From: Sphagnum compactum
Lineage: Eukaryota
Length of the DNA: 64,000 nt
Reading direction: 5' to 3'
NCBI GenBank assembly: GCA_965153455.1
Contig: OZ234493.1
Location: 23,488,213 to 23,552,212 of the forward strand
The translations under genes were made by a program, and so were the position numbers. The notes beneath the pieces are model-generated. The model worked only from the letters and a program-made list of their open reading frames with translations. It did no database searches and was not told where the DNA came from. Below, piece after piece: positions 1 through 64,000 of the stretch (positions within the stretch are counted from its first letter, which is position 1; every line of letters starts with the position of its first letter).

Positions 1-519
1 AAAAAATGAGAAAGTTATGCCTCCCCAAAATAAGGCGAGCTCAAAAAAGAAAATGCTATAACACTTGAAAGCCTATTCTTGAACATTCAAAACAGTTCTA
101 GGACATTGCTCCATTTCTTTTAAAGTTCAAAACTAATTTGTAGAACGTAAGGTGGCACTCCCATAACACTTTAAATCACTAAAATTGAGCAAGAAACGAG
201 AAAGATATGAGTTTCGAAAGTTAGAGGGGTCTAAAAGAAAAAATGCATTTTGAAGCTTAAAAAAACGTGTTTTGTATTATTTTTCTTCTAGCTCTTTCTT
301 CAATACTCCTTTGTCTATGCAATTCAAAGGTTAATTGTAGAGTTTAATTAGTGATCCCATAAACTGTTAAATCACTCAAAATGAAGAAAAGATGAGAAAG
401 ATATGAATAAGTGTTTGGTACATGTCGCCAATTAGTGATGGGCAATTCTACCCTCGTTGTAACCAATTTACAACTTAACTAGTTGTAACCCAATTGCAAG
501 TTAATCACGATGACCTACT

Positions 520-1035
520 AAAACCTAGCAACCTACTTACTTAACTAGTACTTAACTATTTACCTAGCCTAGTCTACTACCAATTAACCTAACTTACTAA
601 ACTTATCAATTAACCTAACCTACTAATAAATGTAGCATATGTGGCACTTAGGTTGGGCTAAAGTTAAACAAGGTGGCACCTAGGCCTAGACCATCTAGTA
701 CTTATCTAAAACCTAACAAAAGTAGCCTGGGGGTTTAATAGCTACTAGCTTACAAACTAACGTAATGTATGTGGCACCTAAGTTGGCTTTAAAACTAGAT
801 ATGGTGGCACTTGAGCTTAGACCACCTAATACCTATTTAATACTTAACATAGGTAGCTTAGAGACTTAATTTAACTAATACTAGTTAGAAAATACCTATT
901 ATGTGGGTACCTAGTATGTATTAGGTAAGTACCTATTAAGTAATAGTTAGTAGGTACGTAAAGGTAGGTACTAACTACCTAGCTAGCTACTAACTAGTAG
1001 GTAGGTTTACTTAGTAGCTAACTAAACTAAACCTT
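520..1035. repeat. Low-complexity AT-rich repeat (TAACC/TAGG-like pentamers and tetramers, recurring GTGGCAC motif); probable DNA-transposon interior
   Basis: Runs of ctaac/taggt and repeated 'gtggcac(c/t)t'. It resembles the interior of the CACTA element at 2651-5090 and abuts the truncated end of the Ty3 gag. Confidence 0.45.
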
Positions 1036-1900
1036 AACCTTGAACCCATGTTTGTTTTTTGACTCTCATGGTTGTGCATTAGTAACAAAGATGGTGTGTT
1101 GTATGTGGTCCACATTTCTTCAGACACTCACGAGCAACATGACTTGGTTCTCCACAATACAAACAAAGATTATTTGTACATTGGCATTATTTTTTTGTTT
1201 TGTGAGGGGCTTGAATCTTGTCTTATCAATCTGCATGGGGTCATCCTTTGATGAGGTTGGCCGAAAGCTCAGCTGGCATTGTAGGTGGAAAACTCTTTTA
1301 TGTTGCCAGTGGTGCAAAACTCCTTTGTGTTGTTGATGTGAATTCATGGCGCCTTTCTTGTCAACGTTCAAAAAGTTTATTGTCACATCGAAGAGCTTGT
1401 GCAATGGCCTGACTTAATGTTGAAAGGTCTAGCAAGGTGAATAGTAAGTCCTTCACATCACTTCATAACCCAAACTAAAACTAATTTATGAAAATTGTTT
1501 CACCCCATGAAATATCGCAAGCCAACTATCTGAATTTTGATGCATATACTGCAACTAAATGTGATCCTTGACAAAGAGATCATATTTTGATGTTAGACGT
1601 GCATTCTTTGTCCGAATGTCTAGAGGTGGCATTGAACTCTTCAAGAAACACTTCAAAGTCGTTGAGTAAGGGTGATTGATGTTCCAACAAAGGTGTGAAC
1701 CAAGCAAAGGTTATGCTTGACAACAAGGTGCCAATGAATTCAACTTGAGTTGGACCAGTTAGATGCCGATGAGGATTAAGTTGGATGACCAAATGCACTT
1801 GGTTGACAAAAATTTGAAACTTTGAATGTTTGCCATCAAACTTGTCAGGTAGGTTAATCCATGACTCCTTTTGTTGGGGTTGTGTCGCCAAAACGCATCC
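1036..1900 (-). pseudogene. Ty3/gypsy retrotransposon gag remnant (retrotransposon gag domain + CCHC zinc knuckle)
   Basis: Minus-strand translation WINLPDKFDGKHSKFQIFVNQV...IGTLLS...AWFTPLLEHQSPLLNDFEVFLEEF, then DDPMQIDKTRFKPLT and NLCLYCGEPSHVAREC (Cx2Cx4Hx4C). Stops and frameshifts are present, and no pol follows. Confidence 0.85.
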
Positions 1901-2650
1901 AAAAGAGGTTGAAGCTTGATTGGTTTGTAAATGAATAACAAATTTTCAAAGTGTTTGATTTTCCTATTCAAAATTCCTAAGGATAGCAAGGACTCCTTCC
2001 ATGGATGTAGACATGTTTATGAACACCTTGAAATATGACACCAACAAAAGGTGGGTAATCCATAACTTTAATTAATAAGAAGTGCGTAATCCACGACTTC
2101 TTAAAAAAAATTCTTTTAAAAAAAAAGGGTAATCTACACGCAACTCCAAAAGGAATTTAACTCCTAAATGACTTATAGATGCTAAAAGAAAAATAGACCT
2201 GATGAAGTCTGTTCAAACTATCAAGGACACGAAGAACCAGAAGAACAAAGACTAAAGAAAAGGTCTAAGTCTAACCTTCAAATAAGGAAAAACAAAAACA
2301 CAAGGACTAATAATAAGAATGTGAGATGTGTAAAACAAATGTGAAAATAAATTTCTTTTATGTTAACATATGCAAACATGAACATGATAAGAACATGATA
2401 AGGTTGTGATGCAGGTGCTTAAAACTAATGTTGAATAAACTAAAAGAAATGAGGGGTCCTACTCTTATTTATACGCCTTTGTGGACCTAGTTCAAGGAAG
2501 GTTCCGAGGAGGCTTTTATGTGTGCATCAAATAAGGGAGCTTCTTGGGACCCTTTTTAATTGGGAATCGACTATGAATTAATTGAAATTTAATTAAAAGT
2601 CAACTCGGACTTAATTAAGAGTCAATTAGGAATTAATTAGATTTAATTGG

Positions 2651-5090
2651 CACTACTACAAATCATGGTTTTTTTTACTAGGGAAATTGGTCAAAAAAGA
2701 CCCAAAATTGACACTGGTTGATTTGACCAAGGTGCCATTTTGGATAAATCGATTTCGACAATGTCTATTTTGACAAGTGGCCTTGGTATCAGTGAAATTT
2801 AAATTCTTACAAAATATTTCACACTACTATAACAACAGATTTGCATTTCACATGCATATGTTCATTAATCCTATCTTAAGTTTCAATAAACTTAACATTA
2901 CCATTCATTCCAACATCAGGTTCATGGTTATTACATATAACTAGAATCTACACTTCAGAATACATTGTAGAAAACTCCAAAAATAATATAATAATTCATT
3001 TCATCATAATCTGATACACAAAAAATTCACACAAAAGATGAATATAGAATTCACAGTAAAAGTCTGTGCTTCTTTGTATTATTAAAAACATGAATCGAAG
3101 TTACGTCGTAATCCCACGTTTTGTTGAAAAAATCTAAAACAACACTTAAAATCTATGTTATATCAAAACAAAGTCTGTGGTTTTTTACTACAAGTACTTA
3201 TAACTCCTCCTCCTCTTTTCTAAAACTCTATGTCTCATCTTCCTTCTTCTTATTCTCCAGAACTTTAACCTTTTGAACTATCCCAAGTCACATTATCATG
3301 ATCAAAACAATAAGAATTCAAAATTCAAACTAACAAAATTCCCTAATCAATCCCTATCCTAACTACCTTGTTCATCCAAAATCACATACTCATCCTACCT
3401 AGTTAACATGCCTTTTTTATTAACTATACCTTGTCATTTTGACTAACAAAATGACTGACTATTTGACTAGTAGACAATGGACCATTTGATTGGGTCAATT
3501 TTATACCTTAATTAAAATCATTTAAAAAATTATTATTAAAAAATTGATAGGTAGGTAGATAAGTAGGTAGGTAGGTAGTAAATAGGTCTAGGTAGGTCAA
3601 AAAAATGCATTAGATTAGTAGGTGCTAGCCTAACTTAGCCTAACCTAACCTAACTTAACCTAACCAATTTAACCTAACTTAACTTAACATAACTTCACTA
3701 AGCTACCGTAATTTAACCTACCTACCCTAACCCTCTAAACATGCACATAGGTTGTAAATATAAGGAATTAAACCCCAAACCTTCACAATGATAAACCAAG
3801 TCCTTACCAATGGACTACACCATCAAAAGTGTTCAACTTTTATTAACTTTTTTGTTTCATATGTTTGTTTCACATCATTTAACATAATGGCAAAACCTAA
3901 TGGCTTAAAATAATGGCTAACCATAATGATTAAACCTAATGACTTAAAATAATGGCTAAACATAATGGTTAAACCTAGTGATTTAAAATAATGGTTAAAG
4001 ATAATGACTAAACTTAATGGCTAAATTTAATGACCTAAAATAATGGCTAAACCTAGTGGCCAAACTTAATGATTTCAAATAATGACTAAACCTAGTGGTT
4101 AGACTTAATGATTCAAAATAATGGTTAAATCTAGTGCTTAAACTTAATACTTAAAAATAATGGTCAAACATAATGGCTAAATTTAATGATTTAAAATAAT
4201 GGTTAAACTTAGTGATTTAAAGTAATGGTTAAATTTAATGGTTAAACTTGGTGAATTAAAGTAATTTCTAAACGTAATGGCTAACCTAATTGTTAAACTT
4301 AATGATTAAAGTAATGACTAAACTTTGGTTAAGTATAGTGATTAAATTTAATGGTTAAACATAGTGGTTAAACCTAGTTGATAAACCTAATGGCTAAATT
4401 TCATGACTAAACATAATGGCTAAACCTAGGTTATACTTAGTGGCTAAATTTAGGTTATAGTTCATGGTCAAATTTAATGGTTCAACTTAGGCTAAACCTA
4501 GTGCCAAATCTAGTAGTTAAGCATAATGGCTAAACCTAATGGTTAAATTTAAATTAAATGTAATTAGTTAAAATTAGGTAGATAAGAGACTGGATAGGTA
4601 GGTAGATAATATGTAGGTAGGTGGGTAGGTATGTAGGTAGGTAAATGAGAAGGTATGAAGGTAGGTAAGTAAGTAACTAAATAAATAAATGGATGAGTAA
4701 GTAAGAAGTAAATATATAGGGTAGTAGACCATGTCATATTTGACTAAAGATCATTGACTATCTTGATTAAATGTTCAACTTGATTAAAACCATTGGTCAT
4801 TTTTACTAAAGATCATTAGCCATGTTGATTAATTATTTGACTTGACTAAAGATCATTGGCCATGTTGATTAATTATTTGACTTGACTAAAGACCATTGGC
4901 CATTTTGACTAAGGTTGTACAACTTGACTATGTGTATCTAGTCAAATAAACCGCTATAGTCAAGTTGATCAATCAACAAATACATGTGTCATTCAAATCC
5001 CTAGCCTTTAGTCAAATGCACATGTCCATTTGTCAAAAATGACAAGTTAGTCAATTTGAACCTCTTAAAAAACCATGATTTGTGGTAGTG
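2651..5090. mobile_element. Non-autonomous CACTA (En/Spm) element, 2440 bp
   Basis: TIRs are cactactacaaatcatggtttttt at 2651 and aaaaaaccatgatttgtggtagtg ending at 5090 (one mismatch). The 3-bp flanks are tgg/tag (TSD with one mismatch). Subterminal ttgac/ttgactaaag repeats include a ~40-bp tandem unit at 4800-4910. Confidence 0.9.
3884..4550. repeat. 13-bp minisatellite (taatggctaaacc / taatgacttaaaa variants) inside the CACTA element
   Basis: About 50 degenerate head-to-tail copies, flanked by (taacc)n at 3630-3720 and (tagg)n at 4575-4680. Confidence 0.85.
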
Positions 5091-5546
5091 TAGGACTTAA
5101 CTACATGTTAACTAAAAACTAATTACGTCTTAGCTATGACTTAACCAAGATTTAACTAGGAATTCATTTAGATGTAACTAAGAGTTAATTAAGACTTAAC
5201 TAGGACTTAATAAGGAGTTAACATGACTTAACTAAAAGATAATTAAGACTTAACTAGGAGTTATGAATGAACATTATGGATGAATTCCATCTATTGGAAG
5301 ATGGTGTCTAATGTTCACATTCATCACACTTAACATGAACTTACCATGCATGATCTACAACTACCGTCAAAGTCCTCCTTGTCAAATCTAGCAGTTGGGA
5401 GGTTGAATAATGTTTGCAACTAGATTTCAGAGAAAACACTATACACGCCCGAATATGTGTAAAGTTGTTTGTGGCCAAAACTTCAATCCATCATGACAAT
5501 TAACATTCCTAGCTGCATTTTCATTCATCCATGCCAGTCTACTACA

Positions 5547-5700
5547 CATTACTACAAAATGTGAGTGGAGTTCAGTAGTCCCCATTCACTAGACCAATGA
5601 ATTCACAATCTCCCCACTAGGTCCTATTCACTATAACCAATGAATTCACTCATAATTTAATGAAGTCACTTGGCGTATAAGGACACCTTTTGTTGTAATG
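5547..5700. mobile_element. 154-bp mini CACTA-type element with CATTA termini
   Basis: Begins cattactacaaaatgtg and ends caccttttgttgtaatg, flanked by the 3-bp TSD aca/aca (5544-5546, 5701-5703). A homologous copy at 47545-47696 ends ...ttttgttgtagtg (CACTA). Confidence 0.8.
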
Positions 5701-6414
5701 ACAACTAACGACAAATCATATTGAAAGGTATTTGGCAAAGGCATTGTTCCAAACATAGTTTATTAGTTGAAGCGGTATTCGATTTAACGAGGATGTGATG
5801 GCTTGGCATCATTATTGTTATTGGCGTCCGAACATCCCTCCAATGCACTCATATGGAGTTGGGGTCACCTTTAACAGTTGCGGCTATTGTTGATGGTAAT
5901 GGGTGTGCAAGTGTTAGAAGAAACCCAAATTGCACCCGCCTATGTGAAGGAACATATGTAGTTGATTCTGCAAGACGAACTTGCAATTTGTTTATTCACA
6001 AATGCAAAAAGGTTAGGTCTCCCCACATAGTTTGGTAGCCCTAATTTTTGAAAGTTCGACTTTGGCACGAGTATGTTGACCAAAGCCAATGTTTGAATGC
6101 TCAATTCCACTAACTTGATTGATCTTAATTATGGTGCTTATTGCGAGACTCAGCCAAGGTTGCAAGTTTTTGCTAGTTAAGAACACACACTGGAAGTAGC
6201 CGCCTACCTCCCTAAAGCTGTTTAGTTTCCTTGATATGTTGAATTCCCGACATTATTGGGTTTTTCGAGTCTCTATGCTTCCCTAGGTCGATGTCGTTCC
6301 CCAAGGATTTGGTGGGACAACACCCACTACTTGGCTATTTTGTGCGGCCAATGCATTCCCTACTGCCAATGTGCTGTTTATTACAATCACACTTCCTACA
6401 ACCTACACACTTGA

Positions 6415-6612
6415 TTATGAAAATTTCTTAACGACAGTCCCAATTATCAGCCAAGGTTTACGATCTTCAATTGTTTTTGCACCATCGCAAGACATGTGCA
6501 ACCAATGATGATTGAATTTCATTTTTGATCCCCACAATTTATCGCAAAATGGGCATCTATATTTTGATTGCGTCTTAATGTTGCACGTTTCAACTATTTC
6601 CTTTAGTTCCAT
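6415..6612 (-). pseudogene. C2H2 zinc-finger-like coding remnant, probably TE-borne
   Basis: YRCPFCDKLWGSKMKFNHHWLHMSC motif. The surrounding frames are interrupted by stops. Confidence 0.35.
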
Positions 6613-7724
6613 GTTAATTTCAACAACCTTCTGTTGCCATTCCTCAAGAGTGTACTAAAAGAGTACGTATGTGCTGGTAAACATAGTTTTCTTTTCTCTT
6701 TTCCCTACTCCATGCGCTAAAAGCGCAACATGCCTAATTATCGAGGCTTCAATGTGGATGGGTGCCCCACATGGATCAACGATTCGCCTCCATCACTATT
6801 GTCTTCTAACATGCTTAAAGAATGCACTCTGGATGATGCCATTGAAACTAAAAAAATTGCAAAATAAAAAATTGCATTTACAAAATCAAAACAACAAGGG
6901 AACATAATGCCAAGAAATGTTTCAGCAAACATTCACCAAACAATGTGATTGCAAAGAAACCCAATTGCTAAGTTGGAAGTTTTTGTATGCCAAAGAGGAA
7001 ATGCACAAGTAGTAATGATGAAGAAAATGATGAAAATGCAAACAAACTACAACAATGATGATGAAGAGAGATGCAAATGAAGCTTCCAAAATAAGACAAC
7101 ATCCTCGAGACGGTGTTACCCTAAGAAATGAAAAAATGTGCCCCGCAAGTAATGACAGAACCCTAGGAACCTCAATATTAATTAGAACGGGTAGCTTTCT
7201 AGGCTATTTTCCACTAGATGCAAATTTTGGCCATCGTATCGATTTACAACTTTAATCTCTAAACCTTAAACTGACTTCCAGAATGAACAAATTTGGGCAG
7301 CCAAGAAAAAGTAGTGGTCATTAGTAGATGAACAATCTTTCATACATTGAACTAGTTACGGAATATGTCAAGCACCTTGAAGGTTTCAATTGGAGGGTAC
7401 AATTCACACATCGATGGCCAAGAAATGGTGTCATCTTGCTTCTTGAAATATGGGTAGGCAATGATGGAACGATGATACACTTTCTTTTCTTCCTACCACA
7501 AATTCAAAAATCATTTTTATTTCCATTTATGGGGAATCATAAATCTAGTTGTCTTAATCTCCCCGAGTCAATCTCAGGAAGCAGGAGTACCTTCGGGAGA
7601 CATGGAAAACCCTAGGGAACACTCGTGCATTTGACTCCATGGCAAGCATCCTTTCCACTTGGAGGGATTTGCAAACCTAGGATGCATTGGTGTCCCATAG
7701 GGGACTTCTTGGCAGGAAAATTGG

Positions 7725-7915
7725 GCTCCCCCAAGGAATGAAAGAGACATCCCGGTGGGAAGAACGGGCATTCATTAGGGAGGGTCTCCCCAAGGAGCGA
7801 AAGGCGGAAGGAACTCCCAATGGGGAGAAGAGGCGTTCCTCCCAGGAAGGGTAGTTCCCAAGGAGTGGAAGGAACTTCCCAACAGGAAGAAGGGGCGCTC
7901 CTCAGGAAGGGAAAT
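7725..7915. repeat. GC-rich degenerate tandem repeat (~60-bp unit, ~3 copies) within a GC-rich repeat element
   Basis: Recurring cccaagga...ggaaggaact(t)cccaa...gaagaggggcg(t/c)tcctc(c)caggaaggg. Confidence 0.5.
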
Positions 7916-8364
7916 TTACCTTGGGAGATATGTCCCCAAGCGAGGGGTGCAGTTGCAACCGGGGATGCATTACATTCCCCCTGAAAATTTTGTCCCTAAG
8001 GATTGGATGTAACACCATGAAGAGAAGAGAATGGGGCTCCCCGGGCAATATGGGAGTAACTAGCGAGGGGAGGGGGATGGGACCCAAGGAGGGGCTTATT
8101 TCCCCAGGTTTGACACGGAAGTCGTCAGGAGATGGCAAGCAGCAAGGGGCAAGGGCCAAGTCTTGCTCAGGGGCTGGACTGTGGGGGGGTTGCTAGGTCG
8201 GGTGATCAAGGGTGTTTAGTTAACCAGGTGGGAGTGGTTAACCGGGGGTAGGGGCTCTAAACTTTAAACCTCTGATTCACAGCAAAATTTTCAAATTGGA
8301 AGACTGATTACCCAATGAATCTTTCACAGACAAGGGCACTTAAGAAAAGTTTCTCTAGATAGAA

Positions 8365-8622
8365 CTAACAAGGCATGTGCTGTTTGCCCAAGTGTGGATC
8401 TAGTGCCCAATTAATTTCTCCTTTCAAAACCAGTTGTTGTAATTTAGTTAAATTTCCAATGACAAAAGCTACTTAAAATTCAATAGCTCCCACACCTTAA
8501 ATCTGTTAATTATGAAATCGCCTCTGTTAAATCCTCCTCATTGAGGGCTCTCCAACAATATAAGAACACAATCGGAGGCCCCCTCATTGGGAGATCTCAA
8601 TGTGTCAAACAAAAGCAAACAC
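8365..8622 (-). mobile_element. Degenerate short Helitron-like element related to 32546-32974
   Basis: Shares ttcaaaacc...aaatcctcctcat...ctc(t)ccaacaa and a degenerate 3' end (ctaa...ggcatgtgc) with the 32.5 kb and 50.9 kb copies. Confidence 0.4.
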
Positions 8623-8859
8623 CGAGAGTACACACACATGAAGTCACCTTGTCTCACCCTACCTTATGAAATTGGAGATCAAGTCTTCGTCAAATCCTCC
8701 ACTATGGAAGGCAGTGTGACAGCCATCCTTCGCCCTGAAAGGCGACCTTGCCCATCACGTTCGAGGCCTGCCACCTGACTTCATGCAACACTACGTCCCA
8801 CTGTTTGTGCCGATGCCAAAAATGGTGACACACAGCTTCATCCAGCCAATGAGAAGGCT

Positions 8860-9275
8860 CAGCATGCACTCATGAGGAGTCCAGTTTTTTTTTCATTTGG
8901 GAGGGCTAGGGGAGGTGTGGGAAAGGGGGATTTTTTTCTTCTCTTGTTCTCAATGTGTTCCCATTGTGTTCCCATGGGGTTCCCAAAGGCTTCCTTGAGT
9001 TCTCAAGTTGTTTCCCAATATGTTCCAAATAGCACCTGGGTTTCATCCCCTATAATTTGCCCAAAGTTCAACTCCCATGTATATAAACTGAAAAGGTTGG
9101 CCATAGGGGAGAACATTTGTTTGTATTTTGTGACTTGGGGTCCAAAGAGGTGCTTCTATTGGAGAGTGCCCAATGTTCCAGAAAAAATTTGGTAATGGGC
9201 CAATCAATATGGCGCCTTCCAAAAAGAAAGAATGTGTGAGCACACCCATGACTAATTAATATGAATCACACTATG
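8860..9275. repeat. Dispersed ~400-bp repeat family ('ttcccaatgtgttccc...gggccaatcaa')
   Basis: Clearly homologous to the copies at ~31390-31760, ~31860-32195 and ~32390-33135. Confidence 0.75.
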
Positions 9276-9796
9276 TCCCATCTATTTTTTCTTCTAGTGG
9301 CCTAAATCAGAAAATAACAATTTTCCTATACGAATCTTAATAGATTTTCTGTATTCTTCACATGCCATTATCTTTACTTACTTACAATTTAGCGTCATTA
9401 AGTGGGCCAAACAGCGCCCGGGCCAGAGCCCAATTGACGTAAGTTTGATAAAAACGAGAGTCAGTTTTTTAACCTTTTGAAAGGAGAAGGAAGTCCCCCT
9501 ACCTTGTTTATTTTGGTCAGGCGACACATATGTGCCATTCTTTGCCTGGGCACATTGCAACAAAGACGTGGATAGATCACTGCCAGGAGATTGATATGGC
9601 ATTGCTTTAGTTTTCTCCAGTTTTATAGGTTGTGCTCTTTTTTTTTCTTTTCGAAGGAGAATAGGCTGCACTTTGTGTTAGAAGAAAAATGAAAAGATTC
9701 CACAGGATGAGTGGCAGGCTGGGTGCAACAGGAGCGTCACCAGCCCAAATCCTAGTATGGATTTTTATTCCCATCTAAATGGTATCAACTAATAAC

Positions 9797-10204
9797 CAGT
9801 GTTGGGCAGTTCTTGACTTTCAGCAAACCTCCCATTGCGGTTCCAAATTGGAATTGTCTCAATTCTGGTTCCACACATAAATATCAGGAATCTGGTTCCT
9901 TCCATTCTTCAAAAGAAATTCTGATGGTTTTGAAAATCAATCCCCATTCAGATCCAGTTCTTACTAACCAGGACCGGAATCAGTCATTAACTGCCAGTGA
10001 ATCACTAGTTTTACTACTTTTTAATGTTCTAAAAATGTTTCTTGGCTCTAGTTTCACATAGAAATGAAATTGGGGATTCGGTTACAAGTCTGATTCTCAA
10101 AAATATAAATTTGGGTTCCAGTTCTGAAAAACAGTTCTAGTTCAGATCCAGTTCTCACTAACCAGAATCAACAGTTCGTACCCACAAGTACCCACCCAAC
10201 ACTG
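9797..10204. mobile_element. hAT-type MITE (CAGTG termini)
   Basis: Perfect 10-bp TIR cagtgttggg / cccaacactg with internal ggttc/cagttc repeats. A related element is at 50384-50667. Confidence 0.7.
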
Positions 10205-11544
10205 GTAGCAACTAACTGGTGTTATGGGCTTCACCCTTCCACCTGAGGATTAGAACTTAGAATACAAAAGATAATTTGCCACCTCCATCTATACCAGTCA
10301 ATGCCCCTACAAGTAGGCAGCAATTTGACTCTTGTCTCCTCAAACCGATAGACCTCACATAAAACACTAAATGGTTATGTCACATGTGGTGTGGAGGATA
10401 TATGTATTATGAACCTTTTTCCTCTCTTTGTGGGTGCTTAGTCAACCAACTTCCATACTAATTAGAAACTTTGGTGACAATCAATCCTAAACCACTGATA
10501 TTTATGCACAAATGTCGAGATTGACTGAAAGGAGGCATCATGTTAGCTTAAGGTAAATCATGAGAGACCATTTGTGGGTATTAGCTTAGCCCACGCATAG
10601 AAACCTTGGAGCAAAGCACCATCGGTACACCAATAGGTCAAATGTGGGCGGACACCGTGTCCTTCGGCTCCAATCATCTTTTCTGTAGCTGGGAAGGAAT
10701 GGCAGGCCCTTTGAAAGGAAAGAAGAAATAAGAAACAAAGAAGAAGTACAGTCTGAAATGGTGTTTGTTTACTGTGAACTATTTACTCTAACAAGAAGTT
10801 GTGAACATGATGTGGCTGTGTCCACCCGGTGAGGGTGGGACCTAGTATCATTGCACAGAAAGGTGCTTTGCAAAAGTATCCATTGAAGAGAAACCAAGCA
10901 GCCCAAAAATGGGACCAGGGTGAACCAGCACCCACACTGGTTCCTTTTACCTACTTGAGGGAGGCATCTTCGTAGCCAAATTAAACCCAAGAAATGTTAT
11001 ATTTGATGAAACCCTGCCAATGTTATATTTGGACTCTGAGACTTTGATTTAGTCTAACCATGGGATATTTGTAATATGTAGATGATTATTGGGGTTTTTA
11101 CCATGGTACCAGTCTGCTACCCAAGGCCAAAAATTGGTCACTGGTGAACAAGCCCATTGGCAATCTCCTCTCCTTGTCACATTCTCTTTGCATGCTGTGT
11201 CAACAGGCACAGCCAGCACCCATAGGTAATGAAGTAGACTGCCCCTCAGTTAAAAGCTTTGTTGCCGCTTCTTGCAGTAAACCTTGAAACTTTCCTCTGA
11301 CTGAGTGGGATAGTTCTCTTGTATGTCTTGGATCTAAACCAGTAAACTGTCATCAAAAGCGTTTGTTGTGGAGCCTTCAGAGCCAAGCCTAATCCTGAGC
11401 CCTAGCTAAGTTCTAGCTTCTTTTCTGCTATGTGACACCGCCGCAGGTACGAAGGAATTTTTTAAACACATTTGGTAAATGTCTAAGGACCGAACCATTT
11501 ATACTTTTTTAAGGAACATAATAGGCCTGATTGACAAGTTGGTG

Positions 11545-11669
11545 ACACCCAAGTCAAGGGCCAGTGGATAGTATGGGACTTTTACTTACTCACCAATGGG
11601 TTTGAACTGGCGACACTTGGTCATACCATACAAGGATTGTAAGGATTGTACCACTGAACCATCACCCCC
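11545..11669 (-). mobile_element. tRNA-derived SINE-like remnant
   Basis: The minus strand reads ggggtgatggttcagtggtac (Pol III A-box-like)...gttcaaaccc (B-box-like). It has an internal 9-bp duplication and no intact cloverleaf. Confidence 0.5.
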
Positions 11670-11931
11670 AGGACTTAATCTTATATTTTAAAGTAATTAG
11701 TTTGTTTTCTTCATAAGGACATGAACCCTATGTGAACAATTATAGGATAGCTGCATGACCCTATGATCATAGGGCCTTCAAATGATTGACTGTCAACTAG
11801 TTAGTGCAGTTTCATCTTGGGAAGTTTCTAGAAGTAGGAGACTTCTGAACAGTGAAAGCCATAGCACTACAAGAGAACCTGTCCCCAAACCACTGCACAT
11901 TTCACCCATCTTCTAGGAGGAATGGGATCTC

Positions 11932-12950
11932 CACTCTACTGGATTTTTAACAATTTTAATGAAAATCTTAATGAATTGGAACGCCTAGTAAGGTATCCAC
12001 TAGAGTTTCACCATGCACCACATGATGTCCATTAAACTCCAATAGTGTACATTTGAGGGTGGACACAAATACATACATATACATATATATATATATTGTA
12101 AAATTCATGTATTTATTTGGCTACTTGTGGATTTTATTAGAAATCTAAAAACAATTAGTGGATTTTAGTGTAAATCCAATGGACATTTGGATACAAACAT
12201 AGTCAAAGGAGTCACCCAAGTGAGTGGACACTCCATAAAATTACATTTCTGTATTTTTGAAAGATCATGACAAAAACATAATAGTTTGAATTGGCAAAAG
12301 TCTTTTGGGATATTTTCAATTAATTGCAAAGTTTATATGTTCAAATCTTAACACAAATCAAAAACATTTTTGCATGTTCAAAGCACTCAAACCTCAAGAG
12401 CGGGCAATCCTTATTTTTTTCAAACATCCTTTTTTATATCAAATGTACACCACTCTTTTTGAAAATTAAAGAGGATTTTAACATTGATGATTAGTAGGGC
12501 AAAAAGGACTTGAACTAATGAAAATTATTTTTATAACTGATTTGAACTCATTTGATTCAAACATGTTTTTGACCTTGAAAATTATGGATTTTGAAAATGT
12601 AACATTAACAAAAGTTGTTCCTATTTATATGATAGAAGGCATGAATGCATAACATATATGATATAAAATCAATTTTTAGTGAAAACATATTCTTATCTAC
12701 CATGCAGTGTTAAACTAGGTATCCAAAATACAATAACTTAAGTTATAAACCAACACAAAAATGACACATGTCATGTGCAATCCTTGGAAAATAACTTTTA
12801 CCTTGGCTTCCCTAGCCCCTTTGACCGTGTTTTCACCCATTTATAGGATATGTGGATTTCATTGGACATTAATGGGTCTCTTTAATGAACTTTAGTGAAA
12901 ATTTGGTGTACACTAATAGGGGATGTGGACATTAGTAAATCCTTTTAGTG
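11932..12950. mobile_element. Degenerate non-autonomous CACTA-like element
   Basis: Ends aaatccttttagtg (reverse complement cactaaaaggattt) and starts with a degenerate cactctactggattt. Subterminal gtggac/gtccac/ccacta repeats occur at both ends. No TSD is seen. Confidence 0.4.
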
Positions 12951-13097
12951 TATGAAATATTTAATCCCCTTGATATTGATTGGGAATTAGTTTGATCAAC
13001 AATAGCAACAATGTAATTATAAATGAGACATTATGATTAAATTGCATCCACCTTTGAGACATTTTATTTGTTTGCAATTCAATTGTATAGGTTTTTT

Positions 13098-14156
13098 GCT
13101 TCTTCCTTCTACGAAACCGGTTTGGTTTGGTCTGATCACGAGAGGAAGGAATTCTTGGATCCTTCTAGCTAAAGTTTTGGCAAGGATCTTGTATATGCTT
13201 CCCAAAAGTGTGATTGGGCGCCAACTCCCCAGTTTTGAGTGGTCCCCTAACTTCGGAATCAGGGTGATCATGCCCTTGTTAATGTAATCCGAGGTCAATC
13301 CCCGAGCTAGCATGGCCTTGAAGGTTAGTAGTAGCGTGGGGGCTACCTCATTCACATATTCTTGAAAGAATTCTGTTGGGATTCCATCGTGCCCTGGGGC
13401 CTTGCCTTTGGGGAGTAAGGTGATGGCTTCCATGATTTCTGCTAGGGATAAGGGTCGGGTCATGTTGGCGTTCATGGCCTCCGTGACCCGGGTGGGGACG
13501 TTCTCCCAACATCTCTCTTGTGCCTCAGAGGTGCTTGGGGCATGCGCCTTTGACTCATATAGATTGACATAAAATCTTGTGATGTAATGAGAGAGGTCCT
13601 TCTGGTCGGAAATTGTCCTTCCATCAACCTCTAACTTTTTCAGGAGTGTCTTTTTCTTTCCGATTCGGTGGAAATCAAAGAAAGTTTTGGAACAGGTGTC
13701 CCCATACCTGAACCATTTGGCCGTTGAGAGGTGACTATTGCGTTCAACTGAGATTTGGAAAACCTCTGCCACCTTTCCTTGCGATTCGGACAAGATGTCC
13801 CGCACTTGTTCGTTAGTTGGGTCCCACTGGAGCTGCTCCTCAGCCAGCTAGATTTTCTTTGCGTGCATTCTGACTTGCGCCCCTCTTAGGCGGCGCCTTT
13901 CCTTCGCTAATCTCGCGTTGCAGGCCAATACTCTTCTGGTGGCGGCCTCCAACCAGGGGGCCCACTCTGAGTCATTTGAGGGCTTGGGCAGCTCCCCTTC
14001 CCAAGCTTGTAGCATTTCAGCTCTCCCTTTTTCATCTTTGAGTAGGGAAGAGTCAAAATAATGAGATGGTTTGTCAAGTATGTCAGGCTGACCCCATATG
14101 CATAGGACCAAGGGAGAGTGGTCGGAGAATTTTCGAATCGAAGCGACCGCCTTCAC
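13098..14156 (-). mobile_element. Internal fragment of a LINE (L1/Tx1-type) ORF2, from the end of the APE endonuclease to the start of reverse transcriptase
   Basis: FSDHSP (endonuclease C-terminus), KWFRYGDTCSKTFF, KAPGHDGIPTEFFQ, ITLIPKLGD...WRPITLLGSIYKILAKTLARR...QTGFVEGRS. One in-frame stop at 13848-13850. Confidence 0.92.
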
Positions 14157-15268
14157 TAGAGTTACAGAGTATGTTTGTGGATGCCCTACCATATAACCAA
14201 AGAAAGCTTGTTAAATTATTCCATTTGACAAACATGGATAATAAATTATTGGCCATAATCTTTTTGATTGGTAGACCAAACAAGTGGACAGACTCTGCAG
14301 TGCACGAATGGGACTGCAGTCAAAGGCGGCCCAAAGTCAAGGAGTCATGTAAGATGGCAAACAGGGATACCGAGATTGGAGTAAATGGCGCACAAAGATT
14401 CTGTTCCATTTCATGATAAGAAACATCACTAATTTAACTGGCATATTTACTTCCAGTGAAAGGACACAATGATAACTAGAATGAGTGAAAGTTTGAAAAT
14501 GCTAAGTAATTCACAAATTTTTGTTCACCCATCAATGATCATCTATCTGGCCTGCGTTAGCAGAATAGAAATGACTACGTCCTGGGCTGTTTGGAACCTC
14601 TACCTTGTGAAAGATGTCGGCCCCTCAAGACTACTCAATTTTTCAGTGTGTCTGTGCTTATGCATTGATGAATAGAAAAAAAAAGCTCATTTGGTGAGCC
14701 TATCATAAAACCTCGTTCCCAGTAGCTAGCAGAGGCCATGAATTGAAGGGACCAATTCTGAGAGCCACCAAGCTGAGCGGTATACTAAAGGGGAAAAGTT
14801 GTCACCGAAGAACTCTGGCTTGGTTATGGGTCAGGGGACGTCAAACATCTTACGAACTTTGCAGGTGGGAATTCATGGTTCTGCACATCACTCAGTTCAT
14901 GTACTCCATGGTCAGCACTTGTCCTGACAAGTGCAGGACAAGTTTTTTTGTTCTGCATGTATTGCCATTTCTCACCAGCTTTGAACCTGCAACCTCACAG
15001 GAGAAGAACTGGATTATTACATGCAGAAGACTAGTTTCGTTTGCTTACAAGCAGTAGCAGTGTTCAAATTATTTGACCTAAACTTTGCACTAACATCAAT
15101 CAAAATATTGCAGAATATCCTCCGAGTGTTGCACTTGTTGCCACATGTGCAGCAAGGAACACCCACAAAGTTTGTAGGGGGGCAGGTGGTTGAATGTCCT
15201 GTCAGACATCTGGTAACCTAAAACCAACTATTTCCACTCACAAAACAAAGGTATCACACTGTATGGAC

Positions 15269-15518
15269 CAACATCTGTTTTCGTGCGAAATTTTGTGAAA
15301 ATGAGAAAAATAAAATTTTAAAGAGAATATTCCGTCACAATATTCCCCATTTTTCTGAAGAGAAATCACCACATTTCAAAAAACTAATAATTCATCACAT
15401 TCCGACTCTGTTTATAATTTGGTAGCATTTTAACCCAGTTTTCTGCTATGTTGACAGGTTCTAAAAACCTGTCAGCATTTAATGACGTAACATCAGAAAA
15501 TTGAAAAAAATATCACTG
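15269..15518. mobile_element. hAT-type MITE with 8-bp TSD
   Basis: Flanks are gtatggac (15261-15268) and gcatggat (15519-15526). The right terminus is aaaaaaatatcactg. Confidence 0.6.
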
Positions 15519-16269
15519 GCATGGATCCTCCAATTTCAGATTTGACAGCTGATTTTCTCATTCAACTTCAAGTTTCTTCAAGACCCAGGGATATGGGACT
15601 ATTGGATCTAGCAGTTCTAGCCATCTTGTGGGCACATCGCTACTAAATTGACATATTGGGACAAATAAGAGAAAGTGTCCACTCACGTTCTCTCCAGAAT
15701 CCTGTTCGTTAACATACTGTTTTCTCTCCTGTTGAGTGAGCAATGACCCAAAATGGGCATGCAAAGCATACAAGAAGCTTTGTGCAATCATTGGTATAGA
15801 GCATTATGAAACGTGCCTTGCAGGACGGCATCGCCGCAGCTCCTGTGCTGCGTGAGTATAATAAGAATGTTAAAGATTTCGTCCCATCCCATAGGGGGTT
15901 TTATTTCTTTTTCTGACGCTGGACGCTGGTTCTGCTTAACAAAGGTGCTCAGAAGGCCAAGTCCTCACTTTTGTCAAAAGAGCAGGGTGAGTAACTGGTT
16001 GGAATGGGAGGCTGTGCCCAACATTCTGTTCAAAGGGTCATCCTATCAATGTCTCTTCCAATGGGATGAGAGCTGCAGCTCGTCTCGCCCAAGACAAAGC
16101 GTTATGTTCAAATAATGTAAAGAACTTTTCAAATTTAGTCTTCGTATTTGAAAGCGCCTTCCTAGGCAGAATTTACCAGTTTTAATTTCAGGAATCTTGA
16201 AACTATCAGGAGTTCAATTTTTTCTGAATCTTAATTTCAGAAAAAAGGGACATTACACTGTTTTAAGAT

Positions 16270-17420
16270 TCCTAAATTTGAAGGCTCTTAAGGGTAGGGA
16301 AGGACCCAAGGAATACCATGCGGGTCTTCCTAGTTCTCCAGCCCAACCTCGGGCTCTTGTCCTTGTCCAGGCTCTCAAATCTCTCAAAGGGGCTCCTTCC
16401 TCCATATGTAGGCCTCCCATTGTACAGAGGGTGTTTCAGTTTTTGAAATGCTCTCTCATTGTATTGAAATGTCCTCTGGTTGTATTGCAATGCCCTCTCT
16501 ATAACAGGGGGGTTCACTGTATAGTGGGAGGGGCCGTTGCCTTGTTTATTATATTAGTTAATGCCTTGGTAGCAGGGCATTCATTTGGGTGCAATGCCTT
16601 GGTCCCGGAGCTCTGCCTTTGGTTCGCAGGGTGTAATGCCCTGCTACCAAGGCATTACCAATCATGTAAAGCCCAATGGTGGGGGCATTCTGGCCGTTGT
16701 GACCTAGCACCCACCAATGCATCGGGTTGTGGATGAGGCTGTTCAAGCCATTTTGGGATGAACGCAGACCAAAACGACCATTCTGGATCCTTTCCTTTTC
16801 CAACCCCACCTTGTCCCCCAATTTGAAAAAGTTACACACCCACCTCCCCCCCCTTATTATCACATATTTATTCTTTTTCTTCTTCTTTCTTTGCACATGG
16901 ATTGTTAGTTCTCCAACCAAGGGCCATTGCCATCTTCTTATTTCATGTTTGTGTGTGTTGCATGCTTACCTTTGAAACCAAAACCACTTACCTTAGAAAC
17001 CAAAACTAGAATTGCGTGCATGCGAAAACCAGAACGATACCTGGAAACCAAAATCAAAATCACTTACCCTGAGAACTAGAACCAGAAAAACATACCCTGA
17101 AAACCCTAAACCAAAAAAGCTTTGTATGTGACCAAAAAGAAAAAGAACTTGACCAAAACGAAAAAGCTTTGTGTGGAAATTAGAACTAAAAAAACTTACC
17201 TAGAAACCAAAATTTTTGTGTGGAAAACAAAACCAAAAAAGCTTACCCTACAAACCCTAAACTAGAAAAGCTTTTTGTGTGACCAAAAACCAAAAAAACT
17301 TATGCAGAACTAGCAAATTTTACCCTGGGTATGACCAAAAACTAAAGAAATTCACCTAAAACTAGAAAGCTTTGTGTGGCAACTAGAACCAAAAAAACAT
17401 GCACCCCAAAATGTGTGTTA
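16270..17420. repeat. Composite repeat: GC-rich head with aatgcc(t/c)tg repeats, followed by a degenerate aaaccaaaa/ttacc array (16970-17400)
   Basis: Many copies of ttacc..gaaaccaaaa and aaaagctttgtgtg, resembling a TE subterminal region. Confidence 0.5.
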
Positions 17421-18139
17421 TCAAAACACCATTTTGTTTATATTCTTTTGTTCCAACATTAATCATCTTCTTTTTCTTTTGTTCAAGGATATTGCAGCAC
17501 CATGTAAACACACAAAAGAACATTGCAAGGTCAACCCAAACCTTCCATCTTCATGTTACTTAGTTCTGCATACAAAGGAGTAGCTCAATATCTAGAGGTT
17601 TTGAACTAACCTAAAACAACTAGGTTGGTCATGCTCTAGTTTGATTCTCTTCTTAGAATCACTAGACCTAAAAAGTGGAAGAAATGGAAGAAGTGCACGA
17701 GGTGAAAAACAAATAAAAGCTATATATAAACTCTATCATTACCCTCTACAACCCTTTCATAATCAAAAAATTGCATAAACTCTATCATTACCCTTTACAA
17801 ACCTTTCATAATCAAAAAATTGCTTGCACACTCAAGTGTTGTACAAAATTAGTTAGAACATGAGCTGGAGATGTCATGGAGTTACTTGATGTAAATAAAA
17901 AACCAAGTGAAAAATTTATTCCATCGCAAAATTTGCGAGATAAACCTTGTTTCTTTCAAAATAGAGCTTGCCTTTTCCTGATGTCATTGCACATGTGTAC
18001 GTAGGTTGTACAAGGTAAAAAAATTTCATCTAGGGGCTAAACTTGACAAAATTTAACAATTCAAATCTTCTACCTAGTTGATTGGGGTTCAAATGTTTTT
18101 TACATGGACTTGTAGAAAAGGTAACCAACTACTAAAAAT

Positions 18140-19000
18140 GAGACCCCCTAGAGTGCTTTTACCCACATATGTAATGGGCATCCTTCTATTCCCCAGTTGT
18201 GTCAATAAAACTTATGAATACATCACCATTTGGACAAGCAACATTACATTTAATAATGGATGCTATGTGATGTTGTCCCAACTATTAGAACAAATAGTTG
18301 TTCCATATTTGTGAATTGAATTCCATGTCCTTTCGGTTACTTGTTTAGACACATCAACTTTGGATTGCTTTAACAAATTTGTGCACAATCCATGGGATGG
18401 TGGTGGTTTGTAGTAGATTCAAGATTCAAAGGTTGTTTTCACAACTTTTAAGAATGCTAAAGTGTTGGACAACATTGAAAGGGATGTTTGTTTCATAAAA
18501 GAAAATTGCCCACTTCTTGTCCAATTCTTGTTTTTAAGTTGAATTCAATCCTTCGAACAATAAAACTTTTTGAAAGGTTCGAATGTTGTTACTTGTGGAT
18601 ATATTAAGACCCTTTATGCTTTTTATAGGCAGGGTGCCAAAAAAAACCCCTTCCACTTGAAATGTCAAAATAGATTCTCCTTCCACTTAAGGATTCAGCA
18701 TTTCAATAGCAATGTCTTTTGTTCGCTCATTTAAAAAATGGGCTAGTACTTTTATGTCATTTAATGGTGGAGGGACAAGTTTGCCATATTGGGCAAATAC
18801 GGTTTTCACCCATGGATGTGTCCTTGAACACATTGTAACTTTAGTTCACCCATTGCCATCATATCAATAGTCCAAATGGAAGAACATTCTATCTTTGCGA
18901 TATGAAATGAAATTGCCACAAACATTTTCACATCCTTCCCTGACTTGTCCTTTGGCATCAAATACCATGGAGTCCACATGTTCCACCATTCCTCCATCGA
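18140..19000 (-). pseudogene. hAT transposase remnant (DUF659-type)
   Basis: Minus-strand pieces LDKKWAIFFYETNIPFNVVQH, YKPPPSHGLCTNLL, KYGTTICSNSWDNIT..PLLNV and CPNGDVFISFIDTTGE.KDAHYI. These match the FFY-NGIPFN / DGW / RPLINF-CP-G-FL-S-D pattern of DUF659 hATs. Confidence 0.75.
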
Positions 19001-20679
19001 AAAAACACAAAAATAATAGGGTTAATTAATCTAATTCGGGTATTTAAGGATAAGATTGGACTCCACCTTCAGAGTTACAATTGAAATTCCACACTAAGTG
19101 CAAAAATGTAATATGATGATCTAAAATTCAAACATTCATAAAGATTTCACCCCTCCTTCCCAAGGTATATGGCAATGGTTGTTTATTAAACAACATAAGG
19201 CCCACACACATTGCAAGAAATCATGATTTATTTGATTAGAAAACTAGATAAAAAACCAATCATTATGACATTTGGTCAATACAATCACTTAATCATACTA
19301 GACAAGTTGATTTGAACATGTTCAACTTGATTGATGGTTTTTTTTATTAACCATAAGTTGGTATTTTTTAACTAGTCAAATTAGACAAAAAATTGGGCAG
19401 CCAAAAATACTTAATTGAAAAAATAGCTCATTAATTTTTAAATATAAAATGTTAGTTAATAAATAATAAGTACCTACCTACCTACCCACCCATGACCTAC
19501 CTACCCACCATGGCCTCCTACCTACCTATCCTCAACCCACCTATGTACTATACATTTACACACATGCACAAGGTATTTATACAAATATACATATTCCACA
19601 TACTACTATTGGTGGTGTTTCAAGAACGAGTGATAAAAACAATCAATTTTTATGGTCAACCAAGAAACACCTTAAAGTAGCACTAGGTGTAATTTTTGGG
19701 TTTTTGAAACAAAAGTCCTTACAAGAAACAAGATGAGGTTCAAGATTTGTTTTTGGATGACTTGGTGTTGTTCATGGCTAAAAGGTTTGTAAAGATCGAC
19801 AACAAAAAAATACTCCCAATCTACATCTATGGTTACATTTGATTTGTGAATGAGTAGGGGCTTGCATGACAGTTTTGTTATTGCTATAAACTTTTTATTC
19901 ATAAATTGAAAGCCTCATCATGTTACGATAGGCTAAACTTAGACATTTAATTTATTATCTAGAGTGACATACTGAGCACCAGTGGAGATGCTTTTAGCCT
20001 TGTCATCACTTAATCCTAATCCTATCATTAGGTACCTTAATAGCCGCAATAAACCTTGCTGTAATTGTCACCTAAACTTAAGTAAGATAATGTCATTATG
20101 CTTCAACCTAACTACCACAAAAATCTGAATATTGTTCATTTATTGTATTCCTTCATTGAATATCAATGTGCTTTATTCTAGCTATTGGGTAGGACTCTTG
20201 GTTAAAGATATTGCACCTTGATTGTCACATTGATATCATCTTATTGTCTTTCATGTATCGTAAATATGCCATGGTTTTTTGCTAAATATATGGCTTCTTG
20301 TGTGATTCTTTTGCTTGTGGTCCAAATTTTCATAGATTACATTAATTTACATATTTTGATCTATGCCATATATTTATCAAAAAAGTAAAATAAAAATTTA
20401 AACATCATAACAAGACAAATTCAATTGTGAAAATATTTTATTAAAATTTTAGTTTTTCAATCATATATCAATTTTTGTAATAAAAGTAAAAATATTGAAT
20501 TCAATGTTACAATGTTTTTGTAGTAACAATGGATTTTACTTTAATTTTAGAAATTTAGGTTTTTTATTATTTTTAATATGAAATTTAAATCACATGTACA
20601 TTAGTGTATTATAGATACTAATTATATAGTCATTTAAAACATGATGCTATTAGTGTAAAAACCATGGTTTTGTAGTATT

Positions 20680-21660
20680 AACACCAAGATGACAAAGGCC
20701 AAGGAAAAGTGTGAATGCTAGCACACTTGCACAATAGAAGGTGACAAAAGGTGAGTGTGCTCACATAAGAAGAAGACAATGATGATGATGATTGCAAGTT
20801 GTAAGAGTTTCATGTATTTCATTGCCCTTTCCTTGCACACTAGGATCCCACAAAAGGGGAACAAGATACCAAGATGGCAACAACCAATAAAAATCATCAA
20901 TGGTAGTGCATATGCATGACCAAAAAAAGGTGATGAAGGTAACAAGTCACAAGGTGAGCACGTTTTTATGAAAAGAAGATGGTGATGATGATGATTGCAA
21001 GTTGTAGGAGTTATGCATTTCATTGCTCCTTCCCCACACACCAAGATGATAAAGACCAAGAAAAACTAGGAATCACAACACATTTGCATGACTAGAAGAA
21101 GGCAATGAAAATTACAAGTATCAAGGCGAATATGTTCATTTGAGTTTTAAGAAGACCTTGAAGATGATGACCTTGATATTTTAAAAAGTTTCATATGAAG
21201 TTCATTGCTACTTTGTTCCTTGACACCAAAACCCTATGAAGCGGTAGTAATACAACCAAGACACACATGAACTTCAAGTAGTAGTGCATGCATAAGAAGA
21301 AAAAGCAATGAAGGTTGCAAGGTGAACATGTTCATCTAGAAAGAAGTCCAATTTGATGGAAATTTCAAGTTCTATAAACTTGGCATTTTTTGTTGGTCTT
21401 TCCTTGCATGCTATAATCTTGCGTAAAAGGAATAAAACAATAAGAAAACCAAAATACGAACACCAAATCCCATTAAAGGAATGCACTGTGACAACATGAC
21501 GACCACGTCAAACACACAGAATCCCATGAAGGAAACAAGATACCACGAGGAACAGAATGGGTAATCATAAGACCATGACAGAGGGAGAGGTGTACTCTTG
21601 CTCATTTGAAGAACATGCTAAGTATGATGATGGTGAGTTGCGAGCTTGCAATGGATATGG
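20680..21660. repeat. Degenerate tandem repeat, ~170-270-bp unit, about 5 copies
   Basis: Recurring gtgag..tgttc..aagaagac..gatgatgatgattgcaagttgta..ttcattgc..caccaagat at ~20751, 20953, 21126, 21322 and 21590. Confidence 0.6.
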
Positions 21661-24600
21661 TGCAAAGCATACACACAAGGAACTATAAACAAAAATTTCA
21701 AAAACATAAACCCTAAACTTAGTCCATTTACATGGATTACATGATCAAAAAAAAATTACATGGGGTTCTGTGAATGTATGTTACAATTTCTTACACTATT
21801 GGTGTGTAAGTGTAATTAATCCTTTTCACATTGGGTAAATGTAAATGATTTACATTTACATGCTTAATTTGCACTTACATAGGATTTACACACCGTATAT
21901 ATGACTATTGGCAATTACACACAACATTGGTTTTTACCAATGTCGTGTGGTTATTCCAATTTTTTAATAAGTAGCAATTTTGATTCTTTAAACTTCTCTT
22001 TAATCAAAGAATTGTTGGTTTTGGTTTATCTAAAAATTAGAGAACCATTAGTTTAATTATTTCAAAATCAAAGAACCACAAGTTCTAACTATTTTTTAAA
22101 TTAAAAAAATTGACAATTTTCACGAAAGAATTGATAAAATATCAATGGTCATACAATGATTTTTTGAAATTAGTTTGAATTAATTGTAATTTTTTTGAAT
22201 TTTTCTTGCTTTTGTTAATTTCATATGCTTTGATATTGACATTTTTGTGTGAAAGGTCAAAATTTTGTCAACTTGTCATGTCATGTGGAATGCATTAGTT
22301 AAAACTGCCTCTCACATTAAAATGAAAAATGAAAACTAACTTGCCACCACAACAACCACAAGAGAAATAAACTAAAAAATGGACATAAACCCCCCGCAAA
22401 ATACACCATTGGCATCAGTATTCCCACACCCATTGTTTTGGAATAAAGGCTCACAGGTTCACATAATCTTTGTTCTTAATGAAAAGCAAAAGTCGGATGC
22501 ATTGGGTGGGAAGACTGGTTCATTGGCCAATTCATTGATCAAGCTTAGAACAGAAATGTTTTATTAAAACAACAACTTTCTGCTGATGTAAAACTGTGGT
22601 AGGATCCCAACACTCCCAACCACCTGCAAATCAGACATGGACAAAACAAAACCGGTCCAAAACCTGACAGCCGTTTTCTAGAGGATTCTTTTCTCTCTTT
22701 GTTTCTTTACTTATTTCCCAGGATTCCCTCACTAAATTGCATGGTCAACGACCTATGAAAGATCCAATCTGACGGCCATCGGGGAGCCACCGCCTTCTGT
22801 TTCCAACATTTAGCGGCCCAAACCGCGTCCCAAGAATGTGCACATTTTTGGACACTATCCGGCTGTTACTGTAGTTCTGCATTCACACGTTGGCAATGCC
22901 AGTTAACACGTAAGGGTGTCCATGTAATCCTAGGTGTCATTTTCCTTTTCTGTGTGGTTAAATAGTTCCTCCACACTTTTTTGTCCCCAAGCCCTTTTTT
23001 CTTCCAGTAATAAAGTCTTGTAGGTCACATCATCCTCGCTTCCGTCAAAAGTAAAGTGACCTCTCGCCGTTGTGCATTTTGCATTTCGAGCTTTCAGGTG
23101 TTCTCTTTTGTTTAGACTTAGGTCCTTTCTTTTTTTTTCTCTATAAGTGATAAAAAGTGACCTATTAGTCGAACCTCTTTTCGTATTGGCCATAAATGGC
23201 CAAGAGGTTTGTTGGCATCTATGTGGCTTCGCCTCTCGCCTATTGTTCGTAGGCGAGAACTTATTAGCCACTAGGGGCCAAGGAGCCCTCTGTTGGTGAG
23301 AGGAGGCGCAGTTACACTATCCACTGGTGAGCACATTAGTTGTGAGAATGCTTCTCTCTTGTTGTCTACCATTTGTGATGCCATCAGGTCTGCAAAAGGG
23401 GCACTGCTCACATGTTGATCTCAGGAGGCAGGGGACCAGGCGGTAGTGCTCACAATGCTATTTTTCATATAACTGGACAGATTTTTGATTCGTGAGCTGT
23501 TCTGTGTTACACTGGTTGGTTTTATGGAAATTTTTTTCTTGCAGAACGACAGGAGCTCTTACAACCACAGCAGCAAAAACACCACAGTTCCCTTCAGAAG
23601 TCATAGACAAGACTGTTGAAGAGATTATCATCCCATTTGGAGCATCAATTTTTACAATTTAAGAGAGGCATAACCCATCTATAATGGTTCATATTTTACA
23701 TAACTAACCTGCTACAGGTTGATAACCCATAGATGTGTCTTTGATGGTAGCTCTTTTGGGTGAATCCCAGAAGTAAAGTGCTCTAGCACCCATCAAGAAG
23801 AGGTTATTGTCCCAATTTGTTACGGATTGTCTTGTCTACTTGTGTGGTGCTTTGAAGTTCATGAATTAGTTTTCAGAGGAGAGATGTCTTACTTGAGTTT
23901 TCTATGTGTCTTGACTTGCCAGATTGAGAAGTCTTTTGGAAAGCATGGAGGATGAAGCTCAGAGAAGCTACAGAGATGAGCAGCTGAGTCTTGTAGAGGA
24001 TGAGGCAGCAGCAACTCCTAATATGATGTATGAGAGAATCCTCTTTGTGTGGTTGTTCTGGCTATGATTCATAGTTTGTGAAATGTTTTTGTACTCCTGC
24101 TGAAAAGATTCTTGGACTTTTTCCTTTCAAACATTAGACATGATGGCTAGTTTGGTCTTGATGAGCACCATTCTGTGAACAATGTTTCACACACAAAGAG
24201 GTTCCTGTCTGCCAAAGGGTGAAGATAATACAAAGATAAATGATTAGACAACAGACAACATGATGGGCTCTGAACCAAAACTATTGTTATATCTGAGTTA
24301 ATTGTCATCTTTCACAATGCAAGATCTGATCTGATGGGAATGTGTGCATGCAGGTATGTGCAATTAGAGTTTGTGGAGAGGGAGCTTGAGTGGATGGAGG
24401 AGAAAATTAAGGAGACAATCCAAAACATCAACACTGCTCAGGTATGACAAGTCAATTCCTTGAGCATTTCTGATTAGAGCTGTTGAATTGCTTGACTTGT
24501 ACTGTTCACAACACAAACCCAATGAAACCATCTTCTCCAAACTACCAATTTTTGGACAAAACCAATCCCAACAATTCAAGGTTATGTGTTTGCAATTGTA

Positions 24601-27600
24601 TGCAAACGTCAACAATTTCCAATTTACATGCCCCCAGTGCACAAGTGTTCATTGACAATGAAGCAGGGAACACCTAATGCACCCATCTCCACAAGCTCCT
24701 TATCTGCATGACATTGAGGAACAATGAAACTTGTGACAATCATAAGTTTCAAGACACCTTGAAGCCACCGACAGTGAAACAACTCTAAAAGTGCGAAAGC
24801 AGACAAATGTTTATGATCACTTCACTTAGAAAAGAACATGGGTAAACACAGGGTGTAGTGTACATATTTACTACATCATTAATAGCAAATTTGAGGCTAC
24901 CATAATCCAAATATGATGCTTGTCCTTTGGTTACCATGGTACATCCATCCAATGGCCTTGCCTTAAACTCTAAACCCTTTAGCTAATCATGTCAACCAAC
25001 ACAACAAGTAATGAATGTAGCTCTAATGCATTCATAAGTTGTGAACAAAATTGTGTGACAGTTTCAAGATCATAGCAAAACTTCCAAGTTCAAAGCACAA
25101 TTTGGTTTCAATACCATAGTTTTCTCACAAAATTATATGTTGGAAACTTGAAGCACAAGATCCCACCTCATCTACTCAATCTTTTAGTATTAAATTTATT
25201 ATTGACTCTGCCAACTAAGTCCACCACATACACAATGATGAGTTCAACATCTGTTTCCAAGGTTGAAAGGGGGTGAATGAAGGCAAAATAACCAAATAAT
25301 TAAATAAACAAACAAAATCATCTACAATTGAAGTTGTAAAGGCCTTAAAACAATATTACCATCCATAGTAGAATAGCCCTCGTGCACATCACCACCTTGC
25401 AATTTCATAGGAAGCCATGTATTTATAGGGACATGTGATGTAAAACACAAATTCCAATTCCTTTGGCTCACCCATATCTGTCTATCAGTCTACACCCCCA
25501 TCTATCTTTCTCAAAGCTTTCATATTCCCCCCCCTCCCCATATTGCAATCCATGCTTTCCAAACTTGACCTATGTGTAGGTTACTTAGCATGTTCCACAA
25601 CTCAGTTGCCAAACCACCTTTGTACCTTGCCTCTTTTCCTAGATCTTTTGTATGTTGATACCAAGCTTTTAGGCTTGCTATTAGTAACTTTTTTAGTTGA
25701 ATCTCATGTTGCTGTTGGTGTTGCCTAAAAGATGAATTATGGTCCCTAGCAATAAGAACCTAAATCCTCAACATGCTCCCCTCGTCTGAGTATTTCCTCC
25801 ACTAGGTTAATGCTGGAATGAAAATGCTTGCTTGAAGCACAAAGCTAATGGAAACAACAAGTGCTTAAGTTGGCATGTGCTTGGCAAATGTATTGGGAAG
25901 GATAGAAAGCAGTACATCATGTGATCTTAATGGGCTATATAACTAATTTGAAGATAGGCTTAGAACAAAAAAAATCAGGGATTCATGCAAACTTGGGTAT
26001 CATAAACAAGCAACATAAAAAATAATTCATGTAACATGCTACAAACATGTAAAGTTAAGATTATAACCTTGACTGGCATATTACATCAATGATGTGAACA
26101 ATTGTCATAGAAAAAAACATTAATTGATCAAATTGTAAAGCATAATTAATGTCCTCAAGAAGTGAGTGCAAGTTTACCATCATGATGTATGGCAAAGTGC
26201 AATAAAACATTGCCAACCAAAAAGAACTTTTTTCCTTCACACCAAACATCACATACTTCAATTTGATAAAACAGTGAATGGATGTTCCTTCTATTTGAGT
26301 CTCTTACAATATCAGTTAATTTTCAACCATATTTGTGTCAATTAGCTGTGTCTCAGCCATCTCCCACCACTTGTATTCCATGTGGGTTGTTCCAAATTGC
26401 AGAGGTTGAGTGAAAACTATGTCCTGTGTATGGAGTAGTTGAATGTCACCTAGGCATGTGGCCAAAAAATCTTCTATGTGAACATTATCTATGTTAAGCA
26501 TATTTGTTGTGTTCACTGCCATATCCAATGCCACTTGTGTAGTGCCAAACACAATTGATGTTGACTTTCAGTGTGTAGCACGTGTAGCGAGCGTGTTGCC
26601 CATTAGTTCTTGTAATGGATGTCTAAATTGTTCTACCATTGGTAGGCATTGTTTACCCAATGAATAAGTGGTTGAATGATCATGCATAGCAGGGCCAAGC
26701 ATGCTTATCGATTTCTCATCACTAGTCGAATTTTGTTTGGTTGTTGTGTCATGGGGCCTATGGTTGGACATGATCCACTCAAACTCATTTGTAGGCAATG
26801 TAGCCATTGAAGGATATAAGAGCTTTTCCATCTCTGCAATTATCTCCTCCCGTGGACATCGACTTCCAAGTTTTGTAGGTTGTGTGGGCAAAATATTCGG
26901 CTCATGTAGAACTTGGAACTGACACACCTCCTTCAGCTCAACACACACAAAAATTAGTTTCCCTTCAAGTTTTGCCACACGTGCTTCTAATGGAGACACA
27001 CCCACCTTTTTTTGCATTCCTTGCATGGTGGAACATTTCCTGCATGATGAAAAAAACAACAAAATTGATACTCCTCAAGTGATAAACATGGAATCTTGCC
27101 CCAATATCACATTTTCAATAAACTATCTAGAACAAGTAGTGTTTCATCATTTAAATCCATCCACATGCAAGATTTCACCATGGACCTTTGACTAGCATAT
27201 CATGTAAACCAAACCAGTGTATGTGCATGATATAGCTCGTAACAAGCCAAGGTTACATGTCTTCAACTTTATGTACCAAGTTCAGCAATTCAAATGTTGT
27301 TTACAATTGCAAAACACTTCTCTACTTCATTTGCAATACAACTACCTGCAAGGCCAAACCATGTTTTGCACCAAAAGTTCACAAATTGCAATGGTCTTTT
27401 AGTATGCATCAACTAAAGCAGAGAGAGAGATATACATAGTTACAAAGAAACCTTACATGAAATAAAGTGGGACTCCAAGATATGAATAAATCCCGCAAGT
27501 ATCACAAGTTACAAAATCACAATGGGACTTTTCAAAAGCCAATTTACCATTTTTGCTTAAACGCTTTTGGGACAATTGGTTCAAACTCAATGGCTTTGTT

Positions 27601-30028
27601 TTCATTTGCAAATTCATCTATCCACACCACACCCATTTGTCCCCTACTGGCAATTAATGAAAACTTCATAAACAAAAGATAATACATAAATTTGTGTGGT
27701 TATTTGGTGTCTTTATTATAACAACTATCTACAATTTTTATATGCAAGACCAACCTCTCAATCAAGTTAAGGTTTTGCAGTGTCTCCTTCCATAGTAGTA
27801 CTAATTATTATTGAGAAGGCAAGTGGGTTACCGACACACAATTGCAGGAAAACTACACTGTAGACTTTGATAGCTTTTTAAATTGCAAAACACCAGACAT
27901 GGGATTTTGCTGAGTTCATTTAGTGATCCTTCCTAATTATATTTTTAATTGGAATGATGCCTTTTTATGCTAGCTCTTCAATCTGGCTAATTGATATTTT
28001 TCCTTCCAATTAATGAGTGCTGCCATATTTAGTCTATGAATGTCATTCACTGCAAAGAATGATCAGACCATTGGCTTCATCATGAATAACAATACTTCAT
28101 CATTGATTCTCCAACTCCTTCATCAGCTCCTAATAGCGAGTGTAGTTAGGTTTATCTTAATCTCCCCACAATTCGAAGCAATTCGAAGCAAGTTATTTGA
28201 CAAGGATCTATATCCTAAATTTCTTTCACATTTCTGGAACTAATGGCAAAAAAGGGTAGTAGTGGAACATATGTGGAAGAGTACCTTTGACTAAACTCTT
28301 AGATTTTGCCCCCTTGATTGCGGAGTAGAATTCAGTACTGACCTTTTCCAGCTTGAAGTCAACTGCAAAAGATGACAATCTTCCTTGCTGCCAAACCAAA
28401 ACCCTTGACTTTCATGTTCAAAATTGCAACCCATATACATCCTGATCATGGTGCTAAGTCAATCTCTTCTGTGTTGTAACTCTTGCAAACCAGAAAATGT
28501 CCACCAAAGGAATATACATAACCCATTGAGAAATTGGACAAGTAGTTCCATGGCAAGAACTAAGATTGGATGTGTTACCTTTGCTTCACTAACACCATCC
28601 ACTGCCCATATTTGAAGTGTTGGCCCTGCTTTCAAAATCTGTTGCATACCCAATTTTTCGTTAGTTGACACCGAATTACACATATTGCAAATCCATCATC
28701 AACAATGACACACTTGACAAACTTTTCCCCAAAAAAGGTCTTTTAGAGGATAATAAGATTGTATCAAAGATCATCATATTTTTCATCATGCATGGTAGTG
28801 ATTAACTATAAATGTAACTTCATTTTCAAGCATAGAAAAATAACTGTAGGGTCTATTTCAGATGAGTTAGATGCTTCTAACAGTCTTCAAGCATGAGCTT
28901 AAGCACAACCTAGTGGATACATTTGGAGCAGGAAAATGGAAACCCTCCATGGGTGGACTGAATGTGGAAGTTTGGAACAACAATCGAACTTGTGAATGGT
29001 GTAAGTAGCATCATTGGAAAGGCTCTAGTTTGTTTCCGACTTCATTTGAAGAAGTTGCAATGGCATGATAGAAGTCCACAAATGTGCGTCAAATTCTACA
29101 TCCACTCTTGCAAATACAGGCATTCGACTCCCAAATGCAGGAAGCACATCTGCAGAAGAAATTTTAACGAGGGTCCTTCCTATGGGCAAAATTGCAAGGC
29201 CGGTGTAGAAGTCTGTGATCAGAGTTAAATGATGTGCTTCTGCTGCCATGTTTTAGCTCCACTTTGACTTTAGAAAAAATATTTTGGTCTTGGTAAATGG
29301 TGGGATGAATTTTGTATTGAGAAGGTTCTAAAGGTGGCTCACAGTACAACAAATGGCCGATAGCTGCAAAACCCTACCAAGTACTGAATCATCTATGAGA
29401 AATGTTGGATTTGACCCACCAAAACATGTTTTCGGCAAAGAGTTTTAAATTGCAAAACTCTTCAGTAGTGCAGCAACTAAAGCACAGAAAGAAAGAGAGT
29501 TCCAAGGGTACCTTACATGACAAATTTGGGCTTCCAAGGTGGACCGTTATACAAAGAGTTGCATGTTACATAATCAAAAGAGAGCTACAAACTAGAACTT
29601 ACCCTTTTTGCCACTCTGTGATGAGATTTGGTTTGAACTTAGTGGCTTTGTTTGCATTTTGCAACTAAACCTGTCCACCACATCACCAATTTATCCGCCA
29701 CTCTCAGCTTCCGAAAATTTCACTAACAAATAGAAAATATAAGTTCGATTCACAACTTAACTTTGGTTGACAGGGTAGACTTTCCATACAACAGTGTTTA
29801 TGCCATACCTTCTTCCACAGGTCCTAATTGTTGCAGAGAAATGGGGCAGGTCAATTTCAAACAATCAGATGCAAAACATGAAGAGAAAGAAAGATGAGGA
29901 TTCCGGTTAATTTTCTTGCATCATAAGAGGCCACAACCCTTGCACGAAGGTTTAAGAAATTCCACTTGGGGAAGGAGGAAAGTCCTACAACTTCCACGCG
30001 GCTGAGCAAGATATCACATTTGGGTTCA

Positions 30029-30529
30029 TAGCCTTTTTTTACTGGCGAGATTCCGCCAGAAAGGAAAAAAATGAAATTTAAAATTTGAACTTTGAGTTAC
30101 TTTGAAGGTTGTCAATCACCAAAAGTGAGGAAAAATACAAAAAAATTCCATATTTTTACACTCGGTTATCAGTGGGTAGCCATAAATATAAAGTGTTGCT
30201 TAAATGTGTTTACTTAATATTTGTGCATATGTGATTGACACAGACACAACATTTGGTTCCAGGTATTTTTAAAAAATTCAAAAATGAAGTGATCTTGGAG
30301 TATTCTAATCACCAAAAGTGCAAGAAAAAAAAGTAAAATTTGCTAGATTTCTATGGTCGGTTTTCAGTGTGTAGCCAAAACTATACAAGATGATTAAAAT
30401 TTTGTACTTCATATCTGGTTATATAGCTAGATTTGGCTACATCTCCATGGGGATGATAGCCATTTTTTCTACATTGTCCTATGGACTATAGCCACTTTGG
30501 CTCCAAACAAAAATTCCTAAAAAACACTG
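30029..30529. mobile_element. MITE-like repeat with ...aaaacactg terminus (internal duplication; related copy at 30805-31015)
   Basis: Starts ttttttactggcgaga and ends cctaaaaaacactg. The segment aatcaccaaaagtg...tagcca is duplicated internally. Confidence 0.5.
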
Positions 30530-31384
30530 TTTGGTTTACATCATCCTATGGAGGATCACCACTTAGGCTAAAAAATCAAAATCCACTTGAACAACACCAT
30601 TCCCAATTGGTTCACTGAAAACCCATGTTGAATAAAATTTGGTAAACCCACGCCCCCATCTTTTTATTGGAGGGAGCACAAGAAAATGTGACATAAAGTC
30701 ACTGACAACATAGAGGACCCCTATCATGAACGATCTAGAGTCTAGCCATGTACATGGGGGCCGGGACAAAGTTGTACAAAATTCATAAATTGTCTTATTC
30801 ATCGATATTTGACTGGCGAAATTTTGCCAAAAACTTTTCTACTTGGTTTATAACTTTTAGCCATAAATATAGAATGCTCTTAAAATATTCCTACATAATA
30901 TATGGTTTATAGCCAGATTTGGCTATAACTTTTAGCATATGATTATCAATTTTTTGACTTCATCCTACAAATGATAACCACTTAGGTTACAAAATTAAAT
31001 AAATAAATAAAACCTTATTCCTATTGTTGTACATTGTGTTGATTATCTTTGTGCACTTGGCACCTATTTTACTTATAGAAAACCTATGCAAATGATTATA
31101 AAATCCCTAGCAGATTGTCCCAATAATGTGGATTCCAAGCAAAGCATTCCAGCACCCCACAACAACAATTGTCAATACGTAGGTGGTTTAGGGTGTTTCC
31201 ATGAATAGCAAAATCCACTACCCTACTACCTTGGCAGCTTTCACATATATATATTATTTTCAGGAATGTTGAAATTTTCAAAAACTATTTTTTTTCCCAA
31301 CAAAAACATTTGTGAAAAACATCTTCAAGAAGAAACTATTTGTCAAAATGAGAATTTCAAATTGATTAGTCAACAAACATGTGT

Positions 31385-33450
31385 TGAAGCTGCCAAGGCA
31401 TTTCCTTTTGGCGAAAGGGGGGCGGGGGGGAGTAGGAAGGATTTTCCATTTTTCCCTTTATTCCCAATGTGTTCCCCTATGTTTCATAAAGTTGGCAGTG
31501 AAACCCTGTTAGGTTCCCAATATGTTCCCCACCAAGTTCCCAATAACACATCACTTTTATCCCATATGATGTGACAAATGGTCCCCTTTTATATGAGTGG
31601 GCCTCAGGGGAGCGACTGTATACTTCAAAATAGAACCTTCTATTTTGGGGAGCCACCATAGTTTAACTTATTTATGGTGATTGGTGAATCAAATTGGCCC
31701 ATTGCCAAAAAACAAAATTGACATTGGGAGGCACCCCCATCAAATGAACACAATCCACATTATGTACACTACTTTGTTTGCATAGTTTGCATAGAACAGC
31801 CTATGCCAAATACGTTGATCAACAATTTTCAACCTAAATATTATTTGCCACTATGAGAAGGCAAAGCATGTACTTTTTCCTTTTGGGTTGGGGAAGTTGG
31901 GGGAAGGATTTTTCATTTTCCCCTTTGTTCCCAATGTGTTCCCATTGAGTTCTCACCATGTTCCCAAGTTCTTGATGTACTCTGGAACACATTCTGAATA
32001 TCACCTCACTTTAATGTCATATGCTTCAGCAAGTGTTGTCCTCCTTTCACCTATAGGTGGGCCAAAGGAAAGGAACTCCAGATAAATAGAACCTTGTATT
32101 TTGGGGAGCCTCCATAGTTTTAGTTATTTTTAGTGATGGGCCAATCAAATTATCTCATTGCAAAAAACTAAAATAAAATCTTGGGAGGTACCCCATGTAG
32201 GTAATGCAAATCATTGTATACCCCACTATGTAGTAAGGTGTGATTAGGAATGCCTATTACTTGAGGCCAAAATAAGTGATAGCCAGTTTTAGAAATAGAA
32301 TTTGCATGGAGCCAATTAGAAGGCACATCGCACATTAAAAGGCCACCAATTTTTTTTCTTTTTCTATTGGTGGGGGTGGGGGGGGGGGGGGGGGGATTTT
32401 TCATTTTTTCCTTTGTCCCCATTGTGTTTTCATCAAGTTCTTAAATATGTTCCAAAAATTCCCAATGTGTTCCCCAACACATTCCCAAAAGCACTTCACT
32501 TTTATCCCATATGCTTTGGCAAATGTTGTCCTGCTTTCACCTATACTAGTGTGGCCTGCGCCATTGGCCAAAGTGTTCCCATGTCCTCAACGGGTTTTTC
32601 CTTCCAAAACCTAGTTTTTTGGAATTTATTTAAATTTTCAATTGTAAAAATCACTGAAAAATCAATATCTCCCATATTCTAAATCCGAATATTACCAAAT
32701 GAATTCCATTAAATCCTCCTCATCAAGATCTTTCCAACAACACCAAATGCACATTCCAATTCCTCCAAAAATTTCAGCTATGATTTAATTTAACTTTCAG
32801 TGAAGAAATCATTCAATATTCATGGGCTTTTGCACCACAAGTTCAAACATCATGGAACCAAGCCCATGCAACCCCTCTTCCTCCAGAGCTTTCCAAAGAC
32901 ACCAAGAACATGATCCGAAGCATCCCAGTGGATCTCATAACTACAAAACAAAAAAAACTACATTCCTTCATAGATAAATAGGTCAGCCAAAGGGGAGGAA
33001 CTCCATACATAAAAAAAAGAACCTTCTATGTTGAGGAGTTTCCAAAGTTTCAGTTTTTTTAGACTGATGGGCCAATCAAATTGGCTCATTTCAAAAAAAA
33101 ATTGAACTTCGGAGGCAGCTCATCTAATTAATAGGAAAGGTGAAAAGGTAGGGTGAATAATACATCATGAAAATGCTATTAGTTAAATAAGTACCCATAG
33201 CCATAGGAAATGTATTTCACAATGTGGGTTGTAAGTAGGACTTGAAAAGTGAGAATAAAAGACAAAAAGAAAAGACAAACCACCCCCTCCCCAACCAACC
33301 CCACTTCTCCCCAGGGAAACTAAACCTTCTTATGTGTAATTTTAGCCTACTCCTTGGCAGCATGAAAATTCTAATCTTAAAATTGGTTGTCACCATTTTC
33401 AACCTTATCGAATTTAAGTACCCCTTATGTAAAACACCCCATACTTATTC
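31385..33450. repeat. Cluster of dispersed repeat copies (family of 8860-9275) with nested insertions
   Basis: Three successive copies carry ttcccaatgtgttccc, agaaccttctattttggggagc and ccaatcaaattgg. Confidence 0.7.
32546..32974 (-). mobile_element. Short non-autonomous Helitron (429 bp)
   Basis: On the minus strand it starts TC(tatgaaggaa) and ends ggccaatggcgcaggccacaCTAG with a GC hairpin. It is inserted exactly between A and T with no TSD, splitting the host repeat ttcacctata|...ggtcagccaaagggg. Confidence 0.85.
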
Positions 33451-34439
33451 ATTGTTTGCAATCAAACATGTTAAGAGAAGTGGGTGTTTGTCATGGGATT
33501 TAAGGGTTTACACCCCCATGTGTAATGGCTCTACTGATTTCATTTGCGCCCCCCGCTTTCATTCACACTTGGACAAGCATTAAAAGTTCAAATGGAAATA
33601 TAGACCAAGTTGTGGAAGATCAATCCTTTGCAAGATACAGATCACATGCTGAAGTAGGTCGGCACATTTTTTATAAGATTTTGCACGTGAATGTGCAAAG
33701 AGGCCCTTAGGGTATTATCATTGATGTGTTACATATTGAAAGTAGTATCAAATTTAGTTTTCCTCAGTGCTCCATATCTAGCAGGAATATGTTAAATTGG
33801 CCAAGTTATGAATCAGAGAACAAGCTCTATTACAGAAGCTGGTGAGATGTGCCGCGCAATGAGAAGAACCAAAGTACTAATGTGCAAACCATCCTAAAGG
33901 CCAAACAATTAGGCAAAATCAATGGCATACATGGTCGACTCAAGGATGTAGAAGCAATTGATGGTAAGAGGATGCCACCTAGTGTTTTGCAATTGACATA
34001 TGAGGATTGGTGATCCTATTCAATGTAGAAAGAGTTTCAAAAGCTACATGTTAAATACATTATGTAAGAATTGGTGCAAATTCCTTTGTATTCTATAGCA
34101 GAATATGATATTGCAATTCCTATTTGCAAATGAGTAGTTGTTTAGCTACATCACTTTAGGATGTTAGTTGCAGTTAATATTGCCATCCATACCATATATG
34201 TTTGGAGCTATGAAATGATGACAATGGAAAGTTGCACATTGTCACAATCTGCAACTTAAAGTTAGGTGCAAGTTATTCACTTGATTGTGGAATCTATAAC
34301 CGCATGAGTACTAACAAACAAATTGTTTGTGGCAGGAATGCAACTATAGAATCTGAGTTACAATGTACTAGGCTTGGATTACACAAAACAGACACTTCTT
34401 GGGAGATTGTGGTGTGCAGCATAGATAAATTGTGGCTTG

Positions 34440-37400
34440 CATGAAAGGGTGGCCTTTAGTATGGGCCAACTTGATGAGCCAGAAAGGCAGCAACAACGGG
34501 ATGATAGTTTGTGGAGTCGAGAACTAGCATGGGCCCATAAACATGGCATTACACAGATGAAGTGTCCTTGTAATAGTTGTGCGGGGAGGGGCAAACCAAT
34601 CACATTTTAAAAAAGTTCGAGCACATTTAATCCATCACAAGGGACATCCACTATTTAGGGTATGGAAAGGCCGGGGTCCTATTTCTAAATCTGATGAAGA
34701 GTGGGGAGAAGTAAGGGCCCGGGTCCTGTTTCTAAATCTGATGAAGAGTAGGCAGAAGTAAGTAGGGGCCCAGTGGGAAAACTAACATGACAAGAGGTTG
34801 ATCAGGGTGTTGAGGTGGAAGAATTATTGGATGACCTTGGGCTGGATGCAATTAAAGGCCCAACCAACCAAATGGAAAAGGTATGCTTGGAGTGAGCATG
34901 GTGCAAGAAGTTTGTGACATCATGGATGATCTTGCAGCTGTGCCAAACAACATGGAGGGGCACCAGGAACCTAATGAACCTGAGCCACATCAAGGAATGG
35001 AGAATCTTGTTGCAGAAACCTTTGAAGAGTTTGTAGCAGATGGAGTTAACAACATGGATGCAGAGATAAATGCCTTAAAAGAAACATGCCAGCCTTTGTA
35101 CCTTGGAACTCGGTCAACAATGCTAGTAGCCACAATGTTATTGTTGAATATCACTATGGTGCATGGTGTTTCTAATAAGTTTGTTGATGAGTTACTCTCA
35201 TTACTGAACAAACACATACTGCCCAAAGGTAACTGCTTGCCGGCATCCATGTACAAACCCTAACTAGCAAGGTAGGCTTAAATTATCAAAACATTGATGC
35301 TTGCACAAATGGTTACGTGTTGTTTCAAAAAACATATGCAAATATGGATTCATGGCCAAAATGTGGGTCAGCTGGTTTTAAAAGCATATGGGAAGTCTCA
35401 TGTAGCAATGAAAGTAGTCTGTCATTTCTCTTTGTCAAATCGGCTATTGTGCATGTATTGAACACTGACAACAGCTAAATCAATGACTTGGCGTAGTAGA
35501 AATAGGAGCGTGGATGGGAAATGTCGGCATGTGCCTGATAGTAAGGCTTGGTTACATGTTGATACTAAATGGCCATAATTTGCCTCAGATCCACGAAATG
35601 TCTAGGTTTAGCTATAGATGGAGTTAATCCGTTTGGAGAAAAAAATAATGTTTGGTCAACTTGGCTGGTATTATTCTTGATCTACAACCTCCCACCATGG
35701 TTAGTGACCAAGAGATTTTTTTAATTGTTGTCACTCATAATACCTGGCCCAGAAAGTGTGAAGATGGTTAACTTTGATGTCTTTTGGCCCCTATCCTAGA
35801 AGAGCTATAGGAACTTTGGAAGAGGGTGGCAAGGGTGGATATAATGCAGCCTGCAGGGAAACGGGCCTTTACATTGAAGGCAATTCTATTGTGGACAATC
35901 CATGACTTTCCTGGTTATGGGATTGTTTCTGGGTGTCAACACCAAGGGTACAGGGCATGCCCTCCACGTAATATTGTTGCTTGATGGTCAAAAGAATTGG
36001 GGAAAGCTGTATTTGAAGGAAATCGTAGGTGGTCGCGAAGGACCCATCCATATCAGATGCACCCCAATGCCCAACACTGTAATGGAAAGGAGGAGATGCA
36101 AACAAGGCCACATACAATGACAGCCATTGAACAATTGAGATGGGTTAGAAGGACAGAGAATTGGGAGGCAGCAGGAAATTCCTTAGGAGCAAAAAGGTGT
36201 CCTTCACGAACAAATGGCATGAGCCTTTTTGATTTGCCATATTGGGAGGTGAGTTGAACTATATTAATACAACTAGTCAGTTCCAAATTATCTGAAAAAT
36301 GTTGCATACTGCAATTAACCCCTCAAGGGTCAATTACTTATATGACATTGCTATGTAGGGAGGGTCAAACATGTACAAGAGAACATTTGCAAAAAACCTA
36401 CATTGTAATTCCTATGAAGTGAGGAACTTAATGAATCCTTAGGATTTGTTATATACTTGTATATAGTCTAAGAAGTATACAATATATTTTGAACATAGGA
36501 CTATATGGTAGATTTTTTGTTAGTTCTACACCTTGCATCTTTGTGGAACTTGGTTAGCACATGGATTCATCACAACTATCAACATGACCAATTTTCACCT
36601 TCTATCACAAATTTTGGGCATGTTGCATGTCTTATGTGAAATGCAAGTTCAAAATTATCTCAAACTAATATGGATTAGGTCAGATATTGTTTAATAAAAC
36701 AAAATTGGTCCCATGATAAATAAGAGCAGTTTAATATTGCAACTTAAAATGATAAGGATTTGTTTAAAGGGTTTCAAGCATCAAATATAGGTCTGATTTG
36801 AAATTTTGTTGCCTAATTCTTTATTGCCACATGTGTATGCTAAGTAGGTGGGTTTTATACATGCACAAGAGGTTTTACTTCCTGGTTATGGCAAATAGGA
36901 GGCTGGATAATTTGGTTATTGCATCCATTTGCAGCATCTACTAATCAGGCACACACTTGATGTGATGCACATTGAGAAGAATATCTACAAAAATCTAATA
37001 AAATTCATATTCGGGATGAAAGACACAATCAAAGTGCATTGAGATATGGAGGTGTGTGGGATCCGGGAAAATCTATGGCTGAAACCAGACATCATGGACA
37101 AGAAGCTGGGATCCATGAAGAGCCATGATTGGCACATAATGATGCAGCAATTAATGCCCCTAGCATTGAGGGGATTATGGATATGCATATGAGATTGTGC
37201 TTGATGTGGTTTAGTTGAGTATTCTGTCACATCTGTGCGAAGGTATGGGACCCATCAGAGTTGGCTTCATTAAGAGAAGATGTAGCAACCACCTTTAGCT
37301 TATTAAAGTGGGAATTTCTTGGAGCTTTTTTGATATGATGACACATTTGACATTACATGTGGTTGAAGAGCTAGCAATATGTGGACCAGTACATTCAAGG

Positions 37401-38724
37401 TGGATATACCCAATCGAACGAACTACGAAAGTATTCAAACGGTATGTGCGCAATAAAACTAGGCTCGAAGCTTCAATGGCAGAAGGGTACATATTGGATG
37501 AGACAATTGGGTTTGTCACAGAATACATGAGGGAGTTTGTCCATGTTAAACAACGAGTCCGGGATGCAGATTAGGAAGGAGTGTCCAGTGAAGTGTTTGA
37601 AGGTTCTGCTAACAAATTTCTATTGGATGTTGTTGATCGAGAGCATGCACATCAATAAGTGCTCAACAATGTCGCATGCTTGCATCCATGGGCTTGGTAT
37701 TCAACCCAAACCATACAATCACATACCATTAAAGTTTGCCACGTTACTAAAACTTCAACTTAAATGTATGGTTGAAAAATCATGTGCATCATGGGCAGTC
37801 TTTAGAAGGTTTATAATATAATTGTGTGGAAATGTGTAGTAGACATGAGGAGGAATTAGCTCGAATTGCAACCTTACGAGCAAAATTTGAAATAAAATGG
37901 AAGTCAAATGAGGCAACATCAAATAGGCCTATAACATTTCTTGATGAGCTAGGAGAGGTTGAAGGATTTTCAATTTGGGTGAGGAAGGCAGTCCGCCGAC
38001 ATATTGCAAATGGTAGTGCCATAGAGGATAGTGATGTAGTGAACTTCTCAATAAGCCTAGGTTTGAGGCTTGGAGGTATGCTAGGATGAAAGCATAAGGA
38101 AATCATTATAGGATCTAGGGGGATAACCAATATACAATGGCCACCTATGATTCGAGAGTTGCATCTGCTTTCTAGCAACAACAAGATACTCATGAGGGAA
38201 CTACACTTGGCCCCATTCAATATGTGAGAGTACGAAAGGAAATCAGCCTGATGGACTATGGGCCAGTAAGTCAATCAATGGTGTTATTCAAGTGTGAGTG
38301 GGTGGAAAATGGTTGTGATCGATGGGGGAAGGCCAACATACCAACGTGATGAAGACGGCTTTTTCTAGCTAATTTCCATCATTTAAAGGCCAAAGATGAT
38401 GAACCATATGTCTTCCCATCACAGGTCCACCAAATGTTTTGCTTTGAAGAACCTACACAAACATGTTGGAAAGTTGTCCTCCACGCGGAACCTAGGCCTA
38501 GACATGTGGTAAGTGAAAATAGCGAGGAAATTATCATAAGTGAAAACAGCGAGGAAATTATCACCCCTAGTGATAATGTGATTGGCTTGGAAGTTCTTCT
38601 AGTCATCCCATAAGTGCCAAGCAATGTGGCATTAGTAGGTGCCATTGAGTTATTTGGAGCTGATGTTGTTTTAGCTGGGGAGGACCTACAAAGGCCCACT
38701 AAAGATGAAGATGGAGGAATGTAG
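34440..38724 (+). pseudogene. CACTA/En-Spm TnpD-type transposase pseudogene
   Basis: Motifs KCPCNSC...VRAHLI (transposase-associated domain), FASDPRNV..LAIDGVNPFG...STW..YNLPPW, LWTIHDFPGYG, LDVMHIEKN, MKSHDWH, FFDMMTHLTLH..GPVHSRWIYPIER (DUF4218-like) and LFKCEWV / DEPYVFPSQV (DUF4216-like). GT-AG intron at ~36249-36934. Many stops. Confidence 0.92.
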
Positions 38725-41700
38725 TGAGAGTTTTAAAACTAAAACTGGGGGTAGATCTGTGAAGTGTGACAATTGAAACTTTATTATGGATTGAGTTCAG
38801 AAATCCCATACCTAGGTTTGGAAACAAGCAAAAGTCATCAATGCTAGCTAGAGCAAAGTTTGGCTTTTGGGCAAAATTGGCAGGCAGTCATCTTGTCACA
38901 TGCCCAAGGGTTGTGGTTAAAGGTTGTGGTAAGTTTTGGCTCCTCACCTTCACTATGCATGTAGTGTGCCATGTTTGTATTCCCCAAGTGTGTTCAATAT
39001 TACTTGATAGTCAATGCTAGTGTGATTGGATTTATTTTAGATCAACCTAATCAAAGTAGAGATTGATGACCTAATCAGTATTAACTTGGATTTGGAAGGT
39101 GTGTATTGAAATTTTGTGCTCAATGATGAAAAAGAGCAAGTGCAACCTTTGATCTTATTGCTTCTTCTTGTTTGATACTCGCAATCACAAACTAGGCTTC
39201 CCTATTGCTTAATCTCAACCATGGAAACCTTTTGCATGTGTACAAGGGAATGTCTTTGCTCTTTCCCAGGTTTTTTGAGCCTAGCTTCTAGGTTTGTGGC
39301 ATTGTGGCATTTGTTGCATTACCCATTAGCTTGGTGTATTTAGTTATCTAATTGACAACCTTATTTAAATACTAGGAGGATGATGAAGCTACTTTGGAGG
39401 TAGATGAAGCTATGATAATTCAATATGAGAGGAAGGAGGAGTTTAATGCATTGCAACAAGAGAGTGAACTGCCACTAAATCAGCTCCTAAAGGATTACAA
39501 GATGGGGAAAGGTAATGAAATGCTCGTGTTTGTCCAACTAGCTATGTTCAGGTTGTTTGAACATTGCATAGTATTTGGAAGCCTAGTAGAGAGTGTAATC
39601 TAATAGCACTATGTTTGTCTGGGCCTTTCTGGCTTCTTCTCATCATGTATTTCACTGTAATTTTTTCTTCTGCTAAAGGCAACTGAATTTTCGTTGTTGT
39701 TCTATGGAGAAATTGTAGACTCATGTGTGGAAAGTTATTATACTATGTAGAGAGTGAGGGGGAAGATCAGGAATTGAGTGAAGGGGAAACAAATGAAAAG
39801 CAGGAGGACAATGAAGAGGATCAGGAGGAAGCTGATAAAGAGATGAATTTTGATGACAAAGAGGGGTTGCCAAAGGTAGTCAAAGCCATCATTCTTGAGC
39901 AGTCACAACATGGTACAGTACATGATGAAACTTCATAGGATGAAATTGAAAAGTTGACTAGATCTTCATGGAATACAAAGGACGGAACCATGCTGATATC
40001 AGAGATGGAGGATTCCAAAACATTGTTGGCAGTGTTAGATCTACAAAATGTGGCCTGGTTGCTGATGAACAAATAAAAGCTAGTGAAAAAGCCTCGGTTA
40101 TGATGGTGTAGGGACTAAAAAAGTCTCAATCTGTGCAACAAAATGACCTTGGAATGCCCCACACAAACAGAACAATCATTGGTCACTTTCTGAAAACAAT
40201 TTGATATAAGGCAGGTGGCAAGCTTGTAACTCTTATGGTTGATTGGGGGTTGACACCAGGGAAGATGTTAACTCAGCCTTGAATTAGAGGAGACCACAGA
40301 TATCACTATGTTGTTTGACTACTATGCTAGTAAAGTAAGGCATGGTGATAGATATGCAGGTATGGATTTTATGCATTTTGTGTTTCTTTTAGGCATATGT
40401 AGGTTTGGTCAATGAAAATCAAACTTTGATGGGGGTAGCAACAATTTCTATGTTGAACTCATGTTCATGAAAGTCAAATTTCAGGGTTCTTTGAACAATT
40501 TGTTACTTAAAACATTATTTCTTTAATAACTAGTGCAGGTTTGCTTGACATTTTATATTTAGCATGTTTTGTGTTGGCTTTAGGTTTAACTTTGTGATAC
40601 AGAAAGCTCCTATATACTTATAACCCTTGCTTTTTTAGTGGAAAAATTGTAGGGTACTCATTTAAGTTGTTCAAAACAAATACAACTATAGCTGGTGAAG
40701 GTCTGAGAGATGAAGAGTGTCTTTATAAGTAATCAACTTGTCTCTTGTAGGCACTTTGATTGAGATGAAGCCTTTTTACGAGCATGGTGTCACCTATCAC
40801 ATAGACACCACCTCCTTGCAACAATTTGATTGAGGCCATGCATGTCTTCTATAGGATGATGAGGACTAGTTCCCTGCAACTATGGTAGATGGGCACAAAG
40901 AGGTAAACTCCTGAAGCTACAACAACAACTAACACCGTTTTCCTCCATGAGTTGCAAAACAAGCAACTTACATATGTTATTATGGTTTGAGTGGCATTTT
41001 GTTGTTTGTTGCTTTTAGAGATTGAACTTGTAACTAGCACCTAGATAGTTACTTCATTTGTGACTTGTATTTTCCATTTGTTGAATGCATGGTGGCGTTG
41101 CCCATTTGTACACAATAGGCATCAATAGTTTTGTGATTGATTGTTTGTTGTCCTTAGCTAAATGGTCATGGGGATGATTGGTATAATGTTTGAAGGATGT
41201 AGAATTCAAATTGACAGTCAGTTAGTTAGGACGATGATGAAGGAACTATTGAAGAAGATGAACAATTGGTCGAGGATGATGTTAGTTCTCTAAACGAAGT
41301 CAGATTTGTTCATTTTTCAGGGTCTATTCAAAGCTCTAGATGAGTGATGTTCTGGATCAAAGTAACTGTTTTCAACTTTTGATTTCCAATTGGTTCTCTT
41401 TTAACTTGCTTTTGTTGGTATGTAAATTGATGATGTAAAATGTGAAAGTGAGATGACTTTGGAAGAGATTTTGGCAAGTATAAATCTGTGAGTAATTCCT
41501 CACAACATATTTCCTATTCTTAAAGCATGACAACATCATTGATCAGCAAAAGCTTCTTTGTTGGGAATTAGAGCTGGAATAGGGCACATTATGTTAATTG
41601 TGTCGAAGATTGTATTTAATCAAGTTTTGCAAAGTGTTCTTGAAACTAGTGGAATTTCTAAGTTATGTTAATTCACTTTTAGGTGTTTTTGTTGATTTAT

Positions 41701-41810
41701 TTGCTTGATATGCCAGTTGGCCAACGAAAACAATGAAGATGTAAGAGATTCACTTAAAGACTTGGGTGACATTCTTGAGGATCGATAAGACTGGACAAGT
41801 GAAGCTAGTA

Positions 41811-41844
41811 TAAGGTTTAGGTTTTAGGGTTTTAGGGCTTAGGG
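41811..41844 (+). repeat. Interstitial telomere-like repeat patch
   Basis: taagg tttagg ttttaggg ttttaggg cttaggg. Confidence 0.75.
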
Positions 41845-41916
41845 CGGTGTAAGCATCAACCTTGTGGGTGTAGATAGTTGTTTTCTATGACAACGACTGG
41901 AACTCAACGATGGATC

Positions 41917-42844
41917 TATTGTAACCCTAGCCTTGGGCTCGCGACCAAGGCCAAGGCTTACAAAGTTGTGGGCCAAGAGTGAGCCCAAGAATCACATTTC
42001 ACGCTCCCGGGGATGCAAGAGAATGTGAGGGAATGAACCCCACACTCCCAAGTGAGCTCCCCACTTTGGGAGTTGGAGTCCTGATGGACTCCCGAATTTT
42101 CAGAGAGCGATTGCAGGTGTCAAAACCCATTGGATTGAAGAGTTCCTTATATCATTGGAAAGCTCTTGGAATGTAGATGTCTAAAATGGGCTCTCATGAC
42201 CAATTTTGATACTTAAAACATAAGTTATGGCCAAAAGAAGAGCCGAGAGTCAAATGCCAATTTGACTCTCGACCACTAAAAGTCAGGAATCTCCCCGATT
42301 TCCTTGCGTGCAGGTAGCGTATCACATACCGTTGGAAAGCTCTTGACAAGGCTACAACTTTGCTTTAGGCCTCACTTCAATTGGAGGTCTGCACACAAAG
42401 TTATGAGCCTCCAAAGTTACGAGAGTCCCAATTTTGGGAATTTTGGGACTCCCACTTGGGAATTTCGAGACTCCCACTTGGGAGTCTCGGGACAAAATGC
42501 CATTTGGGTGCTGGCCCCATGGCTAGGCATAGAGTATACTATAAGAGGGAAGGTGGTGGCTTCCCCCAAGTCTGGGTCGTGGTGAGCCTTGTGAGTCTGT
42601 GTTTGCCTGTGGCTCGTCCGTGCACCAAAAGCGCTAAAACTATGCATTAACCAATTTGTTATTTGGTTTGTGCAAGTCAGTGTGAATAATTGATGCTTGT
42701 CACTTTTCCTAGTCTCCATCCTGGAGTTTGCCTCTCTACCCCCAAAGTGTTACGAACTAGGGGGCGTGCTCCAACTCCTTACTCTTCCACTGTTTTCACC
42801 TTAAATTCACATTTGAGTCTATCAAAGAGCTTGGGAGCGCACCA
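41917..42844. mobile_element. Solo LTR-type insertion (928 bp) with perfect 5-bp TSD
   Basis: Flanked by ggatc (41912-41916 and 42845-42849). Ends ...gcgcacCA and starts ta (degenerate TG). Removing it restores the PIE1 reading M-D-Q-*-A-Q-D-R-C-H. Confidence 0.85.
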
Positions 42845-45284
42845 GGATCAATAGGCACAGGATAGGTGTCATTGAATTGGCTACACACAAGAGGTCCACA
42901 TCTGTTGCCTAGCAAGTGAGAGTACCATTGAGGAAAACATATGGAATAAAGCAAACCAAAAGTGCATATTGGATGACTTGGTGATACAGAGTGGCAATTA
43001 CAACATAGAGTTTCTTAAGAACCTTGACCCAATGGATCTTTTCTCTAGGCTGAAGGGTGTGAAATTGGATGGAATTGATGGTAAAAGTCAAGGCACAACC
43101 TTGATTACAACCAAGGTTCCTATTCCTTCCATTGGATGACTTGAGCAAAGGGCACTTTCAGTTGTAGAGGTAGAAATTGCATTAAAAAATGCAGAGGATG
43201 AGGTAGATTATATGGTGATGAAGCAAGTTGAGTAAGAAGAAGCTACTGAAAACCAAGAATTTGCTGAAGAAGTTTTCATTGGAACTATAGATGATGAAGA
43301 TCTAGGTGATGAGGAAGGAGCAAGAAAATGAGTTTCCTCTCCTATGATGTTGGAAACTGAAGTGACGGGGGGCCTTAGAGCCTCATTAGTGGACCAACAG
43401 TTAGAAGAGGGTGATGCAACTCCTGTGGCTAAGGAGAGCACTCTTGTAAGCACATCTTTTATTCCTATTGATGTTGAAGAGGATATTGATATTCTAGTTA
43501 ATGTTCAACAGATGGCAGTAGTTGTAGTAATAGCAGGTTGTGAAAAAACTTCTTTTGAGGACCAACTTTGACTTGTGGAGTAATATGTAATGTGATTTCT
43601 TGAGCTTTGGGATCCATGAATGAATAATCTTGCCATTAAAACACAAGTGTTATTTTATTTTGCTTCAATCTACCTTCTAGATATTTGAAATGAATTTGTT
43701 GAGTACTGAAAAATTACCAACATTTCCCTTCCATAAGGATGGAGCTATAAATTTAAAGCACATAAACATCTTTCAAATTTTTGCAAGTTGCAAAGGCATT
43801 TTTCTTTGTGCATTTTTTGGCCAGGAATTTAAGTTCATGGACAAATTGTAAAAGCATTGGAAGCAATCTTACATTAGTTGCATTTGAGGAAAAGGAATGG
43901 GAATTAGATCAGTTGGAGAAATTAAAAGAGGAATAATAGGCAGAGATTGATGAGGATAGTGAACCATTATTTTATGAGAGTATTTCAGCTTTTTAATTGG
44001 GAACACAAAGCTCACCACCTTTTTCTGAGGCACCAAATGTAATTAGGTTGAATCTAACTTAGAAATTCAGTTATTTTATTTCCATGTTAAATTTCAATGA
44101 ATTTTAATATAAGAGTAATATGGTTTGCTTATCAAATAACTCTTAGCATTGGAAGAGTACTATTAAATGTAGGTGACAATTTGTAGTCCAACATTGGCTA
44201 GGTGACAATAGATGTGAAATTGAATTGTATGCATTAGGAGAATGATCTTAAGTTGTGTTGGGAACTCTGGATTTCCATTGAACTAATGCTAATTGAAAAT
44301 GTTTCGAAAACAATGATTTCTTGTGTTCAAGACATGTGGATTGTTGGAATGGTAAGCTCACCCTGGTTGAAAATGCTGGTCAATAGCATGCACGGAGGAG
44401 GTTGCCAACAAGAGCATGTGCCCAAATATGGGTAGTTGGACCTTCTTACATCACCTTCTTGGTGATTTTGAGGTGTTTTGTTGAGTTTGCCAAAACCCAA
44501 CATTCTTTGAGATTGTTGTGATGTAACATGATAGTTCATGATAGCACGTTAACATTGTTTTTTAACATCAATAGCAAAGAAACACTAATAATTTAGGTTG
44601 GTGGCCAACCAAGAAGAAGTTTAAGCAAGCTCAAACAATGTTCCTTGGGAAAACCATGTACATTTATTGGTACACATCAACATGTTTAGCCAAAAAATGT
44701 ATCATTTCAAATTTGGGAAGTACTTTCCACATCTTCCATCATTTTAGGTTCACTGTTTAGTGTTATTGTATTTTCTTATGCTCCAAAAATTTGAATTTAC
44801 TATAGAATGGGTTCAAATTGTCAATGTTCCTAAATGAACATTGGCCCTTGCACTGGAAACCCATAGGATCAAGGCTAGAAATGAATTTTAACACCTAAAT
44901 CCAACCCCAAAAGCACACATCAAAAGCAAACAATATACCCCATGGACATCATTTATCACACCCTAAATATAATCTTAATATAATTTTAATACAACTTTAA
45001 AGTATAATTAGTGTTAAAATTAACATAATATATTGTTAATATATGCACAATATACATTTAATACATGTCCAAAAAATACGTAAAACATAATTTTAGTATA
45101 CCCTAACTACCATCTAAATACACCTCTAATATGTTCCTAAACACCCTAGTATATATCAATTATATTGGTTCACATCATAGAAGTAACTAAAAAAGACTAA
45201 ATTTGTAATTAATTAGACATAAAAGCTTATTTGGGGATGAAATATTCAATAAGTTAGTCCATATGGATGGATGAATAATCTATT

Positions 45285-45432
45285 AATTGCAATGTAATTG
45301 CAACATAGTTGCAAAAATAATAATAAATTGATGGTAAGTAGTTGCAAAAATGACCAAACATAGTTGCAAATGACAATTAGTTACATGTAGTTGCAAATTG
45401 GATGGTGACATAATATAAGATTTCTTTTAGTG
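45285..45432. mobile_element. Right terminus of a CACTA element
   Basis: Ends tttcttttagtg (reverse complement cactaaaagaaa, near the CACTACAAGAAA consensus), preceded by several tagttgcaaa subterminal repeats. Confidence 0.7.
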
Positions 45433-45889
45433 ATTCAATACACATCCAATTTCCAAGCACTATTAGGGGAGTTCAACCCCAATTTGAAAAGAGATTTTGC
45501 CCATGTGCAATAACAGTGTGCCTACAACCATAATTTATCCCAACCCAACCTTAGAAAAAACTCCAACTTCAAATAACAATCCAAAAAACATCCCCAAGAA
45601 TTGAAAACCTAAAGCTACTTTTCTCCACTTAGTTTTATTCCATACCTACCAAACACACCTACATGCCACATAGACCTTTTAAGACATCAATCAAAATTGT
45701 TTTACCATGACTTGTTAATTTTTAAAAGCTTGTGCAATGTGTGATTCAACCAAAAAGATGACAAAATTTTATACTTGTAATCCAGCCTGCTTCATTAAAA
45801 GTTGGTCCAAAAAGAAAATTGGCCCATCAAAATGGGTGCGGCATAGAAAAAAATAACCGCCCCAAAAATAGGCCATTTGCTTTTAAACA

Positions 45890-48190
45890 TTAAAATAATA
45901 TCGTGTTTTTGTGTTCTTCCATCGCATCATGGCCTTTTCATAAGGAAATTCTCATTATTGTAAAATTGTTGTGCATAAAAACGAATACACAAATCCAAGT
46001 GGCAAGTCAAGCAGTTTTTCAATTTATTTTTCCTGAATGTCATTATTGAGAAACAATGTTCATCTTCCATAGATTCGAAGACTTGAACATATTCAATCTC
46101 AACAACTTTATGAATTCTCTAAGCTTATGTTTGAAGATTGAAGTAAAACTGATCTTGGTCCATAATCAAGTGACAAGATTCACAAGAAAATCTTCCTTCA
46201 TGACTGCTTCACTATTTGCAATCAGTGTCATCTTTTTAAAAAAACATTGCACATCCAAAACATGGCCATCTAGGAGAGCTTTCATAATAACCCCTTCTTT
46301 TGTCACCTTGCAAGGCATAGAGTAGGCAGCCTTGATGATAGTCAAATGTTCATGGAAAACATCTTCAACATTATTGGGGTGATCAACCCAAAAATTAAGG
46401 TAGATCACACCTAATGCCAACATAAGATCATGGTTTGGGAATCCTCCCTCCAACTCATGGACCAAAGACTTGGGTAGCATCTTCATAAATTGTTTTCACA
46501 TGAGCCAAGACCTTGGGAAAATTTGGCCTCAACACAGGTCTGAATCCCTTCTCACAAGACAACACTGATTCACAGAATATTTAGAACCAAAAAACCATGA
46601 TCTTATGTTGGCATTAGGTGTGATAACAAGGCAATCAGCTTCCTCACCATTTAGGTCTACACACCAATTCATTGGTCAATTTTGCTAATGAAAGTTTCAA
46701 GAGCCTTCAACTCATCAAATGCAGGTTGTCAAATTTGTTTTAAGGATCACTATAAAGCCAATAGAGCTTTAGTTGGTGGATATTCACTACATCAATAAAA
46801 TCACAAACAAATACATTGCGAGATTGTGCAAACTTGATCAAAGTAGGCTCATAGTCCAAAAGTGGCAAAATGGCATGTAAACCAAAATTTAGTTTCAAGT
46901 CACAAAGGAGGTTCAAATTTTTAGTGGTAGTGTTGTTCCGCAAAGCATCATCATGCATCGTTGTAATGAAAGGCCGATATTGCTCCATCACACGTTTCAT
47001 GGGAAACAACATGCTGATCCATTTAATTTTCATGTTTTTCAATAATTTGTTTCCTTTTTCTACAACCACATCACACAAGCTTTGAAATTCAAGGAATGTT
47101 TTAGGTGAATGAAAGAAAAACCCATATAAAGTGTGCAAAAGGGCTTCCAATTGAACAACCAAACTTGTCTTTGATAAAACCACCATAATCAAGAACAAAA
47201 CAATGTACTCCCATTAGAAATGGAGCCACATTCTCTTTCATTTGTGTGTTGGCACTAGCTCTGGCACCTTGAAACACACTACTGCCATTGTAGACCATTG
47301 AAATGAGCTTGGCTCCCAATTGCTTAACATTCAAACCCCTAAATGTGACCATGGTAGTGAACATTGAATGAAAAATGTTCTCAGTTGTCCCCTACACACC
47401 CACCTTCTCCACACAAGCCAAAAGTGGAATTCATTTCCAACCTTGAACAACAAATAAATGCAAAGAAATCCAAGATGTATTATCTATTGCCGTAACCTCG
47501 TTAATGTTGACAAATATAAAATTTGCAGCAACATCATTTTGAGTGGGTGCAGTTCATTAGTCCCCGTTCATTAGTCCCCCTTCACTAGACTAGTGAGTTC
47601 ACTATGTTCCCACTAGGTCTCGTTCATTATAACCAGTGAATTCACTCAAAATTCAGTGAAATCACTTGGCATATAGGGACACCTTTTGTTGTAGTGTACT
47701 CATTCATGGATTAGTTATGCCCCACTTGTGTCTAATAGGCCAATGTTTTTTAGGAGTGTGTTTGACTTTAAACACAATGAAGACGTTTTTTAAACCTTCA
47801 AAATTTGTCATAGCTCAACCTCTAGATAGTAAATGGTAGATTAAAATAAAGTGGACAAGTTTTCTTTTTTTGTCTTGCAAAATTTCAGAAGTAATTAGAT
47901 CAAGAATAGAAGGATGCTCAGAAGTGGTGTAGATTTGTCCATTCAATGCATGTTGGCATTTATTGAAATAGAAAACACCTACTTCCACCCTTGGACCAAT
48001 AATTTTGGATTTGTGGTGACCTACATGTTTCAACAGGTTATTGAGTTTCAGAATAAGAAGCTTTTCCTCGCCTTCTACCTTTGAACAAACAACGTAACAT
48101 ACTTGATGCACATTACTTTTGCAGTTTACTATAAATTTTGCCCAGGGAAAACACGAGACCCACTTATTTTGAAAGTGTCGCACACCTTCA
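45890..48190 (-). pseudogene. hAT transposase remnant (ZNF862-like, TTF-type zinc finger N-terminus)
   Basis: RHFQNKWVSCFPWA...CYVVCSK...LLKHVGH; KLISMVYNGSSVFQGAR...VAPFLMGVHCF; LYGFFFHSPK...KWISM; hAT dimerisation-like C-terminal region. Many disruptions. Confidence 0.8.
47545..47696. mobile_element. One-ended CACTA terminal fragment inserted in the hAT remnant
   Basis: Homologous to 5547-5700 and ends ggacaccttttgttgtagtg. The left TIR is missing. Confidence 0.7.
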
Positions 48191-48224
48191 TGATTTCATA
48201 GTCTTTCATTGGGCTATCAGCAAT

Positions 48225-48922
48225 TAGTTGCAACATGTTTGTATTGCAATAATCAAAGTACCATAACATTATTAAAAACATTAAATATCATTGAAGGACA
48301 AAACACATAGAAGTGCAACATCACTACATATGAAAAATAGTGACAAAAGGAGAAGTATGTGTGATTTATTGTGCTACAGAAAATATGGTAACTGATATTA
48401 TGACCAAAAGTTTGCCAAAACTCAAACATGTGAAGTTCACAATAGACCTTAGAATTAATCTAGATGATAACTTAGAAACAAAGAAAGAATAAACAAAGAT
48501 TGCATATAGTATCTTACCTTTGAAACATTAAGAATCTAATTGTTGAGCTACTCCAATTATTGATGATGTGAACTCCACTTGTAGAGCTTCTACACCTTGG
48601 TGTCCACAATGAAATCCTATGTAAAGAACTCCAGCAATAAGGCATTGTAGATTGATTATGACCTATCTAAGTGGGAGTGTAGGAAAAGTAGTTAGTCTAT
48701 AATCACTTTTGAAGTTAGTAGTTTCTTGAGATATGAACTATAATGACTCTTCGGAATGGATGTGAAGAAGTTAGGGTTTGAACAACTATGACCTTCAGAG
48801 GTTTGTCTCTGAAGTATGTAAACTTTGAGCTCGGGGGAGAAAAATCTTCTTCTTTGCAAAAGACGTTTCTATAGTTGGGAGGTGAGCTCCATTGTAATAA
48901 ACTCTCTTTGCTATTTCTAACA
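48225..48922 (+). mobile_element. Ty1/copia 3' end: RNase H remnant, PPT and 3' LTR (48678-48922)
   Basis: LYCNNQSTI...YH*RTKHIEVQHHYI...YCATENMVTDIMTKSL (copia RNase H). The purine tract aagtgggag is followed by TGT...ctaaCA, with aataaa near the end. Confidence 0.8.
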
Positions 48923-50383
48923 TGTGTCAGGGTTTGGGAAAGGGGGTACTAGTGGGTATTTGAAAGAAACTATTGCCATTTCTTTTTGACGCTTAACTTT
49001 GTTTAATGTTCTTATCCCCTTTTAGGATAATCAAAAATTCAAAACATTGTCAAAAATTAAGGTAATTGATTTTGCAATGCATTTCAATATGCAATCCTTT
49101 GTGTTAATCTCCCAAAAAAGAGGGCATAGTGATAGGATATTGATACACCTTAACAAGTTAATTGGATCCAAAAATGTGATAACACATGGAGGTGAAGACT
49201 TTTCAAGAATGTGAACTTGAGGGAGTTTGATTAGTGTATATTGTGAGCTAAAATGGGGTGATGGTTCTGCAGCATTCCTTCTCTCACCCCTCCTGATCCA
49301 TTCAGCTTACACCCTGACCTGCTTCTTCCAACCATTTTGACCAAATTAGTCACCCTCGAAGAAGTCACAGGCATCTTACTCCCTACTTAGTCCAGCTTGA
49401 CGCCGTTCAGGTCCAAGCGCAGCATCTTCAGATTGTCAGCATACAGATACAGACAATGGCTCTTCAACACCATGCAACCCATAGACACCAAAGTTAATAA
49501 GATGCACAGCAAAATTCTTTCAGAGCCTCTCCAGCTTGGTATAGGTGCACTCACACAACTTGTATCATGTTGCACTTACACTCTGCCCAGAAAAATTAAA
49601 AGAACAGGTCGAAAAAATTGGCATCCTGTCTTGCTATTACCAAAAGTTCAAAAGGAAACACAAGTCCTACAGCCAGGTCCTACTTAGGCCCTAGATGCTC
49701 TCTGCCAAACTTTTCCTCCAACCCACCTGCTCTCCTCTTTTCACAAACAGTTTTCACTTCAAACATCCCTACATAGAAAATTTAGAAGATTCCAGAACCC
49801 AAAAGTTAAGAGGCCATGCAAAATTGTGGCCTACGCCTTCAATAGCCACTGAATAAGTCATCAAAGCATGTCCTAACACCAGCGCTAAAATGCAGGCCTT
49901 TTTCATATTAGTTTACCCCTCAATAAATGCATCTTCACAACTCCAGCATCTCAAACAGACATACATACCCATACATCTCTAACACATCAGACACAATGGT
50001 CTGCATCTTCCTTGGTTGTCACAACATAATCCTTGATCAAAAGTGAAGTCCTTGTACCTTTTTGTATGAGCAATTACAACCTCATAGTGCAATAGTGGTT
50101 CAATGAATCATTGTACTCTAATGCACTTCTGATGACCATTGGTGTTCCATGGTGCATATTTGGCCCTTTCATGGACATTAGATAAATGATGATGTGAGCA
50201 GACAGTACTAGAAGTCAGGTTCCGGTTAGAATCCATCACCTCTTATAGGGTTGGAATTTTCAAGATTTGTGTTGTGAATGGTAATTGTGGATTGGGAGCG
50301 ATGACCCAATAATTGGCAGCAAATTTGACTACTTTAAAGGCGAGGGGTAATAAGGTTGGAATATCTTAAGAGGTTGAGAAAAG

Positions 50384-50667
50384 CAAGGGTGGGGCACTGG
50401 TGGGCATTTGAAAAAAAAGTCAGAATCAAAGAACTGCCGGTTCTGGTTATTTCAAAACCCCAACGATTGGTTGAGTGTCCAAAGAATTGACAAAGAACCA
50501 GCAGTTTTTCAAGACAGCTATAATTTGACTGTTTCCAAGAATTTGAAAACCATGGTTAGATATCCAAACCAAGTATTTGATTTTCTGTGAAACACGATTA
50601 TCAACCCTAAGAACGGCCCTGATACAGCGTGGGGGTTTGGTCAGCTTCTAATAACTGCCCCACACTG
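50384..50667. mobile_element. hAT-type MITE related to 9797-10204
   Basis: Ends aactgccccacactg. Internal gaactgccggttc / gaacc repeats. The left terminus is degenerate. Confidence 0.55.
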
Positions 50668-50887
50668 GTCACCACCATCCTCCACAACTTATGTGTGTTT
50701 GATTGGATATGAAAAAAGGATATGGATCCAACTGTTCTAGCTAAAGTTGAAGCTGCAAGTCAATAACATCAGAGAACCAGTGTGGATTTACAACCCCACT
50801 TTTAGGACTTAATGTGGTCTCACATCCTTACTCAGCCACTTAAAGGGTTTAATACAGAGTTATCTCCAGTGCCTGCCCATAACACCT

Positions 50888-51318
50888 TATATGAAGGAAG
50901 GTAGTTTGTTAGTTTTATTTTGTTTTGTTTGTACTTATGAGATTCACCAAATCAGGATGCTTCAGATTGCGTTCTTGGTATCTTTGGAAAGCTTGGAAGG
51001 AGGGGTGGTTTCATGGTGTTTGAACTTGTGATGCAAAAGTTCTTGAATATTGATTGGGTTTTTCACTGAAAATAAAATCAAATCATAGCTGAAAATTTTG
51101 GAGGAATTGGAATGTGCCTTTGGTGTTGTTCAAAAGATCTTGATGAGCAGGATTTAATGGAATTTATTTGGTAAGGTTTGGATTCAGAATGTGGGAGGTA
51201 TTGATTTTTAAGTGATTTCTGCCGTTGAAATTCAAATAAATGCCAAAAACTAGGTTTTGGAAGGAAAAATCAGCTGAGGACATGGTAACACTTGGGGCAA
51301 CGGCACAGGCCACACAAA
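50888..51318 (+). mobile_element. Second copy of the short Helitron family
   Basis: Colinear with the reverse complement of 32546-32974 (tatgaaggaa...ggttttggaaggaaaaa...ggcacaggccacac). The termini have decayed (TA.../...caaa). Confidence 0.75.
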
Positions 51319-54283
51319 TGAGATGTGAAATCAAGTAGTTCATTCATAACTGAACAAAACGCAGTGATTTTAATTCTGATTTGTTACTTCTTCCTTTTTT
51401 GTGTTTTCTTGCAATATAGTTTGAATTTATTTATTGCAGGAATTTTTTTAAAAAAAATGTTACCCGTTATTACTACTAATTGAAACATAGCACTAATCTC
51501 ACACCTAGATTGGTCCTGAGCTCTTGCAATAAAGTTTGAACGATTTAATTTTACAAATTTTCGATTCTGATTTGTTACTTGCTCATATATTACCAATAAG
51601 AAAATTATGATAATATAGGGCCCTTTTTCATTTTCCATCTCTTCATTCTCTCTTTTCTCTTGAAATAAAGTTTGAGCAATTAAATTGCAAGGATTTCCAA
51701 TTCTTATTTGTGGCCAGTTGTTGCTAGTTGAGCTAATGAGATCTTGCAACGGCCCCTTTTGTCGGTCTTTCCTTCTTCTTTTTCTATTCTCTCTTTTTTG
51801 TCATGAATTATTTTTGATCTTATGTATTATTTGTTTCTAAAGAAAATACCTTGACTTTACCTCATTACAAAAGCAAAAGAAAATATACCTTATTTACTTT
51901 CGGTCACATGTACTAATTTTTCAGTCACATATAAAAACTAAAATCATAATCCGTTTTACATTTTAGACAAATTTGCCGACAATGTTATTACCTATTGGCA
52001 TTGTTGAAAAGGCAATACTTAATCTTAAAATGCACGGCACGGTCAAGTCATATGTGTGGTTACACGCTTCTAAGACTCTGGTTGCGCGCGTTTGCGGGAT
52101 CAAACGCCTGATCGACTCCTAAACGCCGGATCATGCGCCATTGGGAATCTTGTCACGATTTTGCACGGTAGTTGTCATCACGCATCGGAACCTTTTTACC
52201 AAGAGCTGTCGGATCGATCACAATTTTCACACAAGTACAACATGACGGTTAGTAGTCGACGGACCAAGGAATATTAGGATCTAGTGAAGTAGCTGGATCA
52301 TACCAGACAATTATAAATCCAGTATCTACGGAGAGAGTTATTATCATCATACCTTATGTGGATTTGCTCCAGGAATTTGATTACTTTGATCATGGAATTA
52401 ACATTGTTCTCGTACGATTGGTTAAGACCAAATCACTGTTCCGTCATTGGAGATCACTGGATATGTTTAAAACAAAATTTCACCTGAAAACCACTAATTT
52501 TTATATGATTGGTTCATGTGATTCAACCTAGGTGCACAGAGTTTTAAAATCTGAGTGAATTCATGATTTACCGCACACTTTTTTGTGGACAGGTTTCAAT
52601 ATTAAGGGGGTGTAACTTTGGAGTTGCATTAGCTGCATTTTGGAGAGAGCTCACCAGAGCAGCTAATTAGTGTTCCTAGAGGAAGCTTTGGCCACGGAGC
52701 AGTGACAACCAAAATGCTCTCAGGGATGAAATATGACGAATGTTCCAGAAAGTGTCACGTAGGTCGCAAATGATTCGAGGTACGAGTTGATTAAATCATA
52801 CGAACCAAGTCCGATCTCTCAAAACGGAGAAATTTAACGAAAGGGAGCTAACATCTTGACTTGATCGGTGTAGTTGACTGGAAGATTCGGAACGGGGGAT
52901 AAATCGTCGTAGTACTGTCTCGAAACTTGTGTTCCCCCAATAAGAAAATTTGGTACTCCGATTCCTTGCGTACATGGTTGGGTTTCATCTAATTCATGCG
53001 CTGCCTACATCCCTCCCCAAATCGTAACCTTCAGAATTGCCAATTTTCATTCATTCAGATCATCGGTATACATTTTGTCGACGGGAATATTCTGCTAGCT
53101 GGAATATGCGGTGGTCGAAACTCGAGTGCCGGCCCCGTGGACGAAATTGCAAGGCTGTTTTCGGCTGCCTGCAACCATGGGCAAGGGAAGTTCATAAGCT
53201 GGTGCAATAGCAGGTCGTAGATTCATAACCCTACGACCGGCTATCACACCAGTGTGTCGACCTGCCTCTGAGTACCAGAGAGGTTCTCTTTCGAAGCTCG
53301 ATATAGTGCCTCTGATCAGCTACTGAAATTTCTCTATTTTTAAAGTCCGGAAGTTTTGGTTACTAAGGATCTGTACTTATAGACTCTCAAAATCAAGCTG
53401 GTGGCATTAGGCAGTATCCACGCCTGAATTAAATTTCGCCCAGAAATTAGTTACGCAATTACAGAGAAGTTCATGATCATCGTTCTCCTCACTGCGCGCA
53501 CTCGCTTCGGCAACCAGTTCACACACTTTCTCCCATCAATTGATCTCAATATTATATGTGATGAAGAATTGTCTTGAGACGTGGGATAATCACGTCTAAG
53601 TTTCTCATATTGGAGAGTGTTTTGATTGGTCATGACCTTTTCAAGATTTGCTGTGAGGTGCTTCTGTAATTTGCAAGAAATTTTTCTTGAGCATATATTG
53701 CATTAATGGTTGTCGCTGCATACTGAGCTCCGTTTATTGAATCGATTCAGCTGCACACATGAAGTGTAGTGCTTTTGCAGGGAGTTTGCGGAACACTGTA
53801 CTACTTAGTAAAGTGGTTCATTCCTAGGTTTAGATGAGGAAGCAGAGAATACCAGTAACGATTTATTTGGCTTTCGTTTTCCGACAAATGATGCCATGAA
53901 CCTTGAGATGACGGAAACATGGCTAACGTCTGACAGTCGGTAAATATATTGCGTAGCTTTAGCATTTGCCTAAAGATTGGAGATCTCCTCTTTAGATTCA
54001 TAGCGGTATTTGCGATAGAGCTAGTTACTCCTGTCCGTGAGGTATAAGTTTGAAAATACTGTACCTCCTCTGGAGCGGTGGAGGAGCTTTCAACAGAACT
54101 GTCGATCTGGTAGGGTGATTAACCTAGTTTTTGCTTCACACCCGCGGGGCGTGAGGAGTAGAAGTAGAGGACCAGTGACTAGTCTCTTCAGCTTTACAGC
54201 TTGGTCAAGGTTTGAAAAATTCAGAATTCTAATAGTTTCGCAATTCTAGTTTACTAAACAAGTTTCTCAATCAAACCGTCGTG

Positions 54284-56404
54284 ATGTCGGGCCAGGTGAC
54301 GCCGAGCCCAAAGGTTGAAACGAATCCATTTCATATCGGGTGCCCCCGCCCGACATCTGTCTTCAGCTGGCTCAACCTGTTCTTCGGTACCGTGATCGCG
54401 ATTTACATTGTGTATACTCGGTGGTCGTTGTACAAGCATAGAAGAACCGCCCGGTGCACGCTTGTGTCATTCGGGGAAGGATGGGTGGCTGTCGGCATGG
54501 GCGTGGTGGTGAGTGCATATAACTATGCCGTCGCTTGCGATGATGCGCAAAACCTTTTGGTGGGAATGGGTGCGGCAGCATGCGCGATCATATCGACACA
54601 GTGGATTTATTACATTCACAGCTTAGACGCCAAGATGAGACGTGCGACTGTGTTGACGACGATTGGAATTGTGCTGGTCGCGGCTGTGCAGCTGGGCATA
54701 TGTGCTGGTTCCGTGGCTCCAGGGATACTCGGAGTTCTCGCGACCACAGCAGGTTCATTGTTAGCTTTCTACATCGTCCTGCACGCGGGGTACACGGTCA
54801 TGATAAGCTGGCCAACTGCAGTTGTTTTGTACCAGATGTACAAGGATACAGGGACCCCGCTCGATTCGGAGCACATGGGTACAGGCTTATTTGACAAGAC
54901 ATATTTTGCAATCACATGCGAGGCTTTTTACAGACACCAGCGACGCGCTGAACATTGGGCTGCATGCTTACCGCGTCGACATACGCATCATGAGTGCAAC
55001 ATTGAGGACCATGAGCATCATACACAAGAGCCTGATTGGATTCGGGCGATTCGCTTGTATGAAGTCACTGGTGACATGCTGGACGGCAGCACATACAACC
55101 AGTACAATTGTGTGGCGGTGGCGATCATGTCTGATTGGGTGACTGCATCAACTTACACTGTCTATGTGGCACTGAGCATAACCACATTGAACAGAGATAC
55201 ATTCAGTGACCTAGGAACTGTGTTCATGCTCGTTCTCGTTGGTTTCGTGACTGTCTTCGCGGGGGCGCTACACTGTGCGACCTTGATAGCGCGCTTGAAG
55301 GCCGGCATCACTGTGGATGCCATCAACTTGACGATTGGAAAGAAAGTGCATTCGCAGCTGATCCGTAAGTTGAAGCAGCATAAAGTAAAGCGCGTGTCAT
55401 TCTTCCAGCTTATGGAGGCAAGGGTCTATGTGCTCAGGAAGATGCTGATCAAGAAGAAGCGCCAGTCTACAAGGGAGATCGTGATAATGAATAGGCAGGA
55501 ATTAATCACGCATTCTATACGCTGGACAAGACGGAAGATAGAGAGAGGGATTGAACTGCAGAGGGGGGTAGGTGCAAATCATCAAGGATATCAACTCCTG
55601 CTTCTTCCAGCCAAGCTCGTACAGATGATCAGCTACGTGTCAGTGATACCCATGGTCATCATTGCTCACATCATCGACATGGCTGTAGGGTTTCAACGAC
55701 AAGTTGACCTTGGCAAACGGCACACGCTGTCGTACCCACGCCATGCAGAGATAGTTCATATGCTAGAATGGGCGACAGAGCTTGCGAATGTGCCTTGTCA
55801 CCAGTGGGAGATCTTGCTAAAAGTGTTTTACCAGCTTTCCCTCTGTGTGGATGAGATTAGAGATGGAATCCAGAATGTGCGACGATTGCTAAGGCCATAC
55901 TGTAGTCACAATCCTGCATTGACGGACAAGGTTATTGACGTCATAGTAGAAGCAGCGTCGGAAGGATGGTCCTTCCGCAATTGCAAGTACAAATCTATCC
56001 GCGCAATAGGCGTCGCGGTTCTTGAGTTGTTCCAGAATGTAGGCTTAGACGTTGAAACAGGACAGATTAATCAGGTACCAAGAATACGCAACGACCATCC
56101 TTCCGAGTCTGTCCTAAATTCTCAGGAATTAAGTAGCGCCTCGCAACAACCGTCGGGTACTAATGCATGCCTTGCTAGTGTAGACGACCTTCGTTTCAGC
56201 GTTCTCAATGACACCGAAGGCAGCAAGATTCGTGTGTCTAAGAGATTTGCAAGTCAGAGAGCACAACCACGTCGAAGTGTGAGCGCTATAATGAGAACCT
56301 CTGACGATCCTGAATCTAGCTCGGATGAGGAATCTCTTTCAAATTCTAGTGATTCTGATGAATCACCAACTGATCAACCACTCGTAGCTGGTGAGACAGA
56401 CTAA
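54284..56404 (+). CDS. Intronless 706-aa multi-pass membrane protein of unknown family
   Basis: Uninterrupted 2.1-kb ORF (ATG at 54284, TAA ending 56404), GC- and CpG-richer than the TE-filled flanks. It has about 7-9 hydrophobic segments, a His-rich loop RRHTHHECNIEDHEHH, a basic cytosolic-type segment and a Ser/acidic tail. Confidence 0.85.
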   Translation: MSGQVTPSPKVETNPFHIGCPRPTSVFSWLNLFFGTVIAIYIVYTRWSLYKHRRTARCTLVSFGEGWVAVGMGVVVSAYNYAVACDDAQNLLVGMGAAACAIISTQWIYYIHSLDAKMRRATVLTTIGIVLVAAVQLGICAGSVAPGILGVLATTAGSLLAFYIVLHAGYTVMISWPTAVVLYQMYKDTGTPLDSEHMGTGLFDKTYFAITCEAFYRHQRRAEHWAACLPRRHTHHECNIEDHEHHTQEPDWIRAIRLYEVTGDMLDGSTYNQYNCVAVAIMSDWVTASTYTVYVALSITTLNRDTFSDLGTVFMLVLVGFVTVFAGALHCATLIARLKAGITVDAINLTIGKKVHSQLIRKLKQHKVKRVSFFQLMEARVYVLRKMLIKKKRQSTREIVIMNRQELITHSIRWTRRKIERGIELQRGVGANHQGYQLLLLPAKLVQMISYVSVIPMVIIAHIIDMAVGFQRQVDLGKRHTLSYPRHAEIVHMLEWATELANVPCHQWEILLKVFYQLSLCVDEIRDGIQNVRRLLRPYCSHNPALTDKVIDVIVEAASEGWSFRNCKYKSIRAIGVAVLELFQNVGLDVETGQINQVPRIRNDHPSESVLNSQELSSASQQPSGTNACLASVDDLRFSVLNDTEGSKIRVSKRFASQRAQPRRSVSAIMRTSDDPESSSDEESLSNSSDSDESPTDQPLVAGETD

Positions 56405-57083
56405 TGTTATACATTGCATGATACGAACAGCTGCAGTAGTCGTGGAAGTTACTAGATCTCGCTACAAACATCCCGACTTCTGATCCAGATTGTACCATGT
56501 GTAAAGTTGTATAGTGTAACTGACTCCTAACTATTTCTGGTGTCAGCATTAATTTGTGTTCTTTACCAGATTCGATTTCGAGAATCCTTGGTTGAATCTA
56601 GATTTGCTGTATATTGACAAAACCTAGGGACATCTTTTCGAAATGTGGCCGCTAAATGTAAGTAAGAAAATCTTTTGTAAATACTAAATTACAGGAGCAA
56701 TGGCTCCATTACTTTAAGTTTGATGTTTGTTTTCCGATCAGTGTAAGATAAAAACAGCTACACGATAATTTTTGTCCAGATTTCTAGATTTCTGAACTGA
56801 CAAATCATCGAAGGTTGCTTACTTCAGAGGATATCTGTGGACCCTCAGAAGATTTATGGAGGGGATCTATTCATAAATTCGACCCATCTCTGGAGATTTA
56901 TGAAAGGGATCTATCTATAGGCAGCAATGAAGCTGCTGCGGGGCCCAATGGATCCGTTTATCTAGTCTGAAAAACTTATTGACTTAAGATTCCTCCCACT
57001 CCTGTAAGAACCCTCCCCTTCCTACGCCTCCTGATCTGCCTATGTTTAGGTTCATGATAATAACCTTAGCCTCGTGCTTTGAG

Positions 57084-60000
57084 ATGGTGACTGTATCAGA
57101 GATCTAGGTGTTCGTGTTGTGTTTGTCCTGGCATCGGCGGTGATCAGCATTCTGCTCGCTTTGCCGCATTGGTTTATCGTGTCCAAGGTCTTGGTCGGCA
57201 GTGAAGGCAAGGGCAACAAATGAGTACTAGGACCTTGGTCCTCCCTTTTTGTACTCCCTCGTCATCTGGTCGTGTGTTTTGTTTTTCAATAAAGTTTGGC
57301 AGGGTTACATCACTCGATTGTATACAAGGATGGCGTCTCCGAGGCGAGGTGGTTGCCAAATGCCCCGCTCGGTCCAAGCGGCCATTTTGAAAGGTATGAA
57401 AGCGACACGCATTCTTTTGTGCGTCGTTCGCTGGCACGGAACAAGAGGTGCAATCATGTCACATCGCGTGTATTTTCTATTGGCTTTTCTTTTTTCTGCA
57501 AACCGTCTTATGAAATATGTCTGTTTTGGCTGACATTGTGCGAATGGAAAGAAAGGTGTGGAAGGAGTTCTTGATCGATTTTCAACTTTAAAAACTGCTT
57601 GATTTCAGTTGGGTTAATCTGTCTCTATTTTCTTTATTTTTCGCGATTCGTAAGAGGATCAAGAAGATTGGTAAGTTGTACAATAGTTCCTGCCAAGGTT
57701 TTAGTATTGGTCGCAGTCGGAACTTGTCACCATATAGAGGTTTGTTGAAGAATGAACAGCGGTGTGCTTCGTTGAAGTCAGTGATTTGCTTATACGCAAT
57801 GGTAGATATCTTCAAACTTTGTAGAGCAGCAAGTCTATTGTTGAGAACTTGTGTTTCCAGATGTCATGTCTGTCGGTCTATTTCTGTTTCCATATCTTTC
57901 ATATGCTGTTGATTGAGATATTAAATTTCATACTTGGTAGTCTAACAATTGTCACAGATGTCAGACAGAAGCTCTTATAGTTGTCTCCTATCAGATGGCT
58001 TGTTTACATTGAAGTGGTGTCCAGCATCTAATCTCTCATCTACATTTGCAAGTGTGATCAAGTTTCTTGTTGACTTGTGTTGTCATTGAAGAAGATTGAG
58101 TTCATTGTCTCTTGATTTGCAAGAGCTAAGTCATTCCTGGCAATAGAGTACCAGTACCGGGATGTGAACATATTCTCTATGATCATCTTTGTCTTCCAGT
58201 CAGTCACTTGTTGGAGGATTGAAGTGGGAGAGAGAGTTCCTTGTGAATATGAAACTGCTCAGGAATGTCCTTCCACTATTGCTTATGCCCTCTTCACCAC
58301 TATGGCATTCATTCTTGGAGCCCTCATATCAACCCTCTCACGAAAGCTAGGGATGAAGATTGCAACTTATGCAAATGCAAGGTCAACATTTGAAGCATGC
58401 AGACGAGTTCAAAAGGCCTTCAAGGTTGCTTTCCAGTCTGGTTCAGTGATGGGCTTCTTGCCCACTGCAATCTTGTCTGTCAAATTATTTTTCAAGGATG
58501 ACATGGTCTATATGAGGCCATTACTGGTTATGGTCTTGGTAGATCCTCAGTAGCTCTATTTGACCTGTAAGGGTATGGGCACTCCTGAGAATTCCAGTAC
58601 TTTTGTTTTCCCTTGGTTCATAACAACATCCATCTTTGAGCTTGCATTTCCAAGATCTCCTTTGCTTTGCCCAAGGAAACACTTTCTCAAGAGGGATTGC
58701 ACATATCATTTTTTCCTATTCTTACATTCAGATGATGTGTGAGACCTGGAGGGATGTAGGTTCTCTAATAGCTCAATGTGATTGCTGTTTTCTAATGATT
58801 TGAGACTGTGATCTGTGTGTTCTTTAAACCAAAGTGGAAATGTAATATATGTCCTTTTGACTAGAAAGAGCCTGAAAATACAAAATTAATCTCTTAGTAT
58901 GACTAGAATCTGTAATCTGCTTCTATGAGTTTGGTTGTACTGAACTGATGTGTCCACCTCCACAATGTATGGAGGATAATTGTCTCTTGGACTGAACAAC
59001 TTATTGCTGATAATGTGGGAGACAATGCAGGCTGGATATTGTGCATATGGGAGTTTATTTGTTTGGATCATTTTGCAGTGTCAACTTGTGTTGTCCTTGT
59101 GGTTTCATCATCTCATTCTTTGGCACAGACAAGAACTTTCTGGCTATGAGCTTCCCTCTTATTATCTGTGCTGCTGGCATTTTTGTGTGCCTCCTTGCAA
59201 CTCTGGTTGCTACGAACTTGTTCAAGTTATGAAAGGGGTGAAGTAAATTGAACCCAGGCTCAAGTATCAGTTCCAATGATCTCCACTATTGATGACCATT
59301 GCCATTTTCTTGGTATCGTGGTATGCACTGCCTGAGACATTTTCATATCAAAGTTGTCAACCCAAGGTTGTCAAGAACTAGTGAGTATTCTTATTTGATT
59401 CTTAAATCACAATTCTAAACTTGCACACTATGCTTTGCTTTGTTTGTACAAGTTTCTGCCATTTGAGGCTTGGGCTGCTTATGGGCTCCATTTACAAGCA
59501 TATATTCCTCTGTGTTAGATCAGGCTAGTCTCATCACTGGTTTTATCACTGAATACTTCACCAACAACACACATTGGTAAGGATCAAGAGTTGTGCTCTT
59601 CAAATTTGTGCTTGTTTCAAATACTTGTGCTTAAAGGACCATATGTTATACAATGCAGGAGGCCCTCAACCACGACCCTCTATGTAGGCCTTAGGCTTTA
59701 GATTCTTGCTTGTACAGCCCAGATAAAATCAAAGGAAGTTTACCCTTACAAGCTTGTTAATGCAGCTTAATTGAAGATTGTCTTGACTTCGTATTAGCTA
59801 TGTCTTTTCAGAATTGTGAGAGCTAACAAAGTCAGTAGGGTGTAATGGCAGCAAGTCACATCATTCATGATGAAGGTGATGGTCTAAGACTTTGTGGGTG
59901 ACACCCACAAGATTATGACTGCCCTCCTTTCTTCTCTTTTTGTTTGGTTTTGGCAGAACAGACATAATCTAGTTACCTTCTGAGTGTTGCTTTGGATTTT

Positions 60001-60575
60001 CTCTGCAATCTCATGGGTGTATTATCTTACATTTGTAGTTTCTGCCATCATTCTCTGTAGATTTGGCTAATGTCCTAGGGGCATTTATTACCCACATTCT
60101 TGAAGTTTGTTGTTATCTTGGTACACTACATAATCTCAATTTCTCACTTCTATTACTGAATTCGTCATTCAGTAGGTGCCATTTCGTCGAGGTTCAGAGT
60201 TTTCACATTTTAATGGAGCATGTGTGTTTTTTTGCCTCAATCAGACCTGTGCAAGACGGGGCAGACTTTGAAGAGCAGTAGCTGCCACAAACATTATCTT
60301 TGGAAACTGGCTTTGGGCTACAAGTCTGTCATCATTCCAGCGTTCGCAAATCCTGCAGCCATTTATTTGAGTTTCAGTTTAGCTGACATGTATGACATCA
60401 CTGTTGCTGCTCATGGAGTGTTCAGCGCACAGGCAACAGGTCTTGCTATTGATGCTTATATGGTCTTATCAGTGACAATGCTTGTGGGGTTGCTGAAAGG
60501 GCTGCTATGAACCTCCATGAAGTCCATGAAACAACTTATGCATTTGATGCTGCTGGGATCACATCTTCCATTGGG
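57084..60575 (+). pseudogene. AVP1: Vacuolar H+-translocating pyrophosphatase (type I, AVP1/VHP1-like) pseudogene, intron-containing and 3'-truncated
   Basis: Exon remnants VFVLASAVISILLALPHWFIVSKV; DGVSE..VVAKC; LGMKIATYANARST..KAFKVAFQSGSVMGF; LYEAITGYGLG; IADNVGDN; GFITEYFTNN; PVQD..AATNIIFG-LALGYKSVIIP; ATGLAIDAYG-ISDNA; DAAGITSSIG. Multiple frameshifts and stops. Confidence 0.93.
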
Positions 60576-61902
60576 ACTTGAGAACATTGCAAAAGACATA
60601 TATAAGTGTTCTGACATGACTAAACCTTTACATGGAAGTCATTATCAATTGCATGGCATGCATCAAACTACAATTTCAGTCTCCAAAGTTCTGGGCAGAT
60701 CTGGAAATCTCTTATTATCTCAGTATCCTTCCAATTGAAAGATCCCATCCAAAAAATGCTTTGCAAAGTTTAGACACAGAACAGCTTCAGAAATTGCACC
60801 ACTCCTCAAGACATTTTTTATTGAATTCCACAAATGCCAGGCACATTTGATTGCTTGTCTTCATGCACACATCCATTCCACATAAGTGTCAAGAAACAAC
60901 TACAATGTGAAAACATAATCACACAATACTAATATTATCCACAGAAATTAACTTCTCCACATAATAATGTCAAAACAATGTTTTTGTTACTGTGAGGAGC
61001 ATATGAGGGTGAAGATGAAGCTCACAAGACAAAAACATTTATCAAGAGGTGTTATTTTGAAAAAGTTAGATTTATTCAGTGCTGTCTCTATTAAAGATTT
61101 GTTAGAGATAAGTCTATTGTGTTCAAGAAAGTCTAATGGTCTGCAATGTTTTGGAATACTCAGAGTAGAACCTTGAGATCTAACATTAAAGTTCAACCAC
61201 ATGATGCTCAAAAGATTGGCTCCATGTGCTGGTCCATGAGCTACAAAGACCCAAGTCAATCAGGCTCAACCTTTATGCTAGAATGAGACAGGGGAATGCA
61301 ATGATATGACATTGGGTTAATCTGTATCAAAAGCTTGGGAACTCGAGGAAAGTGGAATATCACTTTTAGTTCTTTAAACAAAATTGAGGGTCTGGATGCT
61401 GTAACCCAACAGCTTTGGAAACCGCCCAGAACAGAGATCAACACTTTTAGTATTTGGCAGTATGCCATTTCAGTGACTGTAGAAAGTTTTCCAAGATGAA
61501 GCATGCTGTGAGACACATAGCACCTAAACATCAGTCAATGACAAGGATGTTCTGATCTAAGGTAATCAGATGCATGTATGCATCAATGAAGATCTCTAGA
61601 GAGCTTCTAGTGTCCCCAATCTTGCACCTTCAGTTTTCTGCAAGTGGGAAAATAATTATGGATATTCCACTGCAAGTTTAGATGCAGAAGAGAGGCTGCA
61701 CATCTCCACGGAACTGGCAATGAAATACGTGGCACAAGACTTGTACCCGCAATAAAACTGAAGAACCCAGACTACAATGGTCTTCCTCCTTTCCAACATG
61801 AAAAGAGAAACAGTTGTAGATTGGTAGAAGAGCAGAAGGTGCAGCTCACTTGCAATGGCAAAGGGCAAGTCAGGTATTGTATGAGGCAAAAGAGTCAACA
61901 TC

Positions 61903-63731
61903 CTAGTCAGACTCCTCTTCATCTGAGGTTTCATTCATATGACGGGCATGTTTCTTGCCCCTTAAGTGTGCCACAAGATCATTTTTGGAAATATTCTTAA
62001 CATTGCAGAGCCTGTAATACACAAAAGAAAGTTCACACTCAGCTCCTGTAATGACCAAACAGCTTGCCTTCTCAAGGAATTGATAAGCATGTGGATCAAC
62101 TGTTGCAAAACAGGGTAACCTAGTGATAATCCAGCAAAAATCTCATATTGTAGAAGGGATAATAATGAAATCTTAATTGACAGGTAGAAGCAGCTTACCT
62201 GCAGTGGTACAATTTTCCTGGAACATGACCAATCAAATCTTTCTTCTCAACCCGAAGCATTTGAGCAGTATGTTTCTTTCCTCTGAAGTGGCCCCGGAGA
62301 TTCTTCTTGCAGGTACAAAAGATATCACATAGGCTGCAAGCTACATTACATATGGTGTTATACGGTCCCACAATTCTTCAAAGACTGTCACGTCGTTGCA
62401 GTTCTTTTTTAGTTTTCCTGAAGCTTTTGCTGAGAACCAAAGTCATTTGACTTTGTCTTAGACTATGATAGCATTCATTTTACACTGGCAGAAATAAAAT
62501 TGTTGTCGCTATAATTTTTTGACAAACAAGACATTTCTCCTCTAAGAACCTTCTGTAGTATGAAGTTCGTTGCAAGCTCAAGAATGAACTGCAGAGCCTA
62601 GGAGTAAACAAGTTTGTTGTTGTAAGTCCTTTATGATACATTTGTTGACATTTATATTACTATGTTTCAAGATGCAAATCACCTTGCGCCAGGATGAACA
62701 TTCTTGTATTTGTCAAAAACACAAAGGAACTTGAGGAGTGCTTTGGAGATGGACAATTATAATTTTAAGCATGTTGACTTTACCTGCAAACGAATTGGAA
62801 CTGGGCTTGTTGTGGCTGGTTATGTTGTGATGATGCTTGACTGACTGTTGGAACCTACATGAGAAGAGCTTCAATCTGTTGTAAATGAACATTACCAGTT
62901 CTACAAAAGAGGAACTGCCCCTTGCTAGAACTATTCATGGTTTTGATGACAACAATATGGAAGTACTCAGAGCCTTCATGGGCATTCACAGAGAATAGAG
63001 GTGGAACAACTCAAAACTATAGTAGCTAACTCTAGAGGTGGAGCCATAATAGCTGCATAGCTCAGATGATCAAGGGGGTGCAGAATACTCCTGATGAATC
63101 ATCCACACCAAAAGCCTAATTTGATTTCAGAGTTCAAATGGGCAGAGTTTTTGAAATAGCTACCTGGACTGAAGTGTTGGTCTGGACTTGATCAGAAACT
63201 TTGTACTCATACCGATGAGGAACTGAAAGGAGAAAGCACGATTGTCAAGTAGAAAAGTGTCAACTCTTGTCCATGTTCTGCCGTACACTCTTGTTCTTAA
63301 TTGTCCATTGGCCTTCATTGCTCACCATCTTCCAGGAGCCCATGATATCCAAGAGTTGTTTTCCAGTCTTCATAAGAGTCCTTGTTGGCTCACTATTGTC
63401 TGAGCTAACAAAATTGCGAACGAAAACCTAATATTTTGACGGCTGCTTGAAAATATTGCATGTACGAGAGTTTGGCAATACCATTATGATGACCAGCATC
63501 GGTGTGCACAACCACTCCTTTTGCTGCAGCAATTATTCGCACGGCATCTCCTGGCAAAATACCTGCATCCTCAACCAGATCTTGTTTTGTCGCCAGCTTG
63601 AGAACATTAACATCGTCATAATGCATTGCAATCAGCCGTGCAAGACATATCTCAGTGCGTTGATCATCAAAACCATCGATGCCCTTCAAGAAATCTTTCA
63701 GGCGGAATAGATTCACGGCATGTACAGCCAT
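61903..63731 (-). pseudogene. Disrupted multi-exon gene: N-terminal SAM-like domain plus two U1/matrin-type C2H2 zinc fingers
   Basis: ATG at 63731 opens ...LKLATKQDLVEDAGILPGDAVRIIAA (SAM-like). Fingers are CSLCDIFCTCKKNLRGHFRGKKH and YHCR|LCNVKNISKNDLVAHLRGKKH, joined across a GT-AG intron (62012-62198). In-frame TGA at 62378-62380 and stops after 63405. Confidence 0.7.
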
Positions 63732-64000
63732 GATACGCAGACCTGGTGCAATCAATATCAAAAGCAAATTAGTTGAATTTAACAAATTCAGCTGTTGTAA
63801 GGAGCAGCACCATAATTGCTAATTGCCAAACCATGCATTGCTGAGAAATGTGTCCAGTGCAAATTAACATCATCCCCACAAACTTTGCAGAATGTTTTTC
63901 TTGCTTCATTATGCAGGGCAAGTAAACTTTCCTGAGTCTAGTACAAGAGATTCGCGTTTGCCTGGAAACCTACACGCCCCGAGCCCTACAGTGGCAGTGT

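Follow-up and report, generated by a model that had tools for sequence, protein, structure and literature searches.

The window analysed here is a 64,000-nt stretch of the Sphagnum compactum genome (C1:23488213-23552212), part of a 382-Mb genome in which all search counts are lower bounds. Within it, the remnant of a CACTA transposase gene is followed on the same strand by a part-copy of the host chromatin remodeller gene PIE1 and then by a CACTA terminus, as follows.

34441..38724, plus strand: decayed CACTA TnpD transposase gene in three coding blocks with many stops and frame changes, 66-72% identical in nucleotides to its closest relatives
38725..39076: spacer, with no other genome match at E<=0.1
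39077..41814, plus strand: PIE1 piece A, a genomic copy of C3:10326742-10323999, 11.8% diverged
41815..41842, plus strand: 28-nt telomere-like filler (TTAGGG/TTTAGGG-type) in place of 3,881 nt of host sequence
41843..41919, plus strand: first part of PIE1 piece B, the end of helicase-C, from C3:10320117 onward
41920..42844: 925-nt dispersed repeat, a later insertion with an 8-nt near-duplication at its flanks (7 of 8 positions match)
42845..44051, plus strand: second part of PIE1 piece B, with post-helicase blocks, one intron and a short exon, up to C3:10318831
44052..44889: segment between the PIE1 piece and the right arm, with no other genome match at E<=0.001
44890..45432, plus strand: CACTA right arm; GTTGCAA-type subterminal motifs occupy 45287-45400, and the terminal repeat reaches 45432

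This anatomy of TnpD remnant, PIE1 part and terminus at 45432 agrees in all three parts with the preliminary description of the locus. The TnpD remnant runs from an ATG at 34441 to a TAG at 38722-38724. Its assignment over 34440-38724 is borne out by a match to DUF4218 (Pfam, E 3e-24) and by comparison with the TnpD of an intact relative, which yields 10 tblastn pieces distributed over the three frames; stops occur in 8 of these pieces, and their amino acid identity to a relative with Transposase_21 is 36-82%. That even the nearest TnpD relatives reach only 66-72% nucleotide identity, and match the right arm over approximately 100 nt, counts against the reading as one element. On the minus strand the sequence of the CACTA end at 45432 is CACTAAAAGAAA. 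A search with 44000-45432 returned 487 candidates, and among the 40 that were scored all 39 non-self matches stop within ~7 nt of 45432, while at 29 fetched loci the terminal sequence is common and divergence begins past it, so that the proposed terminus is a true family boundary. Two features of CACTA (En/Spm) elements are present, the TnpD/Tnp2 transposase as a remnant and a right terminus with subterminal repeats.

An end of the same type lies 3' of TnpD on the same strand in 7 of the 8 TnpD loci fetched, the locus on C2 having no such end within 20 kb, and TnpD lies 6.7 kb from the end here, a spacing for which the four longest relatives give values of about 6-8 kb. Complete relatives, one of which spans 28,750 nt (C14:7405876-7434625) with both terminal repeats and a near-intact TnpD, have their left terminus ~16.6 kb upstream of TnpD, and a 3-nt target duplication was seen in three of four complete copies checked. 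The domain set of the relatives' TnpD comprises TAD, Transposase_21, DUF4218 and DUF4216 (Pfam). Between TnpD and the right end these relatives contain RHM-like and UBC sequences (the C14/C6 family, which is young, with 32 matches at 96-100%), HSP90 (C11) and peptidase M18 (C15), and in one of the Pfam searches behind these identifications 6 of 127 ORFs had any match. Because the relatives hold such assorted host pieces, this interval is a general cargo slot and not the TnpA position; the suggestion that the PIE1 piece sits where TnpA would be is not upheld, since complete relatives carry unrelated host cargo there. No TnpA ORF was found at this element, Pfam analysis of the 49 surrounding ORFs giving one sub-threshold match. 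The only TnpA-like candidate, a weak one in a relative, lies upstream and antisense (PF03004 E 0.014, below the cut-off; Atlas 0.83), and a genome-wide PF03004 search gave no match, yet its controls were likewise without a match.

The donor of the PIE1 piece is an intact host PIE1 gene on contig C3, to which 39077-44051 is 85-87% identical, introns included; identity to a second PIE1 paralogue on C5 is 67-87% and occurs in patches. The gene on C3 is a complete PIE1, with an HSA region, a split ATPase, helicase-C and Myb/SANT. Its ATPase exon is nearest to SRCAP/SWR1 and the named matches of its post-helicase exon are mostly PIE1, which confirms the PIE1 identity first proposed. The donor thus shares the HSA region, split ATPase and SANT/Myb with the known PIE1/SWR1/SRCAP remodeller, whereas the copy differs from it in having no HSA, no ATPase, no SANT, no open frame and little of helicase-C.

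The copy, 12% diverged, retains seven introns in full alongside nine exon pieces and is therefore genomic DNA; a processed or spliced copy is ruled out by the retained introns, and the "spliced PIE1 exons" of the preliminary description are in fact unspliced. Piece A begins mid-exon, past the HSA exons, and holds the acidic-repeat exons with six introns, while the right edge of the PIE1 piece falls 72 nt inside an intron of the donor (C3:10318831). Helicase-C, which the preliminary description lists as retained, is reduced to the last ~36 of the 113 domain residues, and this remainder is itself interrupted by the repeat insertion at 41920-42844. HSA, the SNF2 N-lobe and SANT are absent from the copy, in agreement with that description; nor does the copy have a start or a fusion to TnpD. 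Most of its splice sites are intact, with two acceptors damaged.

Comparison of the two host paralogues also revealed a 155-nt intronic block common to C3 (~10325115-10324961) and C5, with 93.5% identity and an 89-nt identical run, in surroundings where the adjacent introns are 40-66% alike. The block corresponds to 40704-40854 in the window and contains a mini-exon bounded by AG...GT and carrying a stop, making it a candidate poison exon or gene-conversion tract.

The TnpD-PIE1 junction occurs once in the genome, and only one PIE1-bearing element, with no open frame, was found. A post-helicase protein search, with nine candidates scored, led to three places, namely C3, C5 and this locus. A fourth, partial match (C13:5048250-5051570) is a truncated old PIE1 paralogue with 5' exons alone, near a PPR-like gene; it was rejected as a further transposon-borne copy, since 40 kb around it contains no transposase, TnpD included, and no CACTA terminus. 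A scan for the deletion junction described below gave 0 matches in metagenome records, from which those of very near genomes may be missing, and the two matches to its control pattern are intact host orthologues, 97% identical to C3.

No left terminus was found in the window or in 10 kb beyond each side of it by motif scans, clustering of subterminal motifs or sensitive BLAST with the relatives' arms, and neither the left terminal repeat nor the target duplication that it had been proposed to locate was found within 44 kb upstream of the unit from TnpD to the end. Candidates at 11865 and 19209 were rejected as lacking subterminal motifs and a matching 3-mer, and a candidate at 2651 was rejected as it pairs with 5090 in a separate element. 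That element (2651-5090) is a non-autonomous CACTA of 2.44 kb; its 24-nt terminal repeats are 96% complementary, and 11- and 13-nt tandem arrays lie between them. The closer relatives on C15 and C11 likewise have no left end in the 20-23 kb upstream. With no left terminus or target duplication found at this locus, we infer, rather than observe, that TnpD and the right end belong to one element.

These absences bear on the possibility that the arrangement is a chance juxtaposition, in which an ectopic duplication of PIE1 came to lie with a TnpD remnant on one side and an unrelated CACTA end on the other, or entered an already dead element, and was never mobilised. Besides the lack of a left end or target duplication, the single-copy state of the PIE1-bearing locus, the spacers at both junctions that match nothing else in the genome and the abundance of ends of this type (the 487 candidates) are all compatible with such an origin; on the other hand, order, strand and spacing agree with those of the relatives (7 of 8), the relatives hold host cargo in the same slot, and no gene in the window flanks is common to the PIE1 loci on C3, C5 or C13. 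Four matches from 655 flank ORFs were obtained, of which three are repeats or retroelements and one is marginal. A segmental duplicate of PIE1 is rejected on this basis, and the arrangement that the preliminary description had named as the opposing case, a syntenic PIE1 duplicate with independent insertions of TnpD and the terminus, finds no counterpart in these flanks or in the recurrent TnpD-end pairing. We consider chance juxtaposition unlikely, and its variant in which PIE1 entered an already dead element differs little in meaning from capture. That a CACTA element captured the PIE1 fragment is well supported, and, as with the unrelated pieces of host genes in the relatives, it was probably taken up as cargo by chance.

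Between 41814 and 41843 the copy lacks 3,881 nt of the donor (C3:10323999 to 10320117). Lost with them are the SNF2 N-lobe and the insert, together with roughly two thirds of helicase-C, and the ends of this deletion are bridged by the 28-nt filler. The join is in frame, for which the chance is one in three, and the filler contains two TAG. The 694 kb of DNA fetched contains 13 telomere-like tracts, of which 11 are in CACTA left arms and one is this filler, a distribution inflated by the bias of the fetched DNA to CACTA loci. In complete relatives the left arm contains ~110-nt tandem repeats whose telomere-like tracts share the strand of the filler, which suggests that the element's own left arm served as the template; telomerase addition is the alternative. 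Pieces A (11.8%) and B (14.1%) are similarly diverged from C3, and the order of capture and deletion is thus not told by their divergence.

Of 680 codons in the copy 18 are stops, where neutral simulation with context-specific rates derived from introns predicts 17.9. The copy also has four frameshifts, in line with the earlier verdict that it is dead. Seven indels were scored, of which one is an in-frame 3-nt loss and two (41916 and 42852) were dropped as artefacts of cutting around the insertion. Divergence from C3 is 13.0% in exons and 12.1% in introns. The C-to-T/G-to-A rates in the copy are 46% at CG, 39% at CHG and 10% at CHH sites, compared with 2.8% for the reverse transitions, and the host branch shows no deamination excess (12 host vs 134 copy C-to-T/G-to-A changes in piece A polarised by C5). 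High CG/CHG decay fits transposon-type methylation, and from this mutation spectrum we infer that CG and CHG methylation probably drove the C-to-T excess of the copy.

Analysis restricted to C-to-T/G-to-A changes, which lie mostly on the copy branch, showed that CG+CHG sites changed at nearly equal frequency whether nonsynonymous (75/180, 0.42), synonymous (35/82, 0.43) or intronic (80/207, 0.39; Fisher P=1.0), and CHH sites showed a non-significant trend to a nonsynonymous deficit (nonsynonymous 38/458, synonymous 28/201, intron 63/591; P=0.086). The pairwise dN/dS between copy and host PIE1, a calculation proposed at the outset, is 0.56 (bootstrap 0.42-0.76), lower than the intron-based neutral null mean of 0.77 (P=0.013), with a nonsynonymous deficit at P=0.009. 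Taken at face value this low dN/dS, with the CHH trend in the same direction, counts against neutral decay. The pairwise measure takes in the host branch, itself under selection, however, and we tentatively attribute the low value to that branch; dN/dS between C3 and C5 is 0.37 overall and 0.20 in conserved exons. The decay of the copy is near-neutral.

RNA evidence comes from one polyA run carrying the same species label, possibly from another individual, of which 12% was read and mapped at 82% likeness. In this run, which does contain reads of host PIE1, 0 of 604 reads were at least 99% like the copy and 15 of 604 were 95-99% alike. At the 40 differences between copy and host with the best support, with 309 further rows beyond these, every read has the C3 letter (40/40). 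The TnpD bins have zero depth save two at 0.5 and 0.1, and among the reads listed there was none over the filler and none at a TnpD-to-PIE1 joint, such as the spliced reads that it had been proposed to look for in RNA-seq data. These results are moderate evidence for the absence of RNA from the copy, and the locus likely makes no protein.

The near-neutral decay, the single copy and the lack of reads of its own weigh against the earlier idea of a TE-encoded chromatin modulator, which is unlikely; the locus gives no sign of a working chromatin regulator. An ancestor of the present dead copy might nonetheless have expressed an ATPase-less PIE1 piece, its acidic repeats in frame with the post-helicase blocks, as a dominant-negative or H2A.Z-recruiting anti-silencing factor. 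The in-frame deletion join, the pairwise dN/dS beneath its neutral null and the mostly intact splice sites are what such a history would leave, yet it is opposed by the two stops inside the filler, a stop count at the neutral rate, the absence of constraint at CG+CHG sites and the lack of a start, HSA or TnpD fusion. The piece also remained unamplified, as against ~30 copies of the relative with metabolic-gene cargo, and the deletion junction has no metagenome match where the control pattern recovers intact host orthologues. We regard a protein-coding past of this kind as extremely improbable.

A silenced copy could also be a source of siRNA methylating or dampening host PIE1, an epigenetic cross-talk reported for maize donors (bioRxiv 10.1101/777037, in the excerpts considered here). 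Copy and donor still have 112 exact 24-mers over 503 nt in common, and the methylation-type mutation spectrum of the copy would suit such a role; against it, the donor is expressed and free of the deamination excess, one copy diverged by 12-14% would be a weak source, and syntenic donors in maize keep their expression according to the same excerpts. Judged from sequence, cross-talk of this kind is highly improbable. The combined proposition, that a moss CACTA made an in-frame ATPase-less mini-PIE1, patched it by its own telomere-like arm repeats and acted through it as protein, or acts through it as small RNA, on H2A.Z deposition, is very unlikely.

Taken together, the order of TnpD, PIE1 piece and CACTA end, the intact C3 donor, the deletion with its filler, the single copy and its decay describe a dead single-copy CACTA relic with an intron-containing part-copy of host PIE1, likely neutral cargo from DNA break repair and likely methylation-silenced since, a reading to which we assign a probability of about 0.8. 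Under this capture reading a break within the element would have been mended by gap repair, and template switching would have brought in part of PIE1, as suggested by the intact donor, the mid-exon left junction, the intronic right junction and the likeness of the filler to the telomere-like tracts in the relatives' left arms. A second break, at capture or later, would have taken out the ATPase, with filler drawn from the element's own left arm or, alternatively, added by telomerase. The copy would then have been silenced by CG and CHG methylation and decayed, the 925-nt dispersed repeat would have inserted afterwards, and later loss of the left arm would leave an element that cannot move.

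Gene capture by CACTA elements has been described in Arabidopsis (PMC6379663) and Chenopodium (PMC8978399) and reviewed alongside VANC/KIU and siRNA conflict (PMC13317346); these comparisons draw on excerpts of each source. The locus is another instance of this known process, with an eye-catching donor. As in the Arabidopsis Pack-CACTA elements (PMC6379663), a CACTA terminus encloses host chromosomal DNA, here the C3-derived PIE1 piece at 85-87% identity. The excerpted account describes those elements as non-autonomous: they lack a transposase but have two ends and a 3-bp duplication, whereas this locus has a TnpD remnant and one end. As TnpD is kept, the Pack-CACTA assignment of the preliminary description stands as regards capture and fails in the strict sense, in which an element has no transposase, has two ends and is mobile in trans. 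The neighbour-excision model in those excerpts (PMC6379663) predicts disruption of the donor, whereas the C3 donor is intact with no terminal motif nearby. The Chenopodium Jozin type, which keeps ORF1, is alike in the TnpD domain set (seen here in the relatives), in ends with subterminal repeats, in host fragments outside coding sequence and in tandem arrays within the element (PMC8978399, in part). It differs in that its captured fragments are 80-bp AP2 pieces in the 5' region, as opposed to kilobases with introns 3' of TnpD, and in that the present copy is without a left end (same excerpts of PMC8978399). VANC/KIU of Vandal MULEs offers a model of a TE-borne, partly host-derived chromatin factor, but the excerpts present these as conserved TE genes (PMC13317346), in contrast to a single pseudogenised fragment in near-neutral decay; with 18 stops, four frameshifts and a single copy, no open frame is conserved across copies. 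No report of PIE1 capture by transposons was found by title or abstract start among the papers listed, and the one paper retrieved on CACTA elements in Sphagnum concerns rDNA.

The telomere-like filler gives a hint of the way in which cargo becomes rearranged inside such elements, and the captured and deleted parts of one host gene provide a built-in control for donor cross-talk, both being of modest value. Use of the PIE1 piece by a transposon against silencing would, if true, connect H2A.Z with the counter-defence of transposons, but the evidence speaks against such use.

Several other features were noted in the window. A LINE-like reverse transcriptase remnant lies at 13017-14210 on the minus strand (RVT_1 E 5e-6, below the cut-off), and 54236-56404 on the plus strand is an open frame of 722 codons that has hydrophobic stretches in its N-terminal part and is without a Pfam match. 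To the right of the CACTA end, a decayed transposase-like region contains a perfect 33-nt inverted repeat at 46404-46624, with arms 155 nt apart. Finally, pieces like an H+-pyrophosphatase gene are present at 58116-60510 on the plus strand (Pfam H_PPase E 8e-17 at 58116-58550).
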